DNA from: a virus
Length of the DNA stretch: 64,000 nucleotides
Reading direction: 5' to 3' (one strand)
IMG/VR virus record: IMGVR_UViG_3300025131_000013
Location: 1-64,000 of that record
Part shown: piece after piece, positions 1 to 64,000 of the stretch
Layout of the letters: each line of letters starts with the position of its first letter
Position numbering within the stretch: the stretch's first letter is position 1
Position numbers and translations under genes: made by a program
The notes under the pieces: model-generated
Database searches by the model: none
What the model was told of the DNA's origin: nothing
Seen by the model: only the letters and a program-made list of their open reading frames with translations

Positions 1-118
1 ACGAAGATGACGAAGATGACGAAGATGACGAAGATGACGAAGATGACGAAGATGATGACGATGACGATGACGAAGATGATGACGAAGATGATGACGAAGA
101 TGATGAGGATGAGGATGA
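1..118 (+). repeat. Coding (GAAGATGAC)n / GATGAC microsatellite encoding poly-Asp/Glu
   Basis: Directly visible tandem 9-mers and 3-mers. Confidence 0.9.
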
Positions 119-584
119 GCCTCCCGCCAAGCCCAAGGCCAAGGCCAAGGGCAAGGGCCGTCCCGACATCAGCCAGTTCACGAAGCGTGCTGAAGGTCCG
201 GTGGGACCGGGAATTGAAGATGGTCTCCCGTGTTGTGCCTACAACGCCCCCTGGCCGTCATCTAAACCACGCAATATTGCATTCGAGGAAATCCAGAAGG
301 CTGGCAAGAAGGGTCTGGGTAAGGACGCTTGGGTTGAGAATGTTGCCGCTCGGTTTAAGAAGGAGAAGCTCACCCAGTCTCCGACTTCCTCGGTTACAAC
401 CGTCCTGAAGGCTGGTCGTCGCGTGACGATTGAGCCCAAGGGCAAGGGCGAGAAGGTTCGCTACGTGGTTGTCTGGCCGCTGAAGAATTCGCCTGAGTTT
501 GCTGAGTATGATAAGGCCCAGGCTGCCGCCGCCAAGAAGGGTGCGAAGGGCAAGACGAAGGGAAAGGGCAAGTCCAAGAAGTAA
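3..584 (+). CDS. 5'-truncated acidic/basic putative winged-helix nucleoid-like protein (paralog A)
   Basis: Frame of ORF 201..584 is open back to the window start: (E/D)n tract, PAKPKAK linker, a domain shared with 5986..6564 and 18533..18862 (RNxAF/W..Q.AGK.G....W...RRV.I...YV.V.P), and a Lys-rich tail. Confidence 0.75.
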   Translation, partial: EDDEDDEDDEDDEDDEDDDDDDDEDDDEDDDEDDEDEDEPPAKPKAKAKGKGRPDISQFTKRAEGPVGPGIEDGLPCCAYNAPWPSSKPRNIAFEEIQKAGKKGLGKDAWVENVAARFKKEKLTQSPTSSVTTVLKAGRRVTIEPKGKGEKVRYVVVWPLKNSPEFAEYDKAQAAAAKKGAKGKTKGKGKSKK

Positions 585-618
585 GTGCTCTGACGCATGC
601 CCTGGACTTTCTATTAAG

Positions 619-655
619 CAAGGGACGGGTCCGAAATATGGCCCGTCCCTTGTTT
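619..655 (+). terminator. Putative intrinsic terminator
   Basis: Stem CAAGGGACGGG/CCCGTCCCTTG followed by TTT, just after the stop at 584. Confidence 0.6.
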
Positions 656-671
656 CACAGTTGAGGATGGA

Positions 672-2042
672 ATGCCTAGACTAGTAATAATTGGCGGGGG
701 AATCTCGGGTGCCTCTATGTTCTACCATATGAGGATTAATTATCCTGAATGGGAAGTAGTCCTCCTTGAGCGGGGAGACAAGGTAGGAGGGATCAATCGT
801 AGTATTGAAGTAGAAGGGCTGAGATTTAGCCTGGGCAGTCGCTACATCTTCGCTATCGACGAGTATACTAACGACCTAGTGAACGGCCTTGCAAACAATG
901 AATGCGTTCGCGGACAATCGAATCATTCCGTGTTCTATAAGAAGCGTTATATAGAGTTTCCTGTACAATTGAATACCTCAGGTCTTTCAATCAGAGAACG
1001 GGCAGAGTGTCTCTGGAAGCTATGGTGGAGAAAGAAGTGGGATAGCGAGACTATGTGGTCCTTTGAAGACTGGGCTATTTGCAACTTCGGAGAGGCTATT
1101 GCCCGCAAGTTCATCTTGAGTCACGTAACGAAATGTTGGCGGACGGATCCAGGTGAGATTGACTATACCGGATCGGCCAAGAAGGTGATGGAACCAAGAG
1201 TAAGGGATATGGTCTGGGGAGCACTCAGGCGTCAGAAGTCTTTTAAGAATCAGGAGTTCCTGTATCCCAAAGGTGGGATTGGGACTATTGTGGATGAGAT
1301 GATAGAGCGCGGTCAATGTATTGACGACAATAAGGGATATGGCTCAGTCAGCACTAAGTTTATGGTTCACTCGGTAGATATGAGTGAGAGACTGGTTGCC
1401 TCTGAGGACGGGCAAGAGGTTCCGTATGACGCCATAGTTTCGACTATCCCGATGCCTGGGCTAGTAAACTTGATCGACAACTCCAATATTGGAGTCCCGC
1501 AATCAGTCATCCTTGCCGGGGACAAACTTAGATACAATTGTATGGCCTCGGTGATGCTGGTATTTGAAGGAGATATATTAGATGGGCGCCAAGAGCATTT
1601 CATTTACGTTCCTGGAAAAGAGTATTGGTTCTCCAGAGTTTCAATTCCGAGAAACTTTGATCCTACTTCCTGCCCAGAAGGGTATACCTCCCTCCTGGTT
1701 GAAATATGTTACAATAGGGAGCAGAAAGGATTGCTCTTTAGAAAAGACTACCAAACGGAGTTGGCTACGAAGGTGGCTAAAGAAGTAAATGATCTGTTCC
1801 CGAAGCTCGACCTGACTGCTAGGCTTAAGGGCTTTGCAGTAGGGGTTATTGACCCGGCCTATATCATAACGGATGAGAACTATAAGGAGTCCAGAGCGGA
1901 TTGTTTACGGTATCTAGCTCAGAACGACATCCATATGCTTGGCCGCTTTGGGAAGTGGGACTGGAGTAGGATTGAAGACACTATCCCTGAGTCGAGGGAT
2001 CTATCTCATCAAATCGGTGGGAGGCTGTGGCTAAATGAGTAA
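672..2042 (+). CDS. FAD-dependent oxidoreductase (UDP-galactopyranose mutase / protoporphyrinogen oxidase-like)
   Basis: N-terminal IIGGGISG..LLE...VGG dinucleotide motif, YPKGGIG, VSTIPM, C-terminal GRFGKWDW. Confidence 0.8.
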   Translation: MPRLVIIGGGISGASMFYHMRINYPEWEVVLLERGDKVGGINRSIEVEGLRFSLGSRYIFAIDEYTNDLVNGLANNECVRGQSNHSVFYKKRYIEFPVQLNTSGLSIRERAECLWKLWWRKKWDSETMWSFEDWAICNFGEAIARKFILSHVTKCWRTDPGEIDYTGSAKKVMEPRVRDMVWGALRRQKSFKNQEFLYPKGGIGTIVDEMIERGQCIDDNKGYGSVSTKFMVHSVDMSERLVASEDGQEVPYDAIVSTIPMPGLVNLIDNSNIGVPQSVILAGDKLRYNCMASVMLVFEGDILDGRQEHFIYVPGKEYWFSRVSIPRNFDPTSCPEGYTSLLVEICYNREQKGLLFRKDYQTELATKVAKEVNDLFPKLDLTARLKGFAVGVIDPAYIITDENYKESRADCLRYLAQNDIHMLGRFGKWDWSRIEDTIPESRDLSHQIGGRLWLNE

Positions 2043-2943
2043 GAGACTCCTGTATGTTGAGCGGGCTAAGAAGAATCTGAATGCCACACATCGCCTCAAA
2101 GGGTTTATCCAAGCAGGATGGGAACCCTATCTGATCGATATTGCGAATGTGCGTCCCGATATAATAATGAAGCAAGCCAAGATGTTAGACCCTCACGCCG
2201 TCTTTATATCGGTGGCCGCTTCCTCTTGTCTTGAGGAACTGGAAGCCTTGCTTCCAAAGGCGTATATCTTCCTGTTCTTGGGAGATATATATGGTCCTTC
2301 GTTCAGGTATGTTGCGTCTTTGGTCCCTCATTTTGATTGTCTGCTGGTAAGTAACAATGATACCAGAATTCACAATTACTTCTTGAGTCGAGGGGTGAAG
2401 AGGGTTGAGGAGCATCAATGTGCTACAGATACTATTCATTATAAGGACAATGGGACCGAGCCAGACAAGGATCTCGTTTTTGCCGGGAATGTAGTCAGGA
2501 GAACAAAGGACTATGCCTTCAGGCGAGAGATGGTTACAGAGTTGGTTGATAAGGGGGTCTTGGGTGCTTTCGGTGCAGGATGGAATGAGAGAGCCAGACC
2601 TTGTAGCCTACTTCAATACCCGAAGATGATGACCCGAGGCAAGATCCAGTTGGTGATTAACGGGTTTGGATTCCTGAGGAATTGTTACTCAAATAGAACT
2701 TGGAACGCCTTAGCTATGGGCCGGCCAGTCCTTCACTATAGGACGAGGAACGCTGAGAGGTATTTCCGCGATGGATTTGACTTAGCTTTCTTCTCAAGCC
2801 GGGACGAGCTGTATTTGAAGATGAGGTGGCTCTTGGATAATCCGGATGAGGCTAAGGCCATAGGGCAAAGGGGGCGTAGGTTGGTAGAGAAGTGGCATAC
2901 CTACAAGAACCGGGGCGAGGAACTGTTGGAGCTATTAGGATGA
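2035..2943 (+). CDS. CgeB-like glycosyltransferase (Glyco_trans_1_2)
   Basis: DLVFAGN, FGAGW, YSNRTWNALAMG, LLDNPDEAKAIGQRGR..V...HTY..R; clear paralog of 36113..37126. Confidence 0.8.
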   Translation: MSKRLLYVERAKKNLNATHRLKGFIQAGWEPYLIDIANVRPDIIMKQAKMLDPHAVFISVAASSCLEELEALLPKAYIFLFLGDIYGPSFRYVASLVPHFDCLLVSNNDTRIHNYFLSRGVKRVEEHQCATDTIHYKDNGTEPDKDLVFAGNVVRRTKDYAFRREMVTELVDKGVLGAFGAGWNERARPCSLLQYPKMMTRGKIQLVINGFGFLRNCYSNRTWNALAMGRPVLHYRTRNAERYFRDGFDLAFFSSRDELYLKMRWLLDNPDEAKAIGQRGRRLVEKWHTYKNRGEELLELLG

Positions 2944-3129
2944 AATGCTATTTGGACTCAAGAAGTTGGCCCCGTTTTCAAGTTACCCTGACTTCATTCC
3001 GAGAGAGGCTTTTGAGATACAACAAGTGATAGGATGGATTATCTAAGGGAGGATTTCAAAAAGAAGGTTTCCCAGCAGTGTCGAGTGAAGGCGTTTACTG
3101 AATTTTTTTTTAGAGAGTGGAGGAAAGCA

Positions 3130-3948
3130 ATGGCTGGTGAATCAATAGGACTCACAGCATCATCTTCAGAGCAGTCAACGGTTCCGATAACAAACTCACC
3201 GATAGTGAAGCTGGTGTCTCCGCCAGATTCCTTCGATTGTCTTACTCAGATCTCGACGATGTGGTTGGCGGCCCATCATGTCGATCCGATTGCGATCCAA
3301 AAGACGCTGACTATCGAACAGATGCGGTCTATGATTTGGGACGAGGTGATCCCGATTCCTGCTTGGCAGACGGTGTTGGAGTGTGTTCGGTTTACGTTTG
3401 TGATCCACAATATGAGCCGACCGGCGCAGCAGCAGTTGACCCGACAGAGGCTTGGAGTTGGCTTCAATAACAACTCCCTTCGGATCATCAAGCTTGAGAC
3501 GTTCGCGGACGATGACCGGTATCGGACGCCTCCTGGTTTGAATGAGGAACAGCACAATTTATACCACAGCGCCATAGATCGGTCGCAAGAGGACTATGAG
3601 GAGCTTCTTAAGGCAGGTGTGAGTCAAGAATCAGCCCGAGGTGTCCTTCCTCAGAATATCCACTCGCCTACGTTGACGATGTTCTCCGATCTGCGCGCCC
3701 TCCGAGGGTTCATCTCCAAGAGGCTTTGCTACGAGGCCCAGGATGAGATGAATGAATTTGCTGTATCCCTTAAGAGAGAAGTTGATGAGTGGGATCACTG
3801 GTTCGGTGGACTGCTTTCCTTCCCTTGCTCCCGAGATAAGGAGTGTGTGATTGGTCCAGGTGCCGCTGAACGTTGCCCGCTTCCGTATGAGTGGAAGGGT
3901 GGTGCCAATAAGGGTGTTGTTATTACTTCCCATAAGGAGATCAGGTGA
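3130..3948 (+). CDS. thyX: FAD-dependent thymidylate synthase ThyX-like (variant motif)
   Basis: LE.VRFTF.I..MSR..QQQLTRQR..GF...SLR, GVSQESARGVLP, LRALRGFISKRLC..AQDEM; start at 3130 chosen after a purine-rich SD. Confidence 0.8.
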   Translation: MAGESIGLTASSSEQSTVPITNSPIVKLVSPPDSFDCLTQISTMWLAAHHVDPIAIQKTLTIEQMRSMIWDEVIPIPAWQTVLECVRFTFVIHNMSRPAQQQLTRQRLGVGFNNNSLRIIKLETFADDDRYRTPPGLNEEQHNLYHSAIDRSQEDYEELLKAGVSQESARGVLPQNIHSPTLTMFSDLRALRGFISKRLCYEAQDEMNEFAVSLKREVDEWDHWFGGLLSFPCSRDKECVIGPGAAERCPLPYEWKGGANKGVVITSHKEIR

Positions 3949-4012
3949 TCTTAGGGATCGTAGGATTTTTGGCTTTCTTTAGTTTGACAGTTTACGAGAA
4001 TGGGAAATAGTC

Positions 4013-4321
4013 ATGGTACAGCAACGAGAAGGACGTATACTCACAGTTACCCCTGAGAATTACCAGCAGATTATGCTTGCCGTCTTAAGGACCAATAACG
4101 CTGGTAACCTCAAACTTCTTAGCATACGTGCTGGGGAAGCCGGCATTGCGGACCCGAAGGTAATAGACAAGTTGACTGATAATCAATGGATGGCGATGCT
4201 ACATAAGCTGAGGGCCGTTCATCCGGAGCTTACTGAGGATGAGCGTGAAAGTTCTAAGGAATGGTGCTTCAAGAACGGGGTCTATCCAGGAGGGAATAGT
4301 GAGTTCGACGAATCTGTCTAG
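4013..4321 (+). CDS. Hypothetical protein
   Basis: ORF track; tightly packed with neighbours. Confidence 0.6.
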   Translation: MVQQREGRILTVTPENYQQIMLAVLRTNNAGNLKLLSIRAGEAGIADPKVIDKLTDNQWMAMLHKLRAVHPELTEDERESSKEWCFKNGVYPGGNSEFDESV

Positions 4322-5135
4322 GCCAAAGATCACCCTCTCTTACCAAGGTGGGCTTAAGGGTAAATCCGGTCCCAACGGCCGCATCTCTGTAAGTAAAAGA
4401 CCTAAGAGGATAGCCCCAACAAAGCGGACCAAAGCGTCCCGTGTAACTGACTTCAATATTCATGTTAGGTCTACTTTACCGCAAGATGTTCCTCCCAGTC
4501 ATATCTGTAATGGCCCAACCTACAAGCGTTTATGTACAATATCTGCTGGGAAGGGGACAGATCATTCTGGGGTTGGTCGGTGTAAAACTCATGAATCCAG
4601 GACAAGCATGACAGTAAGAAAGCAAGCAGAAGGTTTGGAAGCAGTCAAGAGTAGATACGGGGGTGGTGCACCGACCAACCTCAAAAAAGCCTATGATGAG
4701 ATGCTTTCAGATAAGGGCTTGATGAGTGTAGATGAGGAGATGGCTGCCTCGAAAGCTATGCTCAAGGCTATTATGGAGAGTATAGGTGAGGTTGACTTCT
4801 CGTCAGATGAAGGAACGGATAAGGCTTTGAAGTTCTTGAAGGCGTTCAAGGACGTAACTACTCTCAACCTTAAATATCAGGAGATCCAGAGAAAGTCTGA
4901 TTTCATCATCACCCTTCCCCAGTTCATGAAGATAGTGAAACAAATCGGTGCTATTGTAACAGAGGAATTAGAAGCTGTTGATCCTGTAGTCAAGACCAAG
5001 CTGATGAGGCGGTTAATTGCAGAACTGGATATTACGGGCCAGTCAGCAATGGCCTCAGAAGGGGCTGTGGATGCCCCATTCGATGTGGAGGATGGTGATG
5101 AAGAGGAAGGAACACAGGAAGTTAAAGTGCTCTGA
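4299..5135 (+). CDS. Putative terminase small subunit-like protein (HGGxSTG-type Zn motif)
   Basis: C-x8-C..SAGKGTDHSGVGRCKTH motif followed by a helical body; GTG start inferred. Confidence 0.5.
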   Translation: MSSTNLSRPKITLSYQGGLKGKSGPNGRISVSKRPKRIAPTKRTKASRVTDFNIHVRSTLPQDVPPSHICNGPTYKRLCTISAGKGTDHSGVGRCKTHESRTSMTVRKQAEGLEAVKSRYGGGAPTNLKKAYDEMLSDKGLMSVDEEMAASKAMLKAIMESIGEVDFSSDEGTDKALKFLKAFKDVTTLNLKYQEIQRKSDFIITLPQFMKIVKQIGAIVTEELEAVDPVVKTKLMRRLIAELDITGQSAMASEGAVDAPFDVEDGDEEEGTQEVKVL

Positions 5136-5367
5136 GTGTAAGCAGTTATCCGTAGGGTCAGCAAGAGTGCACTGGCTTTATATAGGATTAGCTGCTGTTG
5201 TCAGATCTACGAGTAAATCAGGGAACCTCTTTGTGGTGTCTGTTGAGAATAAGTGGTTTTGCTGTGGTGAGTGTTTCTCGGACTTCATAGATCGGAAGAT
5301 GGATGAGTCTGATCTGGCTGATGCTAAGACCAAAAAGTATTTGAAAGCAAGTAGAAAAAAGCATTAG
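5092..5367 (+). CDS. Small Zn-binding hypothetical protein
   Basis: CSEC and CCGEC motifs. Confidence 0.55.
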   Translation: MVMKRKEHRKLKCSECKQLSVGSARVHWLYIGLAAVVRSTSKSGNLFVVSVENKWFCCGECFSDFIDRKMDESDLADAKTKKYLKASRKKH

Positions 5368-5393
5368 GGTTCCAGATGAGGATTCTTTACCTT
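5365..5393 (+). promoter_or_regulatory. Conserved early promoter copy (TAGGGT-N17-TACCTT)
   Basis: Matches the 9-copy motif with a 17-nt spacer. Confidence 0.7.
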
Positions 5394-5435
5394 TAGATAA
5401 CGAGAGGAATACTGCGAACGAAAGGAGGTGAAACC

Positions 5436-5792
5436 GTGGCCAAACGCAGAATTAAGAGAACAGCTTTATCCTCGACCAGATGTCCATATTGTGACTCCAG
5501 GCTTAAGCATCCGCTTGGAACTGGGCCAACGTCCAGGGAGATGGTGAAGCTAGGTAAAGAGCTTGGGATGAGGTTCAGTGACGCAAACCTCAAGCATTTT
5601 GTCCGGAAGGGATTGCTCCCAAGACCAATAAAGCGTCCGATGGTTATGAACGGCAAGCATACCTCTATTGGTGTGTTCCCTAAGATGGCCGGCAAACGCT
5701 TACGCATCTTGGCTAAGATGAAGTTGGTTCTTCATATGAGCGAGGCCCAGATCATAGATAAGTTTAGGGAGAAAGGGCTGATGTATGAGTAG
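5436..5792 (+). CDS. Zn-ribbon + MerR-like HTH DNA-binding protein
   Basis: CPYC, NLKHFVRKGLLPRP; AGGAGG SD. Confidence 0.6.
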   Translation: MAKRRIKRTALSSTRCPYCDSRLKHPLGTGPTSREMVKLGKELGMRFSDANLKHFVRKGLLPRPIKRPMVMNGKHTSIGVFPKMAGKRLRILAKMKLVLHMSEAQIIDKFREKGLMYE

Positions 5793-5848
5793 CCGATCCC
5801 CCTATATATAAGGAGTAAAGAAGTGGTGAGGGGCAGGAAAAAAAAGAT

Positions 5849-5877
5849 TAGGATCAGGGTTGCGGCTTTCGTATACT
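5849..5877 (+). promoter_or_regulatory. Conserved early promoter copy (TAGGAT-N17-TATACT)
   Basis: Motif match with an upstream A-tract. Confidence 0.75.
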
Positions 5878-5985
5878 TAGATAACGAAGGAAAGGGGGCA
5901 ACTAAGCCCCTGAAGGGTCGAACGGTGACGGACCCTTAAGGCCATAAGGCCCACGTCGCCAAGGGTAAACCGGATGGAGGTCCAG

Positions 5986-6564
5986 ATGCCCAAGACTACA
6001 AGTCGTAGGCGTGCCCCGTCTTCCAAGAAAGCCGTAGATGAGCTCGAAGCTGAGCTCGACGAGGCTCTGGAGGATGAGGAGTTGGAAGACCTCGATGAAG
6101 AGATCGAGGATGAGCTGGACGAGGACGAGGATGAGATCGAAGCGGAAGCTGAGGTCGAAACTCCTGCGAAGCCCAAGAAGGACAAGGCTCCGAAGGGATT
6201 CGTTTGCGCCTCTGTCGTCGAGAAGCACGGTGAGGGTGAAGCGAAGCCCTGCTACACCGCCATCGCTCCGTTCAGGACTTCGCCTGCTCGGAACCTGGCT
6301 TTCCAGACTCTCCAGGACGCCGGGAAGTCCGGCCTGAGTATGGACGACTGGATCGGCGAGGTCGCGACCACCTTTGAGGAGCAGAATATCTCTGGCTCCG
6401 CTAAGGGGGCTGTCTCCTTCATCCAGAAGGCGACGAAGCGCGTCACGATCCAGAAATTGGCCGGTGGCGACGACAAGGGTAACTACGTTGTCGTCGAGCC
6501 GTTGGCCGACAAGTCTCGTCGGACGTTCAATAAGAACGGGACTGTGCGGTCGAAGTCGAAGTAG
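5986..6564 (+). CDS. Acidic/basic putative winged-helix nucleoid-like protein (paralog B)
   Basis: Acidic tract, PAKPKK, RNLAFQTLQDAGKSGLSMDDW...KRVTIQ...NYVVVEP. Confidence 0.8.
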   Translation: MPKTTSRRRAPSSKKAVDELEAELDEALEDEELEDLDEEIEDELDEDEDEIEAEAEVETPAKPKKDKAPKGFVCASVVEKHGEGEAKPCYTAIAPFRTSPARNLAFQTLQDAGKSGLSMDDWIGEVATTFEEQNISGSAKGAVSFIQKATKRVTIQKLAGGDDKGNYVVVEPLADKSRRTFNKNGTVRSKSK

Positions 6565-6571
6565 ATCAATT

Positions 6572-6655
6572 GGGGTAGAGTTCAGCCACCCGCGCGTTCC
6601 TGGCCATTGTGCCCGCGCATCGGAGTGATTTAATGCTCAGGTTGGACTCTACCCC
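6572..6655 (+). other. Candidate structured intergenic RNA element
   Basis: 16-bp closing stem GGGGTAGAGTTCAGCC/GGTTGGACTCTACCCC (2 G-U pairs) enclosing two small hairpins. Confidence 0.45.
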
Positions 6656-6675
6656 TTCTTTTGCCCGGAGAGGAT

Positions 6676-7197
6676 ATGCGACACTTCGCTATGATAAGCC
6701 GAAAGGCGGCAAAGAGCCTCATAGCAAAGACCAGAAATATCCCCTTGGTCTTTGTTGAGTCGAAAGAGATTAGTTCAGGCAAATCTTTCTCCAGAAAGGA
6801 GATTCTCAGAAGGGCAGAGAAGGTGGCTGCTAAGCGGGACTGGAGGGTATCGTTCGCAGAAAAGGTGGTGCGACGAGAAATAGCCCGATTGAAAGTGAAT
6901 TTGTTTAAGATACCAACTGGCGCCTTTGTTGGTATGGCCTATTCAGTCAAAGGCTACAGAATCAGATATGACCTGATTGAAGTGCCTTTTCCAGTTGGTG
7001 GTAGAGTGCTTTGGAAGTACAGAGCCAAAGATTGTTCTTGTCCTGCTGGTAGCAGAGGTCGTCGATGTTGGCATCAGGATTATACAGACTACATGCTTGA
7101 CGGGCTGACTACTATTCCCCAGAAGTATGGCCCATTTAACAAAAGGATGCTGAAGTATATAGTGAAGCAAAAACGGGAATGGAAAGCCGAGAGGTGA
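6676..7197 (+). CDS. SWIM zinc-finger protein
   Basis: CSCPAGSRGRRCWH fits CxC-n-CxH. Confidence 0.7.
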   Translation: MRHFAMISRKAAKSLIAKTRNIPLVFVESKEISSGKSFSRKEILRRAEKVAAKRDWRVSFAEKVVRREIARLKVNLFKIPTGAFVGMAYSVKGYRIRYDLIEVPFPVGGRVLWKYRAKDCSCPAGSRGRRCWHQDYTDYMLDGLTTIPQKYGPFNKRMLKYIVKQKREWKAER

Positions 7198-7218
7198 AAA
7201 TGAGGAGGTCAGGTCGCT

Positions 7219-7401
7219 ATGATGGTCTGGAGAAATTCTGTGACGTGTTTACCAAGCGAACGGGAAGACCTGAGGAAGGCAATATACGCATATGCCTTGA
7301 CGTTGAAGAAGGGTAGTGTTGAGCGCAAGAAATATGTTAAATATTATCAGGCGTTTAAGAACGCAGACGAGCGGCAAGCCGAGGATGTGAAGGGGAATTA
7401 G
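7219..7401 (+). CDS. Hypothetical protein
   Basis: ORF track; GGAGG upstream. Confidence 0.45.
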   Translation: MMVWRNSVTCLPSEREDLRKAIYAYALTLKKGSVERKKYVKYYQAFKNADERQAEDVKGN

Positions 7402-7404
7402 CCG

Positions 7405-7433
7405 TAGGTTTTCAATTGGGGATTCGTTACCTT
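7405..7433 (+). promoter_or_regulatory. Conserved early promoter copy (TAGGTT-N17-TACCTT)
   Basis: Motif match. Confidence 0.75.
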
Positions 7434-7503
7434 TAAGTAGGTAGGGAAACGGCCCATAGAGGGCTAATCGGACAACCTAACTTACGCCCAAAGGAGGGCT
7501 AAG

Positions 7504-7887
7504 ATGGCTAACAAGAAAGACCTCGGTAGTCTCTTAGAGCAATTCTTACCGAAGCTGAACGCCTTCGCTTCAGAACCGGAAACGGTGAGAGAGTCGCTCA
7601 GGAAGATCCTGGAGCATACCGAACATAAGCAGTTCTTACTGGGCCTAGAGCAGGCCTCCGATCCACTCGCTTTCGCCTACAATATATACCTCTGGACTCA
7701 GGGGATGACGAAGGAAGTGAGAGGGTCGGGCGAACTGAAGAAAGGAAAGACCTGGACGGAGAAGCAGATGAGCAGGGGATACTCTCCTGACGAGATAGAC
7801 TGCGACGCCGATCAACCCTTCACGAGTAACGCGATGATCGCTACGATTGACGGTCACGTTAGACTAGGGAAGATGAGACGTGAGTGA
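7504..7887 (+). CDS. Hypothetical early protein
   Basis: AAGGAGG SD; first gene after a promoter copy. Confidence 0.7.
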   Translation: MANKKDLGSLLEQFLPKLNAFASEPETVRESLRKILEHTEHKQFLLGLEQASDPLAFAYNIYLWTQGMTKEVRGSGELKKGKTWTEKQMSRGYSPDEIDCDADQPFTSNAMIATIDGHVRLGKMRRE

Positions 7888-8311
7888 TACGATCCTATAT
7901 ACTGACGCAGGGTGTAGGAAAGATCTATCCCTTGGATCGTATGCCTACTATGTAGATGACTCACTCAAGGGATCTGGCTCCTTGAAGGGTCGTGTGAGTC
8001 CTACTAGTTGCGAGCTACTTGCCGTTCTTATTGGACTGAAGCGACTCAAGAAACTTGGCTATACTGAAGTGATAGTTAAGACCGACTCCCAGTATGTTGC
8101 GGGGATAATGAATAACCGAGCACATTGGCTTTCTATACCGAGGGATGAGAAGAGCCATAGCCGGATGGTTATGAGGCTCTACCGAGCGATTGAAGAAATG
8201 GAGGTAGAGGCTATTTGGATACCAGAGAATAGCGAGCACGGGAATGAGGTGGCCCATCGAATCGCCTCGGCCAGACTAAGAGAGGTGAAAGGATGTACAT
8301 CAATATCTTGA
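7880..8311 (+). CDS. rnhA: Ribonuclease HI
   Basis: LYTDAG, ELLAVL, VKTDSQYV, WIP...HGNEVAH; the last acidic residue (usually D) is replaced by H. Confidence 0.8.
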   Translation: MSDTILYTDAGCRKDLSLGSYAYYVDDSLKGSGSLKGRVSPTSCELLAVLIGLKRLKKLGYTEVIVKTDSQYVAGIMNNRAHWLSIPRDEKSHSRMVMRLYRAIEEMEVEAIWIPENSEHGNEVAHRIASARLREVKGCTSIS

Positions 8312-8616
8312 CCGCTGACGATCCTAGACTTGATGGATGTAAGATTGTTTTGTCGGCTATATGTGAAGAGCCAGGAAAGGATAATGAGAACAATCCTGGT
8401 GGAGAGAGGATTGACTCTGGCCCGAAAGTTGTAGAGTTTGTTACTCATCAGGTGAACAGGTATGGTGACCGATACCTGGGACATTACCATGTCTTCGGGT
8501 CGAGCGATGATGATATCCCTGTAGGTCGCAGTGCCGAAGATGCGTTAAAGCGTAGTCTGGAGGACTTTTATGAAAGAGTGGCCAGGGACAATAGGCTATC
8601 GGCTCAAGGCGCGTGA
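8293..8616 (+). CDS. Hypothetical protein
   Basis: ORF in an overlapping gene chain. Confidence 0.55.
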   Translation: MYINILTADDPRLDGCKIVLSAICEEPGKDNENNPGGERIDSGPKVVEFVTHQVNRYGDRYLGHYHVFGSSDDDIPVGRSAEDALKRSLEDFYERVARDNRLSAQGA

Positions 8617-8905
8617 GAATCCTAGATGGCCCCATGTTAGCCGCCACATGGAGGTGTTTTGGGACAATAAGGGCAGATTCGTCTCCTATGTTTACTGCTA
8701 CTCTAAGGAGCAGGCAAAAGAGACTCTCAAGGAATTAGTTAGGCAGGGGTTTCCGGTTTGGACGATGACGAAGAACAAAGGGAAGGTGATAAAGCAATGG
8801 GATGTTCCAGATGTCTGGATTATCTACCTTTCTGAAACAAGAGTCCTGTTGAAGCTACATCAGAGATGGTATGAGAAGGGTAAGGTGATATGGCGAAGAA
8901 AGTGA
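8570..8905 (+). CDS. Hypothetical protein
   Basis: ORF with GGAGG SD. Confidence 0.55.
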   Translation: MKEWPGTIGYRLKARENPRWPHVSRHMEVFWDNKGRFVSYVYCYSKEQAKETLKELVRQGFPVWTMTKNKGKVIKQWDVPDVWIIYLSETRVLLKLHQRWYEKGKVIWRRK

Positions 8906-9102
8906 CGCGTATTTGCCAAGAGCCGGGATGCGAGAAGCGCGTCCGAGTGAAGTCCAATATCAAGAAAGGAGAAAAACCATTCGTCCAGTATATCTTTGCT
9001 CGGTGTAAGGAGCATGATCTGGCTTATCGAAAGGAACAGGATGATGACCAGGCAAGAAGCGATAAACTTGGACCACAGAAGAGAGCTTCATCACGTAAGT
9101 GA
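8890..9102 (+). CDS. Small Cys/His-containing hypothetical protein
   Basis: CQEPGC...RCKEH. Confidence 0.5.
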   Translation: MAKKVTRICQEPGCEKRVRVKSNIKKGEKPFVQYIFARCKEHDLAYRKEQDDDQARSDKLGPQKRASSRK

Positions 9103-9319
9103 AAGAAACAGAGAAAATGAACCGATCCGGTGTCGGGTCAACGGGAAGTGTAAGACCTGGAAGACTCGACCTGATGAGTTCAGACTCCCTGTAGTATATG
9201 GTCTGAGAGATTACTTCTACATCAACCATACCAATGCCCATGAGTGGGCTACGAGCGAGGAAGAGGCTCGCAAGCAGAACAGGAAAAATCGAGATCGCAA
9301 AGCTGCGGTCACCGTATAG
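9041..9319 (+). CDS. Conserved-looking phage hypothetical protein
   Basis: RVNGKCKTWKTRPDEFRLPV.YGL. Confidence 0.65.
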   Translation: MMTRQEAINLDHRRELHHVSERNRENEPIRCRVNGKCKTWKTRPDEFRLPVVYGLRDYFYINHTNAHEWATSEEEARKQNRKNRDRKAAVTV

Positions 9320-9378
9320 TTAGATAGCGGGAGGCTAACTGGCCTCTCGCTATCACTACATTTAAAGGAGGTGGTAGA

Positions 9379-9783
9379 ATGCCTGATGGAGAAGATAGAG
9401 TGCCGGTCCCAGGGGAGGAAGAAATACAAAGGCAGTTCCTTAAGGAGACTGGCCTGGCGAAAACGATTGCTAGATTCTCAACCCGAATCGCTGAAGGGGT
9501 GGCGGACGATCTACAAAAGAAGTTTGCGGCAATGTTCGCTACCTACAGATCTCAGACGGCTACAGAGATCCAGGAGATCATTGATGCGTTGAGGGAGGCC
9601 AAAGAGAATTTGGTCGATCCAGAGAATCTTGAGATAGATGCTGTTATCGACCAAGTGGTAAATCTCAGAGCCGGTCTGCTGGAGCTTCAAGAAGGGGTGG
9701 ACGATGGGACGGGCGTTTGGTCTCACGAGGTGCGATCGGAGGTAGTAAGGAAGATCGTGACCGCTATCGCAAGCGAATGCTAG
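9379..9783 (+). CDS. Hypothetical protein
   Basis: AAGGAGG SD; helical composition. Confidence 0.65.
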   Translation: MPDGEDRVPVPGEEEIQRQFLKETGLAKTIARFSTRIAEGVADDLQKKFAAMFATYRSQTATEIQEIIDALREAKENLVDPENLEIDAVIDQVVNLRAGLLELQEGVDDGTGVWSHEVRSEVVRKIVTAIASEC

Positions 9784-9790
9784 GGCCGAA

Positions 9791-9852
9791 TGCAGGCCGA
9801 ACAAGGGGCGGGGCGGGTCCGGAACCTACCCGATACCGCTCAGCCCTGCTAC
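9791..9852 (+). repeat. Intergenic structured element, copy 1 (homolog at 13607..13665)
   Basis: TGCAGG(C/T)CG ... GGGGCGGGTCCG(G)AACC ... CCTGCTAC is shared by both copies. Confidence 0.5.
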
Positions 9853-9878
9853 ACCGCTTAGACAAAGCGAGGTAAACT

Positions 9879-10292
9879 ATGATCGGTAGGTGGCTAGGCT
9901 ACGTTCATGATCGGGTCGTTGGACGAGAGATTCGGATAAGTGACAGCCATAAATATAGGAGACAAAAGTGGATGATTGATCATCCGATGGGCGACCAGTC
10001 AAGAGAGAGAAATGTGATTGGTGATCCTGTGATAATGGGGAAAGATCCAAACTTCTTCCTGGTAATTGGCGGACTGGTGCTAGGCTTTATGTTCGCAAGG
10101 GGAGAGGTGGAAGCTACTATCTGGATAATCTTTCTAGCTGTGTGCGTTACTGCCCCGTTGATGATGGTAGGGAAGTGGGCCTCAAACAGGGAGTTGGAGA
10201 AGAAGGCTGAGAAGGATGAGGAGAAGTTTGCTGGTGGAGTTAAGGCTGTAGAGCCTAACACGGGAGACTTGGATGATCTTGTTGACCTATAG
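9879..10292 (+). CDS. Membrane protein (2 TM)
   Basis: Two hydrophobic stretches; start uncertain. Confidence 0.55.
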   Translation: MIGRWLGYVHDRVVGREIRISDSHKYRRQKWMIDHPMGDQSRERNVIGDPVIMGKDPNFFLVIGGLVLGFMFARGEVEATIWIIFLAVCVTAPLMMVGKWASNRELEKKAEKDEEKFAGGVKAVEPNTGDLDDLVDL

Positions 10293-10299
10293 ATTCCAC

Positions 10300-10328
10300 T
10301 AGGACGCCAGTTGTCGATTCGCTACCTT
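10300..10328 (+). promoter_or_regulatory. Conserved early promoter copy (TAGGAC-N17-TACCTT)
   Basis: Motif match. Confidence 0.8.
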
Positions 10329-10372
10329 TAAGTAACGAGGGAAAGGCTGGAACCGGAAGGAGGTGATACGAT

Positions 10373-10540
10373 ATGGCGAAGGAAAGTTTTGTGAACGACA
10401 AGAGAACGAAAGTCCAGTTCTACGACAGCGAGCTTAAAGCATTCAGGGACGGGACGAAGTGGGAGTTGGCGAAGTTCTACGCTCTTGAGTTCTACCGTAT
10501 GAAGTTGGCGATTAAGTATTCTTGGCTACCTTGGAGGTAG
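10373..10540 (+). CDS. 55-aa hypothetical protein (below the ORF-track cutoff)
   Basis: AAGGAGGT SD; MAKESFVNDK...WLPWR. Confidence 0.65.
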   Translation: MAKESFVNDKRTKVQFYDSELKAFRDGTKWELAKFYALEFYRMKLAIKYSWLPWR

Positions 10541-10545
10541 GGAAG

Positions 10546-10797
10546 ATGATTACCGAGCGCAAGATATATATACTTGAATCGGAGATCCCCAATAGTTGCT
10601 GGTTGCGGGAGATCGAGATGACGATAGGGCACGCTGGACTACACGCGATCCAGTTCATGCGCGATATGAATCTCTTTGGGATCAGGGGCGCAATTAGTTA
10701 CGTGAAAAGATACGAGGCAGAGGGTCACTTTGAAGAAGGGACGACTGCCGAATTGGAGCGAATCGCGACTGAGCTAGAAGGTCATCTCAGTCAATAA
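10546..10797 (+). CDS. Hypothetical protein
   Basis: GGAGG SD before the ATG at 10546. Confidence 0.6.
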   Translation: MITERKIYILESEIPNSCWLREIEMTIGHAGLHAIQFMRDMNLFGIRGAISYVKRYEAEGHFEEGTTAELERIATELEGHLSQ

Positions 10798-10810
10798 GGA
10801 GGAAACGCAA

Positions 10811-11113
10811 ATGCCTGATTCACGGAAACTCGCTGGCTCGCTCAAGTATGTGAGCAAGGCCAAGATTACAATGCAGAATGGGTTTGATTTCCCATTCGAC
10901 ATGCTCCGATACGATCATTGTCATCCCGCATCCAGTGAGGATGCGACAGCTATATGGACATTAGTGACTGAGACGATCTTCGGTCGTGGTGAGAACGATA
11001 TGATTGAGGTCACCCTCGTCAAGTATCACGAGACTAAGGACAATCCTGGTTGGACGCCTGGGCGTTGGCAGTCCTTTGGTGCGCAGCTGGAGATTGTTGA
11101 TGCCTACTCCTAA
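10811..11113 (+). CDS. Phage hypothetical protein (FPFDMLRYD motif)
   Basis: AAGGAGG SD. Confidence 0.7.
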   Translation: MPDSRKLAGSLKYVSKAKITMQNGFDFPFDMLRYDHCHPASSEDATAIWTLVTETIFGRGENDMIEVTLVKYHETKDNPGWTPGRWQSFGAQLEIVDAYS

Positions 11114-11306
11114 CGACAAAATCGAAGTGAAGGACATACCTCGCTTGAGTAAGGTGAGGGAGTTCAACGGAGGCCCGATCAAGGGCCTTGTGAAGGGTGA
11201 GTCAAAAGACTGGCCTGGACGATGGTATGTGGAGATCAGCATAGAGGATATGGTCCACACCTGGTGCCTCTGGGAAGATGAGTTCACGGTTGTTGATGGG
11301 GAGTAA
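11100..11306 (+). CDS. Small beta-rich hypothetical protein
   Basis: In-frame ATG at 11100 within ORF 11004..11306. Confidence 0.55.
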   Translation: MPTPNDKIEVKDIPRLSKVREFNGGPIKGLVKGESKDWPGRWYVEISIEDMVHTWCLWEDEFTVVDGE

Positions 11307-11314
11307 CTTTCCAA

Positions 11315-11343
11315 TAGGTTCCAGGTTGTCGATTCGCTACCTT
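11315..11343 (+). promoter_or_regulatory. Conserved early promoter copy (TAGGTT-N17-TACCTT)
   Basis: Motif match. Confidence 0.8.
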
Positions 11344-11386
11344 ATAATAAGGACGAGAGACTTGGACCGGAGGGAGGTGATACGAA

Positions 11387-11602
11387 ATGGTCGTAACGAT
11401 TGATAAGGAACGCCGAGCCAAAGGTGAGAAGCTATTCAACGAAGGATGGCGGATCGCCAGAACCTTCCGAGTCCCGAAGCAGGGACGCCATAAGGGGTGG
11501 GTTAAACTTAAGAAGCACGGAGCGGGTGGTATGCTCCAGATCCCGCCTGAAACCGCTGAGCGAATCAAGGAGCTTGAAGAAGATGAAGGTTCTGATTCTT
11601 GA
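11387..11602 (+). CDS. Hypothetical protein
   Basis: GGAGGT SD after a promoter copy. Confidence 0.65.
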   Translation: MVVTIDKERRAKGEKLFNEGWRIARTFRVPKQGRHKGWVKLKKHGAGGMLQIPPETAERIKELEEDEGSDS

Positions 11603-11954
11603 CGATAACATCGACGTAGCCTTGTCAGTCTCTCAGATGACTAAGGCTTGTCTTCCTGAAGCGGAGATCCTGGTGTTCTACGATTCGCTTGAGGCGTTAC
11701 GGAAGATGACCGGCGATATTGATATCTTTATCACCGACTTCGATATGCCGGGGTTGGACGGAGTAGCGATGGCGGTCAACGCTAAGACGATGAATAAGAA
11801 AACAGCGGTTGTGATGATTAGCGGATTGCCTCAGACAGAGATCGAGGATACTCCTCGACGGACAGAAGATTTTAGGTCAAGCGTCGATTGGTTTATTGCT
11901 AAGCCGGTCAACTTGGCGGACCTTCAACGGACGATTGGAGAGATAGTCGAGTGA
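11583..11954 (+). CDS. Stand-alone response regulator receiver (CheY-like)
   Basis: MKVLILDD, FITDFDMPGLDG (phospho-Asp), MISG, FIAKP. Confidence 0.85.
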   Translation: MKVLILDDNIDVALSVSQMTKACLPEAEILVFYDSLEALRKMTGDIDIFITDFDMPGLDGVAMAVNAKTMNKKTAVVMISGLPQTEIEDTPRRTEDFRSSVDWFIAKPVNLADLQRTIGEIVE

Positions 11955-12073
11955 ACTACTACCAGCGAAAGAAGCGTGAGAAGCAGCTCATCGCTCTCGC
12001 CTTGTTCCTGTTCGTCTGTCTCTATATAGGATCGGAGCTATTCATCCACTACTACCTGGGACCGGAGCCATGA
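11951..12073 (+). CDS. 40-aa membrane peptide
   Basis: GTG overlapping the upstream stop; basic N-terminus plus one TM. Confidence 0.45.
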   Translation: MNYYQRKKREKQLIALALFLFVCLYIGSELFIHYYLGPEP

Positions 12074-12297
12074 TGGACCTTAATAAGGCTACTGGGGCCA
12101 TAGCCCGTGGGCTATTTGATGCCGGCTGGAGGACTTCGATAATGTCCTGCCACGACAAGGATAACCCGATGGAGATATTTAGAGAGGTGGATGGCGAGGG
12201 TGAAGTAGATCATTGTAGTAACCTTGGGGTATACCGCGCTCTCGATGAGATGAGCGAACATGCGAGGGATGAGGAAAATGGAACCTTGGAACGATAA
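12070..12297 (+). CDS. Hypothetical protein
   Basis: ORF track; ATGA coupling with the upstream gene. Confidence 0.55.
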   Translation: MMDLNKATGAIARGLFDAGWRTSIMSCHDKDNPMEIFREVDGEGEVDHCSNLGVYRALDEMSEHARDEENGTLER

Positions 12298-12640
12298 TCG
12301 TTGGTCTGACTGTCCGGATCTCACCGAGCGTGAGGCGTATGAAGAGTTGATGGAAGAAGAAGTGAGTGACGAGGATTGGGAGGAAGAATTTGAAAGGAGG
12401 AAGGTCAAAGAGGAGGATGAGGGACGAATTGCCCCGCCTGTGGGAGCTACCCTTGTTGACGATAACTTCGGGACATACCACGATACGGATGACCCGGATG
12501 TAGTTGAGTTCTACGCCCAAGTTCAGAGGGAGAGTGTCCCGACTGAATGCCAGGGGTGTGGCCGCACTTTTAATTTGCGGCCGGGATACGGCTTCTGTAA
12601 CTCGTGCGCTGATAAGCGAGAGAGAGGAATGGACTTTTGA
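12278..12640 (+). CDS. Acidic protein with C-terminal Zn finger
   Basis: CQGC...CNSC. Confidence 0.65.
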   Translation: MEPWNDNRWSDCPDLTEREAYEELMEEEVSDEDWEEEFERRKVKEEDEGRIAPPVGATLVDDNFGTYHDTDDPDVVEFYAQVQRESVPTECQGCGRTFNLRPGYGFCNSCADKRERGMDF

Positions 12641-13020
12641 GGGCGAGATCGGAGTTCACCCAGGGCTTCGTCGGTGCCGGCGATGAGACGTTCAATTTTA
12701 TCGCTAAGTGCTGGAACGTAAGCCACGCAAGGGCGATCCTTGCGGAAGAACCTAGAGATGGCGGGCAGTATCCTCTGGTTAACGTCAGACCTTTCATCGG
12801 AGCAATCCGAGATGAGGGAAAGGAGGCGATTGAGACCGCAGACTTGGATGAGCCAATCCTTCTGGTTGCGGTCCCGTTTGAAGAGGAAGGGGATAAAGGC
12901 CACTACTTGTTCCCCATCGACGGTTGGCATCGAATCAAGAAAGCGATCGGGTTGGGACTGAAGGAGATTCCAGGCGTAGCACTAACTCTTGAGGAAAGTG
13001 AGGAGGCCACACTCTTATGA
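12637..13020 (+). CDS. ParB/Srx-like domain protein
   Basis: DLDEPILL...IDGWHRIKKA. Confidence 0.7.
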   Translation: MRARSEFTQGFVGAGDETFNFIAKCWNVSHARAILAEEPRDGGQYPLVNVRPFIGAIRDEGKEAIETADLDEPILLVAVPFEEEGDKGHYLFPIDGWHRIKKAIGLGLKEIPGVALTLEESEEATLL

Positions 13021-13343
13021 GTCTCGGATATGATCCTGAGTTACCGAATGGATTCCAAGACGCCGACTTTGAGATGAGGGAAATGGAAGCTCAAGGTCGG
13101 GAGCACAGACGGAAGGTGAACCGCTCTCAAGCCCTTCGGGATGAGGGAAAGTGGGATGAAGCGGCTGAGGCTTGCCCGCATAGCGGAGGGTATAGTAGTC
13201 CTTCCAAAGCGGCTGAGCGGGCGGATGATCCTCGGAAGGATGAGAAGGGGTTCCGCTGTGGGACCTGCGGATCGTTCCTCTCAGGAGATCCGTGGGAGGA
13301 TTACACTATCATTGCAGCTTGTGAGATAGAACCTTACATCTAG
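13017..13343 (+). CDS. Zn-ribbon hypothetical protein
   Basis: CPH...RCGTCG. Confidence 0.6.
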   Translation: MSLGYDPELPNGFQDADFEMREMEAQGREHRRKVNRSQALRDEGKWDEAAEACPHSGGYSSPSKAAERADDPRKDEKGFRCGTCGSFLSGDPWEDYTIIAACEIEPYI

Positions 13344-13352
13344 GAGGAAGGT

Positions 13353-13595
13353 GTGTCTAAGACCAGTAGTATCTTGAGGCAGAAGGAGCTTCAGTCCCAG
13401 AAGCACGACTCAGAAATAGCCTCTTGTATCTCTGTGCTACACGACGCAGTGCTGGCAAGACTGGCTATCGACCCAGACCATCTTAAGCGAGTGATGGTTG
13501 ACTTTACTCGATGTGATGATCACTCGGACGCAGTGATGTCCGTAGACTATATGCGGATGGAAGTGGCGGAATTCACTGAGAATTACGTAATATAA
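13353..13595 (+). CDS. Hypothetical protein
   Basis: AGGAGG SD; GTG start. Confidence 0.6.
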   Translation: MSKTSSILRQKELQSQKHDSEIASCISVLHDAVLARLAIDPDHLKRVMVDFTRCDDHSDAVMSVDYMRMEVAEFTENYVI

Positions 13596-13606
13596 TGCCG
13601 GCGTGT

Positions 13607-13665
13607 TGCAGGTCGTTTGTTTCGGGGCGGGTCCGAACCCGTAGAGTTACTGTTCGGCCTGCTAC
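13607..13665 (+). repeat. Intergenic structured element, copy 2 (homolog at 9791..9852)
   Basis: GCAGGTCG/CGGCCTGC closing stem around GGGGCGGGTCCGAACC. Confidence 0.5.
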
Positions 13666-13726
13666 GGGGCTGCATTCGAGCTGGAATAACCGCATCATAA
13701 GGGTCGAAAGGCCGAAGGAGCGAGGA

Positions 13727-13945
13727 ATGCCGATCAAGATGAAGAAGATCAAGTCGAGCAATATTCAGTCAGCGGGTTACGATGGGAAGAAGCACGTCAT
13801 GGTGATTAACTTTGGCGGTCCGGACTACCACTACGCCGATGTGCCGGTTGAAGTCTATACCAGTTTCTGTTCCGCAGATTCCAAAGGGAAGTTCTTCCAT
13901 ACGGAGATCAGAGACAAGTTTGAGCATGAGAAGCAGGAGGACTAA
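13727..13945 (+). CDS. KTSC domain protein
   Basis: SSNIQSAGYD...YHYADVP.EVY..F..ADSKGKFFH.EIR. Confidence 0.85.
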   Translation: MPIKMKKIKSSNIQSAGYDGKKHVMVINFGGPDYHYADVPVEVYTSFCSADSKGKFFHTEIRDKFEHEKQED

Positions 13946-13953
13946 ACCAGTCA

Positions 13954-14175
13954 ATGGTGCTTAATCGCAACTGGAAGGAAATGATGATGGAAGCTACAGA
14001 AGCCCAGATGAAAGCAATCCAGATCCTTTTGAAGCGCAACGAGAAGTTGATACTGTGGCGCCCAACGACGATGGACGCTCTGCCTGAGGGGTATATTGCG
14101 GGTGCCTACTGTATTAAGTTTGGTGATGATCCCAGGGCATGCGGGATTGATCCGGATGGCTCGGTGTCGTCATGA
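13954..14175 (+). CDS. Hypothetical protein
   Basis: ORF track. Confidence 0.55.
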   Translation: MVLNRNWKEMMMEATEAQMKAIQILLKRNEKLILWRPTTMDALPEGYIAGAYCIKFGDDPRACGIDPDGSVSS

Positions 14176-14206
14176 CCCTCTATTTGGCCCAAAATCTTAC
14201 TTAAGA

Positions 14207-14425
14207 ATGAAGGAGGAAGTGGTGACTGAAGAGACGCTCCTATATGCGGCTAAAGAAGTGAAGCCGATAGCTCCTGAGATTGCAAGGAGATTGAAGAAGT
14301 TGGGATGGGGAGTATTCGCTGATACTGTGATAGCGAAAGATGGGGACGACAACAACTCTGCCGCGATAGTTCGGGATATTGATCCTTCGGTTATAGCTGA
14401 GATGAAAGGAGAAGGTGATGGCTGA
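14207..14425 (+). CDS. Hypothetical protein
   Basis: 3' part of ORF 14096..14425; start uncertain. Confidence 0.55.
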   Translation: MKEEVVTEETLLYAAKEVKPIAPEIARRLKKLGWGVFADTVIAKDGDDNNSAAIVRDIDPSVIAEMKGEGDG

Positions 14426-14618
14426 GGGACCGTTTTTAGTGATTGAGGATATAGACTTGCCCTTCCCAGAGAGTCTAGGGATGCAGGTGCAGGTGACGCA
14501 AGCCTATCGGCTGACCGAGCTATTTGATCGAGTCGAAGCGGGTGAGGTAATTACGGTGTTGGTTGGTAGGACCGCAATTGGTTCTAAGACGCTAACCCTT
14601 TCACTGAAAGATAAGTAA
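14415..14618 (+). CDS. Hypothetical protein
   Basis: AAGGAG SD. Confidence 0.55.
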   Translation: MMAEGPFLVIEDIDLPFPESLGMQVQVTQAYRLTELFDRVEAGEVITVLVGRTAIGSKTLTLSLKDK

Positions 14619-14640
14619 GATGATGAGGTAAAGAAATCAA

Positions 14641-14669
14641 TAGGACGCCAGGTGCGGATTCGTTAATTT
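14641..14669 (+). promoter_or_regulatory. Conserved early promoter copy (TAGGAC-N17-TAATTT)
   Basis: Motif match. Confidence 0.8.
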
Positions 14670-14718
14670 TAAATAGGCCGGAGAAACCGGCAGAGAACCC
14701 GAACTGGGAGAAGAGAAG

Positions 14719-15042
14719 ATGGGAAACTACGGCGTTCAAGAAACTAACCCGATCACTAAAGGCTTCCACAACGAGAAGCCAGAGGGATCGGTTTGTTGGA
14801 CGGACCCGAGGCTTGAGAGTATCGAACGTCTCAGGCTACTTTCGGATCCAGGATTCCCGATGTGGGACGTAAGCTATTGTACGGGCAGGTTAAAGGACGG
14901 CACAAAAGTTGATGTCGAACTTCCGTTCGATCAGCTTCGGAAGCGCAGGAAGATCAACGCGCAGATAGTCGCTTACGCCAAGAAGGACGGTGTCTACGCC
15001 AAGCGGCTCGGAATCTTCAGCGCGATCTCGACGCTCAACTAG
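14719..15042 (+). CDS. Phage hypothetical protein
   Basis: RLRLLSDPGFPMWDVSYC; first gene after a promoter copy. Confidence 0.7.
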   Translation: MGNYGVQETNPITKGFHNEKPEGSVCWTDPRLESIERLRLLSDPGFPMWDVSYCTGRLKDGTKVDVELPFDQLRKRRKINAQIVAYAKKDGVYAKRLGIFSAISTLN

Positions 15043-15047
15043 GGGGA

Positions 15048-15263
15048 GTGATGAAAGAGAACAAGGTATTCGCAGTCATATCGTATGATGGCTACCTCGG
15101 TTGTAACTTCACTCGTTACGCCAACGGGGCCGCGACAGGTTGTCGGGACTTTCCCGATGGAGAAATCACCCTCGCAACTCTCGACCGAATCAGAGATGCG
15201 ATCGCAGAGCATCTCGGACTCATCGAAGGTTCCGGTCACTACAAAGAGAGTGTTGATGGATAA
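15048..15263 (+). CDS. Hypothetical protein
   Basis: ORF track. Confidence 0.55.
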   Translation: MMKENKVFAVISYDGYLGCNFTRYANGAATGCRDFPDGEITLATLDRIRDAIAEHLGLIEGSGHYKESVDG

Positions 15264-15585
15264 GATCAAGCTAGCAGGGGATTCGATCTGGTGGAATCGG
15301 AAGGATTTTGATGGGAGAGAGATAAGCGAGCAGGCAGGCAAGCCCTACCCGAAGGAAGCAGAAGTCGGTGATATGGAAGAGGAAGATAATGATCTTGGCC
15401 TCCCGAGCACGATCATAACGGTCTACCATAACCTTCCTTGGGAAATTTACACCGATACAGGATTCGCCGAGGGAGTCAAAAGACTCTGGAAGGAGAGGAC
15501 TGGTGAGGATCACGATATAGATTGGACGGAGCAGGGCATGCAGAACGACTCGGTAGCAACCTTCGATATGTTGGCCAAGCAGTAA
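15256..15585 (+). CDS. Hypothetical protein
   Basis: WEIYTDTGF...WTEQGMQ; in-frame ATG at 15256. Confidence 0.65.
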   Translation: MDKIKLAGDSIWWNRKDFDGREISEQAGKPYPKEAEVGDMEEEDNDLGLPSTIITVYHNLPWEIYTDTGFAEGVKRLWKERTGEDHDIDWTEQGMQNDSVATFDMLAKQ

Positions 15586-15594
15586 AGAAACCAA

Positions 15595-15623
15595 TAGGAA
15601 CTCAGGTGGGGATTCGTTACCTT
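15595..15623 (+). promoter_or_regulatory. Conserved early promoter copy (TAGGAA-N17-TACCTT)
   Basis: Motif match. Confidence 0.8.
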
Positions 15624-15672
15624 TAAGTAGGTCGAGAGCCGACTGGGACGGACTAACTGAGAAGGAGAAAAG

Positions 15673-15927
15673 ATGAGAGACAGGTTCGATGATATCGTAG
15701 ACGCCGATATGGCGGGCGACTCAGCGAAATCTGAACTCCTGAGGGAGTTGGATCGCTTGATGATAGACCCCGATGATTGCTCTCCGGACGTTTGCCCAGG
15801 TTGCGGAGGCGAACTGAAAGAGGGAGGCGGGTATGTTGGTGAGACGGTAGTTTACTGCGACGCTGACGGTTGTAAGGTCGGAATCGTCTGGGAAGATTCG
15901 GCTGCGGCTATCGCCGCTGTCTTTTAG
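15673..15927 (+). CDS. Zn-ribbon hypothetical protein
   Basis: CPGCGG...YC....C. Confidence 0.65.
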   Translation: MRDRFDDIVDADMAGDSAKSELLRELDRLMIDPDDCSPDVCPGCGGELKEGGGYVGETVVYCDADGCKVGIVWEDSAAAIAAVF

Positions 15928-15933
15928 GAGGGA

Positions 15934-16683
15934 GTGATGACGGAGAGAGCGAAGAAACTGCTGGCGGGGCGTAGTCTGCCCCGCTTTGTAGAGGAATTTG
16001 CTACCTCGGCTGAGCCGATAGACGGGCACCAGGGTGGCGGCGTTCCCTACTTGAACTTCTTGGCCGACCGTATTTGGAAGTTGGCCGAGAGGATGAATGG
16101 CGATAACCCCTCTGGATATCGAATATCAAAGTATGCTGAGGGAGTAAATCTTGAACATCAGCCAGATACGATTGAGGAAGCTACCCGGACAGTCCTGACT
16201 GATGAGGAGATGTATTCGGTTCCGTTTGAAGCCGGGGATGGACGAGGTGAAAAGAGTATCCTGGCTGCGAGACTCTACTCTTGGATGGCAGCCAGATACT
16301 ATGAGGAGTGTGAATCGAAGGAAGATCACAACCTGGAAAAGATCCCGCTGGATATCGAAGTTGACGTAGGCGGTGAAGTATTCCTCGCTGTTACGCTGAA
16401 GTATGGGGATAAGTCATTCTCCTTTGAACTAGACGAGTGGTTCGCTGGCTTTAGCTATAATGGATCTCTTGATCCTAATGGCGAAACGATTGATTCGTAT
16501 GATCGTTTTTGGTCCGACTACGCTGTAAGGCCGAAGGTTGATTCGCTAAAGAAGATGAGCGGAGAAGATGTTCTTAAGGCCGGATACAGCGAAGGATGGC
16601 TGAAAGAAGGAGTAGATGAATACGTGGCTATTCCTAATCCTGGAGTAGCTGGAGGCGTAACTATTGTTTCTTTGGAGGCTTAG
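15934..16683 (+). CDS. Hypothetical protein
   Basis: 249-aa ORF with SD. Confidence 0.7.
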   Translation: MMTERAKKLLAGRSLPRFVEEFATSAEPIDGHQGGGVPYLNFLADRIWKLAERMNGDNPSGYRISKYAEGVNLEHQPDTIEEATRTVLTDEEMYSVPFEAGDGRGEKSILAARLYSWMAARYYEECESKEDHNLEKIPLDIEVDVGGEVFLAVTLKYGDKSFSFELDEWFAGFSYNGSLDPNGETIDSYDRFWSDYAVRPKVDSLKKMSGEDVLKAGYSEGWLKEGVDEYVAIPNPGVAGGVTIVSLEA

Positions 16684-17319
16684 ATGGAACGAGTCGATGT
16701 GGAAGCGAAAGACTTCAAGCATCTGCTGGCCGCCTTCCTAGAGGGCCAGATGGAGGACCACGCGCCCGGTGTTTGGGTTGATATCGAAGGGAAGATTGAT
16801 ATTGTCCCGGCGGGGGAATCGTGGATGAGCGTTCGGTTGGACTTCGGTGATACGCCCTTTCTGTTCGAGATTGATACGTCCAAAGAAGATATCCAGATGT
16901 TCGAGGAACGGAAGGATGAGTTAGCTGAGGTAGTCCAAGCGAGGGCGTTGCTACGGGACGGTTGGCGCGCCGACGATTCCGCTGCTAAACCGGAATACTG
17001 CACTCATTCGATCTTTGACCCTAAAGGTGGCGCCTCGTGTGTGATCCCTCCGGGAGTATTTGACGAGATGGTGAAGATCCAGAATCGGGATGAGGATACC
17101 CCGAATGGCTGTATTGTCTCGGAGTCGGGTGTGAAAGTAGTTCCGGTTGTCGAGGCGACCGTAGTTGCCGCCCAGAAGCTCTATGACGAGGGATACCGCA
17201 ACTACCCAGCGAGGGAAGGCTTCTGGATCTACAGGACGGATGAGAACCAGAACGACGATGCCCAAGAAATAAGCCAGGCTACCTGGAGCGCGCTACTTGC
17301 TCTGGAGGATCGACACTAG
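16684..17319 (+). CDS. Hypothetical protein
   Basis: 211-aa ORF with SD. Confidence 0.7.
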   Translation: MERVDVEAKDFKHLLAAFLEGQMEDHAPGVWVDIEGKIDIVPAGESWMSVRLDFGDTPFLFEIDTSKEDIQMFEERKDELAEVVQARALLRDGWRADDSAAKPEYCTHSIFDPKGGASCVIPPGVFDEMVKIQNRDEDTPNGCIVSESGVKVVPVVEATVVAAQKLYDEGYRNYPAREGFWIYRTDENQNDDAQEISQATWSALLALEDRH

Positions 17320-17364
17320 AAGGTGAGGGTGAGTAGAGATTCCAATAATCAGAAAGGAGAAGTA

Positions 17365-17757
17365 ATGAACTGGGAACTTAACCGTAAACTGGAGAGGATA
17401 GCAGTGTATGCCGTCCTTAAGATGCTCTCGGATGATGAATGGAAGCCTTACCGCGTAGATGATGGGTGCGAAGATATCGGTATAAACAGGGTGACCGATA
17501 TCCACGAGGCATATCGCGCTGTGATGGCGGTAGACGAATCGTATGTCAACCTCAAGAAGGTAACTGCTGGTGTCCCTCCTAAGACTACGATTGGTTGGGT
17601 GCGGTTCGTTATGGGTAACGACCCGGACGAGGTGGTGTGCGACTATACTACCTCAATTGAGACTCTCGACCATGTTGACGTAAAGGATCTGATTGACGAG
17701 CAGCTCGACCGTATTCTGGATGAATATTTATACGAATACTTACACAACGTAGCTTAA
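17365..17757 (+). CDS. Hypothetical protein
   Basis: GWVRFVMGND..EVVCDY; AAGGAG SD. Confidence 0.7.
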   Translation: MNWELNRKLERIAVYAVLKMLSDDEWKPYRVDDGCEDIGINRVTDIHEAYRAVMAVDESYVNLKKVTAGVPPKTTIGWVRFVMGNDPDEVVCDYTTSIETLDHVDVKDLIDEQLDRILDEYLYEYLHNVA

Positions 17758-18124
17758 GGGGGTTTTGATGCAGGCAATTCTCAGTGGTACCAATGGCTAA
17801 AAACATCTTTTCCCGTAGGGAGGAAACATAGCAACCAATGGGCAAAAAGAAATTCGGGATGAGAAATGATGGGAAGGAAAGAAAGGTCAGCCCTAAAGAA
17901 TGTGAGGTATGCTGAGGGAGGTGTAGGACTAAGGTGGATGACGTATACTTAATGCTATGTAGCGTATATCGTCCTATATGTAGGAGTGCGTCTATGGCGT
18001 AGGGTTACGGACTATGACTGGATGTGGTATGATGACGACTGTAATATGATCTGCCTAGTCTTTACTGCTGTAGTTATGCTCGTGGGGTGGTTAGGACTAG
18101 AGTGCCTTATGTTCCTCTCCCACT

Positions 18125-18199
18125 CTCCCCGCTGAATCCTCTCATTATCAATCTAGCTCCCCGCTGAATCCTCTCATTATCAATCTAGCTCCCCGCTGA
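18125..18199. repeat. Perfect 32-bp tandem repeat (2.3 copies)
   Basis: CTCCCCGCTGAATCCTCTCATTATCAATCTAG twice, then CTCCCCGCTGA. Confidence 0.95.
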
Positions 18200-18229
18200 T
18201 GTGAGACACCGCTCGACTTCCCTCCTGGC

Positions 18230-18478
18230 ACTCAGTCACACACCCACACTGGGTTGATTGGATGATTGGCACGATGCCCAGCTGGCTGTGTTTTCAGTCA
18301 ACCGGCAGTAATCACAATTGACGTGCCTTATCAGCACCAAACCGCACCAAACAGGACTGGCCATTCAGTCAACCAGGCAAGTTTGGGTTGCTGAATGGTG
18401 AATTTAACCATCCAGTCAACCATGCAAGTCTGGGTTGTTGAATGTTGAATGGTGGATGCTGCTGGTTGTTGGTTGGGT
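18230..18478. repeat. CA/TG-rich block 1 with CAGTCAAC motifs and an imperfect 47-bp tandem duplication
   Basis: CAGTCAAC at 18295, 18366 and 18413; the last two start near-identical units. Confidence 0.8.
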
Positions 18479-18491
18479 CCGGCCCGGATGT

Positions 18492-18530
18492 GGAAAGGGG
18501 GTCGACCTTGGAGCTGGCCGACCCCCTTCC
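18492..18530 (-). terminator. Hairpin at the 3' end of the minus-strand gene
   Basis: GGAA(A)GGGGGTCG/CGACCCCCTTCC. Confidence 0.55.
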
Positions 18531-18532
18531 TG

Positions 18533-18862
18533 CTAGTTCTGCTTCTTCTCCCGTGGCTTACCGGGAGCTACCGCCACATAGTTCCCGTTCTCCAATCGGG
18601 TAACTACCACCCGCCTCTTCGCACGGACGACGAAATTGGCGTAGAATAGCGGGTTGGCGATACCCGCCTCGGTCAGCTTTTCGAGCCAATCGACCTTACT
18701 GATTCCCGTTTTTCCCGCGTCCTGGAGAATCTGCCAGGCTCGGTTGCGACCCTCGCTGCGCTTAAACGGTGATCGCGCGTTGTGGTACGGGAGTGCGGAA
18801 CTGCCGAGACTCTCAGCGAGACTCGGAACGACCTGCGGCTGCTTCTTACTCTGGGTGCCCAT
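18533..18862 (-). CDS. Putative winged-helix nucleoid-like protein, minimal form (paralog C)
   Basis: RNRAWQILQDAGKTGISKVDW...RRVVV...GNYVAVAP; GAGGAG SD before MGTQ. Confidence 0.8.
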   Translation of the reverse strand: MGTQSKKQPQVVPSLAESLGSSALPYHNARSPFKRSEGRNRAWQILQDAGKTGISKVDWLEKLTEAGIANPLFYANFVVRAKRRVVVTRLENGNYVAVAPGKPREKKQN

Positions 18863-18910
18863 ATCGGACTCCTCATTTTTAGGTCTGAGGCCTATCCCCG
18901 ACCTGCATTT

Positions 18911-18939
18911 AATATAACGGATTCGCACTGAGATTCCTA
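18911..18939 (-). promoter_or_regulatory. Conserved early promoter copy (TAGGAA-N17-TATATT), minus strand
   Basis: Reverse complement matches the motif; upstream of paralog C. Confidence 0.75.
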
Positions 18940-18972
18940 ATGAAATCTTCGCTTTCAGCGAAAAAAGTTTCG

Positions 18973-19157
18973 CTGGATGATGCCCGATATATCAGAGATT
19001 TCAGTCAACGGGTGGCGTGGGCTGTGGTGTGCGGTGTTGTTGTATAGGGATTTCAGTCAACGCCGGGCGCTGATGTTGCGCGCGGTGTTGTATAGGCATC
19101 AAGCTGCACCAACGCGCCCCGGACATATGCTTGATGGTGGCTGATGGTGGCTGGTGG
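18973..19157. repeat. CA/TG-rich block 2 between two divergent promoters
   Basis: GATTTCAGTCAACG at ~18997 and ~19049, GCGGTGTTG..TATAGG twice, TGATGGTGGC repeats. Confidence 0.75.
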
Positions 19158-19179
19158 AAAAAAAAAGTTTCTGTTGGGC

Positions 19180-19208
19180 TAGGATTCCAGTTGTCGATTC
19201 GCTATCTT
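19180..19208 (+). promoter_or_regulatory. Conserved early promoter copy (TAGGAT-N17-TATCTT)
   Basis: Motif match with an upstream A-tract. Confidence 0.8.
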
Positions 19209-19251
19209 TAAATAGGTAGAGAATCCGCTCTACCTAAACGAAGGGAACGAG

Positions 19252-19458
19252 ATGGATATCCCTATTCTTAGGGGGATCGTAAAGTCCAGCGTATTAGAGC
19301 TAGACGGTTGCGTTAACGAATACGGAGTAGAGGTTGATGTATGCTCCGGAGGCGGCCCCAACGCGGGAGGCGTTACGATCCAGCTTCGGATTCCAGATCG
19401 AGACGAAATCTCGATTAGACTTCAGAACGACGGAATCTTCACGGTAGTCGAACTCTAA
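19252..19458 (+). CDS. Small early protein
   Basis: Follows a promoter copy; followed by a UUCG hairpin. Confidence 0.65.
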   Translation: MDIPILRGIVKSSVLELDGCVNEYGVEVDVCSGGGPNAGGVTIQLRIPDRDEISIRLQNDGIFTVVEL

Positions 19459-19465
19459 CCTCAAC

Positions 19466-19487
19466 GGGCGGGACTTCGGTCCCGCCC
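19466..19487 (+). other. GC-rich cUUCGg hairpin
   Basis: GGGCGGGAC-TTCG-GTCCCGCCC. Confidence 0.7.
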
Positions 19488-19505
19488 AACGAAAGCGAGG
19501 GCGAT

Positions 19506-19760
19506 ATGGTGGATGGAGTAAAGGAAATGTTCGAGGGACTTTGCGGGTTTCTAAACGAGGTTACTGAAGGATGGTTCCTTGATATTAATCCTGTGTCGCC
19601 GATAACCGGGACTGTGACCCTTATCCCGAACGGAGAGGGATGGGTTGAGATGGTGATTTCAGTCGAAGGTAAGGAGTTTTCGGTGAAGGTGGACGCCTAC
19701 GGAAAGACCGGATGTGAGTATGGAGATCCTTCCCCCGAACGTAATTGCTTTGGAGGATAG
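19506..19760 (+). CDS. Small early protein
   Basis: GAGG SD; ORF track. Confidence 0.6.
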   Translation: MVDGVKEMFEGLCGFLNEVTEGWFLDINPVSPITGTVTLIPNGEGWVEMVISVEGKEFSVKVDAYGKTGCEYGDPSPERNCFGG

Positions 19761-19770
19761 GACGAGGAAG

Positions 19771-19948
19771 AACGATCCGTTGACTGGGATATTACTTATT
19801 CAGTCAACGGATCGTTGTTCGAGCTGGTAGGTATTGCTGGCTGCTGCTGGTTGCTGGTTGGCTTTCAGCCAGTCAGTCAGCTTCCAGTCAGTCAGCCAGT
19901 CAGCTTTCAGTCAGTCAGTCAGAAATCACAACCGGCATAGGGTAAGCA
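19771..19948. repeat. CA/TG-rich block 3: 16-bp inverted repeat, then (G/T)CTG and (CAGT)n tracts
   Basis: AACGATCCGTTGACTG (19771-86) / CAGTCAACGGATCGTT (19801-16); TG-rich 19824-19860 followed by CAGT repeats 19866-19921. Confidence 0.85.
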
Positions 19949-19966
19949 CGTTAGAAAAACTAAGTC

Positions 19967-20000
19967 CTACTACTTAGCCTTAAGCGATACTAAGTAGTAG
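19967..20000 (+). repeat. 34-bp palindromic site L (11-12-11)
   Basis: CTACTACTTAG-CCTTAAGCGATA-CTAAGTAGTAG. Confidence 0.85.
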
Positions 20001-20187
20001 TGGGAAAAATCTACCGGAAGAAAATTCTTAAGAAAAAGATTAGTTTCGCTTAAGGGAAAAATCTTCCTCTACGAAAATTATAAGACGTTCTACTACTTTT
20101 CCGCTTAAAGCGAAATCTATACCTAAAAGCGAAAAAAAGGCGAAAAAAGACGAGAAAATTTTTTTTACGAAAAGCGAAAAAAAACGC

Positions 20188-20216
20188 TAGACTCGACTAG
20201 TTTAATACCCTATACT
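20188..20216 (+). promoter_or_regulatory. sigma70-like promoter TAGACT-N17-TATACT free of CA/TG
   Basis: Near-consensus boxes, 17-nt spacer, upstream A-tracts. Confidence 0.7.
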
Positions 20217-20429
20217 TAGACCTACGAACCCTAACGAAAGGAAACGAAGAAAAGAGTAAAAAGAGTAGACTCTAGGCGAAGCGGGAACTTAGGCTTTCGC
20301 CCTTACTACCTAGAGTCCTACCGCCGGATTATCGGGATAACCCTTAAATATCCGGCTTAAAAGGTTCCTAGCTTACCGTAAAAAGCTAGACTCGATTTAT
20401 TTTTTTTTACTTCTCTTTAGGAGAAAAAA

Positions 20430-20978
20430 ATGTCTCTCGATATTACCCCCGTAGAGGCCGCCGTAGAGGTCCCCGTAGTCGGAGACTCTAAGGACGCCGG
20501 GATATACGCCTATAACCTTTTCGAAGTCGCCCGGATCGCCGTAGCGCGGCGTCCTAAAGACGCGAAAAAGGTTAAGGTAGGAACCGAAGATCGAGGCGGT
20601 TATACTAGTCCCGATCGATACGCGTCCTTCCGGCTCGCGTTTTCCCTCTCTCTAACGAATTCCGAAGCTAAACGGGTAGCTATCGTAGCGCGCTTCTCCG
20701 AGACGTTAAAGATTCGGAAACGGATCGTAGACGCCGGAATTCCCGTAGGGAAGGGTTATACCTATAAGGAACTCGCGTCTACCGCCGCCGCTCTACGCTA
20801 CGGCGAAAAGTACTCCGGGTTCGTAGCGTTTCGACCTAACGGTACTCGATTCGCCGTAGCGGAAAAAAACGAGCGTTTCTTTCTTTACGTAGTAAACGCG
20901 AACGGAGAGGTTTTCCCTAACCTTCCCGAATCGCTTAAGGTTAAGGAGGTCGAGGGGGAGCTAATAAAGGTAGAGTAA
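20430..20978 (+). CDS. 182-aa protein encoded without CA/TG dinucleotides (no Cys, His, Gln, Trp or internal Met)
   Basis: AGGAG SD, own promoter and terminator; composition is visible in the translation. Confidence 0.85.
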   Translation: MSLDITPVEAAVEVPVVGDSKDAGIYAYNLFEVARIAVARRPKDAKKVKVGTEDRGGYTSPDRYASFRLAFSLSLTNSEAKRVAIVARFSETLKIRKRIVDAGIPVGKGYTYKELASTAAALRYGEKYSGFVAFRPNGTRFAVAEKNERFFLYVVNANGEVFPNLPESLKVKEVEGELIKVE

Positions 20979-20987
20979 TAAATTCGA

Positions 20988-21021
20988 CTCCCGGTCCTAA
21001 CGGACCGGGGGTTTTTTTTTT
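20988..21021 (+). terminator. Intrinsic terminator
   Basis: CCCGGTCC-TAAC-GGACCGGG followed by T10. Confidence 0.9.
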
Positions 21022-21046
21022 AGCCTATAGGGAAGTTCCTTCCCTT

Positions 21047-21080
21047 CGACTACTTAGTATCGCTTAAGGTTAAGTAGAAC
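21047..21080 (-). repeat. 34-bp site R, inverted copy of site L
   Basis: CGACTACTTAG-TATCGCTTAAGG-TTAAGTAGAAC is 30/34 identical to the reverse complement of 19967..20000. Confidence 0.85.
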
Positions 21081-21290
21081 TAAGCAGAACGGGGTAGGGG
21101 TTAAACGCTAATTTCTTAGCTTTTAACGTCTCAATTGGTCTGCTTACATACACGTGCAATTTTTTGGTGAAATTTGCTTCAGGAGGGTGTTAGTGAGTAG
21201 CGAGGAATAAGAGGGCCACAGCACACCCAACGGTGACGATTACCGAACCTGGCGATTCAGCAATGATGGCGATTAGCGCGTTTAGGAGTT

Positions 21291-21548
21291 TCATAAGTCA
21301 ACATACTTTCCGATGCCAACTCTGCAAGGAGGCATCATAGGGTTGATTTTGAGCTCAAGCTGTTCGAACACTTCGTAGGCTTGAGCGTGGTTGGCCATGA
21401 GGAAGGAGACTATCTCAAGATCGGGGGTGATCTCTCTGAAGACCTCCTCAGATGGGGCCATAGCCTCAGTTGGCTTCTTACCGTGCTCCCGCATCTGTTC
21501 GATTAGGAGTATGAGTTTGTGGAGTGTAGCGCGGTTGTTTGGGGTCAT
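21291..21548 (-). CDS. Hypothetical protein
   Basis: Coupled (ATGA overlap) to 21545..22000. Confidence 0.6.
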   Translation of the reverse strand: MTPNNRATLHKLILLIEQMREHGKKPTEAMAPSEEVFREITPDLEIVSFLMANHAQAYEVFEQLELKINPMMPPCRVGIGKYVDL

Positions 21549-22000
21549 AGGTCTACCTTGCTGTCATCCTTTATAGCGAATAGTCCTGCTGGCTTTGGAT
21601 TTCTGAGTCGAGTGACTAACTGGACGCTATTGCCAGTGTAATAACCTCCCTGACTGATGTCGACAAATATATCTCTGTCTTCCTCATCAGTCCGGGTATG
21701 GAATCTTTTGTTTCTATTTGGGCGATGATAGTCAGGAGTGAGGCTTATCCTAAGTCCACCCTTCTCTTCGCCGGCATCCCCACTGGATGTATCTTCAATA
21801 CACCACTCTGAGCCATTGTTGAGAGTGATATAGAACTTTCGACGATTCTTGGCGAATCGCTTTTTCTTGTCCTCTTGAGGCGGCTTGATGCGTCTCCTCG
21901 GGGGATTCCGACTATTGTAATGTTCACGTCTGTTCTTTTCTTCAATGCTTTCTTTGCGGTCACCTCTAACCATATCCCAAATCTTCATCTTGTTCTCCAT
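21545..22000 (-). CDS. Basic hypothetical protein
   Basis: ORF track. Confidence 0.6.
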   Translation of the reverse strand: MENKMKIWDMVRGDRKESIEEKNRREHYNSRNPPRRRIKPPQEDKKKRFAKNRRKFYITLNNGSEWCIEDTSSGDAGEEKGGLRISLTPDYHRPNRNKRFHTRTDEEDRDIFVDISQGGYYTGNSVQLVTRLRNPKPAGLFAIKDDSKVDL

Positions 22001-22252
22001 TGAGGGTTCAAAGACTTTTTTTAGTAATTAGCTATACCATGCTGACGTCTGATGAATAGTGAAGGCCAGAGCTTTTCCAAGCCCTGGCCTTCTCAGGAGG
22101 TCCATATAGCCACGGCATTAGTCGCTTCATCCCGTAACTAAAATAAGTATACAAAGTTGTAGCTCGTGTAACGATCCGGGTCAGTCCGATGTATATTTTG
22201 TTGACGAGAACAAACCATCCAATGCTTTTAAAAAGTAGGAGAAATAATTAAG

Positions 22253-22663
22253 ATGCTTACTTTAAAGCAAAGACAAGAGCGAAAAGCTGAGCTAAGTGCT
22301 ATGAATAAGATTTATCTGGTGAATGAATTGGTTGACGCCGAAGACACAATTGCTCGCAAAGAAATGAACATCGCTGATAATGTTGATAGGTTGTCAGAAT
22401 ATAAGGGTAAGCTCAGAAACAATGAGCGTGTTGTTGTTACCCGTAAGAAGCGCAAGGGTGACATGGATAAAATGGCCATCAAGAAATGGAAGGAATTTAC
22501 TAAACTGCAGATATGGGTTAATATCTTGGCTGCTATACCCAACATACTGGGTGCAGCAGCCACAAACGAGTACACCCATTTTATGTTGGCACAGCTATTT
22601 ACTAATGCCGTTATTGGACCGGCCATTTTCTACTACCAAAAGAAGCAGGAGAGATTTGGATAG
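22253..22663 (+). CDS. Coiled-coil/membrane hypothetical protein
   Basis: AGGAG SD; hydrophobic C-terminus. Confidence 0.6.
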   Translation: MLTLKQRQERKAELSAMNKIYLVNELVDAEDTIARKEMNIADNVDRLSEYKGKLRNNERVVVTRKKRKGDMDKMAIKKWKEFTKLQIWVNILAAIPNILGAAATNEYTHFMLAQLFTNAVIGPAIFYYQKKQERFG

Positions 22664-22804
22664 ACCTAAGAAAGCTGACGGCAATGTTATTTTTTTGTTT
22701 TACCCGGCTAGGCAGTATTTATTTGACTGGTATAGGGAATCGAGACCGATGATGCCTTAAGGGTTTGGGTAATGGCTGACCTTAGCAGAAATTAAGGAAG
22801 GTGA

Positions 22805-24622
22805 ATGTCTAGTTTGACCCACAAAAAAAAGAAAAGAAACAAAAAGACTGATCCTGGGGCTTTGCTTCGGGGTGAGCTTTCCAAGCACTTTGGCCTAGAT
22901 GTTGATGAGAGAGCAAACCTTGGATCGGAAAGCGAGGCTAAACAGTTCTTAGAAGAGCAAGATGAGATTTGGGATGAATATCCGGTGACATCAAGTATCT
23001 TCTTTGAGGATTGGATTCGAGAAAAGATGTACCCAATCCAACAGGAGCTGTGCGATGCCGTGCTGGGTGTACTTCCTACAGAGTGGCCTAACGACTTTGA
23101 GGAGGCATTTGCCTTATGGGGTAAGGGGTCAGGTAAGGATAGAACGTCTGCTAAGATGTGTGTCTATCAAGGATACCGGCTGATGTGTATGAGAGACCCT
23201 CACGCCTTCTTTAAGCAGAGCCAGATAGACATCGCCAATATGTCGAGGAATTCTCGACAGGCCAAGAAGGTTTATTTCAATAACCTCAAGGAGGTGGTCC
23301 GAAGATGTTTTGATCCCGCTACCAAGAAGAATTGGTTTGAGGAGCGGGGTGTTGATCTTCGGGAGCAGAAAGATATTCAGTCCGCCGAGATCCGTTTATG
23401 TGGGGCTCACAACGAAGCCCACCATATAGAGCAGGATATAACCTGTCATTCTTTGGATTCAGAGCAGAATACGGGTGAGGGCTTTAACCTGTTCTTCTCG
23501 GTCTTGGATGAGCTTGGAGACTTTGCTGTAGGTAATGGAATAGAGCTTCACGAGGCTATCACAGAAACAACAGTCTCCCGGTATGAGGGTTATGGTAAGG
23601 TAATTGCGATCTCGTTCATGTATAATAAGAGCGACCCATTCCAAATTATCTGGGCTCAGACTAAGGGTGATCCAAAGGTCTTCCAATCTGGACCCCACGC
23701 TACATGGGATGTGAATCTTGGAAGATCAAAAACTTCATTCTCCAGACACTACAAGCGCAATCCTATTCGTGCGCGTAGAGTTTATGAATGCAAAGTGGAT
23801 GATAAACGTTCAGGACTTATCAAGCTCAGATCGGTGGTGGAAAGGATTTTTAATAACGGTGATGTCCTCAATCCCGTTGCCGGTGGTTCTCCTGTCGTCG
23901 GATATTATCCTGAGATTATATCATCACCTGAGACTGTGAAGGCCTTGAGGTTTACGGAGCATTTCAAGCCTAAATCTTCCGCGTGCTATACGGTCCATAT
24001 TGATCTTGCTAAGGGTAAGGCCAAAGGTGACTCCGTAGGATTCTGTATGGCTCACCCGGAGAGAATGAAAGGCTATATAGATGAGGGGATGAAGAAGCTC
24101 TGGGTTCAGATGGGGAATGCTGTCGATACTGAGGAGGAAGTATCCAAAGGCGTAGTGTTCGATCTTATGCTAGGTATAAGGGGAGCAGACGCGACTCAGG
24201 AAGTCCGGTTGGCCGAGATTCGACAACTCATCTATCGTCTCAAGTTTGAGATGAGCTTTAATATCATCAAGGTTACAATGGATGGCTACCAATCAGCTGA
24301 TACGATACAGGAGTTAAATGAAAGGGGAATCCCAACCGAACTGTTATCGGTAGATAGAACTCCAGACCCTTACGAATCTCTTGTTGATTTAGCTTACCAG
24401 GGGCTTGCAAAGGCTTACCCTCATGTTGTTGCCCTAAGAGAGCTAGATGAGGTCGACAATGATGGTAAAACAGGCAAAATCGACCATCCTGCCCTGTCTC
24501 TTGTCCGAATGGCAGAGGAAGGGTTTGAAAAAGGTAGCAAAGATGTTTCGGACGCTATGGCGGGGGCCAGTTATACGTGTATTAGGGACATTCCACTTGA
24601 TTCGGGTGTCTTCTTTGGATAA
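22805..24622 (+). CDS. terL: Terminase large subunit
   Basis: Walker A WGKGSGKD, Walker B SVLDE, nuclease motifs HIDLA, MDGYQS, KIDHP...SKDVSDA. Confidence 0.92.
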   Translation: MSSLTHKKKKRNKKTDPGALLRGELSKHFGLDVDERANLGSESEAKQFLEEQDEIWDEYPVTSSIFFEDWIREKMYPIQQELCDAVLGVLPTEWPNDFEEAFALWGKGSGKDRTSAKMCVYQGYRLMCMRDPHAFFKQSQIDIANMSRNSRQAKKVYFNNLKEVVRRCFDPATKKNWFEERGVDLREQKDIQSAEIRLCGAHNEAHHIEQDITCHSLDSEQNTGEGFNLFFSVLDELGDFAVGNGIELHEAITETTVSRYEGYGKVIAISFMYNKSDPFQIIWAQTKGDPKVFQSGPHATWDVNLGRSKTSFSRHYKRNPIRARRVYECKVDDKRSGLIKLRSVVERIFNNGDVLNPVAGGSPVVGYYPEIISSPETVKALRFTEHFKPKSSACYTVHIDLAKGKAKGDSVGFCMAHPERMKGYIDEGMKKLWVQMGNAVDTEEEVSKGVVFDLMLGIRGADATQEVRLAEIRQLIYRLKFEMSFNIIKVTMDGYQSADTIQELNERGIPTELLSVDRTPDPYESLVDLAYQGLAKAYPHVVALRELDEVDNDGKTGKIDHPALSLVRMAEEGFEKGSKDVSDAMAGASYTCIRDIPLDSGVFFG

Positions 24623-24636
24623 GAGGGGTTAAGAGC

Positions 24637-25086
24637 ATGGAAGAGATAGAAGTCAAGGATGAAGATTGTGATTTAATAGGTGATGGGAGTGAAATATTTG
24701 ATGCTCAGGCCGAAATAGATAAGATTTCAGCTGAAATTGATCCAAAACAACTTAAAAAGCCAGAAAAGAGATCAAAAGAGATAGATTGGCGTGATAAATA
24801 CCGTGCAAAACGGTATTTGGCTCGTTCTAAGGAGTATTTGGCTACTAAATGGGTTGTTTTGCGCAGAAACTGGCTCAACTTACCGGGTTTTGCGGCAATT
24901 TTCACCAATACGCTTAGTGTTTTCACAGTAATAATGATGGGCCTTGCAATGTATTATTCGGTAGGCCACCTCAGGAACGGGGCTAATTTCACCCTTATTA
25001 TTGCGGGTGCGGTCCTAATTGGTGTTATCGGATGGACTAATAGTAGGATTGGCGATGCCCCGAATGAGAAAGACGACAGCCAATAA
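24637..25086 (+). CDS. Membrane protein (2 TM)
   Basis: Hydrophobic C-terminal half. Confidence 0.6.
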   Translation: MEEIEVKDEDCDLIGDGSEIFDAQAEIDKISAEIDPKQLKKPEKRSKEIDWRDKYRAKRYLARSKEYLATKWVVLRRNWLNLPGFAAIFTNTLSVFTVIMMGLAMYYSVGHLRNGANFTLIIAGAVLIGVIGWTNSRIGDAPNEKDDSQ

Positions 25087-25113
25087 GAGCACCCATTAGC
25101 AGGAGATTGCTCA

Positions 25114-25422
25114 ATGGAGCGCGGCCTTCACGACCACGATATATCTGGTAAAAAACCATCTTGTATCCAAAAAATAATAAAAACAATCCTTAAACCATTC
25201 ATCATGTTGAAAAATATATTAGATGGTAATTGGTGGGCAGAAAAGATTGCAAATAAAACAGGCATATATGATATAGCAAAAGAATCAAAAATACGCTTGT
25301 GGGCTTTAGGACTAACAGGATGGCGTTACTGGGCCTATCAAATAGGTGGTGGCATACTGTTTGTTATAATAATAGAGACTATATTAAACCAAATCAATCT
25401 TTCTATATTACCATGGAGATGA
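25114..25422 (+). CDS. AT-rich membrane protein
   Basis: AGGAG SD; low GC; Trp-rich. Confidence 0.55.
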   Translation: MERGLHDHDISGKKPSCIQKIIKTILKPFIMLKNILDGNWWAEKIANKTGIYDIAKESKIRLWALGLTGWRYWAYQIGGGILFVIIIETILNQINLSILPWR

Positions 25423-25602
25423 AGGCAGCAGCCAAGGCTAATTCTGACACCAAGAGATAGGCAATGGCTCTACAAACACTTATATTTGATTCCTTTATAG
25501 CTATTCCGCTAAATCAGAGACACGCCTTCCCTTCTATTGGTGTCAAGAAGAGGGCACAGGGAAAGTCACTCAAGGATGGCGGGGACAAAAGAAAGTGAAG
25601 CA

Positions 25603-25977
25603 ATGTCTTCCGAGAATGGTCAAAATGCTCCAATCACTCGTCGAGAAGGAGATAGAATATGGAAAACTGTCGACGAGCTCAAAAAGGAAGTAGTAGACAG
25701 GCATGATGACGTTCGTGAGAACTTCAGATTGGTGTTTAACAAGTTAGATAAAGTCAGGAAAGAGTTCTCGCGCTGCCCGATTTATGCTAAAACCTTAAAT
25801 GATGTCGAAGAACGCGTTGGTGAGCTTGAAGGTGAGTGCAGTAAGATGAAGGTTGAGGTTTACGGAAATCAGCAAAATAGGTTCTCGAAAGGTCTGGGGG
25901 TATTTACTCAGACTGTTACAGTTTGCGCTGTTTTGATAGGCGGCGTCTGGTTCTTAATCACGAAAGTAGCCCAATGA
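25603..25977 (+). CDS. Coiled-coil protein with C-terminal TM (holin/XhlA-like)
   Basis: Coiled coil plus terminal TM; start inferred. Confidence 0.5.
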   Translation: MSSENGQNAPITRREGDRIWKTVDELKKEVVDRHDDVRENFRLVFNKLDKVRKEFSRCPIYAKTLNDVEERVGELEGECSKMKVEVYGNQQNRFSKGLGVFTQTVTVCAVLIGGVWFLITKVAQ

Positions 25978-27497
25978 TTTCCCTACTGAAAATCGCTACC
26001 AATCGGGGCAGTAAACCGGGGAGCAAAAAGAGCTTCCTTTCTGAAGATGACGCTTCAATAGGCTTGGGCTCAGCAGGAGGAAAGCTATTAGGGAAGTCCA
26101 AAGGCCTCAGGTCTGACCAGATGTGGAAGATGTATGAGCGGAATATCTGGGTCAGATCCTGTGTGGATCGGATTGCCAAGAAGATTGCTGCCACTCCTCC
26201 TATTATAAGAGGGTTTAACAAGAAGGATGCTAATACCTCTTTGACGAGTCGTCAGAAGCGACAAAAGGAACGTTTGGAGGAAATCTTTGAGAATCCTAAT
26301 AACAATGATCAGAATTGGTCGAACTTCCGTGAGGTATCTACAAAGGACATCTTGATCTACGGGCATACTGGGGTGGAGTTAGTTCCTGATCTAGTGTCTG
26401 GTGAGATCGTTGAGGTATATAACGTCACCGGATCAGAGATTCGACCCAATTTTAACTCTAGGGGTCAGTTTAAGAATGCTCAAGATGCTTACCGACAGTA
26501 TCAGCGCGGTTCTGTAGTAGCCAAATTCCCCAGGGATGAGTTTCTTTGGATGCGTGGAGAGTCGGTATCACATTCAGTTATGCCTGTCTCTCCTCTTGAA
26601 ACTTTGAGACAAACGGTGACGGCTGAACTTTACGCCTCCCAGCATAATCTTGATTTCTTTGCAAATAACGCCACCCCGCGATTGGCAGTCATGTTCGACA
26701 ATGTCGGACAGGGCCAGGGTGCTGGTGCTCTTGATAGAGCTAAATCTTGGTGGAATCGGGAACTTCTTGGACAGCCCCACAAGCCGATCTTTATGGGATC
26801 TGAACAAGGCTCGGTTAAACTTGAGACGCTTAATGTAAATAATCGGGATATGGAGTTTCAGGCCTATACTTCGTGGCTGTTGATGAAGATCATGGCGGTC
26901 TACCGTTTACAGCCTGTGGTTCTAGGAGTTATATTGGACGGCAACCAATCCAAGTTAAATTCCGCTCAGCAGATCCAGCTGTTCAAGGAGGATGCGCTTA
27001 AGCCCCAGCTTGATCTGTTCCGTGACGCCTGGACAACTAAGGTGATCTGGAATGCCTTCGGATATGATTCCTTATTCTTAGAGTTTCAGGGATTTGATCT
27101 CTGGGATGCGCAGGAGAAGGCGATCTGGCACGAGAGGTATCTGAGATCTGGAGTCTTTACGATCAATCAGGTTTTGGATGAACTCGGAATGGAGCCTGTG
27201 CCTTGGGGTGATGTTCCTTACATAGCCTCCAATCTTCAGGAATTAGGCGGGGAGGAAAACAGGACTGGGGATGCTGAGTCTTCTCCGCCATCGGCTGATT
27301 CTCCTTCATCTGAGACGGATGCCTCTAGGGAAGGTGATGCCAGACAATCAGCTCGTAAGTCTATGGCTGCTTCTGCTTCTTTGAGAGAGATAGGGGTGAG
27401 TGAGTCTCAGCTGAAAGAAGCCGGTTTGCGTCTCAGGAAGCAACACGGTAGTTTCCATGATAGGCTTATCAGTTTTCCTAAGTCGATGACCGCATAA
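25974..27497 (+). CDS. Portal protein (HK97 family)
   Basis: VRSCVDRIA, NPN, SPLETL, FFANNATP, DMEF, GVFTINQV..LGMEPVPWGD. Confidence 0.92.
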   Translation: MISLLKIATNRGSKPGSKKSFLSEDDASIGLGSAGGKLLGKSKGLRSDQMWKMYERNIWVRSCVDRIAKKIAATPPIIRGFNKKDANTSLTSRQKRQKERLEEIFENPNNNDQNWSNFREVSTKDILIYGHTGVELVPDLVSGEIVEVYNVTGSEIRPNFNSRGQFKNAQDAYRQYQRGSVVAKFPRDEFLWMRGESVSHSVMPVSPLETLRQTVTAELYASQHNLDFFANNATPRLAVMFDNVGQGQGAGALDRAKSWWNRELLGQPHKPIFMGSEQGSVKLETLNVNNRDMEFQAYTSWLLMKIMAVYRLQPVVLGVILDGNQSKLNSAQQIQLFKEDALKPQLDLFRDAWTTKVIWNAFGYDSLFLEFQGFDLWDAQEKAIWHERYLRSGVFTINQVLDELGMEPVPWGDVPYIASNLQELGGEENRTGDAESSPPSADSPSSETDASREGDARQSARKSMAASASLREIGVSESQLKEAGLRLRKQHGSFHDRLISFPKSMTA

Positions 27498-27570
27498 TAC
27501 AACTCTCTTAGTTTGATTTGAAGAAGTAACGCAAATTGCGCTGGTATACTGGATCATCGAGGCAAAATTT

Positions 27571-28731
27571 ATGAACATCCCAGATACAGCACCAGAGGGC
27601 GTCAAGATCGCGTTCCGTAAAGGCGGATGGGGTGCCGTTGAAAGGAAGTATCGGGTCACTCAAAAGAATGAGATGACTCATTTTCTCAGGAGAAAGACTG
27701 AAGTTCCTTTGCCAGGAGAGGGCTATACGAATCAAGCAGACCTTCCTGATGATGTTCAGGAGTTGCCCGGATCTGCAACCCTATATTGGATGGAGTGTTA
27801 TAACTTTGCTCTGAGTCATCACTATCCTGAGAAAGCTAAGGACGCGGCTTGGAAGGCCATTAAAAAGCGGTATTACAATAAAAAGGGTGCTTGGAGGATG
27901 AAGATGGAGAATTTGGAGAAAGTTGGCTCATTCAAGGCGAGTATGATCGCCAAGGTTCGTAAGGTTGAGAAAGATGGCGAGCCTGATCAGTTCTTTATAG
28001 AGGGAAAAGCCTCAGATACTTCGATTGATCTGGAAGATGATCGAATGGGTCCAGAGTTCATCAAGACGATGCGGGAAACTGCTGTCGGCCTCAACCTTTA
28101 TGTGGATCACGATCATACGCTCGACAAGACTATCGGAGTGATAGTCGAATCGGATGGTGATGATGACAACTTCTTCATCAAGGCACGCCTTGAAAGTCCT
28201 GAGAGTAATTCTCATGTAGCTTCGATTATCAGCAAATCCGAAGCGGGTATTCAGATCGGCTTTTCTATTGGTGGTCGAATCCTTAAGGCTGTAAAGCAGC
28301 ACGCTGAAGAGATTGGTAGAGCGGTCCGCACAATCGTTAAAGGCGTCTTAGCGGAAGTATCTGTTACCACAATGCCTGCCAACCCCAACGCTAGAACTTC
28401 TTCATTATCTCTCGCAAAGTCACTACACGGTGCACTTGATGATCTGGAAGAAGATGGGACCTTTGATCCCGATGACGCAGAGATCATCAAGATCCTAGAA
28501 GAAGTATTTGAGATGGATCAGGTTCGTGCTGCTTTGAGTCGGCTGACCTGGTCGTTTATTGACCTTACGCTGGATATTGTCCACTCTGACGATCTCGCTC
28601 CTGGTGCCAAGCAGGACAAGATTATAGAAGTGTCGAGTGAGTTCGCTACGGCAATATCTTCACTGTCCACCAAATTAGCAGATTTTATCGCAGGACAAGA
28701 TGACTTCCTGGAGGCAAGCGAGGCCGCTTAG
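27571..28731 (+). CDS. Prohead maturation protease with N-terminal ChaB-like domain
   Basis: IEGKAS..SIDLEDD, HDH..TIG, GFSIGG, LAEVSVTTMPANP; N-terminal DLP..VQELP...YN.A....AAWKAIKKRY..KKG.W. Confidence 0.85.
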   Translation: MNIPDTAPEGVKIAFRKGGWGAVERKYRVTQKNEMTHFLRRKTEVPLPGEGYTNQADLPDDVQELPGSATLYWMECYNFALSHHYPEKAKDAAWKAIKKRYYNKKGAWRMKMENLEKVGSFKASMIAKVRKVEKDGEPDQFFIEGKASDTSIDLEDDRMGPEFIKTMRETAVGLNLYVDHDHTLDKTIGVIVESDGDDDNFFIKARLESPESNSHVASIISKSEAGIQIGFSIGGRILKAVKQHAEEIGRAVRTIVKGVLAEVSVTTMPANPNARTSSLSLAKSLHGALDDLEEDGTFDPDDAEIIKILEEVFEMDQVRAALSRLTWSFIDLTLDIVHSDDLAPGAKQDKIIEVSSEFATAISSLSTKLADFIAGQDDFLEASEAA

Positions 28732-28761
28732 CATACCCAGGTTGCAAAAGGAGGTGAAAAC

Positions 28762-29337
28762 GTGACAGATAAAACCAAACAGAGCTTGGCTGATTCCATC
28801 GGGTCGATGATTACGAAAGCAATCGCGACAGGGGAAGTGCCTGAGGAGGAGACTCCGAAAACTGCCTCAACCGAAGAAATCACCAAGTCCGTGACCGAGG
28901 GTGTTCTGGCCCAGTTGGCAGATAGTCCGGTTTTTAAGGCGATTGCGGGAGCGCAGACGCCGGCAGAACCAGATCCGAACGCTGACATTAAGAAGTATGT
29001 CCGGCGTTACGTCCGTAAAGCGGTCCAGGAGGCTTCTGAAGTCCTCAGTATCGAAATCATCAAGGGTGTTTCGACATCTGTGATGGAAATGTTCGGTGGC
29101 GAGGAGCAGATCAAGAAACTGAATAAGATCGGCTCTAAGCTCAAGGTTGTCGGGACCAAGAAATCTCAGGCCCCGGTTGACGATGGTGAGGATGACGGCG
29201 AAGAAGATGAGGTTGTCGAGAAGAAGTCCAAGAAGTTTGCCAAACGAGATGCTCGTAGGGAGTCCGGTAAGCGTGGGACTGAAGAGCAACTCGATAAGCA
29301 CTTGGGCAAGATGGCCAGAGAAGCGTTGAAAGGCTAA
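28762..29337 (+). CDS. Scaffold-like protein
   Basis: Lies between protease and MCP; charged and helical. Confidence 0.65.
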   Translation: MTDKTKQSLADSIGSMITKAIATGEVPEEETPKTASTEEITKSVTEGVLAQLADSPVFKAIAGAQTPAEPDPNADIKKYVRRYVRKAVQEASEVLSIEIIKGVSTSVMEMFGGEEQIKKLNKIGSKLKVVGTKKSQAPVDDGEDDGEEDEVVEKKSKKFAKRDARRESGKRGTEEQLDKHLGKMAREALKG

Positions 29338-29413
29338 TCCTGCTATGGGGCAGGTAGTATTTCCTACAGCCGTTACGGGCTGAGAGTCTGATCCGGAAAG
29401 GTGGTGTTTCAAA

Positions 29414-30406
29414 ATGGATGAAGATGTTGTCCTAGTGCTCGGTGATTTGGATGATGCCCTCGAAAAACAGCAGTCTACGACTGCTGGTGTCGGTGGTGAC
29501 TTTCTTCCGGTCCCGTTGGCGAATACCTTTATTGATCTCGTAAGAGATCAGAACTGGGTCCGCCAACTGGTCCAGACCGTGCCGATGGGCTCCAAGACCC
29601 TTGATTTCCCAAAGATTCTAACAGGTCCGTCAGTGTATTACGAGTCAGCTGAGAATGCGCAGGCAGTAGAAACAAGCATGACGACTGGTTCGGTGCGTCT
29701 GACAGCCAAGAAGCTCTTTGCGCAGTTAAAGGCGTCTGAGGAACTCTTTGAGGATGCTGCGTTCGATATGGATACGATCATCCGACAGCATTTCGTGAAT
29801 TCCCTGGCTGATGCCGAGGAAGAAGCGTTTGTTGACGGTGAAACTACCCATACCGCCTCAGCAGTAACCCCAGGAGCTGCTACGGAGTCCAATTGGTATA
29901 CGAAAGATCACCGTCTGATTTTCGACGGGTTGGCTACACTCTCGACTGCCTCAGGGGCTGCAACGGGTGTCAACGGCGCAGGTGCGTCGATTACTTCCGC
30001 TATGATTAGGGAAGCAATCTACAACCTGGGCGTTTATGCGCGTTCAATGAAGGATGTGGTTGTCCTTCTTAACCCTTGGTCGGCGAACGAGCTTTTGGAT
30101 GACGCCAAGCTCGTAACTCTCGACAAGTATGGTTCCCAGGCGACGATTTTCACGGGAGAAATTGGCCGGCTGTACGGCCAGGCACGCGTTCTGACCTCGC
30201 CGTATCTGGCAGACGGTAAGGGTGTGTTCTTCCACCGGGGTAATCCTCTGATTGGTGACCGCAGACTTGTGCGTCTGCGCGGTGAGGATGTTATTGAGTA
30301 TGATCAGCGAAGGCTGGTGATCTCAGAGCGTCTTGACTTCGTGGTGCAGTATGCTAACGCCATCGGCGAGATGTTTAACTTGGATCGTCCTGGATCTGGC
30401 TCCTAA
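29414..30406 (+). CDS. Major capsid protein (HK97 fold)
   Basis: GGDFLP..LAN.FI, VRLTAKKL...SEELFED, EEEAFVDG, ERLDF. Confidence 0.92.
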   Translation: MDEDVVLVLGDLDDALEKQQSTTAGVGGDFLPVPLANTFIDLVRDQNWVRQLVQTVPMGSKTLDFPKILTGPSVYYESAENAQAVETSMTTGSVRLTAKKLFAQLKASEELFEDAAFDMDTIIRQHFVNSLADAEEEAFVDGETTHTASAVTPGAATESNWYTKDHRLIFDGLATLSTASGAATGVNGAGASITSAMIREAIYNLGVYARSMKDVVVLLNPWSANELLDDAKLVTLDKYGSQATIFTGEIGRLYGQARVLTSPYLADGKGVFFHRGNPLIGDRRLVRLRGEDVIEYDQRRLVISERLDFVVQYANAIGEMFNLDRPGSGS

Positions 30407-30430
30407 CCATTAGGTTAAGACCAGACCTAA

Positions 30431-30467
30431 ATGAAGGGGGCGGGGCTTTGGCCTCGTCCCTTTCATT
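30431..30467 (+). terminator. Hairpin/terminator after MCP
   Basis: ATGAAGGGGGCGGGGC/GCCTCGTCCCTTTCAT with G-U pairs. Confidence 0.55.
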
Positions 30468-30494
30468 GTATATAGTCTTAAAGGAGGTAGTTGG

Positions 30495-30629
30495 ATGAAA
30501 GAGGTATTTAAAAGTAAGACAGATGGAGAGCCGAAGCCGATCAAGAAAGAGATGATAGGCCAACGGACCCCTGAAGAGAAGAAGCGCAAGAAAGAGACAG
30601 AATTGAGGAAGGGATGTTTGATATATTAG
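30495..30629 (+). CDS. 44-aa basic peptide
   Basis: AAGGAGGT SD; Lys-rich. Confidence 0.45.
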   Translation: MKEVFKSKTDGEPKPIKKEMIGQRTPEEKKRKKETELRKGCLIY

Positions 30630-31204
30630 GTGCAGTAAGCTCTATAGCGACAGGAGGATTAACTGGACTCATCGGGTCCGGTATTTCGCAGTTTATGGAG
30701 CACAGGAAGCAAAAGACTGAATACGCCCATCAGCTTGCTTCTCGTAGACTTGATCTAGAGATAGTTGAGAAGAAGGCAGAGCTTCAGATCAAGGTAAAAG
30801 AGACCGATGCGAATATCGCGCTTGAGATTGAGGCTGGAAAAGATTTTAGGAACTCATTTGATAACGATAAGGCTAGATATGTTGATTCTAGTCGGACTGG
30901 TGCTGTTGTTAACTTTCTTCTAGGGTGTGTGGATGTAATTAGAGGGATGATCAGGCCAGTAGCTACTATTTTCTTCAGCTATTTGACCTATTCTATCTCA
31001 GACTCCCTTTTGACTCTATTAGGGGGAATTGATCAACTTCCCAGAGAACAATTAGTTGATCTCCTTAATAGAGTCACCCAAACAATACTGTATATCGCTA
31101 CGACTTGTATTTTATGGTGGTTCGGAACTAGGCCACCAAAGATGAACCAATATACCGGAGGTGTCTATGCCGCACAACGTGGCGAAGCACAGCGTTCTGG
31201 TTGA
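30614..31204 (+). CDS. Putative 3TM holin (GTA_holin_3TM-like)
   Basis: N-terminal Gly-rich helix, RGMIRP, WWFGTR. Confidence 0.65.
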   Translation: MFDILGAVSSIATGGLTGLIGSGISQFMEHRKQKTEYAHQLASRRLDLEIVEKKAELQIKVKETDANIALEIEAGKDFRNSFDNDKARYVDSSRTGAVVNFLLGCVDVIRGMIRPVATIFFSYLTYSISDSLLTLLGGIDQLPREQLVDLLNRVTQTILYIATTCILWWFGTRPPKMNQYTGGVYAAQRGEAQRSG

Positions 31205-31261
31205 CCCCGCATTTGTGTAGTTTTCGTCGTTAAGAGTAACGCCTAATCAGGAGTCAAGATT

Positions 31262-33385
31262 GTGAATAAGTTTGAAGGTAAGAATTTTGTGAATCCGGGC
31301 AATGTTAAGATTGATGATCCCAAGGCCGCGATTGCTATCGAAGCTCAGATCCTTTCGGATTTGATTATTGATCGAAAGCAAACCGGCCATGAATCATTGG
31401 GTGATAAGGATGCCCTGATCCAAGTAGCTCATGATGTTGATTGGGTTACTCTCCGAATAGCCAAGAGGCTTATTAAGGAGGCAGGACCACGAAAAGCTAT
31501 CGCGCTTGCTCAACTAGCGTCAGGGAATCTCTTTACTCCGCATAACGAGATACGGACGATAGAGAGAAAGCCCGGGAAATCATGTGCATTCTTCTCTGAC
31601 GGTCGTTCCTTCTATACGGGTGGTCGCTACAGCGTTTTTATGCACGCCGTCTTACTGGCCGAGGTGATGAATGTCACTTGGCTGACTGATGAACCCCTTC
31701 CGTTTGAGTCAGACTTCCCAGATCATAAGGTCAAGGTCATTGAAGACGCTCGGATATTTGAGCGGAAGATGGAGGATCTTGGTGTTGACTTTGTAGTTGG
31801 ACTCCCCAATCTATCAGGACAAGCTGCAGCCGCTTATTCGGAGCAGTTCAAGATCCCCTATTATTTGGTGATGTTTGAATCGCCGAATTTCATCAAGGAG
31901 TTCAGGAGTGATGGGGAAGATGCGAAGGAAACCTACTGGACTGACTATAAGAAGTGTATGCGTGGTTGCGACGCTGTTATCGCTCATAGCAATGTTAGTG
32001 CGGACTTTACTCGTGATTGGCTCTCTGACGGAGAAGGTAGACTCCCTCCAGTCCGAGTAACTCACCCTACGTGGAATAAGACAATACTTGACGCTGAACT
32101 GTTTAGCCAGCTCAAACCTAGAGAGGGTGTGGTAATTTGCTCCCGCTCTGCTCCGTTCAAAGATCCGTATGCTCTGCTAGTTGAGCTGGATAAGATAGGC
32201 TTTAAAGAGCGAGTGGTAATAATCGGAAAGACTTGGAAGACAGATCGTTACGAGAAGGATTGGTCTTTTGAGTTGATCCTATACGGGACTATCTCAGATA
32301 CTAGAAAGTTCTCGTATCTGAAGCAAGCCAAAGTTCTCGCTATGCCCTCCCAATTTGAAGGATTTGGGATGCCTCCAATGGAGGCACTGGCGTGCGGAAC
32401 TCCGGTGATCGCTTATGATCTGCCCGTTCTTAAGTCGATTTATGAAGGGGAGATTGTCTACACCCCTATAGGTAATGCTGGTTTGATGGCACGGCGTATA
32501 GTAGAGGCGTGTGATCCTGAGATCAGAGACATACCTTTCCAATCAAAGCCAATCCTCAAAAAGCTCTCCCCGCGTAGTGCGTTAACTTCCCTAAAGCGCG
32601 CCTTCCCAGGCCCATTAACACTTGGAGTAGGCATTATTGCCTACGATATAGGGGATTGGGTAGGAAAGGCAATTGAGAACGCCGCCCAGTATGCTGACGA
32701 GGTCTATATTGTCCACGGACGGTGCGCTGACTTCCCTGAAGCTCCTCACGGAGACCAGCATACGATTGAGGAGATTGAGCACGCCATCTCTCAGATAGAC
32801 GTTCCGGTGTTCTTCCATCGGCTGGGAGAGCATATCCCTCCGACTAAGGTTGCTCTCCAAAACTTCATCGCCGAACGGGTTGAGACCGACATCTATATGA
32901 AGCAGGATGCGGATGAGTTCTGGCATCCAGAAGATGTTCAGAAGGCTCTGGAGATGTTCGTTGAGGATGAGGAATTGGACATCATCCGAGTGTCCTGGCA
33001 TCACTTCTGGAAGAATTTGAAGCAGGTTACTTGTGATGCCGGAGGTCAGTGGACGAATAAGCACCCTCGCTTCTGGAGATGGAACTCAGGGTTCTCCCAT
33101 ACCTTTACCCATAACAACTTTGTCGACGCAGATGGTATAGAAGTCAGACCACCGGACTATCCAGAGGTTGTAACAGACCTAACCTGCTATCACTGCGGGT
33201 ATGCTCGGGGTGAAGAGTATGTCCAGCGCAAGATCGAGTTCTATCGGGATAGGGGAATTGAGAAGGATGTTAAAGATACCTATACCGATTGGAAGCCTGG
33301 AGATCGGACTCAGCCTACCCAGCACGCTAATGTGAATAGCTGGGTCGAGCCGTTCAAGGGTAAGTTGCCGGAGATCCTGAAATGA
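31262..33385 (+). CDS. Bifunctional glycosyltransferase (GT4 + GT2 domains)
   Basis: PSQFEGFGMPPMEALACGTPVIAYDLP; second domain with QDADEF. Confidence 0.85.
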   Translation: MNKFEGKNFVNPGNVKIDDPKAAIAIEAQILSDLIIDRKQTGHESLGDKDALIQVAHDVDWVTLRIAKRLIKEAGPRKAIALAQLASGNLFTPHNEIRTIERKPGKSCAFFSDGRSFYTGGRYSVFMHAVLLAEVMNVTWLTDEPLPFESDFPDHKVKVIEDARIFERKMEDLGVDFVVGLPNLSGQAAAAYSEQFKIPYYLVMFESPNFIKEFRSDGEDAKETYWTDYKKCMRGCDAVIAHSNVSADFTRDWLSDGEGRLPPVRVTHPTWNKTILDAELFSQLKPREGVVICSRSAPFKDPYALLVELDKIGFKERVVIIGKTWKTDRYEKDWSFELILYGTISDTRKFSYLKQAKVLAMPSQFEGFGMPPMEALACGTPVIAYDLPVLKSIYEGEIVYTPIGNAGLMARRIVEACDPEIRDIPFQSKPILKKLSPRSALTSLKRAFPGPLTLGVGIIAYDIGDWVGKAIENAAQYADEVYIVHGRCADFPEAPHGDQHTIEEIEHAISQIDVPVFFHRLGEHIPPTKVALQNFIAERVETDIYMKQDADEFWHPEDVQKALEMFVEDEELDIIRVSWHHFWKNLKQVTCDAGGQWTNKHPRFWRWNSGFSHTFTHNNFVDADGIEVRPPDYPEVVTDLTCYHCGYARGEEYVQRKIEFYRDRGIEKDVKDTYTDWKPGDRTQPTQHANVNSWVEPFKGKLPEILK

Positions 33386-34260
33386 GGATTTGTATAATCA
33401 GGAACAATAATCCGGGGCACGTCCAGATAGCAGATATGCTCTGGAGGTCAGCCTTAAGACTAGGGCATACTCCTGTTCTTGCCGGGGCAAATGATATGTC
33501 CCCAAGACCAGCGGATATGACCATCCTAGTCAATATCGTCCCTAAAGCTATGGCGGCAGTCAATAAGGCTACTGGGACTCTCGGCAGGATACGTAATAAG
33601 GTGTATATCAATCTTGAGAACTTGCCTTTTGCCGAGGGCAGTGGTCAGTTCGAGAGATACAGGATCAAAGAGTTTAACGCCCAGATAGAGATTTTCAATC
33701 CTGGCTGCGTAACACTCTGCGACCCCGGAGTGTATGATCGGGTGTCCCTTAAGAAGCTAGGCGTGATGATGCCTCGCCAGTTCTACGATAAAGGGTTCTT
33801 GTATGATCCAGACTTCCATAGGGATCTAAGGATGCTTAAGGATTTGGGAGCTTGTTTTATAGGGAGCTTGAGCGAGGACAGGAAAGAGAAGTTGGCGTCT
33901 ATTCGGAAGGTGAATGTCTTTCGATCCTGGGGGTATGAGAAGGTATCCTTGATGAACCGACACGCCATCTCCCTGAACTTCCAAAAGCGGGATGAGCACA
34001 ACTTCAAGACGTATAGGGCAGTAGACGCGATAATGTGTGGGTGCCTGTTCTTAACAGAGCAGGATGACTTCCATACTACTTTCCCTGATGATTGTTATGT
34101 CTCAGTCCCGATAGAGGATATGCCTGAGGCGGTGGAGTATTATCTTGAACACTCCAACGAGAGGGAAAAGATAGTAGGTTTGGCCCAGGAGTTCATCAAG
34201 AGTAATTTTGGAGTAGACCAGTATCTAAGTGGACTAGTAGAGGAATTTCAAGATGCCTGA
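33382..34260 (+). CDS. CgeB-like glycosyltransferase
   Basis: FIGSLS..R, ISLNF, R..DAIMCG.LFLTE, EYYLEH..ERE.I. Confidence 0.75.
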   Translation: MRICIIRNNNPGHVQIADMLWRSALRLGHTPVLAGANDMSPRPADMTILVNIVPKAMAAVNKATGTLGRIRNKVYINLENLPFAEGSGQFERYRIKEFNAQIEIFNPGCVTLCDPGVYDRVSLKKLGVMMPRQFYDKGFLYDPDFHRDLRMLKDLGACFIGSLSEDRKEKLASIRKVNVFRSWGYEKVSLMNRHAISLNFQKRDEHNFKTYRAVDAIMCGCLFLTEQDDFHTTFPDDCYVSVPIEDMPEAVEYYLEHSNEREKIVGLAQEFIKSNFGVDQYLSGLVEEFQDA

Positions 34261-35545
34261 TAAAGTTGATGGCTTGCGGGATATAGTGAATAATCTGAAG
34301 AAGAAGGATCGAGACTCCACTATCTTGTTCACCGAAGAAGAGATCATGGAGATTCGTCACGGTCAATCTTCAGAAGAGGACAGGAAAGCCTTGTTTGATG
34401 CCGTCAGGGAGAGGCCAGGATTCCAAGCTCCTGGAGCAGCAGCTCACGCCAGCAGACCGGAGATGATCGCTAGAGAAGGGCAGGAGAATATGACTAGTGA
34501 TCAACTAGCTGATCTCCTTATGCTCAAGCTACAGGTAACTCCTCAGCACAAGATACCTTTCACGGGGACTAAGGTCAATGTCAATAGTTGGTCTAACGCG
34601 ACTAGGACATTCAGATGTTGGGGAGACTACTGGGCCTGGATGCAATTGGGTCGTGCGTTTACTGAATTGGGCTACCATTTTAATGTTGATCCTGGGATCT
34701 CTGACGTCACAGTGTATCTGAGGGGCGGTCGATTCAAGACCGACGATCATTGGCAGGTCCCAAATCGGATCAACCCAAATACCCACAATATTGTCTGGAT
34801 CTATTCTCATCCGGACGACATATCGAGTCTTGAGCTTCGGGACTACGATGAGGTATGGTGCCTCTCCCAGAAAATGGTCGATCAAGTTCAGGCTTACGGG
34901 CACAAGGGATTAGTTGAGACTCCTATTACTTCGTGCACAAACATGGTGGAGCCTTCTACAGTCGATGACCGCTTCGACGTAGTATTTATCGGGAATGCCC
35001 GAGGTCAGACAATTAACGAGGATGGTAGGGACGTCATCCAGATGCTGAAGGATCGATCGGATCTAAACGTAGGCATCTACGGGATGAAGTGGGATCTCCC
35101 TCATCTTAGCTGGGTAGTAGATCGAGGATGGTGGCAGGGTGACTACTACGCCTACTACAAGCTACCAAGACTCTACAGCGGAGCAAAGGTAGTCCTGAAT
35201 GATACTCACCCCGATATGGCTAGGTTCGGGTTCATCCCGATGAAGCTATTCGATATCATTAGATCAGGTGGATTCCCGATCACGGACGGCATCGCTGGTC
35301 TTGAGGAGAAGCTCCCAGAGATAGCTGTCTATGAAAGCAAGAAGAATCTCAACGATCTGATTGACTATTACCTGGAGGAATCAGACGAGCGGACTGAGAG
35401 ACAGCGCGATATGTGGTATCGTATCAAGGATGATACCTTTACCGCAAGAGCAGCAGAAGCAGTCGAGAGTTCTCATTACGAGGGATGGAAGTCAAGAGAG
35501 TCAGTATCGCAGGAGATGTTCGATGTCCACCGAGTTGAAGCTTGA
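34253..35545 (+). CDS. CgeB-like glycosyltransferase
   Basis: DVVFIGN, YSGAKVVLNDTHPDMARFGFI..KLFD. Confidence 0.8.
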   Translation: MPDKVDGLRDIVNNLKKKDRDSTILFTEEEIMEIRHGQSSEEDRKALFDAVRERPGFQAPGAAAHASRPEMIAREGQENMTSDQLADLLMLKLQVTPQHKIPFTGTKVNVNSWSNATRTFRCWGDYWAWMQLGRAFTELGYHFNVDPGISDVTVYLRGGRFKTDDHWQVPNRINPNTHNIVWIYSHPDDISSLELRDYDEVWCLSQKMVDQVQAYGHKGLVETPITSCTNMVEPSTVDDRFDVVFIGNARGQTINEDGRDVIQMLKDRSDLNVGIYGMKWDLPHLSWVVDRGWWQGDYYAYYKLPRLYSGAKVVLNDTHPDMARFGFIPMKLFDIIRSGGFPITDGIAGLEEKLPEIAVYESKKNLNDLIDYYLEESDERTERQRDMWYRIKDDTFTARAAEAVESSHYEGWKSRESVSQEMFDVHRVEA

Positions 35546-36116
35546 GGTAGGGTGCGGCGGTAGATTGCCTGGAGGCTATATCGGAGTAGATATAGTCCAG
35601 ACTAAGGCAGTCAAAGGGAAGCCGTTTATCTATGGTGAGGCTGCTAAGATACCGTTTCAAAGCGGGACGGTAGATGAGGTATCCTGCTGTCATATGGTAG
35701 AGCATCTTGACCCTAGATACTTTGTGAGTTGTCTACTTGAATGGCGTAGAGTTCTGAAGGTAGGCGGGGCGTTGGTTATCCAATGCCCTAATGCTATTGT
35801 CTACCTAGAGGAACTTCTTGAGTTCTTTAGAGATGGTGGATTACCTCGCGCACCACGGCTAGAGCCGCAGAGGTATCCAGATGAGATGAAGAACCGACCG
35901 TATGAGATGTGGCCTATAATCCAGGTCACCGGACTTGCTTCGATAGGAGACCATATGGTTAATCGGAATCACTTCTCTATAGAGCATCTGAGATTCTACG
36001 TCGAGATATACGGTGGCTTTGAGATAAAGGAAGCCAAAGTCAAAAGGACTAGGCAGAGTCACGGAATCGAACATCGACCTGACGGAGATTTAATTGTCCG
36101 AGGAACAAAAAGATGA
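35523..36116 (+). CDS. Class I SAM-dependent methyltransferase (Methyltransf_11-like)
   Basis: LEVGCGG..GYIGVD, IPF.SGTVDEV..HMVEH, EWRRVLKVGG. Confidence 0.85.
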   Translation: MSTELKLEVGCGGRLPGGYIGVDIVQTKAVKGKPFIYGEAAKIPFQSGTVDEVSCCHMVEHLDPRYFVSCLLEWRRVLKVGGALVIQCPNAIVYLEELLEFFRDGGLPRAPRLEPQRYPDEMKNRPYEMWPIIQVTGLASIGDHMVNRNHFSIEHLRFYVEIYGGFEIKEAKVKRTRQSHGIEHRPDGDLIVRGTKR

Positions 36117-37126
36117 TCAAGGTATTCTATGTAGACGCTTTTGCCCAAGAGAGGTATTCAGGCCCCTTTAGGCTCAAAGGATTCGAGTTGGCTAAGTTCG
36201 ATGCGGTTGCGTTTGATTACCGACAGATCGGATATACTCACGGGGAGCTAGGGCTGAATCACTCTCTACTCAATTCTTTGAGGGTTTTCAGACCGGATGT
36301 TATATTCGTCAACAAGGGGCACTTCGGGATTAATCAGAAGGTGCTAAGGCAGTTCCTTGACGATAATCCTCATACTATGCTCATCACTTGGACCGGAGAT
36401 CAGCGCGGGACGGTAATGGATGAGGTAGTTCCCTGTGCTCAACTCTCTCATGTCCTTGCCCATAGTAATGACGATCCTAAGTTGGCTAAAGGGTATAATG
36501 AGGTGGGCGTCCCTAACGTAATAGAGCATCATTGCGCTACGGACGTTGAGGTGTATAAGCCTCACGATGCCTGGCCGCAATCAATGGAAGGAGAGGTATC
36601 CTTCTTTGGCAGCCAATACGGGGCGTATCCTCTTAGCGGGTTCAGGGATGAAGTCCTGAAAGCTGTTGATAAGGAGTATGACCTAAAGCTGTATGGAGGA
36701 AACTGGGAGAGGGTGTTTCCGGGCAAGCTGACTAGCCAAGCCCATCGAGATAGATACGCTTTGGCTGCCTCCGGCTGTAATATCCAACTCTGTGTCAATG
36801 CCTTCAATAATATCCACCGCTATACGTCGAATCGGGTATGGAACGCTTTGGCGTGCGAGAGGCTTGTTTTACAGCACCATTTCGCCGGGGCTGAGTCTTT
36901 ATTGGGTCCAGGTTGTGAGAATGTAGTATACTTCCAAGATACTGATCAGTGCCTGGCGCTTATTGACTACTATCTGGCCCATAAGGATGAGGCCCAGGAG
37001 ATAGCAGCCAGAGGCAGGAAGTTTGTTGAGGAGGCTCATACCTACTACCATCGGGCTATGGAGCTAAAGGATATATACGACAAGTGGATGGAGGATGATG
37101 CCTGGTCCTTCAACAGGAGGGGATAA
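36113..37126 (+). CDS. CgeB-like glycosyltransferase
   Basis: EHHCATD, TSNRVWNALAC, HTYYHRA; paralog of 2035..2943. Confidence 0.8.
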   Translation: MIKVFYVDAFAQERYSGPFRLKGFELAKFDAVAFDYRQIGYTHGELGLNHSLLNSLRVFRPDVIFVNKGHFGINQKVLRQFLDDNPHTMLITWTGDQRGTVMDEVVPCAQLSHVLAHSNDDPKLAKGYNEVGVPNVIEHHCATDVEVYKPHDAWPQSMEGEVSFFGSQYGAYPLSGFRDEVLKAVDKEYDLKLYGGNWERVFPGKLTSQAHRDRYALAASGCNIQLCVNAFNNIHRYTSNRVWNALACERLVLQHHFAGAESLLGPGCENVVYFQDTDQCLALIDYYLAHKDEAQEIAARGRKFVEEAHTYYHRAMELKDIYDKWMEDDAWSFNRRG

Positions 37127-37956
37127 TGCCTGATGCTTTTTGGCAAACTCCGGAGTTTCTGGAATTCTTGACTAAAGGTAAGGTTGAGAAGACCAGATAT
37201 AATCTGAATGTGGATGATCTATCTCCTGCTATACCAAGGAAAGAATCTACAGACATCCTATTCAAGCTATTCAAGCTATACCCCGGTTTAAAGGTGGATG
37301 CCTTTGTAATCCCTGACTGGAGAGGCGAGGCCTGTGTTAAGGACTACCCTGGTTGGATACAGGAAGTCAAGACCCTGGTCGATATGTTCGATCTGAGGCT
37401 CCACCACCACGGGCTTAACCATGATTTCAATCAAGGCTTTAGGACAGAGTTCTCGGATAAGTCAATAACTGAATGCGAGGACATTATAATAAAGGCCGTA
37501 GAGGTCTGGAGCAAGGTAGGGTTGGATGTAGGGATGGAAGTCTTCAGGTCACCTAGATGGGTTAGCAGCACGAACCTTTTGGATGCTTGTAAGAATCTAG
37601 GGTTCAAGATAATTGGCCTAAATTGGAGGCAGCATCCGGCAGAAGTATGGAAGAGGGGGATGGATGTAGTATATAGCAATTTCTACTACGCCAATACCCC
37701 GACCTACCCAAGCGGCAAGGCTAAGGATAAGGATCTCCACCAGTTATGGTCTGATTTCTCTAACGAGAGGATCTGCCACGCTCACTTCGGGCATCTAGGA
37801 TACGATGCCTTGAGGAAAAGAGTAGACAACACAAAGGTGGACATAAGAGATATGATCCTTTACGGGGCAGACTACGTGTATCTGGAAGAAGCAACTTCTT
37901 TCCGAGAGGTGGTGAAAAATGCAAATCCCGCTGTTCAAGCCGCATGTCAACCCTAA
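37126..37956 (+). CDS. Polysaccharide deacetylase-like (DUF2334/NodB fold)
   Basis: NVDDLSP, AFVIP, HHHGLNH, FRSPRW. Confidence 0.75.
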   Translation: MPDAFWQTPEFLEFLTKGKVEKTRYNLNVDDLSPAIPRKESTDILFKLFKLYPGLKVDAFVIPDWRGEACVKDYPGWIQEVKTLVDMFDLRLHHHGLNHDFNQGFRTEFSDKSITECEDIIIKAVEVWSKVGLDVGMEVFRSPRWVSSTNLLDACKNLGFKIIGLNWRQHPAEVWKRGMDVVYSNFYYANTPTYPSGKAKDKDLHQLWSDFSNERICHAHFGHLGYDALRKRVDNTKVDIRDMILYGADYVYLEEATSFREVVKNANPAVQAACQP

Positions 37957-39061
37957 AGCCCTAAAGGGATTAGCCGATATATTTGAGTCCGGTTGGACGG
38001 GTCTTGGCCCAAAGACTGAGGAGTTTGAAGAGGCTTTCTGCGAATATACCGGGGCTAAGTATGCGGTAGCTGTCAACTCGTGTACAGCAGCCCTACACTT
38101 AGCCTTAATTTGCGCTGGATCAAGGGATGAAGAGACAGTCATATCAACTCCTATGACTTTTGTTTCGTCCAATGAGGCTATTAAGTATACCGGGGCATAC
38201 GTTGATTTCGCAGACGTATGTTCTGAAACGCTTAGTATGGACCCCAAATCTTTACAAAAGATGTGCGAGGATCAAGGGCCACCGAAGGTTGTAGTTGTAG
38301 TCCACTATGGTGGCTCTCCGGCAGAAATTGATTCTTTTTCTAGTCTCCAAGATCAATACGGCTTCGAGATTGTATGGGATTGCGCCCATGCTATGGGTGC
38401 TTCTCATAGGGATAGGAAGCTGGGATCTTTTGAGAAGTTTGCCTGCTTCTCTTTTCACGCGGTAAAGAATCTAGGGATTGGTGACGGAGGGATGATAGCG
38501 ACGAATGATCAAGAGGTCTATGAGCGTCTCAAGCGTCTAAGATGGATGGGCGTTGATAGCTCGACTTACGAAAGATCCTCAAACGGAAAGTATAAATGGT
38601 TGTATTCCGTAGATGAGTTGGGGTATAAGTATCACATGAACGATGTCATGGCTACGATTGCTTTGGCTCAGCTTAAGGATCTAGAGTGGCAAAACGAGAG
38701 GCGCAGGAATTTAGCCCTCCAATACCAGCATTTTCTCGTAGACCAATGGGCTTCTAATGGGGATCTGCAGATCGTTAATCCTTATAAGTCAGATAGGGAA
38801 AATGCCCAGCACCTGTTCGTTATACGGGTGAAGAAGGGGGCAAGGGACGGCTTACATAACTATTTGGCTAAAAGAGGGATCACTACCGGGGTCCATTATT
38901 ACCCGAACCACCTATACAAGATGTTTTACGGGCAGTACCAGTGCCAGCAGGCTTGCTTGGCATTTGAGGAAATCCTTAGCCTACCGATGTATTGGCAGAT
39001 GGAAACTGAGGAGCAGACTTATGTTTGCGAAGCAATTAAGTCCTATTTTAACGCTGTCTGA
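37919..39061 (+). CDS. DegT/DnrJ/EryC1/StrS sugar aminotransferase
   Basis: VNSCTAALHLA, DCAHA, FSFHAVKNL..GDGGM, LSLPM. Confidence 0.92.
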   Translation: MQIPLFKPHVNPKALKGLADIFESGWTGLGPKTEEFEEAFCEYTGAKYAVAVNSCTAALHLALICAGSRDEETVISTPMTFVSSNEAIKYTGAYVDFADVCSETLSMDPKSLQKMCEDQGPPKVVVVVHYGGSPAEIDSFSSLQDQYGFEIVWDCAHAMGASHRDRKLGSFEKFACFSFHAVKNLGIGDGGMIATNDQEVYERLKRLRWMGVDSSTYERSSNGKYKWLYSVDELGYKYHMNDVMATIALAQLKDLEWQNERRRNLALQYQHFLVDQWASNGDLQIVNPYKSDRENAQHLFVIRVKKGARDGLHNYLAKRGITTGVHYYPNHLYKMFYGQYQCQQACLAFEEILSLPMYWQMETEEQTYVCEAIKSYFNAV

Positions 39062-39065
39062 TAAG

Positions 39066-39620
39066 ATGGCGATTAAAAATCTTGTTCCAAAGGAGCAAGA
39101 TAAGGTTCCTGTAACTCAACTTCGATGGATGATGGATCTGAGGAATAGGGATCAGGGCGTCCGGGATGCTCTAGGGATAGAGGGGCAACAGACTTGGGAA
39201 GAGCAATTGGCTTGGTACAAGGGTTTCATCTTCGACCATAAATCAGCTATTTATATGATTCACTACGGCAGTAATTTTGCCGGATACTTGAACTTTACAG
39301 CTCTTGATCTAAAGGGAAGGCACACTGAGATAGGGATTAAGATGACTGAGGCCTACCGGGGACAGGGGATAGGGAGGCAAGCCTTCGAGTTCTGGTGTGA
39401 TATGCTTACCAAATACTATAACCTGAATAAGCTCTACCTTTGGGTAAGGGAGCATAATTTACCCGCAATAGGCCTGTATGAGTCTATGGGTTTTGTTGAA
39501 ACAGGGCGCCACAAGGCTCACTTTTATGATGATGAATCAGGTCATTGGAGCGATTATATCTTAATGTCTCTGTACCATATTCTCTTTACGCCTTCAACTA
39601 TAGAGAAGAAGGATGGTTGA
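39066..39620 (+). CDS. GNAT N-acetyltransferase (PseH/RimJ-like)
   Basis: YRGQGIG, V.EHN.PAI.LYE.MGFVE.G. Confidence 0.85.
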   Translation: MAIKNLVPKEQDKVPVTQLRWMMDLRNRDQGVRDALGIEGQQTWEEQLAWYKGFIFDHKSAIYMIHYGSNFAGYLNFTALDLKGRHTEIGIKMTEAYRGQGIGRQAFEFWCDMLTKYYNLNKLYLWVREHNLPAIGLYESMGFVETGRHKAHFYDDESGHWSDYILMSLYHILFTPSTIEKKDG

Positions 39621-39673
39621 TTCTATCCAAGGTTGTTGGTATAAGTTAGCGACCGAACTATTTCAGGAGAAAT

Positions 39674-40309
39674 GTGATGCCCTACGCTGTAGCAAATGAC
39701 GCCGCGTCTCTTGCTGGCCTACAGGCTGGTGATGTAACAGCGGCCCACGCAACCCTAGCAGACGATATCGTTGACTCTCTGATGAATAGGGTGCCGGATG
39801 GTTTTAATCAAGTCACAGCTTCTGCGGAGTCACACACAGTGCGTATCGCTGGAACGCGTGAGCTTCTATTAAATCATCATCCGGTGATTTCTATTACTAC
39901 GGTGGTAGTGGACGCCAGGGCTTCTAATCCTACCACTCTAAATTCGGGTAACTATAGAGAGGAAAATGGAATCCTCAAGTTAGTTACCCCGGCTGCGGTG
40001 AACGCAGGGATAGAGTGGGTTTCTTCATGGCCAGTTGGAATCGAGCAAGTTGATGTCACCTACGAATACGGATATTCGTCAACTCCTGCTCTGATAGTCC
40101 AACTGGCTAATATTATCGCCGGAGAGATTGGCAAGAAGGCTAATCAAGCAGCCAATCAGCCAGCCTCCGGAGCTTCAAAAGTCCGAATCGGAGACTTTGA
40201 GGAGCAGTATGCGTCCGGATCAATGGACGCTATTACTCAAATGCTTACTGAAACAGGCAAGGTAATCCTTGCTCAAGCGAACTTAATTTATCGGGAGTAT
40301 CGCTACTGA
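39674..40309 (+). CDS. Head-tail adaptor
   Basis: L.HHPVISI..V, VTYEYGY..TP, V.IGDF...Y; synteny. Confidence 0.7.
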   Translation: MMPYAVANDAASLAGLQAGDVTAAHATLADDIVDSLMNRVPDGFNQVTASAESHTVRIAGTRELLLNHHPVISITTVVVDARASNPTTLNSGNYREENGILKLVTPAAVNAGIEWVSSWPVGIEQVDVTYEYGYSSTPALIVQLANIIAGEIGKKANQAANQPASGASKVRIGDFEEQYASGSMDAITQMLTETGKVILAQANLIYREYRY

Positions 40310-40674
40310 TGGCTATCCAGATCCCGACAATATATCTGAATCGGATAGCAACAATTACACGACCTGCCGATCCTTCAACTGCTGATGCTTCTGGTGTGAT
40401 CGGAGCACACACTACTGTTTCATTAGTTGCTAAGATAAGGATCTACCAGAACGATGATTATGGAGGTCGGACTGGTAAGATTGAAGAACAGGGTGTTGTA
40501 GCCGCTTCCTCGCATAAGGCGGTAGTTGGTGCGAACGAGGATGTATTAGCTGGAGATACGCTGGTAGATAATGCTACAAGTGAGTCCTTTTCAATTAACC
40601 TAGTAGATAGTCAGCCAGCAGGATACGTAGGCTCTCATAAAGAGATTTGGCTGACTTCGTCAGAGTATAAGTAA
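40309..40674 (+). CDS. Head-closure (stopper) protein
   Basis: Size and synteny. Confidence 0.6.
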   Translation: MAIQIPTIYLNRIATITRPADPSTADASGVIGAHTTVSLVAKIRIYQNDDYGGRTGKIEEQGVVAASSHKAVVGANEDVLAGDTLVDNATSESFSINLVDSQPAGYVGSHKEIWLTSSEYK

Positions 40675-41117
40675 TGGCTTCTAACAGACACATCTTTAGT
40701 GTAAGGTGGATAGGCATACCTAGCGCAATTATTAGCTTCCAGAATGAATTTAACGCAATTATTCGTGAAGCTAGGACAGTTGTGAAGAATACAGCTAACC
40801 GGACAGCTAGGAAGTCAGCTACTGCTCTTAGGCGAGGCAGGTATAAGGCGTATCAGTCAGGGAGACTTGCTAGTGCCCACTCGGTTGCTGAAATGATGAA
40901 TACAAATACGATAAAGACATATAGGGTTGCTAACACCTCAGACTACGCTCTGTTTATTCATAACGGGACCAAAAGGATGGCTGGTAGGCCGTGGCTCCGA
41001 GGAACGCTGAACGGAGAAATACCTAAGTTTACTAAGGATATCAGGGCTGTGGTTGCTCGTAAGAAGACAGTTGAGGTTGGGTCAGCACCTTCGTTATCCT
41101 TTACGGCTGGAAGGTAA
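40674..41117 (+). CDS. HK97 gp10-like neck/tail component
   Basis: SGRL, YA.FIHNGTKRMAGRPWL. Confidence 0.8.
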   Translation: MASNRHIFSVRWIGIPSAIISFQNEFNAIIREARTVVKNTANRTARKSATALRRGRYKAYQSGRLASAHSVAEMMNTNTIKTYRVANTSDYALFIHNGTKRMAGRPWLRGTLNGEIPKFTKDIRAVVARKKTVEVGSAPSLSFTAGR

Positions 41118-41120
41118 GAG

Positions 41121-41555
41121 ATGCCAGCAATTGCCCAAGATGATTATTTAATACAAGCCGCAATAGCCTATCTTCTGGCTGATGCGGATGTTTCTGGTAT
41201 AGTAGGAACGGATGTATACCAGAAAGATACGGAACTCGTTGGGGTAACACCACCTTACGTGACCGTGGGATTCGATTTTGAATCCAAAGTTTTAGGAATC
41301 TCGTCAAATAGGGGAACTTTCACGGTGATATGCTGGTATGCGGATAGTCCGTCTACCAACATCACACTACTCCGTCAACTGGCAGCAGAGGTTCGTAGGT
41401 TGTTCGACGTAGAGCACGCAGTTTCCTCCATTTTATCATATAAGAGCGGCCTCAAACTGCGCTACTCATCTCTACGTGACTCTCCAGTCTTAGTCGATAC
41501 AACCGACAACCTGTATTGGTGTCCAGCTGAGTTTGACGCTATTCTAGACACCTAA
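41121..41555 (+). CDS. Tail terminator (DUF3168-like)
   Basis: L.AD..V..IVG..VY, PPYVT.G; synteny. Confidence 0.7.
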   Translation: MPAIAQDDYLIQAAIAYLLADADVSGIVGTDVYQKDTELVGVTPPYVTVGFDFESKVLGISSNRGTFTVICWYADSPSTNITLLRQLAAEVRRLFDVEHAVSSILSYKSGLKLRYSSLRDSPVLVDTTDNLYWCPAEFDAILDT

Positions 41556-41575
41556 CTACGAAAGGAGGTGGAAAA

Positions 41576-42067
41576 TTGGCTGTTCAGTTCGGTATTGCTA
41601 CGATGAAGATGACGCCGCAGACTGCGGGCGGATCTCCTGACTCTAATGTAGGTCCGATCACCATGGGAATTCTTCAGAATGTGTCGTTGGACTTCTCGTT
41701 CGACTTTGCACAGCTATACGGTGGTTCTGGAGTGTTCCCGGTAGATGTTCGCGTCCATACAGGTTCTATTAACGGTCAGGCTGAAGAAGCTGAGATGACC
41801 GGCATCTTCTTCGCTTTATTGACTGGCGGGACTCAATCGAACGCAACGGTGACATTCACGAATACTACTCAGCCAACGGAGTGGCAGCTTGAGTTGGAAT
41901 TGGCTACGGATAGTTCGGATATGAACTTTACGTTGAATGCTTGCCGTTCTTCGTCGTTCAATGTCCCGTTCGCCCGTGATAGTCATGTTATTACCGGATT
42001 TCAGTTCCAGGCTTTTGCCGATAATAGCGGTAATATCGGAACACTTGTGATAGATGATCCAAGCTAA
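41576..42067 (+). CDS. Major tail (tube) protein
   Basis: Strong SD, TTG start, position before the chaperones and TMP. Confidence 0.7.
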   Translation: MAVQFGIATMKMTPQTAGGSPDSNVGPITMGILQNVSLDFSFDFAQLYGGSGVFPVDVRVHTGSINGQAEEAEMTGIFFALLTGGTQSNATVTFTNTTQPTEWQLELELATDSSDMNFTLNACRSSSFNVPFARDSHVITGFQFQAFADNSGNIGTLVIDDPS

Positions 42068-42094
42068 GTAGTTAAGAACACCCAACAGGCCTGT

Positions 42095-42128
42095 AGGGTG
42101 GCGGCGCTTGGGTCGTCACCCTCCTTTA
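42095..42128 (+). terminator. Intrinsic terminator after the tail tube gene
   Basis: AGGGTGGCGGC/GTCGTCACCCT followed by CCTTTT. Confidence 0.6.
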
Positions 42129-42144
42129 CTACGGAGTAGTCAAG

Positions 42145-42657
42145 ATGAATGCACCAATAAAGAAGCATAAGAGTAAGAAGAAACGCCGTCCAGAGACACC
42201 TCTTGAACCTGAAGCCGTAAAGGAAGTGGAGGATGAAGAGGAAGCTGGTGTGTTTGAGGAAGAGGATGAACTCTCTGTTTTGGAAATAGCCTCTGATCTT
42301 GATGGCACTCCACGGCCAGATGAGAACTTTGTTCTTAAGATCAATGGTAAGGACTACAAACTCGTTCCTGCTACCTTACGAGACATCCCGAAGTTGGGTG
42401 GTCTCGTTCAGTCGATTACTGCCTCGGCTGAGGATGAAGATGAGATGTCTTTCTTCTCTGAAGAGAAAGTCAATCTCGTTGCTGAACTAATTCTACTTTC
42501 CCTCTCGAAAAAAGATCGCAAGAAGGTCACAATAGACGACATTCTTGATTCTTGTCAGTTTGCAGACTTTCCGTTGGCGCTTCAGGCTTGTCTAAGTCTG
42601 AATGATTTTTTAAGAAGGATGGGTCAAGTCAAGAGGACGATGGAGAGCCTGGTCTAG
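42145..42657 (+). CDS. Tail assembly chaperone (gpG-like)
   Basis: Position upstream of TMP; slippery site near the 3' end. Confidence 0.75.
   Translation: MNAPIKKHKSKKKRRPETPLEPEAVKEVEDEEEAGVFEEEDELSVLEIASDLDGTPRPDENFVLKINGKDYKLVPATLRDIPKLGGLVQSITASAEDEDEMSFFSEEKVNLVAELILLSLSKKDRKKVTIDDILDSCQFADFPLALQACLSLNDFLRRMGQVKRTMESLV
42606..42612 (+). other. -1 programmed frameshift site T TTT TTA
   Basis: In-frame GAT TTT TTA; the -1 frame is open through 43145. Confidence 0.8.
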
Positions 42658-42677
42658 TCGATCCTTATCATATAGCT

Positions 42678-43145
42678 ATGACAATGTATGTGTTCTGTAG
42701 CGAATGTGGCTGGAAGCCAAAAGACTTCTTTGACTTAACTCGCAGGCAAATGAATGCCCTTATGAAGGGGCGAGAGAAATGGTTCAGACAAAAAGCGAAG
42801 GCAGAGGAAGATGCTGAGAAGGGCATCAAGCCTAGAGAACCTGTAAAAGGCGGTAACTATCGAACCAGAGCGGAAAATATCCACTATAATAAGGAGGCAG
42901 GAAACGCTTCGATTGTCGGTGGTAGCGAGATTAGTAAAGCGATAGAGGTTGCCGGCGATAAGGGCAAGATATCAGTTAGCTCCACCGGGGGAATGTTTGA
43001 AGGTCTTTCTAAGGCAGGCGGGATGGATACGAAGGTCTGGAGAGGCGGGGTCAAGAGGAAGGATCGACCCAAGAGTCAGAAGGAAAAGATAGCAGCAATC
43101 AAACGGGAAATGGCTCATAACGAAAAGCACTACGGGATAGACTAA
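42678..43145 (+). CDS. Tail assembly chaperone C-terminal extension (gpT-like)
   Basis: GWKPKDFFDLTRRQ..L; reached by the -1 frameshift. Confidence 0.7.
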   Translation: MTMYVFCSECGWKPKDFFDLTRRQMNALMKGREKWFRQKAKAEEDAEKGIKPREPVKGGNYRTRAENIHYNKEAGNASIVGGSEISKAIEVAGDKGKISVSSTGGMFEGLSKAGGMDTKVWRGGVKRKDRPKSQKEKIAAIKREMAHNEKHYGID

Positions 43146-43146
43146 G

Positions 43147-46100
43147 ATGCCATCTAAAGTAGCCTCAATATTTGCCGACATCGGCGTTGTTTTAGGGGGA
43201 TTCAATAGAGGAATGCAGGCCATCAAGTCCTCATTCCTTACCCTTAATAATGTTGCTGGTGATTCAGAGGCAATTCTGCGTCAAGCGGGATTTGCTTTAA
43301 CAGCTGTTAGTGTTGCCGCTGCTGCACTAGGCAGAGTAACTATAAAGACATTCGTTGAGTTCGAGCAGTCCATAGCGAACGTAGCGAGTGTCCTGGATGG
43401 CATGGATAGTGATTTTGAGGCGTTAGAAAGTGCCGCCAGAAAAGCAGCTATCCAGACTATTTTTACGGCTAACCAAGCCGCAGATGCTATGTATGTTCTT
43501 GGTTCTGCCGGTCTTGAGACGGGTGAGATCTTCTCAGCCCTTGAGCCTATTCTCGCTCTTGCTGCCGCTACTCAAGCTGAGATCGCTGATTCCGCTCGAC
43601 TAGTGGTATCGGCGATGGTTGCTTTCCAGATCCCGTTCTCGGATACCGCTAGAGCAGCCAACGCATTTGCCGCGGCAATCGCGAATTCTCAGGCTACTAT
43701 GGATAGGTTGACGAACTCAATGAAGTTTGTCGCCCCGGTAGCCAGAGCCGCAGGAATCTCGTTTGAGCAGACTACGGCGGCACTCTCCCAGTTACTCGAC
43801 GCAGGCATCTCTGCTTCGACTGCTGGCGTCTACCTCCGTGGTATTATGCTGAGTCTTCAGAATCCTACTATGAGGGCTAGAGGCGCAATTCGATCTCTTG
43901 GGCTCAGCATGGAGGATGTTTCACCTCAGGTGAATGATCTGGCTCAGATTATCCAGAACCTTGAAAGCGTCCAAGCGGGTGCCGTAGATAAGGGTGATGA
44001 GCTAGCGGACATCTTCGGTAGACGTTATACCACCGCAATGCAGGTCTTGATCCGGCTAGGATCTACTGCTCTTAGGGACTTTGAGGCCGGGATTACTGGG
44101 ACCAATAAGGCTTTCGATCTTCAGATGGTCCAGATTACGACCGTCAAGGGTGGCTGGTTACTCCTTAAGTCAGTCCTTCAGGATTTAGCTATTGGGCTCG
44201 GCAAGGTTCTCCTGCCGGCTCTTGACTTTGTTACTAAGTCATTGAGAGGGATGTTCCTACTCATCAACGAAGCGTTCAATGCCTTGCCTCCGATCCTTCA
44301 GAAAGCAGTGGTAGGGTTCGGTGCTCTAGCTACGGTCCTGATAGCAGTCCTTGGCCCACTGGCTTTATTTGTAGGATTCTTGCCTAAGATGGCGTTAGGT
44401 ATAGGCCTGATTGCGGGCACTATAGCATCGAGTATTGCCCCGTTTATAGCTTGGGCGGGAGCTATAGGATTGGCGGTGACCGCTATCGCAGGGGCTACAG
44501 CTGCTTTCATGGCCTTCCGAAAAGGTTCTGAATCCGGAATCAAGCGTCCTGTTGAAGAGACTATGTCTGTCCTTCGGGCCTTTGAGCAGAGGGTAGACCG
44601 GACTAACTTCTTGCTGGACGAGTATGCGCAGGGTGGAGAAAAGGCAGCCCATGCCGCTGGTGAGCTAGGAAGAATGTTTGTTGGCGTGGAGATGTCTACT
44701 ACGGCAATGGGTAAAGCCCTTACTGTAAATACGGTTGCTATTCGCGAGCAGATCCAAGCAGAGAGAGAATTAATAGACATCAAACGCCAATCTCTAGCTA
44801 CCGATCTACTGACTAATATAGATCAGGAGGTCAAGAAAAGAGATGAATTAATAGAGAGAGTAAGGATATCAGAGAGAGTCTACGAGGGCTCATTAAGAGT
44901 TGCTCGCGGCATGGTGGCGATCGGTAACCAGTCTGCGGCAGCCACCAAGAAACAAAATGATCGCCTTTCAGCAGCTACAAGGACTAGGGAAGCTGACGTA
45001 AATGCTCTTGAAGCTCAAGAGAAGGCTTTGTCTAATACTATAGCTCAATTTGTTAGGGCTGAGTTAGGTATTACTTCTGGTGAGATTTCTCTTGAAGAGT
45101 TTACGGCTGCGGTTGTCGCCGCACGACCTGCTCTTGCCGCTCTTGCCCCGGAATTGTATAAGATTTTCCAGCAGAATCAGAAATTGAACAAATCAGGCGG
45201 GGGATCTACTCAGCGAGATAGGGCTGAACGCCTTAAGGCTGAGACGGATATCCAGAAAGCCCGGTTTGGAGCAGTTGCGGCAGCTAACGCCTTGATCCAG
45301 GATGAGCTTGAGAGGGCGTTGGCAGCTAATAACCTTGCTTTGGACAAAGCCCTTGCGGACGCTGAGAAGAGGGGCAAGGAAGTAGCAGTCTCTCTAGGAG
45401 AGACTATTGGATTAGCCCACGAAGGGCGTTTGGCTGAGAATGCCTTTAAGCGAAAGGATGCGGCCGACAAGAAAGCGCGTGACGCAGCAGAAAAGAGGGC
45501 GATAGCTTCAGCTGAACGCATAGCTAGGGTCAGAAATCAGTTCGAGCAGCAGTCAAATGCCGCTATCGCTGTATCCAGAGCCAATATGATTGCGGATATT
45601 GATCAGCGTGAGATGGCTCAGCTCAAGGCTAGATTTGCTAATCAGATAGTAGCTATTAAAAGATTTGTGGATGAGAATGCTGAACTGAGTGTTGAAGGTA
45701 AGAGGCTGGCCAACCTTAGAATCTTAACTCTTGAGCAAGAGCTCATCTTCAAAGAAGATGAGCTTAGGGTTAAACAGGCTGAGCGTAGGGAGGATGAGAG
45801 GAAAGCAGAAGTCAAGAGATTGAAGAAAGAAAGAGATAAGGCTCTGTCTGAGGATAATCAGTTACAGGAAACGATGGCCGTAATTGATGGGATCCTGGGA
45901 GATTTCAGTAGGGATATTCAGGATATAGTCTTGGACGGTCTGTTCGGTGGAAATAAGGAAGTAGACCGAAGAACCAGAGATAGACTGCAAGATCTGGATG
46001 AGTTCCATCGCCAGCAGAAGGCAAGATTAGCTGGAAATTCCTCGGCTCTCATGGCTCTTGAAAGAGATGTGGCAGAGCAGAGAAGAAGGATTCAGCAGGA

Positions 46101-46602
46101 CGCAAACGAGCAGATAGGGTCGGCCTGGACTAAATTATGGGAAGGCCTCAAGAGATCCTTCATACGGAATATCCTACAGTCGATGGAGCGTAGTCTACGT
46201 GAGTTCATCAAGAGAGCAATCTTAAGGCTGGCTGCTCTCAGGCTAGGAGAGGCTGCGGCGCGTAAGGAGGGTGGCGGGATGCTTACCTTCCTGAAGGTAT
46301 TGGGGACGTTCGCTTCAATAGCGTCCGGCAATCCGTTGCCTGCTCTAGCTGCTGGATCTATCGATCAAGTAGTAGGAGGAGGTGGTGGTGGTGCCGGACC
46401 TGGGACGCATCGTAGTCCTGATTCAGTTCCATTTGCTGGCAAACCAGCTTTAGGCAGAGGTGAAGGCATTACGGTAGTGATCAATAATGATGGTCTTATG
46501 AGAGGTGCTCTTGTTATGGCAGACGATCCAGAGATTATGGATCGAGTTGTCAGGAATACGCTTGAGCCGGCCATCGCTAGAATTCAATCAGAGAACTTGT
46601 AA
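43147..46602 (+). CDS. Tape measure protein (TP901 family)
   Basis: FEQSIANV, FTANQAADAM..LGSAG, MKFVAPVA..AG.SFEQT; 1151 aa. Confidence 0.92.
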   Translation: MPSKVASIFADIGVVLGGFNRGMQAIKSSFLTLNNVAGDSEAILRQAGFALTAVSVAAAALGRVTIKTFVEFEQSIANVASVLDGMDSDFEALESAARKAAIQTIFTANQAADAMYVLGSAGLETGEIFSALEPILALAAATQAEIADSARLVVSAMVAFQIPFSDTARAANAFAAAIANSQATMDRLTNSMKFVAPVARAAGISFEQTTAALSQLLDAGISASTAGVYLRGIMLSLQNPTMRARGAIRSLGLSMEDVSPQVNDLAQIIQNLESVQAGAVDKGDELADIFGRRYTTAMQVLIRLGSTALRDFEAGITGTNKAFDLQMVQITTVKGGWLLLKSVLQDLAIGLGKVLLPALDFVTKSLRGMFLLINEAFNALPPILQKAVVGFGALATVLIAVLGPLALFVGFLPKMALGIGLIAGTIASSIAPFIAWAGAIGLAVTAIAGATAAFMAFRKGSESGIKRPVEETMSVLRAFEQRVDRTNFLLDEYAQGGEKAAHAAGELGRMFVGVEMSTTAMGKALTVNTVAIREQIQAERELIDIKRQSLATDLLTNIDQEVKKRDELIERVRISERVYEGSLRVARGMVAIGNQSAAATKKQNDRLSAATRTREADVNALEAQEKALSNTIAQFVRAELGITSGEISLEEFTAAVVAARPALAALAPELYKIFQQNQKLNKSGGGSTQRDRAERLKAETDIQKARFGAVAAANALIQDELERALAANNLALDKALADAEKRGKEVAVSLGETIGLAHEGRLAENAFKRKDAADKKARDAAEKRAIASAERIARVRNQFEQQSNAAIAVSRANMIADIDQREMAQLKARFANQIVAIKRFVDENAELSVEGKRLANLRILTLEQELIFKEDELRVKQAERREDERKAEVKRLKKERDKALSEDNQLQETMAVIDGILGDFSRDIQDIVLDGLFGGNKEVDRRTRDRLQDLDEFHRQQKARLAGNSSALMALERDVAEQRRRIQQDANEQIGSAWTKLWEGLKRSFIRNILQSMERSLREFIKRAILRLAALRLGEAAARKEGGGMLTFLKVLGTFASIASGNPLPALAAGSIDQVVGGGGGGAGPGTHRSPDSVPFAGKPALGRGEGITVVINNDGLMRGALVMADDPEIMDRVVRNTLEPAIARIQSENL

Positions 46603-47360
46603 TGAAAACAGTAGATGTGACATTCCTAGCAGAGCAAAATAAGCTCTCTGGCTCTAAGGCAATCGAAGAGGCCAAGGTATACAAGAGGTATCCGTGGCCG
46701 ATAACTGAGATTGTGGATGCCGGGAATTTCAAAGTAGAAGGGCACGCAGAAGATCATTTTTCCTTGAATGATTGGTTCATCATAACTACGAGGAAATTTA
46801 GCACCAAGTTTAGAGTGACTGGGACTCCATCGTTCGCATCAGGAGTGACTAATATACCTTCTGCTGCTCACTCTTTAGGGACGGCGCAAGATGTCGGAGG
46901 CTTCGTAGCCAAGCGTTATGACGTCTCAAGGCAGGTCTTGAAGATAGGGACAATAAGTCAGAGGTTTGAAGGACAAACTCTGAATAGCTTTAGGACTGGT
47001 GCCGCCACTATAGAGATGAACGACAGGGCATATCTAAATCTGTATGACGAGGCAAATCAAGATGGGGTATTCTTCCAGAGAAGCTGGTCGGATACCATAA
47101 GTGTCTCTACGCCTGGTGCCAGCACGACAGTATTTACCTTAGTTACCGGAGGTTTGACGACTAATAAGCTGAGGGGCTACACCCTACAGCTTTTATCAGG
47201 CCCCTACGAAGGCAAAGCCTACCCTATTATAGCAAATGCGGCAGGGACCGTTACGATTCAGGGAGTCGTTAGTAATGCTATATCTGGAGATGAGGTTTTG
47301 CTTGCTCTTGAGAATCTATTCTATGGCGAAATCTTGGCCGGATTTAAGGGTGCTCTGTAA
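46602..47360 (+). CDS. Tail tip/baseplate protein
   Basis: Immediately after TMP; beta-rich. Confidence 0.6.
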   Translation: MKTVDVTFLAEQNKLSGSKAIEEAKVYKRYPWPITEIVDAGNFKVEGHAEDHFSLNDWFIITTRKFSTKFRVTGTPSFASGVTNIPSAAHSLGTAQDVGGFVAKRYDVSRQVLKIGTISQRFEGQTLNSFRTGAATIEMNDRAYLNLYDEANQDGVFFQRSWSDTISVSTPGASTTVFTLVTGGLTTNKLRGYTLQLLSGPYEGKAYPIIANAAGTVTIQGVVSNAISGDEVLLALENLFYGEILAGFKGAL

Positions 47361-49678
47361 TGGCTACATATAGCTTCTGGCAATCAAAGACGGTAGCTCA
47401 ATTATCTTCGATTACGGATGGCGTGACTGATGCCGATAAGGCATATATGGAGGCTAATCCGTTTGACCAGATAGCTGCTATGTTCTCGGAACTAGGATCT
47501 GGCCCTAGTGGTAGTCTTATTGATCTGACGGTAAGACTGGCCGTATCGTTACAGGCTGATGGCGATTTAATACCTGGCTCTGTTACACTAGCCATAGACG
47601 GTCAAGATATATCTGTAAACGACCTGTTCGTATCAGGCATAACTAGCTTTAACGCTGTCCAGTATACATGGACTGGATCAGACGGTGGAGCCGGGGATGT
47701 TCTGACTACGGATGGTGGGGGTAGTCTTACTTGGACCACTCCTACTGTTTCCTCGCCTCTCTGGACTCAGTCAGGCAACGATATATACTACCCGTCTGGC
47801 GGAGTAGGAGTTGCCGGAAACGTAGGAATTGGATCTAGTTCATCCCCCAGCCACAGATTTACTGTTCAACAAACTGGATCTGCCTTCGTAGTCCTTAATA
47901 ATGCTGGGACAGTATTCTTTGAGGTTGATACTAGCCTCAATACGATAACTGCTCCTACGGTTGGAGTGACTACTACGATCTATACTCTTGAAGCCACTAA
48001 TTCGTTTGATGTTGGCTCGGGTAGCTTTACGGTTAATAGTGTAGGCAATACCGATATAGCCGATGACCTTAAGGTAGATGGCCACACAGGGTTGGGTGCT
48101 GGTGCTACCCCTTCGTCAAATCTGACGTTTTGGATACATAATACGCTTGGCGCAGGAGGAACTGTCTATAACTTTGTGAATCAGCTAGTTGTTAGTGGGG
48201 CCAATACTGACGTATATGGGCAATGGAATACGGTAGGGACTTCTGCCGCCGTAGCACTTACCAATATCTATAATCTCCGTATAACTGAGGGATCAAAGAC
48301 CCCAGGCACTACGATCACAAATCAGTATGGCGTCCTTATAGGGACGTTAAATGATGCTTCCAATAACTGGGGCATATGGTGCGAGACAGACTCGGTATTT
48401 ACCGGGACTCTTAAGGTTGGGCCGGATAGTGCCTTCCTGAATGCCTCTCATGGATTCAGAGTAGAAGTAGATCAAGCGTTCAATGCTGGCCTTGAAGTAG
48501 TCAACATAAATAGTAATGGATTTGCTGCAGCCTCTATGGACTTGAGAAGGACTGCTACTGGAGTAAGCGGTCATCATGTAGGCATCTTTAACGTCACTGG
48601 TAAGGATACAGCCGGCAACATCCATCAATATGCGAATGTTATTTTTTCATCAGAGATAGCGACCTCTGGTGGAGAGATGGGCCAGATATCTCTGTATGTA
48701 GCAGAGTCAGGAGTAGACACCCAAGAGTATTTGAGAATCTCTGCTAACAATACGGCTATTTCTCTGAAGGGGAACATCCTTCCTCTGTCAGGTGATGATA
48801 CGGGTCAGATAGGTGATACATCTGATAGGTTTTCAAAAGGATATTTTGCTGATTCGGTATCATCCGGTGCTACTGTTGCCCCAGGAACAAGTGGAGCATA
48901 TGTATACCGATTTGTTGCTCACAGCACTGCCGCTGAAGGAGTCTACTCACAATGGACTAACTCTGCTACCGGAACTGGAGCAGACCAGGGCTTTGTAATT
49001 GGAATTGATTCAACAGGTCAAGGGATTCTTTATAATAACGAAGCTCAGAATATCTTGTTCTATACTGCTGGCGTTCAGGCAATGATTATAGAGACTGGAA
49101 CTGAATTTCTTGGGATCGGGCCATCAACCACCACCCCCGCTTATCGAATTGATACCCAGGGTGTTGCCTCGAATGAGGCATACCGCATTTCTACTGATGT
49201 AGTTGACGGCGCAGTATGGTTTATTTGGAATAATGATGCCCGAACTTGGTGGGGTGGAGTCAGAACGGATGATTACTGGGCCCTTTGGGATCAAACCGGA
49301 GCCAATTATCGCCTTGTAATAGCCACTAATGGAGATATCTCAGGAACTCACGGAACTTACCATATATCGTCTGATGAGCGTCTTAAGACAAATGTTGTTC
49401 CGATAGAGAATGCTTTAGCTACTGTATGCCAGATGGAGGGTGTTCACTATAATTGGATAACCCCTCCTTACAAGCGAGAAGGAAAGCAGACTGGGATGAT
49501 AGCTCAGCAGATTTATGGAATAGCCTCTGAGCTCACTCAGACAGCAGATGATGAAATGGCTACTATGTCAATTAAGGATGACATCAGTGTTGACGCATAC
49601 TTAGTTGAGGCAATTAAGGAACTTAAATTAGAAAATGATGATTTGAGAGCAGAAATCGAGATTCTGAAGGCGATATAG
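47360..49678 (+). CDS. Tail fibre with C-terminal intramolecular chaperone (peptidase S74)
   Basis: GNVGIG repeats; SSDERLKTN...GMIAQ...LVEAIKEL. Confidence 0.85.
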   Translation: MATYSFWQSKTVAQLSSITDGVTDADKAYMEANPFDQIAAMFSELGSGPSGSLIDLTVRLAVSLQADGDLIPGSVTLAIDGQDISVNDLFVSGITSFNAVQYTWTGSDGGAGDVLTTDGGGSLTWTTPTVSSPLWTQSGNDIYYPSGGVGVAGNVGIGSSSSPSHRFTVQQTGSAFVVLNNAGTVFFEVDTSLNTITAPTVGVTTTIYTLEATNSFDVGSGSFTVNSVGNTDIADDLKVDGHTGLGAGATPSSNLTFWIHNTLGAGGTVYNFVNQLVVSGANTDVYGQWNTVGTSAAVALTNIYNLRITEGSKTPGTTITNQYGVLIGTLNDASNNWGIWCETDSVFTGTLKVGPDSAFLNASHGFRVEVDQAFNAGLEVVNINSNGFAAASMDLRRTATGVSGHHVGIFNVTGKDTAGNIHQYANVIFSSEIATSGGEMGQISLYVAESGVDTQEYLRISANNTAISLKGNILPLSGDDTGQIGDTSDRFSKGYFADSVSSGATVAPGTSGAYVYRFVAHSTAAEGVYSQWTNSATGTGADQGFVIGIDSTGQGILYNNEAQNILFYTAGVQAMIIETGTEFLGIGPSTTTPAYRIDTQGVASNEAYRISTDVVDGAVWFIWNNDARTWWGGVRTDDYWALWDQTGANYRLVIATNGDISGTHGTYHISSDERLKTNVVPIENALATVCQMEGVHYNWITPPYKREGKQTGMIAQQIYGIASELTQTADDEMATMSIKDDISVDAYLVEAIKELKLENDDLRAEIEILKAI

Positions 49679-49706
49679 CTGGTATCTTAGAGGAAAGGGG
49701 AATCAG

Positions 49707-50021
49707 ATGGCCTTGACAGAAGCAGAAGTTAAATTCGTAGCAAGACTTCAGGCTCAGGTAGACGGGATGAATCATTCCGTTAGAGCTGCAGCCCAGAGTC
49801 TGCTGGTAAGAAAGAAAGCCGTCACAGATTTGATGGCTGAAGAGGCAGCTTTATTTGGATCGTCCTTCGGTGATACCGATTCCGTTGATACTGCTGCTGC
49901 TGCTCTTCAGGTAGATCTGGATCGAGTGGACGTAGCGGTTGACGAACTATTTAATACCGGATTGATTTCAGGAAGTAGAGTGGAAATGGAAGGAGGGCTT
50001 AACCCGTCAATACCCCAGTAG
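49707..50021 (+). CDS. Hypothetical helical protein
   Basis: ORF with SD. Confidence 0.6.
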   Translation: MALTEAEVKFVARLQAQVDGMNHSVRAAAQSLLVRKKAVTDLMAEEAALFGSSFGDTDSVDTAAAALQVDLDRVDVAVDELFNTGLISGSRVEMEGGLNPSIPQ

Positions 50022-50036
50022 GGAGTTATTAAGAGT

Positions 50037-50582
50037 ATGAGTAAGAAGAAGTATGGCCAGTTCATGCGCAGTGCGCGCAAGCAGAAGTTAAGAATGAGGA
50101 GAGAATTCGTGGAATCACTCGCTTTTAAGCTCAGATACTACCTAGAGGACAGCGGTGACGTTGCCCCTCAAGAAGATGGAAGTAAGAAGCCAGTCCGGAT
50201 GGAGATCCAGAACGATCCGAAGTATCTCCTGGGCATTATGAACGGGATCGACACAGCCAAAGACCCGTATAAGTCCAGACGCCGAACGATTATGCGTCTG
50301 TTCTCTTCGTGTACCAAGGTCGCTCGTGATTGGGCCAGGTCAATGAAGGATACGGATATTCCTGACGAAGAGCAAGATTTCGTCCTGGAGATTGATATCC
50401 CGATCAGCCCAGAGGGGATGGAGTTTCTTAAGGAGTTGGTCGAGAAGCCGCCAGAAGGAGCCAAGTATCAGTCGATTCCGGTTCAGCATCTGCTGGTATC
50501 TATCGAAGATCAGTATAACGAGTGGAAATCGGAAAAGCCTGATGGCGCGGTTGCAGAGAGCGAACAAAAACCTCCCGCGTAA
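50037..50582 (+). CDS. Hypothetical protein
   Basis: ORF track. Confidence 0.65.
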   Translation: MSKKKYGQFMRSARKQKLRMRREFVESLAFKLRYYLEDSGDVAPQEDGSKKPVRMEIQNDPKYLLGIMNGIDTAKDPYKSRRRTIMRLFSSCTKVARDWARSMKDTDIPDEEQDFVLEIDIPISPEGMEFLKELVEKPPEGAKYQSIPVQHLLVSIEDQYNEWKSEKPDGAVAESEQKPPA

Positions 50583-50667
50583 CCTTTCGGATCGGACGGT
50601 GTTCGGACTGCTCAGGGGCTGCAAAGCTCCTGAGCAATCCTTCTTTTCCCTATCGGAAGGTTGTTAG

Positions 50668-53600
50668 ATGCCCATCGTAAGGTTCAGCCCTAGCTCAGAA
50701 TTCGGAACATTCAAATGGGGTCAACTAGACACAGGAGAGGCAGGAGAAGTGGCTAGATTACTCTATCATTCGGGATTGATCCATCCAGGGTCAATAGATG
50801 CTCTGACAAAGCAGAAGATGATGAGGGTTCGATCATTAGGATTCCTCAGAGAACTTGACCTATACAAAGCCTGGCAATATACTGAGCTCAAAGGCAGGAT
50901 GGTCACTATTCCCGGAATCCAACTCTGGTCATATGGTGAGGGACAATTATCAGCACCATCCTATGGCCCAAAGGATTTAAAATTGTCTGTCAAGGACAGT
51001 CAGCTGGGACAGATATCCATAGAGGACATTAGTTCCGATTATCATGCCGGACTATACCCTCTGAAGTATCGCTACCCATCTTTATTCTCGTGGGATAGGG
51101 GTGAGTGGGAAAGAATACTCGGAGTCACTGGCCTCGATGCCAATGGTGCTACCAAAGTAACAGGGATTGATGGATCTGCTAATGATGGATACGCCAGAGT
51201 TAAGGTGGCTGATTCAGACGCAGATCGCCCATATGTCTTCCCTGAGAATGATATAGTCGAGTTCGTAGAGGTGACTGGTAGGCTTGATGCTACAGAAAAA
51301 ATCCTGAATGTAGGATCTCTTGCCCTGTCGTATGATTCCGGACCAGAGGTTGCTCTGAATCCTTGGTTCGAGGATATTATATCCTGGGATGGCGCGAATC
51401 TTAGCACTCGCGCCAATAATCTGACCGGCAAGCTATCTGAGAATTTCAATAAGTCTGGAGATATTATCCAGAATACTGCCGGTGACTCCTTCTATATAGG
51501 GTCATCGCAACCATTCTACGGGTTTGAGTTATTCGCCTCTAGTTGGCTTGGAGTAGGCGAGACTATAGAGATAATGTTCTCCAACAGGCCTCACGTATCT
51601 GAGAATGGAGCAGTTGATACCGGGTTTAGTGCTGATTTCTGGTCTTCAGTGACAGATGAGACATCGGCCCTGAATGAGGACGGCAGTATATATTGGGACG
51701 ATACTGCCGTAGTAGGATGGACAAAGGCTAATCTGATCTATGATGATGGGGCAGAAAAGCAGTTCCTCCAGTATTACTGGATCAAAGTTAAGGTGACTAG
51801 TGCTACTCCAGGGACCTTGACGGCCCTTACCTTGAGGCGCCATCTTAGATTGCCTGGATCAAAAGGCGACTATATAACAGTTAAGGTAGATCCTGAGGCC
51901 TTGAGGCTAAAGGAATCAGACGAATCCCTAGTCATAAGGCCTGATAGTAATGGCGTTGCGACTCCATCATCCTGGCACAGATTTGTATCAATGGATAAGG
52001 CTATAACGGAATTAGCAGACGTAGCAAGGTTCAGAGGTGAGATACTGGACCAGGATGACATAAAGATAAATCTGAACTCAAGGTATATGAACGTATATTC
52101 CGATCTACCTGGTCCAGATTACTACCAGAGGATAACGGCTTCCTTTGTGGATTCAGATGATAATGATCGGGTATATCTGGGAATAGGGAAAGAGCTATGG
52201 TCCTATGAGCAGCAAGGATCATTACAGTTCCTAGGCAAGATAGTGAATAAGACCGATCCTGCCGGAACTCTTGACGATCTTACATTCACTTCTATTCAGA
52301 GAATAGTGAAAGACGGGAATGTAGTAAAGGGTGTAGCTTGGACAAGCCGTAGAGATGTAGGGACTGGCCGATCTGATTCGGCTGCAGTCACCTTTACCTA
52401 TACGGTGTCTACTGATACGTTTGCTTACTCCCAAGTCAATGATGGTATCTATGGCGTGATGCCGTCTAAGGAAGTATCAAGGATAGGAACGGTTCATGCT
52501 GCTGGAGGCCCGACATACTTCAGGTATATAGGGCAGGGATGGGTTGGTGATACTTTCCATGGCGGAGAGAATATGACCATCCCGTTTGAGCAAGATGTTT
52601 ACACAGAAGCAGCAAGCGCATCGGCTGGCTTTCTTTCCGTTCAGGTTCACTCCAGGGATGGTAATACTTCCTCAACTGGCTTAGACTATCCGATCTGGAT
52701 ATTTGAACCAACGATGGTAGGTGTCGCACACGAGCCTAACTATGAAGAGGGTCCATACTGGCACGCTAGGCCAGGTGTATACGCCGTCAATGATGGCGTA
52801 GGGACTGTTAATGAGAATGATAAAGACAGGATAGGGTTTAGATACTCTGTAGGCCAAAAGGGGATGGTCGAGTATCACTTTAACGATGACAACTGGTATT
52901 GTTTCGAGCGTAGAGATCAGCTAAATACAGATACTATAAGGTTGAGGCCTGCTGGAGGTGGAGCGGGTAGTTTTGAGGATTGTATTTTCTTCTATCCATC
53001 GATCAATGATGGAGATCCTACAAATACCAACCCTAACGTATTAGCTGGCCAATTCCCTGATGCGGCAGCCGATAAGGTATACCTGTCCTATATCATATGG
53101 AATGAGGAGGATGTAGCAGGGACGCTTGCTGAGTCAGTATCCTACTTTAGTCTTTACCAACAAGATGGTAAGGCTAAGGATTGGCCGAAGGCATTCCATT
53201 ACAATATAACGGGTGCTCTTTATACGGACAAGACAACCGTTTGGAATGCAGGGACTGGCGGAGCAGCCACCCTAGACGCCCAATACGATGCTGTCTATGT
53301 CGGCGATACTACTACCTTCAATTCCGTATATTTTTCTGTTACCAATAGTGCGTTTAACGCCACAGTCCTGCTTCAATACTGGAATGGGTCTGCTTGGACT
53401 ACAATTGACGCAAGCTTGCAGAATGACAACACTTCTGAGCTTACTACAGACGGTCATTGGACTTGGTCACCTCCTGCTGATTGGGCAGAAACAGCGGTTA
53501 GTCCTGGGGCGATAACACAGTATTGGATCAGATTCCAGGTCGATCCCTATGTCTCTGGATCTACGGTGATAGACGGTGCACAGAATGCTTGGACTAATTA

Positions 53601-54639
53601 CTGGGAATCAAGAGCAGCTATCGCAGGTGCTAATAGAGACTGTGAGATGATAACTGATTTCTGTCACAATCCCAATGAAGGGACGATCCACGCCTGTGTA
53701 TTTGATCGCGATATAACGGCAGGATCTAACCCCGGTGAGTATGCCTATCTGGTCATTGAGTTGTCTACCTTGGACTATAATTACAGCCAGACAGGGGACA
53801 ACTTCTTATTTGATCCTATTAGGCCAATCAAAGGATTCATCTACAATTCGACTGACTTTAACATCTATTCAATAGCCACTAGTCTAGCTGACTTTAATCA
53901 AGGCTCTTGGCTCCTGAAGTGTGACTTTACTGGCGGAAACACGATAGAGTTGGAGAACGTTGGAATCGCTCCAGGAGGTGCTTACGATTTAGAGGGGCAT
54001 CTTTCCGTAGATTCAGACGGAGGCATGTATGGGGTCGTTGGCGGTAATGAGAACGTCCTGTGGCAATACTCCGACGTAATATGGCCTAGAGTCCACATAC
54101 TTAATATGGGCGATATGGATGTATCAGAGGCCATCGTGAAATTGTGCCAAGCGTCCAATTTTGTCGTCCAAGTTACCTCAGAGAGGGTTTTGACTATTCA
54201 AGGAAGGCTCGGCAAGACCACTCCGGGGACATTCACTGCTGGCAGGAAGCAATTAATAGACGTGAGGCCGTCTAAGAAATACCAGCATATCTATCGGGCG
54301 GTCACAGTATCTTGGAGTAATGGAGTTGATTCAGGAGTAGAGAACTATGGCGATGTTAATAGTAAGGGCGCCATACTATCCGTCAACAATGAATTTATAC
54401 AGAGTCCGTATTACGCCAGGATTTTGGCCCGTATGCTATTCGACTATTTCAAGAACGTCAGATATGTCTTCCAGGCAGATATGACTTATCTACTGCAATT
54501 AGAGTTGGGAGATGAATTAACCTTTAGCGTTCCTTCAAGTGTAGCTGGTATAGATACTACGAAGGAATGGATTGTCTGGGGGCTTGATCTAGACACCACC
54601 AATAAAAAGTTACTTGGAACATTCTTGGAGAAAGTATAA
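50668..54639 (+). CDS. Large tail/baseplate hub-like virion protein
   Basis: 1323 aa; two YWI.(V/F).V carbohydrate-binding-like modules; C-terminal NEFIQ...LELGD. Confidence 0.7.
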   Translation: MPIVRFSPSSEFGTFKWGQLDTGEAGEVARLLYHSGLIHPGSIDALTKQKMMRVRSLGFLRELDLYKAWQYTELKGRMVTIPGIQLWSYGEGQLSAPSYGPKDLKLSVKDSQLGQISIEDISSDYHAGLYPLKYRYPSLFSWDRGEWERILGVTGLDANGATKVTGIDGSANDGYARVKVADSDADRPYVFPENDIVEFVEVTGRLDATEKILNVGSLALSYDSGPEVALNPWFEDIISWDGANLSTRANNLTGKLSENFNKSGDIIQNTAGDSFYIGSSQPFYGFELFASSWLGVGETIEIMFSNRPHVSENGAVDTGFSADFWSSVTDETSALNEDGSIYWDDTAVVGWTKANLIYDDGAEKQFLQYYWIKVKVTSATPGTLTALTLRRHLRLPGSKGDYITVKVDPEALRLKESDESLVIRPDSNGVATPSSWHRFVSMDKAITELADVARFRGEILDQDDIKINLNSRYMNVYSDLPGPDYYQRITASFVDSDDNDRVYLGIGKELWSYEQQGSLQFLGKIVNKTDPAGTLDDLTFTSIQRIVKDGNVVKGVAWTSRRDVGTGRSDSAAVTFTYTVSTDTFAYSQVNDGIYGVMPSKEVSRIGTVHAAGGPTYFRYIGQGWVGDTFHGGENMTIPFEQDVYTEAASASAGFLSVQVHSRDGNTSSTGLDYPIWIFEPTMVGVAHEPNYEEGPYWHARPGVYAVNDGVGTVNENDKDRIGFRYSVGQKGMVEYHFNDDNWYCFERRDQLNTDTIRLRPAGGGAGSFEDCIFFYPSINDGDPTNTNPNVLAGQFPDAAADKVYLSYIIWNEEDVAGTLAESVSYFSLYQQDGKAKDWPKAFHYNITGALYTDKTTVWNAGTGGAATLDAQYDAVYVGDTTTFNSVYFSVTNSAFNATVLLQYWNGSAWTTIDASLQNDNTSELTTDGHWTWSPPADWAETAVSPGAITQYWIRFQVDPYVSGSTVIDGAQNAWTNYWESRAAIAGANRDCEMITDFCHNPNEGTIHACVFDRDITAGSNPGEYAYLVIELSTLDYNYSQTGDNFLFDPIRPIKGFIYNSTDFNIYSIATSLADFNQGSWLLKCDFTGGNTIELENVGIAPGGAYDLEGHLSVDSDGGMYGVVGGNENVLWQYSDVIWPRVHILNMGDMDVSEAIVKLCQASNFVVQVTSERVLTIQGRLGKTTPGTFTAGRKQLIDVRPSKKYQHIYRAVTVSWSNGVDSGVENYGDVNSKGAILSVNNEFIQSPYYARILARMLFDYFKNVRYVFQADMTYLLQLELGDELTFSVPSSVAGIDTTKEWIVWGLDLDTTNKKLLGTFLEKV

Positions 54640-55559
54640 TGTCGTTTTCAGGGAACGTATTAGGCGGTGTCGGATATCCAAGATTCTATCTTCTATCAGA
54701 AGATATGGTATCAAATGGCAGCATGGAGGATGATGATAACTCTGATAATCTGCCTGATGGGTGGACTGCTGGCGGTGCTGGCTCTATTAATAGGGTAGCG
54801 GACACATCCACTATCTTTGGCGATTACGTCATGAACCTTATAGACGCTAGTGTTGGCGCTAATGGTTGGGCTCAATCATCTGTCATGGATCTTCCTTCAG
54901 GAGAAGATATAAACGGTCACGAGTTACTGGTTTCGATGTGGGTAAAGTTGATTACAGGAACCCCGAATCCTGGCGGTCTGATCGTCTATGTCTACAATTC
55001 TAGTAATATTCTGGTCGGCAACGAAGAAGTGGTAGCCATAATAGGGACTACGTGGCAGCAACTTTGGATCCCTGTTAGGCCGTTGGTATCACTCACAGGC
55101 GATACGGACCTGTACATAACTATTTTGCCAACCAGAGGCGGGGTATCAGAACTAGCCAATTACTACGTAGACAACGTCCAGGTTTTTGAAGTGAACGATA
55201 CGGTGGATATATCTGTCGAGCCGCAAGAGTATCAGGCTCAAGGCTGGGATAAGCAATTACAAACTGGCCGGCAGACCCTGATTGATGGCTCCCTGAAAGA
55301 GTATGTCCACGGATGGAGATACCGATGCGAGATAGGGTATGATCTGCTAACTGCCGCAGACGAGGTATTGAGGCAGAGTATAGCGGATCACGATGGCCTT
55401 ATAGGTTTTATGCCGCACATTGATACTGCCTGGGGCCAAATTTGCCTTTGGAATGGTGCTCTTGATAGAACATACTGGCTCAATCGCTTCCTCGGTCATA
55501 CGTCAGCTATTCCTTTGATTGGAGCAGAGTTGATGAATGAGAAGCCCACAGGAACCTGA
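54639..55559 (+). CDS. Distal-tail-like protein with an inserted CBM-like domain
   Basis: NGSMEDD..D.LPDGW, YYVDNVQV, LIDGSL. Confidence 0.55.
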   Translation: MSFSGNVLGGVGYPRFYLLSEDMVSNGSMEDDDNSDNLPDGWTAGGAGSINRVADTSTIFGDYVMNLIDASVGANGWAQSSVMDLPSGEDINGHELLVSMWVKLITGTPNPGGLIVYVYNSSNILVGNEEVVAIIGTTWQQLWIPVRPLVSLTGDTDLYITILPTRGGVSELANYYVDNVQVFEVNDTVDISVEPQEYQAQGWDKQLQTGRQTLIDGSLKEYVHGWRYRCEIGYDLLTAADEVLRQSIADHDGLIGFMPHIDTAWGQICLWNGALDRTYWLNRFLGHTSAIPLIGAELMNEKPTGT

Positions 55560-55723
55560 TGTCTCATAACCTCATTATTTCCAACGGTGTATACCTATTC
55601 GCCTACGCTCTGAGTGCTTCTGGGGACTTGCTTCTCAACGTAGGGCCGGAGACTAGATGGAATAGGTCACCAACGGGGGTAAGGGGGGACTTCCTTTTCC
55701 AGCCAAAGACTAAAAGGAATTAG
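55559..55723 (+). CDS. 54-aa hypothetical protein
   Basis: TGATG coupling; open frame filling the gap. Confidence 0.4.
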   Translation: MSHNLIISNGVYLFAYALSASGDLLLNVGPETRWNRSPTGVRGDFLFQPKTKRN

Positions 55724-55729
55724 AATCTA

Positions 55730-57295
55730 ATGGCCCCCGTTAATATTGGTGATTACTCAGCCTCTATAAATCAGGAGTTTAGAGTATCGGATGTTAGATG
55801 CTCTGGAGTTAGTGCTCCTAGTCTCGGACAGAGAGTAAGCGGTGATAGCGTGACTGTCACCTTTACCCTCATGACGTATGTCGATGCTGATCTCACCGGA
55901 TCGGTGATTATCGAGTTTTCGACTGCGGGTGCCGGCGGACCATGGAGTGCCGCAACGATTACTGGTGCTACTACGGGTTTAACCGTGTCTCAGGACGGCA
56001 ATACGTATAGCGTGACTTGGGATTCTCTAACTGACGTTGGCTCGAACGTAGATCAGAATAATATCCTGTTTCGCATTACAGCTAATGATGGGACGAACAA
56101 TGATGGTGATGCGGATACTCCTGTCAACTCGTCCTTCTTTACGGTAGACAACCTTCCATCTGCTCCTACAATTACTGCCCCGACTTCAGGGTGGTTCCGT
56201 AAGGATGATGACTATCCTTCCTTCGCAGTAGAGTTCACTATTCCTACTGATCCCGGCGGCGACAAGCTATGGCCGGTATTTGAAGCGGATACTTCGCCGA
56301 ACTTTGATTCTGTAGCCTTCTTCCAGGTGGACAGCAATGACGCAACGAACTATCTGTTCTTTGACGTTGAGGTTACTAATCCTCTCAAGCCTATCTCCGG
56401 ATATTATGTCCAGGATGTCGCAGCAAACGAGGATGGATCGGCAACCACGGTAGATTGGGATTCTTTGTCGGATGCCTATACTGGTGATGCCCTGCCCACT
56501 ACGATATTGGATGCCAGAGTCCTTCTGATACAAAAGAAGGATCGGAGGGTATTGCTGACCTCGGTATCGAATACACAGATCCAACTAACTGCTTCTGCTG
56601 CCGGAGTAGCAACGCCTGAAGTAGACCTCTACATATTCGATGACGTCCAAACAGACTTCTATATAGTATCCGGGTTGACTGTTCCGAATACTACTTTGAC
56701 GGCGCAAACATTTGCTTCGATGGGTGAGGACTTCGCCCAGGCAATCCCTAATCCGTTTGGTAGTGCCCCTCGTATCTTGATGTGTGATGAAGCAGAGCGA
56801 CTCTGCTATATGGGGACGATTACTACTACGGATGTAGAACTTGCTAAGTCAGTTGCTGGTCCTACGGGCAACGGAACGGTTACGCTATTCATCTTGAAGA
56901 CAAACTCAGATATCTACCAAGATGATAACTATGCTGTCACGCCTTCAGATCTTACGATCACTCGGTATGACAGCTTAAGCGATGGGGGCGCACTTCCTAC
57001 CTCTGTCGGTGGCGCCGTTCCTAGCGTGGTTCCTAACTCAGATCGGGCTGTATACGTAGACAGTCCCGGCTCAGAAGATTTCCAGATAGCTAAATCTGGT
57101 GCCGGGATTCCTACGGACGCGACAGTTGAGATGAATATCTTTACAGAAGAAGGTGCTTCAGGGATCTGGGTAGTTATGCCTGCTACTGGAATTGATGATG
57201 CGACATTTGAAGGTGGTAACGCCCGTTACAGAGCGCAAGCGGGTGACTTCGACGACAATGTCTGGTATTTTAGAGCTGCGTTCGGTAACACTTAG
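55730..57295 (+). CDS. Virion structural protein with internal repeats
   Basis: Ig/Fn3-like N-terminus; three ~85-aa repeats (..L/I.KS.AG..T...V.L.I). Confidence 0.65.
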   Translation: MAPVNIGDYSASINQEFRVSDVRCSGVSAPSLGQRVSGDSVTVTFTLMTYVDADLTGSVIIEFSTAGAGGPWSAATITGATTGLTVSQDGNTYSVTWDSLTDVGSNVDQNNILFRITANDGTNNDGDADTPVNSSFFTVDNLPSAPTITAPTSGWFRKDDDYPSFAVEFTIPTDPGGDKLWPVFEADTSPNFDSVAFFQVDSNDATNYLFFDVEVTNPLKPISGYYVQDVAANEDGSATTVDWDSLSDAYTGDALPTTILDARVLLIQKKDRRVLLTSVSNTQIQLTASAAGVATPEVDLYIFDDVQTDFYIVSGLTVPNTTLTAQTFASMGEDFAQAIPNPFGSAPRILMCDEAERLCYMGTITTTDVELAKSVAGPTGNGTVTLFILKTNSDIYQDDNYAVTPSDLTITRYDSLSDGGALPTSVGGAVPSVVPNSDRAVYVDSPGSEDFQIAKSGAGIPTDATVEMNIFTEEGASGIWVVMPATGIDDATFEGGNARYRAQAGDFDDNVWYFRAAFGNT

Positions 57296-57303
57296 AGGGA
57301 AAA

Positions 57304-59262
57304 ATGGCCGAGTATAAAGTTCCAGAACTCGCGTATGAGTTTCCTAGCGAGGACATTACCGCTGAGAGCGGATATCGTGTCCTTTCTGTTGATCTCAACA
57401 ACGGTCGGTTTATGTGGGACCTTGAAGTATTCCGGCAGCTTGAGCGGGCTACCTCTTGGTATCAGGAGTTAGGTGCGTTTCCGACTCACGCCTTGATATT
57501 TGTAGATACAACAAGAGGTATTGTTGAGATCTATGATAGAAAGGATAATACGACTTGGGCCACGTTTACAGCGGGAGCAAATAACTTCCTGCTGAATTCT
57601 ACTGCTATAAACGACATCGACTTTGTTGATGGTGTGCTAGCGGTGGCGGATGATACGAACGGGCTACAGTTGGTTGATTTCGTTCGGGACGCAGGATACC
57701 GCTATGATACGAATGGCCTATACGTTAAGGTAGGGGACATAGCGGATCGTGACGGTGCCCTCGGTGAGCTTCTGGTTAATACGATCATCCAGCTTAACCA
57801 CGATGACGTAACCTCGGTGAGTATGGCCCGAGACCACGACGACCAGTATGTGGAGATGGACATCGGTCGAACTGTTCCGGATATTTTGGTCACTACGGAT
57901 GATGAGGTGACTCTCCTTAAAGCGAGAGATCACGCATCGAACGAGCAGGCAGCCTACGATCTGGGCACCGCCTCTATAGTAGGATTGTATTGCGTCATCA
58001 CCCCAGACGGGCACTGCTTTAGCGCATACTCTGATGTTACGAACGATAAGGTGCGGTGGGATAAGACTGCCGGCATTATCGCTGATACGTGGCCTGCGGC
58101 AAACGATACGATTCATGGCGGTGGAACTACGGGAGGTGGTATTAATCCTGTATCATCTGGAGCCGTGATCTCAATGATTGGCGCCATACCAGGTGTGTCA
58201 GCGGCTGATGGTGCTTCGCCAGTGTTGGCAATTGGAACAGACGAGGGGCTGACGCTAAAGCATCTGGATGATACGAACGAGTCTGATGGTATCACTTTCT
58301 TTTTCGACAATGTGGCGGCCCATCCCCCGTTGGCTGGGAAAGCAACACTCAAGGACTCGTGGTGGCTAGGATCGGTTGCCGGCCTACAAGGAAAGACCCT
58401 TACGAATGGCGGAACTGTAACCTTTGCTGCCGCCGTTACGGGTAACGGTGCGGTATTTACGGAGGGTGGAGCGACCGTCCTGTCCAGGACTGGTGACGCC
58501 GATCTAGATACGGGCACCGATGACTTCGCTATAGGGTTCTACTTCAAATCGACGAATGCGGCAAATCCAGGATCTTCGGTCAACCTCCTTAACCTTGAGG
58601 ATGCCGGCGGTCAGGATATGCTGGAGATTTTCGCCAATACGTCCGGTCAGATCGTTGCTCGTATTACGGATGACTCCGGTGCTACTTGGGATACGATAAC
58701 GACAACGGCTGACTACTACAACGCTTTGTGGCATTCGCTGATGCTGGTCCGGGACAACAGCACTCTCTATCTTTATATAGATGGAAAGCAGGCAGGGACC
58801 GTAGCGGTGACGAATGCTGCTACTGCTCTCGACTTCGCTGAGATCTACGTAGGGAATGATAAGGCGGCAGGCACCGGATTCGGCGGGACGATGGATGATC
58901 TGTTCTTCTGGCAGCTGACGGATGCTACGAACGCAGCGAGACACTTCTCAAGGTTCTGGCACCGGAGAATGCAGTCAGGACTCAATAACGCTTCTATCGG
59001 GACCGAGCTAGATTTGGCTCCGGTCACTTGGGTTTCCTCAGACCATGAAGGCGAGCACTTCATGTTCGGTGACGCGAATGACATGTATGTGATTGATCGT
59101 TTCGGGATCATCATCCAGAACACTGCTACTCCTGGAGGGACTATCCAAGACGGAGATATATGGACCCTGCCTGGAGCAGCAGGATTTGCCTACGCTCTTG
59201 GGACTACTACTACTGTTAATGTCCAGCAGGTGAATGTCGACCTCGCTGATATCCTGCTCTAA
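57304..59262 (+). CDS. LamG/concanavalin-like domain virion protein
   Basis: WHSLMLVRD..LYLYIDG...FGGTMDDL. Confidence 0.75.
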   Translation: MAEYKVPELAYEFPSEDITAESGYRVLSVDLNNGRFMWDLEVFRQLERATSWYQELGAFPTHALIFVDTTRGIVEIYDRKDNTTWATFTAGANNFLLNSTAINDIDFVDGVLAVADDTNGLQLVDFVRDAGYRYDTNGLYVKVGDIADRDGALGELLVNTIIQLNHDDVTSVSMARDHDDQYVEMDIGRTVPDILVTTDDEVTLLKARDHASNEQAAYDLGTASIVGLYCVITPDGHCFSAYSDVTNDKVRWDKTAGIIADTWPAANDTIHGGGTTGGGINPVSSGAVISMIGAIPGVSAADGASPVLAIGTDEGLTLKHLDDTNESDGITFFFDNVAAHPPLAGKATLKDSWWLGSVAGLQGKTLTNGGTVTFAAAVTGNGAVFTEGGATVLSRTGDADLDTGTDDFAIGFYFKSTNAANPGSSVNLLNLEDAGGQDMLEIFANTSGQIVARITDDSGATWDTITTTADYYNALWHSLMLVRDNSTLYLYIDGKQAGTVAVTNAATALDFAEIYVGNDKAAGTGFGGTMDDLFFWQLTDATNAARHFSRFWHRRMQSGLNNASIGTELDLAPVTWVSSDHEGEHFMFGDANDMYVIDRFGIIIQNTATPGGTIQDGDIWTLPGAAGFAYALGTTTTVNVQQVNVDLADILL

Positions 59263-59271
59263 GGAAACGTA

Positions 59272-60867
59272 ATGAGAACCCTTTCTAAATTTGGATTATC
59301 AGATGACTCCATAGCATCGGGCATCTTATCAGGCATTCCTGCTGGGGACTACACCGATCCTACTCTATATGGAACGACTAGGATATGGTGGGATGCCACC
59401 AATACCTTGTTCCGATCTAAGATAGGGTCAGACCCTGCCTCCGAGACTGATGGCGCTCCAGAGTCTCATCTTACTCAGGTCTACGGTGATGAGTCCGATG
59501 GAGCCGTGGCTAATGCTACGGACGTAGATATTGAGGCTACTACGATTGCTCAATCTGGAGTCGTTACTCCAGCTTCTAATCGGATCTGGCGAGCTACAGG
59601 GAATGTTACCCTAACTCAGACGGTTGATGTAGTCCAACAGGACGGTCAAGCTCGTAGTCCTTTCCCGTTGAGACAAGGATCTCCAGGAATCGAGCTTGGC
59701 GCCATTATGGCGGCTATCGGATCGAAGGGGATGCCGGTTCCAATAAGGCCTGGTGGAGATGGAACAGGGCTTATTGGCGGTATTATCCAGATTATCTCTG
59801 GAGGCGATGTATCGGTTGGCGCAGCGATGTCTGCTTTAGGGACTAACGCTTCAGGAGATGGCGGTGGAGGCGGTGGAATAGTAATTATAGTTGCCGCTGG
59901 AACTATTTCTGGCGCTAGTGCTATTGACGTATCAGCGGGGGATGGACACGCTACTGCGGCTGCCCAAGGAGGCGGTGGAGGCTACTCAGGCGGATGGGGA
60001 GGTCACGGTGGTTGGGCGGGAGCGGGTGGAGGCGATGCGTATATAGGTAGGACGCCTGGAGCATCTGGAGCAGGGTATAAGGTTGCTCAAGCTGGCGGAG
60101 GTGGATACCAGGGTGGCGGTGGAGGCGGGTGTATAGATGCGGTTGGAGTTACTACTGGATCCACAGCTGGTGGCGCTGGAGGTGATGGAACGGCTTTCTT
60201 GAACTTTGATCAGCAGAAAGAAGATTTGACTGATCACTGGACTGACGCAGTAGAGGTTTGGAATGCTGCTGTGGCTGGTTCCAACTCGGGATGTTGTGCC
60301 GGTGGTGCAGCTGGAGTAAATGGAGGCGGTGGAGGTGGAGGCGGTGGTCGACCGGGATCTGCTGGAGCCGCAGGAGCAAATGGTGGAGCAGGAGGTGACG
60401 CGGGTTCGGGTGGTGGAGCAGGAGGCGCGTGTAATATCACTGGAACTGCTGGCAATGGAGGTGCTGGAGCCGCAGGATCTAACTACGCATACTCTTTGAC
60501 TAATAAGGACGTGTTTACTGGGATGCCTGGTGGCCAGGGAGGCGGTGGAGGCGGTGGCTTAGGCAAACTTCAGAACGGCTGTTCTGATGGTTCTGCTGGA
60601 GCAGGCGGTGCTGGAGGTGCGTCACCTGGACCATTCGTAGGTAGTATGGGTAATGGATCTGGCGGGGCAGGCGGGACAGGAGAGACTCCTAGTGGTGGTG
60701 ATGGTGATGGCGGTGACGGAGGCGATGGAGGAAATGGTGGCGGTGGCGCTGGCCTAGTTATCCTTGTTGCCCCTACTATTACCTACAATGGAACTGTAAC
60801 CGGAAAGCTCGTGAAGATAGCAGGCACAGACGCTGAGAACATCCTTAGAAGTGTATTCGGTAGCTAA
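59272..60867 (+). CDS. Glycine-rich virion/fibre protein
   Basis: Extensive GGxGG tracts. Confidence 0.7.
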   Translation: MRTLSKFGLSDDSIASGILSGIPAGDYTDPTLYGTTRIWWDATNTLFRSKIGSDPASETDGAPESHLTQVYGDESDGAVANATDVDIEATTIAQSGVVTPASNRIWRATGNVTLTQTVDVVQQDGQARSPFPLRQGSPGIELGAIMAAIGSKGMPVPIRPGGDGTGLIGGIIQIISGGDVSVGAAMSALGTNASGDGGGGGGIVIIVAAGTISGASAIDVSAGDGHATAAAQGGGGGYSGGWGGHGGWAGAGGGDAYIGRTPGASGAGYKVAQAGGGGYQGGGGGGCIDAVGVTTGSTAGGAGGDGTAFLNFDQQKEDLTDHWTDAVEVWNAAVAGSNSGCCAGGAAGVNGGGGGGGGGRPGSAGAAGANGGAGGDAGSGGGAGGACNITGTAGNGGAGAAGSNYAYSLTNKDVFTGMPGGQGGGGGGGLGKLQNGCSDGSAGAGGAGGASPGPFVGSMGNGSGGAGGTGETPSGGDGDGGDGGDGGNGGGGAGLVILVAPTITYNGTVTGKLVKIAGTDAENILRSVFGS

Positions 60868-60879
60868 AGAGAGGACGAT

Positions 60880-61332
60880 ATGCCAACGCCTGAAGAACTA
60901 GCTGATCAGATAGCCAAGCTTGACGCTGATAGAGCTATACTGGAAAAGAAGCTCGTTGAAGATCCTATCAACGAGATTACTTTCAAATCAGCGGTCGATA
61001 TAGTTGCTGCTGATCCCCTAATGTCGTCAATCGGAGTGGCGGTAGTTAAGTCAGAGATACACCCTCAATGGTGTAGTCTCGACTTTCCTGTTGGCGCTGC
61101 TTCAGGATTCCAAGCGTTGGCTATGAGGCAGATGATACAGCTTATGCTGTCTCTCGGTGCTGAGCCTGGATTCAAAGTGGTGGAGAACGGAGCCAAGAGT
61201 AGGCTGCCCTACAGGGTATACGTGGCTATTACGAATATCAACGAGTGTATTGAGGCTGTGAGGGTTATGGCTTTGACTGACTCCCAGAGAGTGTTGGAGT
61301 ATGCCGTTGAGGCAGACGAGGCAAGTATATGA
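60880..61332 (+). CDS. Hypothetical protein
   Basis: GAGG SD. Confidence 0.6.
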   Translation: MPTPEELADQIAKLDADRAILEKKLVEDPINEITFKSAVDIVAADPLMSSIGVAVVKSEIHPQWCSLDFPVGAASGFQALAMRQMIQLMLSLGAEPGFKVVENGAKSRLPYRVYVAITNINECIEAVRVMALTDSQRVLEYAVEADEASI

Positions 61333-61964
61333 TCTCAGGTGATATCAAATCCAACGGCTGCGCTCTGCTCCCAGGAGTAGTGACTGGACCGTCGACTAAG
61401 ATTATGATCGAGACTCTCAACGGGATGCTAGAAACCCTGGAAGAGATGTCTAGGGTTAATGGCTTGATAGTCAGAGAGACATTCTCAGACTTCTTCAATC
61501 TCCCACAGATAACGGATGTAGTCAAGGACGTTCTTGGGACTGATAGTCCTATCCTTTTGGCTACGAGAGGGAATGCTAGTGTCTCTAGTGATCCCGGTGA
61601 TCCGCCTCATTCTAACAATTATGAGTGGGGTAATATTGCCCCAGGAATCTCGATAGTCACGGCCTGTCTCTATCTGGATAAGATAGACGATACGTCAGGC
61701 ACGTTTGCTTACTGTCCAGGATCCCATCTGAAGTATTACCCTCCTTATACGGAAGTCCCGACCCAAGCAGATATAGACGCGGGGACATATGAGGAAGTCT
61801 ACGCAGAGGCGGGTGACGTTCTCTTTAGGATACCGGAAGTCTGGCATGCTGTAAGGCCGATAGGAAACCCAAGAAGATATATCACAGGCTTCTGGGTGAA
61901 TCCTGATAACGCGGGCAAGTTCCTCTCAGAGCGGGTGGAGCGATTTTTGGAGGTTCGGGCCTAA
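61329..61964 (+). CDS. PhyH-family 2OG-Fe(II) dioxygenase-like protein
   Basis: NGC.LLPG, LYLD.ID..SG...CPGSH, AGDVLF...VWH...RR. Confidence 0.75.
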   Translation: MISGDIKSNGCALLPGVVTGPSTKIMIETLNGMLETLEEMSRVNGLIVRETFSDFFNLPQITDVVKDVLGTDSPILLATRGNASVSSDPGDPPHSNNYEWGNIAPGISIVTACLYLDKIDDTSGTFAYCPGSHLKYYPPYTEVPTQADIDAGTYEEVYAEAGDVLFRIPEVWHAVRPIGNPRRYITGFWVNPDNAGKFLSERVERFLEVRA

Positions 61965-62185
61965 TGAGAACTATATCGAGATTCTCTGTCACCGCTCCAT
62001 TACCGGGTTCAGTTCCTGACGGGACGTTCACTGATCCGTTTATCTACGGGACTACATACGTCTGGCATGACTCGGTGAACAATGTGATGAGGAAGCAACT
62101 TACTACCCCGGTTACTGAGACTGAGGGAGAGATTCTGATGGAGGCTGAGGATTCACCACCAACAGCAGGTGTTAGTGATTTCTAG
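61964..62185 (+). CDS. Small paralog of the N-terminal domain of 59272..60867
   Basis: MRT.S.F...P.G..TDP..YGTT..W.D..N...R......P..ET.G is shared. Confidence 0.7.
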   Translation: MRTISRFSVTAPLPGSVPDGTFTDPFIYGTTYVWHDSVNNVMRKQLTTPVTETEGEILMEAEDSPPTAGVSDF

Positions 62186-62195
62186 GAGGATGGGG

Positions 62196-64000
62196 ATGAG
62201 AAAGTATTTCAGTCAAGTAGCTTTAGCACTACTTTTATTAGTAGGGGTGACGTTTGCTCAGACTCACCACTCGAACAAGAAGATATTGTTTCATAAGGCT
62301 ATTGGTGTCTTGCCTGATAGCCTTATTATGGTGAATCCTGATACCACGATCACCGGATTCAGCGCAAACATCGTCAAGCGTTACAGCCTGAACGACCCTG
62401 CCGTGATGTGGGACCGTGATGCGTTTCAGGCGAAGGTCAGCGTGTCGAGCATCGGCACACGCGGCGATACGACTGATGCGTGGCCGACGAACTTTGCTAT
62501 TGTATCAGCACAAGAGTCTGCCACAGACTCGCTTGGTATCATTAACACGGACACAGGCGAACAGTGGATGTGGTTTGTCGCGGGGGCGTCGTATATGCTT
62601 GGCAATGGCGCATCTGCCGTTTTTGCCAACAGCGTGTTCTTGGATGGAGTCCTCTACGTTGCCGTCGATGGGACAGGATTATTTGTCATCGACTTTCTTA
62701 GAGAGACGAGTGATTACGTTCTGGACCAAAACTCCTACAGGTTCAAGGGGAACATTTCCGAGAGGAACACAGGCGCAGGAATCATTCAGTATGCGAAGTA
62801 TCCGCCCATCACGAACGCGGATGTTAATGTCGTCGACGCGATCCGCGATCCAGAGGGCGGCATGGACGAGTTCGGGCGACCGTTGCACTATTGGGTGGTG
62901 GGAACTGATGGCGGTATCTCCGAATACAATCCCATCGACAACGCCATTTGGGACTCTGGGGGGACTGACGATGGCGATATTGTTAGGCTGATGGACCGGG
63001 GGGATGTGTGGTGGGCGTATGAAGATCCAACACGATACTGGGTGTATAGAACCGCTCCCATTCAGTCGCACTACAAAAATGGGTTTGGCCCACCGGGGGG
63101 TGGCGAGTATGCAGACGCGGGGGTTGGTGGAACAGATATTCCGTGGACAACATCAGCAGTTGTTACGAGCTTTACCGTTCCAGTTGGTTCTGTGACGCAC
63201 GATGGCGCACCTGTTGTAATTATTGGGTCGGACGAGGGCTTGATGATTTCGCAAAACAAGCCATTCGTATTGCCCTCTGGGTCCGCAAACAGTTCCCTCA
63301 CCCACACCATCGATGCCACGCAGAACGCGCCACTGTGGTCAGGCGTGGTTGTGGACTCGTATCCACTTGAAGATGCAACGGGGATGTTTGGTGAGGATCT
63401 GACTGACGAGGGCGTGACCTTCTCGTCGGCTGTAATCGGTAATGGCGTAGTCCTTGATGGCACCAACATTATGTATCGTAACAACGATGCGACCTACACG
63501 CCAACAGGGACGATGGGGACCGATCTGTATATGACTGTCGCGTTTTGGGTGAAATCAAGCTACGCAGACAGTTGGGATCCACTCCTTGCTTTGACAGAAG
63601 GCACGACCCCCGGTAACGATTGGTTCAGTATTTTCCCGTGGGCTGGTGTCGTCTACGTGCGAATAACTTCCAATGCCAACTCAACTGCCGAGACAGTAGA
63701 TACACAGATTGATGTTCTCGATAATACGTGGCACCATATTGCCTTCACTATTGGTGCAACTGAGTTACGGTGTTATTTGGACGGGATTCTTATAGATACG
63801 GATGCGTCACTTACCTCATTCTCAGGGGTTCCAGCGTGGGATACATTCACAGTTGGCGACCTACACGATGGGTTCACTGGTGCTGGTTCGATGTTTATAG
63901 GCACACTCGACCAAATCCTCCTGACGTATCGGGAGCTTACAGCCAAAGAGGTCAGGCACCTACATCAGCGCGGTCGTGACGCGCTACAACATAACGCCAT
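62196..64000 (+). CDS. 3'-truncated LamG-domain protein with N-terminal signal peptide; paralog of 57304..59262
   Basis: Not in the ORF track because it has no stop. AGGAGG SD, MRKYFSQVALALLLLVGVTFA-Q, MWD..F, FVAGA, FLDGVL.VA.D..GL..IDF.R, WHHIAF...YLDG in the same frame. Confidence 0.8.
   Translation, partial: MRKYFSQVALALLLLVGVTFAQTHHSNKKILFHKAIGVLPDSLIMVNPDTTITGFSANIVKRYSLNDPAVMWDRDAFQAKVSVSSIGTRGDTTDAWPTNFAIVSAQESATDSLGIINTDTGEQWMWFVAGASYMLGNGASAVFANSVFLDGVLYVAVDGTGLFVIDFLRETSDYVLDQNSYRFKGNISERNTGAGIIQYAKYPPITNADVNVVDAIRDPEGGMDEFGRPLHYWVVGTDGGISEYNPIDNAIWDSGGTDDGDIVRLMDRGDVWWAYEDPTRYWVYRTAPIQSHYKNGFGPPGGGEYADAGVGGTDIPWTTSAVVTSFTVPVGSVTHDGAPVVIIGSDEGLMISQNKPFVLPSGSANSSLTHTIDATQNAPLWSGVVVDSYPLEDATGMFGEDLTDEGVTFSSAVIGNGVVLDGTNIMYRNNDATYTPTGTMGTDLYMTVAFWVKSSYADSWDPLLALTEGTTPGNDWFSIFPWAGVVYVRITSNANSTAETVDTQIDVLDNTWHHIAFTIGATELRCYLDGILIDTDASLTSFSGVPAWDTFTVGDLHDGFTGAGSMFIGTLDQILLTYRELTAKEVRHLHQRGRDALQHNA

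What the first reader, a model, noticed from the sequence alone, without database searches (positions are those of the whole stretch)
17760..22250. Integrated model: genome-end control region with a graded CA/TG architecture
Between the early genes and TerL lies about 4.5 kb of mostly non-coding DNA. Read leftwards from ~21100 it runs: zero-CA/TG cassette, CA/TG-dense block, low-CA/TG operon, dense block, wHTH paralog, dense block, then the bulk early genes. This gradient fits a physical terminus entering the cell in stages, each stage expressing protective or regulatory proteins before more target-bearing DNA is exposed. This is a hypothesis assembled from the separate observations above.
Basis: inference. 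Interest (0 to 1): 0.8.

Follow-up and report, generated by a model that had tools for sequence, protein, structure and literature searches.

The report
CA/TG-free phage gene cassette
An uncultured, probably marine phage keeps one small self-contained gene, promoter to terminator, free of the two-base DNA step CA/TG, next to hairpin repeats unusually rich in that step; something still unidentified must read that step, and the proposed "genome end entering in stages" remains untested.

Summary
Window 19947-21085 (1.14 kb) holds three CA/TG steps against about 135 expected. One of them is the ATG of its only gene. The longest CA/TG gap anywhere else in the 93.5-kb genome is 61 bp. The three flanking "dense" blocks and the "low" genes are also extreme against same-length windows of the genome. 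A relative (TerL 82% identical) has a homologous cassette with no CA/TG over 1,597 bp, so its gene has no canonical start codon and probably starts at ATT. Three distant homologues of the 182-aa protein also lack Cys, His, Gln, Trp and internal Met; two others retain two to four such residues. The constraint is strand-symmetric and covers non-coding DNA, so it acts on duplex DNA. My best reading (about 0.4) is that the cassette escapes an agent that reads TG/CA, most likely the phage's own TG-context thymidine hypermodification, which is documented in Pbunavirus F8. A hexamer-palindrome signature shared with F8 supports this. Strong TGCA/CATG avoidance and the lack of a void in F8 argue against it. 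Physical termini and staged entry could not be tested. This scan has already found CA/TG-free early cassettes in soil and E. coli phages. This case adds a probably marine lineage and a new protein family.

The parts
18125..18188 (+). Two exact tandem copies of a 32-bp unit at the left edge of dense block 1
   Evidence: the repeat finder family D5, 100% identity
18176..18500 (.). Dense block 1: the most CA/TG-rich stretch of the genome (21.2 per 100 bp). It is an array of imperfect hairpins carrying TCAGTCAAC motifs and TG-rich arms.
   Evidence: density; repeat families D1, D2, D8; RNA fold z -3.1; motif positions 18294, 18365
18533..18928 (-). Small basic winged-helix-like protein (P0027), probably starting at the internal ATG. 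It is a paralog of ORF 5974-6564. It is conserved in the relative (58% identity) but in the opposite orientation.
   Evidence: paralogy E 1e-14; inverted orthologue
18976..19165 (.). Dense block 2: two 52-bp tandem units (GATTTCAGTCAACG ... GGTGTTGTATAGG) followed by TGGTGG repeats that include one exact GCTGGTGG
   Evidence: families D2, D3, D11, D14, D17; (z -2.7)
19252..19760 (+). Two small acidic ORFs (68 and 84 aa). The first lies in the second most CA/TG-depleted stretch of the genome (19166-19500, 5.1 per 100 bp). No homologue was found in the relative.
19767..19930 (.). Dense block 3: a near-perfect 20-bp hairpin with the TCAGTCAAC motif on both arms (19767-19820), then a long hairpin with a CTG-rich arm pairing to a CAGT-repeat arm
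   Evidence: inverted pair I2, direct family D10; z -7.1 and -4.0
19947..21085 (+). CA/TG-void cassette, a complete transcription unit
19970..20007 (.). Left arm of the inverted repeat bounding the cassette (38 nt, 87% complementary to 21040-21077). It contains the CTTAAG-centred motif.
   Evidence: inverted pair I1
20188..20216 (+). Sigma-70-like promoter TAGACT-N17-TATACT, itself free of CA/TG. The GCTAGACT element recurs at 20385-20392 and twice in the relative's cassette.
   Evidence: (family D12); read directly
20430..20981 (+). Gene for P0001 (182 aa), with an AGGAGA ribosome-binding site 7 nt upstream and a TAATAA double stop. The protein has no Cys, His, Gln, Trp or internal Met.
20986..21022 (+). 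Intrinsic terminator: 12-bp stem (8 G-C pairs) followed by a T run
21040..21077 (.). Right arm of the bounding inverted repeat. The sequence just beyond it (ACATACACG ... AATTTTTTG) is shared with the relative.
   Evidence: compared by eye
21291..22000 (-). Leftward operon of two genes (85 and 151 aa) running towards the cassette from a divergent region upstream of terS. The relative has about 14 small leftward ORFs at this place.
22253..24622 (+). Candidate small terminase (22253-22663, assigned by position only; 59% identical in the relative) and large terminase (22805-24622)

Best explanation
The core of the region is a self-contained early transcription unit. It has bounding inverted repeats, a sigma-70-like promoter, CTTAAG-centred operator-like sites, a ribosome-binding site, one gene for a small protein that may be a winged-helix DNA binder, and a terminator. 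Selection keeps its duplex DNA free of the step TG/CA.

It sits in a regulatory hub whose other genes are partly depleted in CA/TG and whose intergenic hairpin arrays are rich in it.

Proposed mechanism (inferred, not shown): an agent reads the TG/CA step on double-stranded DNA. The most likely agent is a bulky thymidine hypermodification that the phage itself places on T in TG, as described for Pbunavirus F8 and 14-1. The cassette would then be the one kilobase-scale stretch of virion DNA that stays plain. Host RNA polymerase and the unit's own operators could use it at once after entry, and modification-dependent nucleases could not see it. Its product would then act on the rest of the genome.

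Shown: the void, its sharp limits, its functional signals, and its conservation across deep divergence. Inferred: the identity of the agent, the timing of expression and the role of the protein.
For: 1. The void is far beyond chance and unique in the genome.
2. It is strand-symmetric and covers about 480 bp of leader, the gene and the terminator. No other di- or trinucleotide is missing. The constraint therefore acts on duplex DNA and on exactly CA/TG.
3. The relative G001 has a homologous cassette with 0 CA/TG in 1,597 bp. Its gene therefore has no ATG, GTG or TTG and probably starts at ATT after an AAGGGGA site. The proteins are only 46-51% identical, so the void has been maintained for a long time.
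4. Distant homologues P0005, P0010 and P0018 have none of the five amino acids that cannot be encoded (P 1e-10 to 1e-12 each). P0004 and P0006 have 2 and 4.
5. A dinucleotide-level agent of this specificity is documented: hypermodified T in a TG motif replaces about a quarter of T in Pbunavirus F8 and 14-1 (PMC12191111).
6. Hexamer palindromes containing CA/TG are spared while the others are avoided. Observed/expected ratios, with versus without CA/TG, are 0.83/0.66 here, 0.89/0.65 in G001, 0.96/0.73 in F8 and 0.98/0.75 in Wifcevirus Bas101. Six controls show differences of -0.06 to +0.16.
7. Bas101, a distant relative of Pbunavirus, has a 1.8-kb CA/TG-depleted island.
8. The early region carries an operon of an amine-oxidase-like flavoprotein, a glycosyltransferase and a ThyX-like protein, plus a cluster of a GT2 glycosyltransferase, a DUF5675 protein and a SAM methyltransferase among the replication genes. 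The ThyX-like protein is 29% identical to that of F8.
Against: - There is no chemical or read-level evidence of any modification in this phage.
- F8, the phage with the proven TG mark, has no void. Its longest gap is 88 bp.
- TGCA and CATG are strongly avoided here and in G001 (observed/expected 0.37 and 0.53; 0.23 and 0.52). That is unexpected if TG-containing sites were shielded.
- No HMUDK, TET/JBP or TGT/DpdA homologue was found. F8 also lacks HMUDK, so that absence says little.
- The palindrome signature rests on two independent lineages and modest per-genome P values (0.008-0.07). phiKMV, a control, shows a difference of 0.16.
- Early timing of expression is assumed, not shown.
- An earlier check in this scan priced the 'own mark' reading at 27 in 100.
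Confidence: 0.38

Rival explanations
1. The cassette lies at the genome end that enters the cell first. A host-encoded nuclease or binder reads CA/TG on unmodified DNA. The void unit, and then the partly depleted units, express protective or regulatory proteins before the target-rich bulk of the DNA is exposed, as in T5 first-step transfer.
For: - The alternation of void or low units with dense blocks is real and partly conserved.
- The location just upstream of the terminase genes is a common site for cos or pac.
- GCTGGTGG and related TGG-rich runs on the plus strand are oriented to stop RecBCD coming from the right (the orientation rule is my own knowledge).
- Earlier scan notes place similar islands near the physical ends of E. 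coli phages (not checked by me).
Against: - No host agent with a two-base specificity on unmodified DNA is known to me.
- The rest of the genome has a normal CA/TG content (rho 0.97).
- Two independent assemblies span the region without a break, and the 93.5-kb contig ends elsewhere.
- Gene order and orientation within the hub differ in the relative.
- The cassette is full of ordinary 4- to 6-bp palindromes such as CTTAAG, CTAG and TCGA, so it does not avoid restriction sites in general.
Confidence: 0.2
2. Self-immunity. P0001 itself binds or acts on CA/TG steps of duplex DNA, for example as a coating or silencing protein. Its own gene must lack targets so that it stays expressed. The CA/TG-rich arrays next to it would be its high-affinity sites.
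For: - The void travels with this protein family across distant homologues.
- The fold search returns only winged-helix DNA binders, all weakly.
- Several homologues carry Lys/Ala/Pro-rich tails like those of linker histones.
- Void and dense arrays lie side by side.
Against: - The fold evidence is below significance (Z at most 3.7).
- Other voids found by this scan hold unrelated genes, which points to an agent outside the cassette.
- The rest of the phage genome would also be bound.
Confidence: 0.12
3. The cassette is a mobile or invertible element bounded by inverted repeats, and its odd composition reflects a foreign origin or recombinase requirements.
For: - Inverted repeats bound the cassette in both phages: 38 nt at 87% and 25 nt at 80%.
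- The neighbouring wHTH module is inverted between the two phages.
Against: - No resolvase/invertase or tyrosine recombinase is found in the genome.
- There is a single copy, at the same locus and in the same orientation in both phages.
- A foreign origin does not explain a total dinucleotide void, and no organism with such a composition is known.
- The promoter and terminator look native to the unit.
Confidence: 0.05
4. The void removes the protospacer-adjacent motif of a CRISPR system with a 5'-TG motif (Cas12c-like, which silences by binding), so the gene can be neither targeted nor silenced.
For: - Motif recognition is one of the few known dinucleotide-level, strand-symmetric readouts. The TG motif of Cas12c is my own knowledge.
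- A binding-only effector would make the position of the target matter.
Against: - Selection per site would be weak, yet the void is absolute over 1.1 to 1.6 kb.
- The same void occurs in phages of very different hosts.
- No host information is available.
Confidence: 0.05
5. The constraint acts on RNA or translation, for example by removing all NTG start codons or escaping a ribonuclease that cuts at CA or UG.
For: Without TG on either strand there is no ATG, GTG, TTG or CTG in any of the six frames (seen directly in the sequence).
Against: The void is equally strict for CA and TG on the sense strand, in the promoter region, and beyond the terminator up to the inverted repeats. A one-strand RNA constraint predicts asymmetry.
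Confidence: 0.03

Closest known systems
CA/TG-depleted early-gene islands noted earlier in this scan (soil phages; E. coli Wifcevirus; Serratia Myosmarvirus)
   Same: The same dinucleotide is missing and whole transcription units are purged. Proteins lose Cys, His, Gln, Trp and Met, and ATG is sometimes replaced by ATT or ATC. I confirmed a 1.8-kb island in Wifcevirus Bas101, with 1-6 CA/TG per 100 bp against a mean of 14.
   Different: Here the void is absolute. It holds a single gene of a different family, is bounded by inverted repeats, abuts CA/TG-rich hairpin arrays, and occurs in a probably marine lineage. Its position relative to the genome ends is unknown.
TG-context hypermodified thymidine of Pbunavirus F8 and 14-1 (Yee et al. 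2025, PMC12191111)
   Same: It has the same two-base specificity on both strands. F8 shows the same sparing of CA/TG-containing hexamer palindromes. Both phages have a DnaE-type polymerase and a ThyX-like protein.
   Different: F8 has no CA/TG void. No modification has been shown in this phage. TGCA and CATG are avoided here but hardly at all in F8.
Phage T5 first-step-transfer (pre-early) region and the T7 leading region with gene 0.3 (own knowledge)
   Same: These are early DNA with host-type promoters that lacks the target of an attack and encodes the first functions expressed.
   Different: They avoid specific 6-bp restriction sites, not a dinucleotide. Their position at a physical end and their first entry are proven, whereas neither could be tested here.
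Invertible segments bounded by inverted repeats (Mu G segment, Hin; own knowledge)
   Same: A segment of about 1 kb between inverted repeats of 25-38 nt.
   Different: No invertase is present. The cassette has the same orientation in both phages, and such segments show no compositional void.
ACA-free mRNAs that escape the MazF ribonuclease (own knowledge)
   Same: A gene purged of a short motif so that it is spared by a sequence-specific agent.
   Different: That constraint acts on one RNA strand. Here it is strand-symmetric and includes non-transcribed DNA.

Membership tests
T5-like first-step-transfer / leading-end early region | Lies at a physical genome end or in a terminal repeat and enters first | not testable with these tools
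   No reads were available. The contig ends lie in an acidic-repeat gene, and two assemblies span the region.
T5-like first-step-transfer / leading-end early region | Lacks recognition sites of host restriction enzymes | tested here: inconclusive
   All CA/TG-containing sites are absent, but the cassette holds 5 CTTAAG, 7 CTAG, 11 TCGA, 4 GATC and 2 GTAC. The host and its enzymes are unknown.
T5-like first-step-transfer / leading-end early region | Own host-type promoters and early expression | tested here: inconclusive
   A promoter-like TAGACT-N17-TATACT, a ribosome-binding site and a terminator are present. The number of promoter-like sites in the region does not exceed the shuffled expectation, and timing is unknown.
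Phages with TG-context thymidine hypermodification (Pbunavirus type) | Hypermodified T replacing T in TG in virion DNA | not testable with these tools
   This needs LC-MS, restriction digests or raw long-read signal.
Phages with TG-context thymidine hypermodification (Pbunavirus type) | Restriction sites containing TG/CA are relieved from avoidance | tested here: inconclusive
   Hexamer palindromes give observed/expected 0.83 with CA/TG against 0.66 without, like F8 at 0.96 against 0.73. Six controls show differences of -0.06 to +0.16. However, the tetramers TGCA (0.37) and CATG (0.53) are strongly avoided.
Phages with TG-context thymidine hypermodification (Pbunavirus type) | Biosynthetic genes for the modification | tested here: inconclusive
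   The pathway in F8 is not defined. HMUDK_hel is absent from this genome, from F8 and from Bas101. A ThyX-like protein is shared at 29% identity, and early glycosyltransferases are present.
Invertible segment / IS-like element | Terminal inverted repeats | tested here: met
   38 nt at 87% here; 25 nt at 80% in the relative.
Invertible segment / IS-like element | Cognate recombinase or transposase | tested here: not met
   No match to Resolvase or Phage_integrase in the genome. The only gene in the cassette has no Pfam or PHROG match.
Invertible segment / IS-like element | Several copies or both orientations | tested here: not met
   There is a single copy in the genome, at the same locus and in the same orientation in the relative.
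Winged-helix DNA-binding proteins (for P0001) | Three-helix bundle plus beta-hairpin wing | tested here: inconclusive
   The AlphaFold2 model has pLDDT 72 and pTM 0.72. Foldseek found nothing at E below 0.001. The wide structural search lists mostly winged-helix domains, but with Z at most 3.7.

The most novel reading that the evidence does not exclude
Kilobase-scale CA/TG voids are the sequence footprint of a widespread phage DNA mark specific to the TG dinucleotide. Each such phage keeps one unmarked 'ignition' unit that plain host machinery can read. In this lineage that unit encodes a winged-helix protein that reads or adapts to the marked genome. If so, the void together with the sparing of CA/TG-containing palindromes would reveal hypermodified genomes from sequence alone, including in uncultured marine and soil phages.
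Probability: 0.3. Interest if true: 0.85.

Novelty: new variant of a known kind. Interest (0 to 1): 0.72.

Why it matters
A whole gene unit has given up five amino acids, and in a relative its ATG start, to avoid one two-base DNA step. That implies a strong, unidentified reader of TG/CA on duplex DNA. It would also point to the first gene such phages express. Either way the question becomes testable in cultured analogues such as Wifcevirus. I found no published description of such voids.

Tried and rejected
Searches that gave nothing
- Pfam and PHROGs found nothing for P0001 or its neighbours.
- Foldseek against the PDB, a PDB sequence-profile search and the ESM Atlas gave nothing usable.
- blastn of the cassette against 50,697 phage records found no match.
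For those homologues the void is therefore inferred from amino-acid content only.
- Rfam and tRNA scans of the region were empty.
- One accession recalled from memory (MK373798) turned out to be an unrelated phage.

Ideas rejected
- Hypermutation like fungal RIP (CA to TA): the gene is intact, conserved and has working signals.
- Assembly or base-calling artefact: two independent assemblies with diverged sequences both show the void.
- A longer hidden motif: no trinucleotide beyond those containing CA/TG is missing.
- A trait of the wider clade: complete or near-complete genomes of three phages with TerL 35-39% identical have no void.
- A special replication link to Pbunavirus: DnaE-type polymerases are widespread in phages.

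Full report
**Source.** The window is bases 1-64000 of a 93,475-bp IMG/VR virus record that CheckV rates as complete. Both contig ends lie inside a gene made of acidic Asp/Glu repeats. The contig ends are therefore an assembly break, not physical ends. Nearly all genes are on the plus strand. Replication and nucleotide-metabolism genes run from about 65.7 kb, across the contig junction, to 17.76 kb. Terminase and structural genes run from 22.25 to 65.1 kb. The finding covers the gap between these two blocks.

**Observation.**
- CA+TG make up 11.9% of dinucleotide steps in the window.
- Positions 19947-21085 hold three such steps in 1,139 bp, one of which is the ATG of the only gene. The gaps of 430 and 654 bp compare with a maximum of 61 bp anywhere else in the genome.
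- No other dinucleotide class shows anything similar. Inside the void no trinucleotide is missing beyond those containing CA/TG.
- CG and TA, the one-transition neighbours of CA/TG, are enriched (rho 1.76 and 1.32).
- Against same-length windows outside the region, the three dense blocks (21.2, 18.9 and 18.5 per 100 bp) fall in the top 0-0.4%. The low segments (8.4, 5.1 and 8.8) fall in the bottom 0-2%.
- About half of 17760-22250 is coding, so "mostly non-coding" overstates the case. The pattern is an alternation that deepens towards the void rather than a smooth gradient.

**Anatomy of the cassette**
- Inverted repeats 19970-20007 and 21040-21077 (38 nt, 87% complementary).
- Several CTTAAG-centred sites (TCGCTTAAGG, with or without TTA).
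- A promoter-like TAGACT-N17-TATACT at 20188-20216, itself free of CA/TG.
- An AGGAGA ribosome-binding site.
- ORF 20430-20978 (P0001, 182 aa) ending in TAATAA.
- A strong terminator at 20986-21022.
- The protein has no Cys, His, Gln, Trp or internal Met. These are the five residues whose codons all contain CA or TG.

**Conservation.** A TerL search of IMG/VR found one close relative, G001 (TerL 82% identical).
- Its homologous cassette has no CA/TG at all over 1,597 bp.
- The open frame there is 2035-2712 of locus L004 and contains no ATG, GTG or TTG. An ATT seven bases after an AAGGGGA site is the likely start.
- The two proteins are 46-51% identical, so silent sites are saturated and the void must be actively maintained.
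- The relative's cassette is also bounded by inverted repeats. It shares the right-hand junction sequence and the GCTAGACT promoter element.
- An exhaustive profile search of 1.8 billion representative proteins found five distant homologues. P0005, P0010 and P0018 have none of the five residues (P 1e-10 to 1e-12). P0004 and P0006 have two and four. One of them comes from Tara Oceans, which is the only direct indication of a marine setting.
- Three phages with TerL 35-39% identical have no void anywhere in their genomes.

**Surroundings**
- The dense blocks are arrays of long imperfect hairpins in which a TG-rich arm pairs with a CA-rich arm (fold z -2.7 to -7.1).
- They carry the motif TCAGTCAAC five times between 18.3 and 19.8 kb. 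A sixth copy lies at 65,644, just before the first early gene. The relative has related CAGTCA-bearing repeats. These look like regulatory sites.
- The wHTH gene (18533-18928, minus strand) is a paralog of ORF 5974-6564. It is conserved in the relative but inverted there.
- To the right of the void, a leftward operon runs from a divergent region upstream of terS. It holds two genes here and about 14 small ORFs in the relative. The hub is therefore prone to rearrangement.

**What the constraint acts on.** The void is equally strict for CA and TG on one strand. It includes the promoter, about 480 bp of leader (about 780 bp in the relative) and the DNA beyond the terminator. It overrides the start codon. 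It is therefore a constraint on duplex DNA, not on mRNA, codons or the protein. Hypermutation is excluded by the intact, conserved gene and its signals. An artefact is excluded by two independent, diverged assemblies.

**Candidate agents.** This scan had already noted CA/TG-free early cassettes in soil phages and in E. coli Wifcevirus phages. It also pointed to Yee et al. 2025. I read that paper. Pbunavirus F8 and 14-1 carry a sugar-type hypermodified thymidine in a TG motif that replaces about a quarter of T (PMC12191111). My tests gave mixed results.
- F8 itself has no void. Its longest gap is 88 bp.
- Wifcevirus Bas101, called a distant relative of Pbunavirus and notably resistant to restriction in PMC11990801, has a 1.8-kb island with 1-6 CA/TG per 100 bp against a mean of 14.
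- Hexamer palindromes with CA/TG are spared while the others are avoided in this phage, G001, F8 and Bas101. Observed/expected ratios are 0.83/0.66, 0.89/0.65, 0.96/0.73 and 0.98/0.75.
- Six controls show no such gap or a smaller one: G003 0.89/0.89, G004 0.92/0.93, G005 0.87/0.86, T7 0.65/0.62, T1 0.69/0.75 and phiKMV 0.61/0.45. This supports shielding of TG-containing sites, but it rests on only two independent lineages.
- Against shielding, the tetramers TGCA and CATG are strongly avoided here and in G001 (0.37 and 0.53; 0.23 and 0.52), next to GTAC at 0.11.
- No HMUDK, TET/JBP or TGT homologue is present. F8 and Bas101 also lack HMUDK, so that absence says little.
- Possible modification genes are an operon of an amine-oxidase-like flavoprotein, a glycosyltransferase and a ThyX-like protein at 672-3948, and a cluster of a GT2 glycosyltransferase, a DUF5675 protein and a SAM methyltransferase at 71.3-73.6 kb. 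The ThyX-like protein is 29% identical to that of F8.

**The protein.** No sequence family matches P0001. An AlphaFold2 model built on seven sequences (pLDDT 72) has three to four helices followed by a beta hairpin. The wide structural search returned mostly winged-helix domains, all at Z 3.7 or lower, which is below significance. Several homologues have Lys/Ala/Pro-rich N-terminal tails. A DNA-binding role is plausible but not shown.

The architecture is real and partly conserved, and the idea that the units must avoid a CA/TG-directed agent fits the data. The central claim, a terminus near 21.1 kb with entry in stages, could not be tested. Two assemblies run through the region without a break. 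The order and orientation of the parts differ in the relative. The cassette is transcribed away from the early genes. There is no recombinase that would make it an invertible or mobile element.

**Probabilities.** The general statement, that selection keeps this unit free of a duplex TG/CA reader, I hold at about 0.8.
- the phage's own TG mark, about 0.38;
- a host agent met by a leading end, 0.2;
- the cassette's own product, 0.12;
- a mobile or invertible element, 0.05;
- avoidance of a CRISPR TG motif, 0.05;
- an RNA- or translation-level constraint, 0.03;
- the remainder unassigned.

**Novelty.** I found no published description of such voids, but this scan has found them before on other DNA. 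This case adds a probably marine lineage, a new protein family tied to the void, the abutting CA/TG-rich hairpin arrays, and the palindrome-sparing test.

Noticed in passing
window 18533-18928 versus L010/L004 (merged coordinates 5670-6017): The wHTH gene module lies in opposite orientation in the two related phages, while its neighbours keep their order. This is an inversion between CA/TG-rich hairpin arrays.
   Followed up: partly
window 1-200 and genome 93276-93475: Both contig ends lie in GAT/GAC/GAA repeats that encode an acidic Asp/Glu tract. The assembly probably broke in a repeat of a circular or permuted map, so the contig ends are not physical ends.
   Followed up: partly
window 672-3948: A tightly packed operon of an amine-oxidase-like flavoprotein, a glycosyltransferase (Glyco_trans_1_2) and a 304-aa ThyX-like protein. 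In both this ThyX-like protein and its F8 relative, the position of the canonical RHR motif (as I remember it) reads RQR or RTR. This is a lead for an altered activity, not a tested claim.
   Followed up: partly
whole genome G000 and relative G001: GTAC is almost absent (observed/expected 0.11 and 0.09), and TGCA and CATG are strongly avoided. This suggests hosts with restriction systems that cut 4-bp sites.
   Followed up: no
whole genome G000: GCTGGTG occurs 18 times on the plus strand and never on the minus strand. The exact E. coli Chi octamer GCTGGTGG occurs 4 times, all on the plus strand, once in dense block 2 (19150).
   Followed up: no
L012 1640-1655 (genome 65640-65655): A sixth copy of GATTTCAGTCAACG lies just upstream of the first gene after the tail-fibre block. 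This links the motif of the dense blocks to the start of the early genes.
   Followed up: partly
L004 2121-2228: The relative's cassette gene carries five 18-bp tandem repeats that encode an acidic (DTEAVD)n tract. These are absent from P0001 and are themselves free of CA/TG.
   Followed up: no
NC_007810 (F8) 50600-51050: The strongest local CA/TG dip in F8 (12-13 per 300 bp against about 37 expected) lies inside hypothetical gene gp066. It is not a void.
   Followed up: no
window 22805-24622: The large terminase has no Pfam match at E 0.01. It is recognised only through 26-28% identity to annotated terminases of Streptomyces, Microbacterium and Gordonia phages.
   Followed up: no
window 11400-11954: A phage-encoded response-regulator receiver domain protein (184 aa) among the early/middle genes.
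   Followed up: no

What the first reader, a model, noticed from the sequence alone, without database searches (positions are those of the whole stretch)
18230..19948. CA/TG-rich repeat blocks (CAGTCAAC, CAGT arrays) alternate with CA/TG-poor mini-operons
Three non-coding blocks (about 18230-18478, 18973-19157, 19771-19948) are packed with the dinucleotide that the adjacent cassette lacks. By hand I count about 25 CA/TG in 19801-19921 but only about 13 in 19201-19500. CAGTCAAC occurs at 18295, 18366, 18413, 19002, 19054 and 19801, and inverted at 19779 within a 16-bp inverted repeat. Block 3 switches from TG-rich to CA-rich, allowing fold-back. Inference: these are deliberate target arrays, such as decoys for a CA/TG-reading protein, heavily modified barriers, or injection-pause signals analogous in role to the T5 injection-stop signal.
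Basis: partly seen in the sequence, partly recalled or inferred. Interest (0 to 1): 0.78.

Follow-up and report, generated by a model that had tools for sequence, protein, structure and literature searches.

The report
Polar CA/TG-rich spacers between early cassettes
Three non-coding spacers in a novel 93-kb phage carry a one-strand-only 8-base word (YCAGTCAR) and about twice the normal CA/TG content. Related phages have them too, next to a gene cassette stripped of every CA/TG, so they look like selected DNA signals whose reader is still unknown.

Summary

The blocks are non-coding spacers between small units, each with its own promoter, gene(s) and terminator. They lie in a gene-poor stretch 2.4-5 kb upstream of the terminase gene. 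Three relatives (L001, L009, L010) have blocks in the same places. Their sequence cannot be aligned, but they share the word YCAGTCAR, with 32 copies on the + strand and 2 on the - strand. They are also CA/TG-rich and TA-poor, even after the word is masked.

The word keeps its strand although the winged-helix gene cassette between blocks 1 and 2 is inverted in this phage. Block 3 abuts a zone with almost no CA/TG, and L001 has 1,597 bp with none.

Only block 3 folds, and Rfam finds nothing. The blocks hold no DnaA boxes, and the genome has no known DNA-modification gene.

My best reading is that these are polar protein-binding arrays that frame the early cassettes (confidence 0.35). This scan has not noted the same thing on other DNA.

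The parts
18125..18199 (+). Perfect 32-bp tandem repeat (2.3 copies) just upstream of block 1. L001 has the related words AATCTAG and CCCCGCTGA at the matching place.
18200..18480 (+). Block 1, the genome-wide CA/TG maximum. It holds CAGTCA words at 18233, 18295, 18366 and 18413, a CACCCACAC run, a 10-bp repeat at 18334-18352 and a 47-bp unit in two copies at 18361-18450. A G/T-rich tail runs from 18450 to 18478.
   Evidence: partial alignment with L001 and L009
18495..18528 (.). G+C-rich hairpin with 13-nt arms, directly after the stop codon of the minus-strand gene. It is probably that gene's terminator.
   Evidence: (I10)
18533..18862 (-). Gene for a 109-aa basic winged-helix-like protein (family A1). 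Its cassette is inverted here relative to L001, L009 and L010.
18911..18939 (-). Promoter of the TAGGnn-N17-TAnnnT family that drives the inverted winged-helix gene.
18985..19165 (+). Block 2. It holds a 52-bp unit in two copies (18994-19099), each headed by TTTCAGTCAAC and followed by a G/T-rich run. Three GNTGGTGG octamers in tandem lie at 19133-19157, one of them GCTGGTGG, followed by an A9 tract.
19180..19208 (+). Promoter of the same family, driving the two small genes.
19252..19760 (+). Two small genes, 19252-19458 (68 aa) and 19506-19760 (84 aa). The first is CA/TG-poor at 0.053.
19767..19820 (.). Block 3, hairpin 1. It has 20-nt arms, each holding CAGTCAAC (one copy inverted), and lies directly after the stop codon of the second small gene.
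19823..19922 (.). Block 3, hairpin 2. A TG-rich arm (19825-19861) pairs with a CA-rich arm. A (CAGT)n array with nine overlapping CAGTCA words spans 19865-19922.
19949..21084 (+). Context: the CA/TG-free zone that block 3 abuts. It contains an AT-rich repeat region, the promoter TAGACT-N17-TATACT at 20188-20216, a 182-aa gene at 20430-20978 whose product has no Cys, His, Gln or Trp and no Met apart from the start codon, and a terminator at 20986-21023.

Best explanation
The blocks are cis-acting, strand-polar DNA arrays that form the fixed framework of the phage's early control region. Each spacer lies between the terminator of one unit (promoter, gene(s), terminator) and the promoter of the next. 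It starts with one or more copies of YCAGTCAR on the + strand and continues as CA/TG-rich, TA-poor DNA, partly in 10-bp register. I infer that they work as multivalent binding sites for a DNA-binding protein. The candidate is the 109-aa winged-helix protein encoded between blocks 1 and 2 in all four phages. Binding would insulate or time the early transcription units, or hold this stretch of DNA relative to a directional process such as entry, replication or packaging. Shown: position, polarity, conservation of kind, absence of coding and of conserved folding. Inferred: that a protein binds, which protein, and what follows from binding.
For: (1) The blocks are non-coding and sit between a terminator and the next promoter in the window, L001, L009 and L010. 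(2) CAGTCA on the + strand: 15 of the genome's 47 copies lie in 652 bp of blocks, against 1 of 30 - strand copies. In L001 the figures are 9 of 12 (+) and 1 of 7 (-), in L009 5 of 5 (+) and in L010 3 of 3 (+). The information is confined to YCAGTCAR. (3) BLAST does not align the blocks between genomes, and coding DNA here is only 66-72% identical, yet the word, its strand and the composition persist. That pattern suits short protein-read words and does not suit RNA genes. (4) The winged-helix cassette is inverted in the window while blocks 1 and 2 keep their polarity. The blocks therefore belong to the genome framework and not to a cassette. (5) The gene between blocks 1 and 2 models as helix-helix-helix-strand-strand, with core pLDDT 77-90, and the top Foldseek rows are mostly winged-helix DNA binders. 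(6) Ten-base-pair periodic sub-repeats lie at 18334-18352, 19132-19157 and 19835-19856.
Against: No binding has been shown. The Foldseek matches of the winged-helix model are all weak (E > 0.1). Spacing of the word is irregular (23-71 bp), and its distance to the next promoter varies from about 23 to 62 bp, so this is not a classical operator or activator geometry. Six other promoters of the same family work without any block upstream. The hypothesis alone does not explain why CA/TG stays high after the word is masked (0.14-0.23 against 0.12) or why block 3 abuts a CA/TG-free zone. Only four related loci exist, two of them under 2 kb.
Confidence: 0.35

Rival explanations
1. CA/TG-target arrays. 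Some activity acts at the CA:TG step: a base modifier, a frequent-cutting or nicking nuclease, or a step-reading binder. The neighbouring cassette has purged every site to escape it. The blocks are deliberately dense in sites and act as sinks, barriers or nucleation points.
For: The zone 19949-21084 holds 3 CA/TG against about 135 expected. L001:3255-4852 holds none in 1,597 bp, whereas the longest gap elsewhere in either sequence is 42 bp. The purge reaches the -35 box (TAGACT) and, in L001, the start codon. Distant homologues of the encoded protein also lack Cys, His, Gln and Trp. Block 3 touches the zone in both genomes. The pyrimidine-purine steps are partitioned: in the blocks CA/TG is 0.19-0.20 and TA 0.026-0.036, while in the zone CA/TG is 0-0.002, TA 0.09-0.10 and CG 0.09-0.12. 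The enrichment survives masking of the CAGTCA word.
Against: No N6/N4, C5 or Dam-type methyltransferase, no DpdA and no other known DNA-modifying gene was found. The rest of the genome has normal CA/TG (observed/expected 0.97), so it would need separate protection. Blocks 2 and 3 are only 1.4-1.6 times enriched, and in block 3 the excess is almost all (CAGT)n. The best-conserved feature is a specific polar 8-mer, which a reader of the symmetric CA:TG step would not require.
Confidence: 0.2
2. Cis elements of a fixed genome end, such as a terminal-repeat boundary, a packaging site, an entry-pause site or an origin. This would be analogous in role to the untranslated repeat regions of the T5 left terminal repeat.
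For: The region is the only break in an otherwise uninterrupted + strand gene string. It is gene-poor and holds small early-type cassettes. T5 likewise has three conserved untranslated repeat regions between pre-early genes (bioRxiv 10.1101/866236). The nearest cultured TerL relatives (26-28% identity) are Streptomyces BE1 phages, which have direct terminal repeats of about 11 kb (PMC5764925). Polarity fits a directional process. An AT-rich repeat region follows at 19949-20190.
Against: The contig and L001 read straight through the region, and IMG/VR found no end repeats. The window holds one match to the DnaA-box consensus (at 31261) and none in the blocks. The blocks lie 2.4-5 kb upstream of the terminase gene here and 6-8 kb upstream in L001, so they are not next to it. 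No initiator gene is nearby, the repeats have only an 8-bp core and their spacing is irregular. The cumulative GC skew shows no turn here.
Confidence: 0.15
3. The G/T-rich halves are Chi-like sites that attenuate RecBCD/AddAB when it enters from a double-strand end to the right of the blocks.
For: GNTGGTGG occurs 19 times in the window against 6.8 +/- 2.9 expected, 16 of them on the + strand. Three stand in tandem at 19133-19157, including the E. coli octamer GCTGGTGG. Copies also lie in the blocks of L001, L009 and L010. Polarity is intrinsic to Chi (own knowledge).
Against: The host and its Chi sequence are unknown, since RecA is about 50% identical to that of many phyla. The + strand is G-rich and several hits are Gly-Gly codons, so the bias is partly compositional. 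Chi does not explain YCAGTCAR or the CA-rich parts. The phage has its own RecA and SbcCD-like genes.
Confidence: 0.08
4. Repeat-prone spacer DNA with no function of its own. It would be REP-like or recombination debris left by the shuffling of early cassettes.
For: Cassette content and orientation differ among the four phages while the promoters and blocks stay. The local tandem duplications of 32, 47 and 52 bp look recent.
Against: A word that is about 46-fold concentrated, on one strand only and retained in four phages whose spacers no longer align, is hard to obtain without selection.
Confidence: 0.1
5. The blocks are transcribed as structured small RNAs, or they act as terminators.
For: Block 3 forms two strong hairpins directly after a stop codon (z -7 to -8). 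It may well end the two-gene transcript.
Against: The hairpins have no U tract. Blocks 1 and 2 and all six relative blocks tested fold no better than shuffled sequence (z between +0.8 and -2.7). Rfam gives nothing but a chance miRNA row.
Confidence: 0.07

Closest known systems
Untranslated repeat regions 1-3 of the phage T5 left terminal repeat, including the injection stop signal (bioRxiv 10.1101/866236)
   Same: Both have three non-coding, repeat-laden blocks interspersed with small early genes. In both, the blocks are retained among relatives whose neighbouring genes vary. The function is unproven in both.
   Different: The T5 blocks are conserved in sequence and in the order of their repeats, and they carry eight paired DnaA boxes. 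Here only an 8-mer and the composition are conserved, and the blocks hold no DnaA boxes. No terminal repeat and no two-step entry has been shown. T5 has no reported dinucleotide-free gene next to its blocks.
Early-gene cassette regions of large lytic phages: the SPO1 host-takeover module and the T4 promoter-plus-stem-loop cassettes (own knowledge, not checked in a paper here)
   Same: Both contain many small genes, each with its own strong conserved promoter and terminator, and the cassettes are shuffled between relatives.
   Different: Those systems are defined by the promoter and terminator themselves. Here an extra polar, CA/TG-rich spacer lies between the terminator and the next promoter.
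Chi and other polar octamers (Chi for RecBCD, KOPS for FtsK)
   Same: They are short, strand-polar and over-represented words, and GNTGGTGG occurs inside the blocks.
   Different: Chi and KOPS are spread over a whole genome. YCAGTCAR is concentrated in about 1.7 kb. The host's Chi is unknown.
Iterons of plasmid and phage origins
   Same: They are direct repeats on one strand next to an AT-rich stretch, read by winged-helix proteins.
   Different: Iterons are 17-22 bp long, regularly spaced and lie next to a rep gene. Here the core is 8 bp, the spacing is irregular and the nearby winged-helix protein has a single 109-aa domain.

Membership tests
T5-type injection stop signal / LTR repeat regions | Paired DnaA boxes (TTWTNCACA) inside the repeats | tested here: not met
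   The window holds one match, at 31261, and none in 17.7-20 kb.
T5-type injection stop signal / LTR repeat regions | [quoted passage not shown] | tested here: not met
   The blocks are not alignable by BLAST. Only words such as YCAGTCAR, CACCCACAC and TGATT recur.
T5-type injection stop signal / LTR repeat regions | Location at the inner edge of a long terminal repeat, with DNA entry pausing there | not testable with these tools
   No reads or coverage are available. IMG/VR reports no end repeats. TerL relatives with 11-kb terminal repeats are only a lead.
Chi sites | The octamer recognised by the host's RecBCD/AddAB | not testable with these tools
   The host is unknown.
Chi sites | Over-representation with strand bias | tested here: inconclusive
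   GNTGGTGG occurs 19 times against 6.8 expected, 16 on + and 3 on -. The result is confounded by the G-rich coding strand and by Gly-Gly codons.
Iteron-type origin | Regularly spaced direct repeats of 17-22 bp beside an initiator gene and an AT-rich unwinding element | tested here: not met
   The core is only 8 bp and the spacings are 71, 47 and 52 bp and irregular. No Rep-like gene is present. An AT-rich stretch is present at 19949-20190.
Structured non-coding RNA | A fold better than shuffled sequence that is conserved in relatives, or a match to a curated family | tested here: not met
   Only block 3 of the window folds (z -7 to -8). The other blocks give z between +0.8 and -2.7. Rfam has no hit.
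Intrinsic terminator (block 3 hairpins only) | A G+C-rich hairpin followed by a U tract | tested here: not met
   The hairpins are strong but no T run follows, and the terminator scan does not list them.
Integron attC / cassette recombination sites | An integron integrase gene and RYYYAAC...GTTRRRY core sites at cassette ends | tested here: not met
   No integrase turned up in any family scan. AGTCAAC matches RYYYAAC at only 6 of 7 positions. The 47-bp unit is shorter than known attC sites (own knowledge).
Sites of phage-encoded DNA modification | A DNA methyltransferase, transglycosylase or hypermodification gene in the genome | tested here: not met
   PF01555, PF00145, PF02086 and PF01702 are all absent. 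Only ThyX, a generic class I methyltransferase and several glycosyltransferases are present. An unknown enzyme cannot be excluded.

The most novel reading that the evidence does not exclude
This phage lineage uses the CA:TG base-pair step as a one-dinucleotide code. An as yet unidentified activity acts at every CA/TG. It could be a new DNA modification, a very frequent nicking or cutting enzyme, or a step-reading DNA coat. A 'pioneer' cassette has purged all sites, giving up five amino acids and, in one relative, even its ATG start. The spacers next to it are built as dense, polar site arrays that act as barriers, sinks or nucleation points and gate what happens to the DNA beyond them.
Probability: 0.2. 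Interest if true: 0.9.

Novelty: new variant of a known kind. Interest (0 to 1): 0.6.

Why it matters
Untranslated repeat blocks in phage early regions, T5 being the classic case, have resisted explanation for decades. Here the blocks come with two unusually clean handles: a strictly polar 8-mer, and a composition that is the mirror image of an adjacent zone from which the same dinucleotide has been removed completely. If the two are linked, the pair points to a DNA-reading activity with dinucleotide specificity that no known family in this genome accounts for. It also offers a simple experimental system, in which CA/TG sites can be added or removed. Even under the conservative reading, the locus defines a new cis element and a candidate winged-helix partner in a phage lineage with almost no annotated genes.

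Tried and rejected
- DNA similarity to 50,697 cultured phage genomes gave no match. tblastn of the zone protein and of a distant homologue against the same set also gave no match.
- Pfam and PHROGs gave no informative match for the genes in and around the region: no hit for any gene in the region, only unnamed PHROG families for a flanking gene, and a weak PHROG terminase match for the 605-aa ORF.
- Seven IMG/VR scans and one metagenome scan returned only one long relative contig (reached as L001, L007, L011, L094 and L095) and two short ones, L009 and L010.
The DNA around the distant homologues P0015-P0031 could therefore not be fetched, which left the key test of linkage between zone and blocks undone.
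- The host could not be identified from RecA, which is about 50% identical to that of many phyla.
- A structured-RNA reading is rejected for all blocks except block 3.
- DnaA boxes: rejected, none in the blocks.
- An inverted repeat flanking the inverted cassette: none found.
- Sigma-70-type promoters made from the GTTGACT complement of the word: the spacing to any -10 box does not fit (by eye; none listed).
- LexA, pho-box, sigma-54 and sigma-E readings of the word were considered from memory. The geometry does not fit any of them.
- Fold searches gave only weak winged-helix rows for the 109-aa protein, nothing for the zone protein, and nothing useful from the protein atlas.
- Rho-utilisation sites were considered. 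Over 18-20 kb the region is less G-skewed than the genome, and in block 3 the C-rich arm would be paired.
Full report
**Setting.** The window is the first 64 kb of a single 93,475-bp virus contig, which CheckV rates 100% complete and in which IMG/VR finds no end repeats. Its two ends meet inside an acidic-repeat ORF, so the break is an assembly cut. Almost all genes lie on the + strand. The large terminase gene is at 22805-24622, followed by the portal, protease and tail genes. A replication module fills 66-93 kb, with SNF2, DnaB, Pol III alpha, a UDG-family protein, RecA, SbcCD-like proteins and a primase. The finding lies in the only gene-poor stretch, 17760-22250. The genome has no DNA match among cultured phages, and most of its proteins have no family.

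**Observation.**
- Block 1 (18230-18478) has 60 CA/TG against about 30 expected. It is the maximum of the whole genome, where no other window of that length exceeds 46.
- Block 2 has 37 against 22-24 expected, a count that only 0.02% of genome windows reach.
- Block 3 has 31 against 21-22 expected, a count that 0.9% of windows reach.
- Seven of the ten CAGTCAAC copies in the window lie here, against 1.7 expected for the whole window.
- Repeats of 32, 47 and 52 bp, several 10-bp sub-repeats and a (CAGT)n array are present.
- The inverted repeat has 20-nt arms, longer than the 16 bp reported. Block 3 folds into two hairpins (z -7 to -8).

The alternation with low-CA/TG genes is visible in 100-bp bins. 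It is strong only for 19252-19458 and, dramatically, for the next cassette, 19949-21084, which has 3 CA/TG where about 135 are expected.

**Anatomy.** Each block is a spacer between autonomous transcription units. The units carry a conserved promoter, TAGGnnnYCAGNTGnnGATTCGYTACCTTTAAGTAG, preceded by an A-rich upstream element. About nine copies of this promoter occur in the genome. The order here is:
1. the end of the long + strand gene string;
2. a small membrane ORF;
3. the 32-bp repeats;
4. block 1;
5. terminator, winged-helix gene and promoter, all on the - strand;
6. block 2;
7. promoter and two small genes;
8. block 3;
9. the CA/TG-free zone, with its own sigma-70-like promoter TAGACT-N17-TATACT.

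**Relatives.** One 44.8-kb IMG/VR contig (L001, TerL 82% identical) and two short metagenome contigs (L009, L010) carry the same layout. Coding DNA is only 66-72% identical between L001 and the window, and the blocks do not align by BLAST. A forced alignment of block 1 shows only islands such as CACCCACACAYCCACAC and TGATT. Three properties persist nonetheless.

1. The word. In the window's genome, 15 of 47 + strand CAGTCA copies lie in 652 bp of blocks, against 1 of 30 - strand copies. In L001 the figures are 9 of 12 (+) and 1 of 7 (-), in L009 5 of 5 (+) and in L010 3 of 3 (+). The information is confined to YCAGTCAR.
2. The composition. After masking the word, CA/TG density is still 0.14-0.23 in all ten blocks against 0.12 for the genome. 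TA falls to 0.012-0.026 in the three block-1 equivalents against 0.058 for the genome.
3. The position. The blocks lie after a terminator and before the next promoter, at a variable distance from it.

**Polarity.** In L001, L009 and L010 the winged-helix gene points the same way as its neighbours and as the word. In the window the whole cassette (promoter, gene, terminator) is inverted, yet blocks 1 and 2 keep the word on the + strand. The blocks are therefore framework elements whose orientation is tied to the genome and not to the adjacent gene.

**The neighbour.** L001 has 1,597 bp (3255-4852) with no CA/TG at all, while the longest such gap elsewhere in either sequence is 42 bp. The zone encodes a conserved protein, 47% identical between the two phages. 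In L001 its reading frame has no ATG, GTG or TTG anywhere. An in-frame ATT at L001:4056 follows AAGGGGA at the right distance. A profile search found single-domain homologues at 26-35% identity. Together they hold 0-2 Cys, no His, 0-1 Gln and no Trp. The purge is therefore old and strongly selected. Block 3 touches the zone in both genomes. Total pyrimidine-purine steps are similar everywhere (0.19-0.27) but are partitioned. In the blocks CA/TG is 0.19-0.20 and TA 0.026-0.036. In the zone CA/TG is about 0, TA 0.09-0.10 and CG 0.09-0.12.

**What the blocks are not.**
- They are not coding: no ORF exceeds 55 aa and none is conserved.
- They are not a known RNA family, and apart from block 3 they are not structured.
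- The blocks hold no DnaA boxes; the window's only match to the consensus lies at 31261.
- They do not fit an iteron origin or an attC array.
- They are not demonstrably modified. No DNA methyltransferase of the three main families and no DpdA is present. The family scans otherwise show only ThyX, a generic methyltransferase and glycosyltransferases.

**Best explanation (0.35).** The blocks are polar, multivalent protein-binding arrays that frame the early cassettes. The candidate reader is the 109-aa protein encoded between blocks 1 and 2 in all four phages. Its model is a three-helix, two-strand winged helix with core pLDDT 77-90. The top structural neighbours are mostly winged-helix DNA binders, although all matches are weak. 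The shown facts are position, polarity, conservation of kind, and absence of coding or of a conserved fold. Binding and its consequence are inferred. This reading does not explain the word-independent CA/TG excess or the contact with the purged zone.

**Rivals.**
It lacks any identified reader or modifier and does not need a polar 8-mer.
- A genome-end or entry-pause role (0.15) fits the T5 precedent of three untranslated repeat regions among pre-early genes (10.1101/866236). It also fits the nearest cultured TerL relatives, which have 11-kb terminal repeats. No end has been shown, and the blocks hold none of the DnaA boxes that are the hallmark of the T5 signal.
- A Chi-like role for the G/T-rich halves (0.08) rests on GNTGGTGG, which occurs 19 times against 6.8 expected, 16 of them on the + strand, with three in tandem at 19133-19157. 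The host is unknown.
- Functionless repeat debris (0.1) is hard to square with a one-strand word kept in four diverged phages.
- A terminator or RNA role (0.07) is plausible only for the block 3 hairpins.

**Verdict.** The blocks are real, selected, polar cis elements of a new kind within a known class, the untranslated repeat blocks of phage early regions. Their reader and their link to the CA/TG-free cassette remain open and are directly testable. The earlier notes on this genome (e1-6033918, -919, -922, -925) were checked here and hold. The scan has no note of the same thing on other DNA.

Noticed in passing
L001:3255-4852 (gene about 4056-4712): The homologue of the 182-aa zone protein lies in 1,597 bp with no CA/TG, so its frame has no ATG, GTG or TTG at all. 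An in-frame ATT at 4056 follows AAGGGGA at the right distance. Gene callers will miss such genes.
   Followed up: partly
proteins P0015, P0016, P0017, P0022, P0031: Distant homologues (26-35% identity) of the zone protein also have almost no Cys, His, Gln or Trp, and few internal Met. They have acidic and Lys-rich N-terminal tails. The dinucleotide purge therefore seems to be a family-wide trait.
   Followed up: partly
window 18480-18975 versus L001:1860-2355: The whole winged-helix cassette (promoter, gene, terminator) is inverted in the window relative to three relatives. No flanking inverted repeat is detectable.
   Followed up: partly
window, whole; 19133-19157: GNTGGTGG, which includes the E. 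coli Chi octamer, occurs 19 times against 6.8 expected, 16 of them on the + strand. Three copies stand in tandem in block 2.
   Followed up: partly
window 5365, 7405, 10300, 11315, 14641, 15595, 19180 (+), 18939 (-); L001:2535; L010:122, 1227: A promoter family about 38 bp long, with an invariant CAGNTG-like spacer element, GATTCG, and TACCTTTAAGTAG. From the spacer TG there is a recurrent 38-bp stretch free of CA/TG. The conserved leader GAAGTCAAACCCGAAGGAAGGAG is shared with relatives.
   Followed up: partly
window, whole (e.g. 5934, 9438, 22755, 28281, 45231, 48067): CTTAAGG occurs 32 times against 8.5 expected, often as the palindrome CCTTAAGG. It also recurs in the non-coding part of the CA/TG-free zone of the window and of L001.
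   Followed up: no
window 22805-24622: The large terminase has no Pfam hit and no relative in the PDB. Its nearest cultured relatives (26-28% identity) are Streptomyces BE1, Gordonia and Microbacterium phages. The BE1 phages have direct terminal repeats of about 11 kb.
   Followed up: partly
window 672-3948: A cluster of three genes lies at the head of the small-gene region: an FAD/NAD-binding amine-oxidase-like (possibly Glf-like) protein, a glycosyltransferase and a long ThyX (304 aa). I did not check whether this ThyX is a canonical dTMP synthase.
   Followed up: no
window 1-118 and genome 93300-93475: The contig ends meet inside an ORF made of acidic 9-bp repeats, so the assembly was cut in a tandem repeat. 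The genome map is circular or terminally redundant.
   Followed up: no
window 11400-11954: A phage-encoded response-regulator receiver domain protein with no recognisable output domain.
   Followed up: no

What the first reader, a model, noticed from the sequence alone, without database searches (positions are those of the whole stretch)
19949..21084. 1.1-kb cassette essentially free of the CA/TG dinucleotide on both strands
A line-by-line scan finds no CA between 19949 and 21084 and only two TG: 20001 and the obligatory ATG at 20430. Roughly 140 would be expected at uniform composition. The depletion covers the promoter, leader, CDS and terminator, and ends abruptly (CA at 19947 and 21085; dense CA/TG from 21132). 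Because CA and TG are reverse complements, selection acts on double-stranded DNA rather than on codons or mRNA. Inference, two alternatives: (a) the segment must escape host systems whose targets contain CA/TG (many m6A-type restriction-modification motifs, CCA-type phosphorothioation, some PAMs); or (b) the virion DNA is modified in the CA/TG context and this unit must stay unmodified so host RNA polymerase can read it first.
Basis: partly seen in the sequence, partly recalled or inferred. Interest (0 to 1): 0.96.

Follow-up and report, generated by a model that had tools for sequence, protein, structure and literature searches.

The report
Phage gene cassette purged of CA/TG
An uncultured marine phage and its nearest relative each keep one small, self-contained gene cassette completely free of the DNA step CA/TG, at the cost of five amino acids and, in the relative, the normal ATG start codon. 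Something still unidentified must therefore act on that two-letter step in double-stranded DNA during infection.

Summary
Window 19949-21084 has 0 CA and 2 TG (20001, and the ATG at 20430), against about 141 expected. It is unique in the 93.5-kb phage genome.

It is selected, not chance:
- The protein lacks Cys, His, Gln, Trp and internal Met.
- Synonymous codons avoid CA/TG: 0 seen, 52±5 expected.
- Codon junctions avoid it: 0 seen, 30±4 expected.
- 584 nt of non-coding DNA carry one TG.

A syntenic relative (TerL 82% identical) has a homologous 1,597-nt cassette with no CA/TG at all. Its ORF can only start at a non-NTG codon, most likely ATT. Distant homologues at about 30-35% identity also lack, or nearly lack, the five residues.

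Both cassettes are bracketed by inverted repeats and share the motifs TCGCTTAAGGTTA and GCTAGACT. Each encodes an orphan protein with an acidic tail and a basic core that weakly resembles a winged helix.

General restriction-site avoidance is ruled out. My best guess (about 0.3) is that the cassette stays free of a mark the phage puts on its own DNA at TG. Such thymine hypermodification is published for other phages. However, I found no modification enzyme here, and two phages known to modify TG have no such island. A nuclease that reads CA/TG is the main rival.

Earlier notes of this scan report the same phenomenon in Wifcevirus and soil phages. I found no publication describing it.

The parts
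19949..21084 (.). CA/TG-free zone (0 CA, 2 TG in 1,136 nt). It coincides with the cassette bounded by the inverted repeats.
19970..20007 (.). Left arm of the 38-nt inverted repeat (87% complementary to the right arm). The arm is itself a palindrome, CTACTTAG-N12-CTAAGTAG, and contains the stray TG at 20001.
   Evidence: read directly
21040..21077 (.). Right arm of the inverted repeat. Weaker similarity continues to 21084, the last base before the first CA.
20122..20185 (+). Array of A-tract repeats (AAAAGCGAAAAAAA-like) upstream of the promoter-like site.
   Evidence: families D1, D3
20188..20216 (+). Promoter-like site TAGACT-17-TATACT, which also reads as TAGA-N19-TATACTTA like the phage's early promoter family. 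GCTAGACT (20186-20193) recurs at 20385-20392 and occurs twice in the relative's cassette. A natural variant changes TATACT to TAGATT, which keeps TAnnnT.
20217..20418 (+). Long leader of about 200 nt. Its first block, CTAACGAAAGG..AAACGAA..AGTAAAA, is shared with the relative (L030:3859).
   Evidence: inference for the transcription start
20419..20423 (+). Shine-Dalgarno sequence AGGAG, with a 6-nt spacer before the ATG.
   Evidence: read
20430..20978 (+). ORF of 182 aa with no Cys, His, Gln, Trp or internal Met. It has an acidic N-terminal tail (net -4) and a basic core (net +10). It belongs to an orphan family and gives weak winged-helix-like fold matches.
20986..21021 (+). Intrinsic terminator-like hairpin (12 pairs, 8 of them G-C) followed by a run of T.
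20046..20058 (+). A copy of the shared motif TCGCTTAAGG(TTA). Further copies lie at 20931-20944 (inside the 3' end of the ORF), 21060-21073, and inverted at 19978-19987. The relative carries it at L030:3481 and 3634.
19835..19930 (.). CA/TG-rich microsatellite block, (CTG)n-like then (CAGT)n, abutting the left border (29 CA/TG in 19801-19950, O/E 1.54). Its length varies among natural strains (indels of 3, 15 and 3 nt).
19201..19500 (+). Neighbouring small unit (ORF 19252-19458), partly depleted of CA/TG (O/E 0.33-0.38).

Best explanation
What is shown (about 0.95). This is a self-contained expression cassette: boundary inverted repeat, repeat-rich upstream region, promoter-like site, long leader, ribosome-binding site, one 182-aa ORF, terminator, boundary inverted repeat. 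It sits between the phage's early gene region and the short minus-strand block that precedes the terminase genes. Strong, long-lasting purifying selection removes every CA:TG step from its duplex DNA. Its product is a small orphan protein with an acidic tail and a basic core that is probably a nucleic-acid-binding, winged-helix-like domain.

Mechanism I commit to (inferred, about 0.3). The packaged chromosome carries a post-replicative mark in the TG/CA step, most plausibly a hypermodified thymine, as published for several other phages. Because the cassette has no such step on either strand, it is the one expression unit that never carries the TG-context mark. At the start of infection it would therefore be transcribed without hindrance. 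It would also offer no site to nucleases that depend on modified bases, so its DNA-binding product can be made before, or regardless of, what happens to the marked DNA. Three steps are not shown: that this phage's DNA is modified, when the cassette is expressed, and what the protein does.
For: Selection on duplex DNA:
- 0 CA and 2 TG against about 141 expected.
- 0 against 52±5 under synonymous back-translation, and 0 against 30±4 at codon junctions.
- 1 against about 69 expected in 584 nt of non-coding DNA.
- Ten natural substitutions create no CA/TG, although 33% of random substitutions would.

Conservation:
- The syntenic relative L030/G006 (TerL 82% aa identity, core genes about 70% nt identity) has 1,597 nt with 0 CA/TG.
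- Its homologous ORF is 51% identical and lacks the same five residues.
- That ORF has no possible NTG start. The best candidate is ATT at L030:4056, behind AAGGGG.
- Homologues P0003 and P0005 (about 32-35% identity) have none of C, H, Q, W or internal M (P = 4e-10 and 8e-13). P0002 and P0010 have 2 and 4 such residues against 17 and 20 expected.

Not generic restriction avoidance.

Precedent for a TG-context mark:
- alpha-dapT almost fully occupies TG (PMC13458397).
- The 5hmdU DNA kinase of phage M6 modifies TG (PMC6449724).
- Pbunaviruses carry sugar-derived hypermodified T in a TG motif. They are attacked early in infection by END nucleases, which depend on modification and which phage inhibitors counter (bioRxiv 10.1101/2025.03.31.646159).
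- Wifcevirus, a distant relative of Pbunavirus (PMC11990801), has a CA/TG-poor island and homologues of the Pbunavirus ThyX, kinase-like gp58 and neighbouring genes.

In this phage: a ThyX-like gene lies next to a glycosyltransferase and an FAD oxidoreductase (672-3948), and several other sugar enzymes are present.

Protein: in two separate models nearly all top structural matches are winged-helix domains, though weakly (Z up to 4.3). The core is basic.
Against: - Pfam and NCBIfam scans of about 60 ORFs found no DNA methyltransferase, DpdA, aGPT-Pplase or 5hmdU DNA kinase. tblastn with the M6 modification cluster and with 14-1 gp58 found nothing.
- The sugar enzymes may serve virion glycosylation instead.
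- Two phages with experimentally shown TG-context thymine modification have no CA/TG-free island. M6 dips only to O/E 0.40 in two intergenic 200-nt windows. 14-1 has none, and its anti-END gene gp88 has O/E 1.01.
- If all T were first replaced by 5hmdU at the nucleotide level, the cassette would still not be plain DNA.
- The physical genome ends and the order of DNA entry are unknown. The contig ends are an assembly break.
- The cassette's promoter resembles the phage's own early promoters, so nothing shows that it is read first.
- An earlier check in this scan priced the same idea for Wifcevirus at 27/100.
Confidence: 0.3

Rival explanations
1. Cut-proof cassette. A nuclease active during infection needs an unmodified CA:TG step. 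It could be a host defence, or the phage's own enzyme for degrading host DNA. The cassette has no such step and cannot be cut, so it keeps being expressed. In the extreme case it survives as a discrete fragment whose ends are set by the CA/TG-rich flanks and the terminal inverted repeats.
For: - The purge is total rather than partial, as expected if a single site is harmful.
- The borders are abrupt and coincide with the inverted repeats.
- CA/TG-rich arrays abut the left border in both phages.
- The unit is complete from promoter to terminator.
- Generic restriction avoidance is excluded, which points to an agent specific to this step.
- Earlier notes report similar islands in unrelated phage lineages.
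Against: - To my knowledge no nuclease or restriction system with a bare CA/TG specificity is known.
- A host system would have to protect about one step in eight of its own DNA.
- No candidate nuclease gene was recognised in this phage.
- Cutting the rest of the phage genome would still be fatal unless DNA entry is stepwise or the benefit goes to co-infecting phages.
- The order of entry is unknown.
Confidence: 0.22
2. Immunity to its own product, or to another phage silencer. The winged-helix-like protein, or another phage DNA-binding protein, binds or bends DNA at CA:TG steps and shuts down transcription of host and early phage DNA. Its own gene carries no such step and so escapes.
For: - The protein has a basic core, weak winged-helix matches and, in homologues, Lys-rich tails.
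- The phage's early promoters carry a conserved CAG..TG in the spacer, which the cassette's promoter lacks.
- CAGTCA(A/G) arrays lie in the neighbouring non-coding blocks of both phages.
Against: - No DNA-binding test was done, and the fold assignment is weak.
- According to earlier notes, islands in other phage lineages encode unrelated small acidic proteins, so the product cannot be the general agent.
- A two-base specificity for a repressor is unusual.
Confidence: 0.1
3. RNA-level constraint. Both the sense transcript and an antisense transcript (read-through from the convergent minus-strand block) must lack a dinucleotide that a ribonuclease or RNA sensor targets.
For: The cassette is convergent with the minus-strand genes in both phages. 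Loss of the AUG start in the relative would also fit avoidance of UG in RNA.
Against: - The purge extends about 240 nt (window) to about 270 nt or more (relative) upstream of the promoter-like site, and beyond the terminator.
- CA and UG share no single-strand chemistry that would leave out UA and CG, which are enriched.
- No RNA data exist.
Confidence: 0.06
4. Avoidance of the preferred T|G scission step of type IIA topoisomerases (gyrase, topoisomerase IV). The cassette then cannot be broken when gyrase is poisoned, or it forms a domain free of gyrase sites.
For: From my own knowledge of classic gyrase cleavage-site studies, not tested here: gyrase prefers to cut between T and G. Gyrase is universal, which would fit the occurrence of such islands in phages of very different hosts.
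Against: Gyrase specificity is degenerate, so a total purge seems excessive. Nothing in this genome points to a gyrase poison. No test was possible.
Confidence: 0.04
5. The composition is a passive signature. Either it is a foreign mobile element bounded by terminal inverted repeats, or it results from a RIP-like mutational process (C to T at CpA).
For: Terminal inverted repeats in both phages. TA is enriched.
Against: - The ORF is intact although CAA, CAG and TGG would mutate to stop codons.
- CG is enriched even more than TA.
- The cassette holds the same syntenic position in two diverged genomes.
- There is no transposase and no clear target-site duplication.
- Natural variants still avoid CA/TG.
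- Homologues at about 30% identity keep the amino-acid exclusion.
- GC content is near the genome's (45% against 48%).
Confidence: 0.03

Closest known systems
Motif-poor leading DNA with anti-restriction genes: the phage T7 leader with gene 0.3 (ocr), and the phage T5 first-step-transfer region without EcoRI sites (own knowledge)
   Same: A short stretch of phage DNA with its own strong expression signals lacks sequences that would expose it to an enzyme acting on DNA. It lies near the terminase-proximal junction, where genome ends often are.
   Different: Here the avoided word is a single dinucleotide step, removed completely. The cost is five amino acids and, in the relative, the ATG start. 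Ordinary restriction palindromes are not avoided. The T5 first-step-transfer DNA has normal CA/TG content. The physical end, the timing of expression and any anti-restriction function are not shown for this phage.
TG-context thymine hypermodification of phage DNA: alpha-dapT in phage SH-Ab 15599, 5-NedU in M6, and sugar-derived T in Pbunavirus F8 and 14-1 (PMC13458397, PMC6449724, bioRxiv 10.1101/2025.03.31.646159)
   Same: It is a known phage activity that reads exactly this dinucleotide in duplex DNA. It gives a concrete reason why TG/CA on both strands could matter.
   Different: No enzyme of that pathway was recognised in this phage apart from a ThyX-like protein shared with Pbunavirus at 28% identity. 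M6 and 14-1 themselves have no CA/TG-free island.
CA/TG-poor early-gene islands noted earlier in this scan (Wifcevirus terminal repeats; soil phage early cassettes)
   Same: The same dinucleotide is purged, the same amino acids are avoided, CpG is enriched, the units are small and strongly signalled, and in soil phages non-ATG starts (ATT or ATC) are reported. I confirmed partial depletion in Wifcevirus ECML-117 (O/E 0.16-0.45 over about 1.6 kb).
   Different: This is a different phage lineage (a marine siphovirus-like phage, terminase only 26-28% identical to any isolate) and a different encoded protein. The purge is complete rather than partial. Those notes are unpublished AI notes, not independent evidence.
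Morons: autonomous promoter-gene-terminator units inserted between phage gene blocks
   Same: One gene with its own promoter-like site and terminator sits between two gene blocks.
   Different: Morons are recognised by atypical composition of foreign origin. Here the composition is actively maintained, and the unit is syntenic and vertically conserved.

Membership tests
Leading-end (first-entry) anti-restriction region of the T7 or T5 type | Lies at the physical end of the packaged genome that enters the cell first | not testable with these tools
   Only assembled contigs of public runs were available. The contig ends are an assembly break, bridged in the relative. The position next to the block upstream of the terminase genes is suggestive only.
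Leading-end (first-entry) anti-restriction region of the T7 or T5 type | Avoids recognition sites of restriction enzymes in general | tested here: not met
   Palindromic 4-mers: 84 seen against 63 expected. Palindromic 6-mers: 20 against 14. GATC, GAATTC, CTTAAG, CCGG and TCGA are all present.
Leading-end (first-entry) anti-restriction region of the T7 or T5 type | Expressed first, from host-type promoters | tested here: inconclusive
   One consensus match, TAGACT-17-TATACT (9 of 12). It also fits the phage's own early promoter family, TAGG-N19-TAnnTTTA. No RNA run is listed.
Thymidine hypermodification system (5hmdU pathway with TG preference) | A dUMP hydroxymethylase, or an equivalent source of 5hmdU | tested here: inconclusive
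   Only a ThyX-like protein (window 3034-3948) was found. It scores 85.1 bits against the TIGR02170 cut-off of 87.9 and is 28% identical to 14-1 gp60. Its activity is unknown.
Thymidine hypermodification system (5hmdU pathway with TG preference) | A 5hmdU DNA kinase and an aGPT-Pplase-type transferase | tested here: inconclusive
   Pfam and NCBIfam gave no hit for about 60 ORFs. tblastn with the M6 cluster and with 14-1 gp58 gave no hit. Many ORFs are orphans, so absence is not proven.
Thymidine hypermodification system (5hmdU pathway with TG preference) | A modified base is present in virion DNA in the TG context | not testable with these tools
   This needs LC-MS, or raw nanopore or SMRT signal. 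The phage is uncultured.
Winged-helix DNA-binding proteins | A three-helix bundle plus a beta-hairpin wing, with significant structural similarity | tested here: inconclusive
   The AlphaFold core (residues 45-165) has pLDDT 65-95. Nearly all top VIA-align matches are winged-helix domains, but Z is at most 4.3. Foldseek, Pfam, PHROGs and a PDB profile search gave nothing.
IS or MITE-like mobile element | Terminal inverted repeats | tested here: met
   38-nt inverted repeats, 87% complementary. The relative has 25-nt inverted repeats, 80% complementary.
IS or MITE-like mobile element | A transposase, target-site duplication, or copies at other sites | tested here: not met
   The single ORF is no transposase. 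There is one copy per genome, at the same syntenic site in both phages. The apparent AACTAAG repeat is part of the extended inverted repeat.

The most novel reading that the evidence does not exclude
Across unrelated phage lineages (marine, enteric, soil) an as yet unknown class of enzyme or sensor reads the bare CA:TG step of duplex DNA during infection. Phages answer with "stealth" cassettes written in a reduced 14-dinucleotide, 15-amino-acid dialect, which carry their most time-critical genes. The inverted-repeat-bracketed cassette may even persist as a protected mini-chromosome when the rest of the DNA is attacked.
Probability: 0.25. Interest if true: 0.95.

Novelty: new variant of a known kind. 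Interest (0 to 1): 0.85.

Why it matters
Avoidance of 4-8-bp restriction sites by phages is textbook. A complete, local purge of a single dinucleotide is of another order. It reshapes a protein's amino-acid alphabet and, in a relative, replaces the ATG start.

It implies that an agent with two-base specificity acts on duplex DNA. This may be a context-specific DNA hypermodification whose cost to gene expression or to defence evasion has not been recognised, or a nuclease or sensor of a new kind.

The signature is trivial to compute. It could be used to find immediate-early or counter-defence genes in uncultured phages, and to predict which phages carry TG-context DNA marks.

The cassette also provides a natural example of a functional protein family built without Cys, His, Gln, Trp and internal Met.

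Tried and rejected
DNA of the distant homologues:
- Scans of viral contigs and metagenome contigs with these proteins found nothing. Their CA/TG status therefore rests on amino-acid composition alone.
- blastn and tblastn against isolated phages gave no match for the cassette or its protein.

Family and fold of the protein:
- Rfam gave nothing above noise, and the window has no tRNA genes.
- Pfam, PHROGs, a PDB profile search, the ESM Atlas and Foldseek against PDB and BFVD gave no family for the protein.

Expression and genome ends:
- No RNA holder is listed among the sequencing runs, so expression is untested.
- The laid runs were contigs only, so no read-start pile-ups and no termini could be seen. 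Their shared breaks at about 21130-21136 look like a mosaic boundary.

Other phages:
- Four distant portal relatives (GC 30-33%) have no CA/TG-free stretch.
- T5 first-step-transfer DNA is not depleted.
- I looked for a gene shared with Wifcevirus ECML-117 or Pbunavirus 14-1 that could be the agent. Only ThyX, Pol III alpha, a helicase and a tail-fibre piece are shared.

Ideas set aside:
- Chi-like GT-rich clusters left of the cassette could be an orientation clue. The strand bias is largely compositional and the host is unknown, so I dropped this.
- Strong sigma-70 consensus promoters are not concentrated near the cassette.
- A RIP-like mutational origin and synthetic origin are rejected. The ORF is intact, CG is enriched, and the cassette is present in more than 18 marine samples dated 2017-2024.
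Full report
**1. Observation**

Between 19947 and 21085 there is no CA, and the only TG are at 20001 and in the ATG at 20430. From base composition, 77.5 CA and 63.1 TG are expected in these 1,136 nt.

In the whole 93,475-bp genome the next longest CA/TG-free gap is 61 nt. No other dinucleotide class has anything comparable. The borders are sharp: O/E is 1.54 in the 150 nt to the left and 1.19 from 21151 on the right. CG (1.76), TA (1.34), AA, TT and CT take the place of CA/TG.

**2. It is selected, at every level**

- The 182-aa ORF (20430-20978) has no Cys, His, Gln, Trp or internal Met. These residues make up 10.3% of the phage's other proteins (P = 3e-9).
- Given its amino-acid sequence, back-translation with the genome's codon usage gives 52±5 CA/TG (minimum 33 in 5,000 trials). 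Zero are observed.
- Shuffling the order of its own codons gives 30±4 at codon junctions (minimum 15 in 20,000 trials). Zero are observed.
- The 584 non-coding nucleotides hold one TG against about 69 expected.
- In contigs from four other marine samples, ten substitutions fall inside the cassette. None creates CA/TG, although 33% of all possible substitutions would (P about 0.02).
- Because non-coding DNA and both strands are affected, the target is duplex DNA.

**3. The genome**

The contig is a siphovirus-like phage. It encodes a portal, prohead protease, tape-measure protein and terminase. It also has Pol III alpha, DnaB, a primase, RecA, SbcCD, a family-4 UDG, a ThyX-like protein and many sugar enzymes. 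Its terminase is only 26-28% identical to that of any isolated phage. The phage occurs in marine metagenomes of more than 18 samples.

Nearly all genes lie on the + strand. The cassette sits between the region of small early-type genes (5-19.8 kb) and a short minus-strand block (21291-22000) that precedes the terminase genes.

**4. A relative with DNA in hand**

IMG/VR contig 3300024259_000062 (L030, handle G006) has a TerL 82% identical to the window's and is syntenic at about 70% nucleotide identity. It bridges the ends of the window's contig, so those ends are an assembly break.

At the same position it carries 1,597 nt (L030:3256-4851) with no CA and no TG at all, against about 198 expected. 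Its ORF is 51% identical to the window's over 148 residues and again lacks the five residues. It diverges much faster than TerL.

Because the stretch holds no TG, no ATG, GTG or TTG start exists. The open frame runs from 4035 to 4712. The best start is ATT at 4056, eight bases behind AAGGGG. Synonymous back-translation predicts 73±6 CA/TG; zero are observed.

**5. Deeper conservation**

A full HMMER search of 1.8 billion representative proteins found four distant homologues at 29-35% identity, all from marine or metagenomic contigs.

| Protein | Length (aa) | C, H, Q, W or internal M | Expected | P |
|---|---|---|---|---|
| P0003 | 201 | 0 | 20.6 | 4e-10 |
| P0005 | 258 | 0 | 26.4 | 8e-13 |
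| P0002 | 164 | 2 | 16.8 | 4e-6 |
| P0010 | 192 | 4 | 19.7 | 1e-5 |

Their DNA could not be fetched. The amino-acid exclusion nevertheless shows that the constraint is old and travels with this gene family.

**6. Anatomy**

Both cassettes are bracketed by inverted repeats whose outer ends coincide with the CA/TG-free zone:
- Window: 19970-20007 and 21040-21077, 38 nt, 87% complementary. Each arm is itself a palindrome.
- Relative: 3271-3295 and 4824-4848, plus further pairs.

They share two motifs:
- TCGCTTAAGGTTA occurs three to four times in each cassette.
- GCTAGACT occurs twice in each cassette and only three times in the whole window genome.

The window's unit has these parts:
- A-tract repeats.
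- A promoter-like site, TAGACT-17-TATACT, at 20188-20216.
- A leader of about 200 nt.
- AGGAG followed by ATG.
- A double stop.
- A strong terminator-like hairpin at 20986-21013.

A natural variant changes the -10-like hexamer from TATACT to TAGATT, which keeps TAnnnT.

Read as TAGA-N19-TATACTTA, the site resembles the phage's own early promoter family. That family reads TAGG-N19-TAnnTTTA, has nine copies in the window, and has a related family in G006. The cassette's version lacks that family's conserved CAG..TG..GATTCG spacer. The cassette is therefore not clearly of a separate, host-type promoter class.

To the left lie CA/TG-rich microsatellite arrays, (CTG)n and (CAGT)n, whose length varies among strains. 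CAGTCA(A/G) elements also occur upstream in the relative.

**7. The protein**

It matches no Pfam, PHROG or PDB sequence family. It has an acidic, repeat-prone N-terminal tail: net -4 here and -22 in the relative. The distant homologues add Lys-rich stretches. The core is basic, at +10 and +12.

AlphaFold models built on alignments of 5 and 6 sequences give a confident core (pLDDT 65-95 over residues 45-165). It consists of helices followed by a beta hairpin. Foldseek finds nothing.

In an exhaustive VIA-align search nearly all top hits are winged-helix domains: RPA2, Fur, PadR, MecI, ORC2, Z-alpha/beta and histone H1. However, Z is only up to 4.3. I read this as a probable nucleic-acid-binding, winged-helix-like protein, not as a demonstrated one.

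**8. What it is not**

- It is not general restriction avoidance. Palindromes without CA/TG are at or above expectation.
- It is not a mutational (RIP-like) relic or a foreign insertion. The ORF is intact, CG is enriched more than TA, the position is syntenic, and selection is ongoing.
- It is not a property of leading DNA in the model phage T5, nor of four distant portal relatives.

**9. What could read CA/TG**

The literature search turned up a direct precedent:
- Post-replicative thymine hypermodification prefers TG. Alpha-dapT "almost fully" occupies TG in phage SH-Ab 15599 (PMC13458397).
- The 5hmdU DNA kinase of phage M6 modifies TG (PMC6449724).
- Pbunaviruses F8 and 14-1 carry sugar-derived hypermodified T in a TG motif on about a quarter of their thymines. 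They are attacked early in infection by modification-dependent END nucleases, unless a phage inhibitor is made (bioRxiv 10.1101/2025.03.31.646159).

Wifcevirus is a distant relative of Pbunavirus (PMC11990801). Earlier notes of this scan reported CA/TG-poor islands in it. I confirmed partial depletion in ECML-117 (O/E 0.16-0.45). I also found homologues there of the 14-1 ThyX, the kinase-like gp58 and neighbouring genes.

Three findings count against it:
- The marine phage has no recognisable kinase, transferase or DNA methyltransferase.
- It shares only a ThyX-like protein (28%) and Pol III alpha with 14-1.
- M6 and 14-1 themselves have no CA/TG-free island, and the anti-END gene gp88 of 14-1 has normal CA/TG content.

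I therefore rank the readings as follows:

| Reading | Probability |
|---|---|
| Cassette dodges the phage's own TG-context mark | about 0.3 |
| Cassette is proof against a nuclease that reads CA/TG | about 0.2 |
| Cassette is immune to its own product or to another phage silencer | about 0.1 |
| RNA-level constraint, gyrase cleavage step, passive signature | small remainders |

A substantial share is left for an agent nobody has described.

**10. Verdict**

The finding is real, extreme and conserved. As far as my searches reach, it is unpublished. This scan has noted the same phenomenon before in other phage lineages.

This case adds four things:
- The cleanest example so far: 0 CA/TG in 1.6 kb, with a non-NTG start.
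- A new, marine lineage.
- A gene family whose amino-acid alphabet records the constraint over deep divergence.
- A testable link to TG-context DNA hypermodification.

Noticed in passing
window 5365, 5849, 7405, 10300, 11315, 14641, 15595, 19180 (+) and 18939 (-); G006 16557-29249 (8 copies): A conserved phage promoter family reading TAGG(or CTTTAC)-N19-TA(c/t)CTTTA(A/G). In the window it has a CCAGnTG..GATTCG spacer, and each copy heads a run of small genes. In layout it resembles a Bacteroidota-type -33/-7 promoter (TTTG-N19-TAnnTTTG, recalled from my own knowledge) with the final G replaced by A. Yet the genes have strong Shine-Dalgarno sites, so the host stays unclear.
   Followed up: partly
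window 1-408 and genome 93322-93475; G006 8220-8545: The window contig starts and ends inside one ORF made of acidic GATGAC/GAGGAT codon repeats. The relative's contig runs straight through this point, so the ends are an assembly break and the genome map is circular or permuted.
   Followed up: yes
window 31262-39620, 672-3948, and genome 71338-73605: An unusually large set of sugar enzymes. A glycan island lies between the capsid and connector genes (including a GT4 glycosyltransferase). An FAD oxidoreductase, a CgeB-like glycosyltransferase and a ThyX-like protein form a cluster. A GT2 glycosyltransferase, a DUF5675 protein and a class-I SAM methyltransferase sit between DnaB and Pol III alpha. 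Whether they glycosylate the virion or the DNA is open.
   Followed up: partly
window 18128-18200, 18290-18480, 18995-19160: Non-coding blocks with direct repeats (a unit of about 32 nt repeated 2.5 times), CAGTCAAC elements, and GT-rich Chi-like runs (GATGGTGG twice and GCTGGTGG at 19133-19157). Similar CAGTCAG plus GGTGGTGG elements lie at G006 29060-29170. They are candidate origin, packaging or regulatory sites.
   Followed up: partly
L030 5081-9305 (- strand) against window 21291-22000 (- strand): The minus-strand block between the cassette and the terminase genes holds about 14 small ORFs in the relative but only 2 in the window. Contigs of three other samples break at about 21130-21136, so this is a mosaic, fast-changing region. 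A block of about 35 nt just right of the cassette, ACATACACG..AATTTTTTG.GTGA, is conserved in both phages.
   Followed up: no
window 20446-20469; L030 4121-4228: The N-terminal tail of the cassette protein evolves by tandem duplication. The window has a 12-nt repeat that is absent in variant P0001. The relative has an 18-nt repeat in 4-5 copies encoding DTEAVD. All copies remain CA/TG-free.
   Followed up: partly
window 7880-8311 and 11400-11954: An RNase H-like gene and a protein with a response-regulator receiver domain lie among the early genes.
   Followed up: no
Pseudomonas phage M6 (NC_007809) 3401-3600 and 29501-29700: In this phage, which modifies TG, the only CA/TG-poor spots (O/E 0.40-0.44) are two 200-nt intergenic windows ahead of gene blocks. 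They are possibly promoter regions kept poor in modifiable sites.
   Followed up: no
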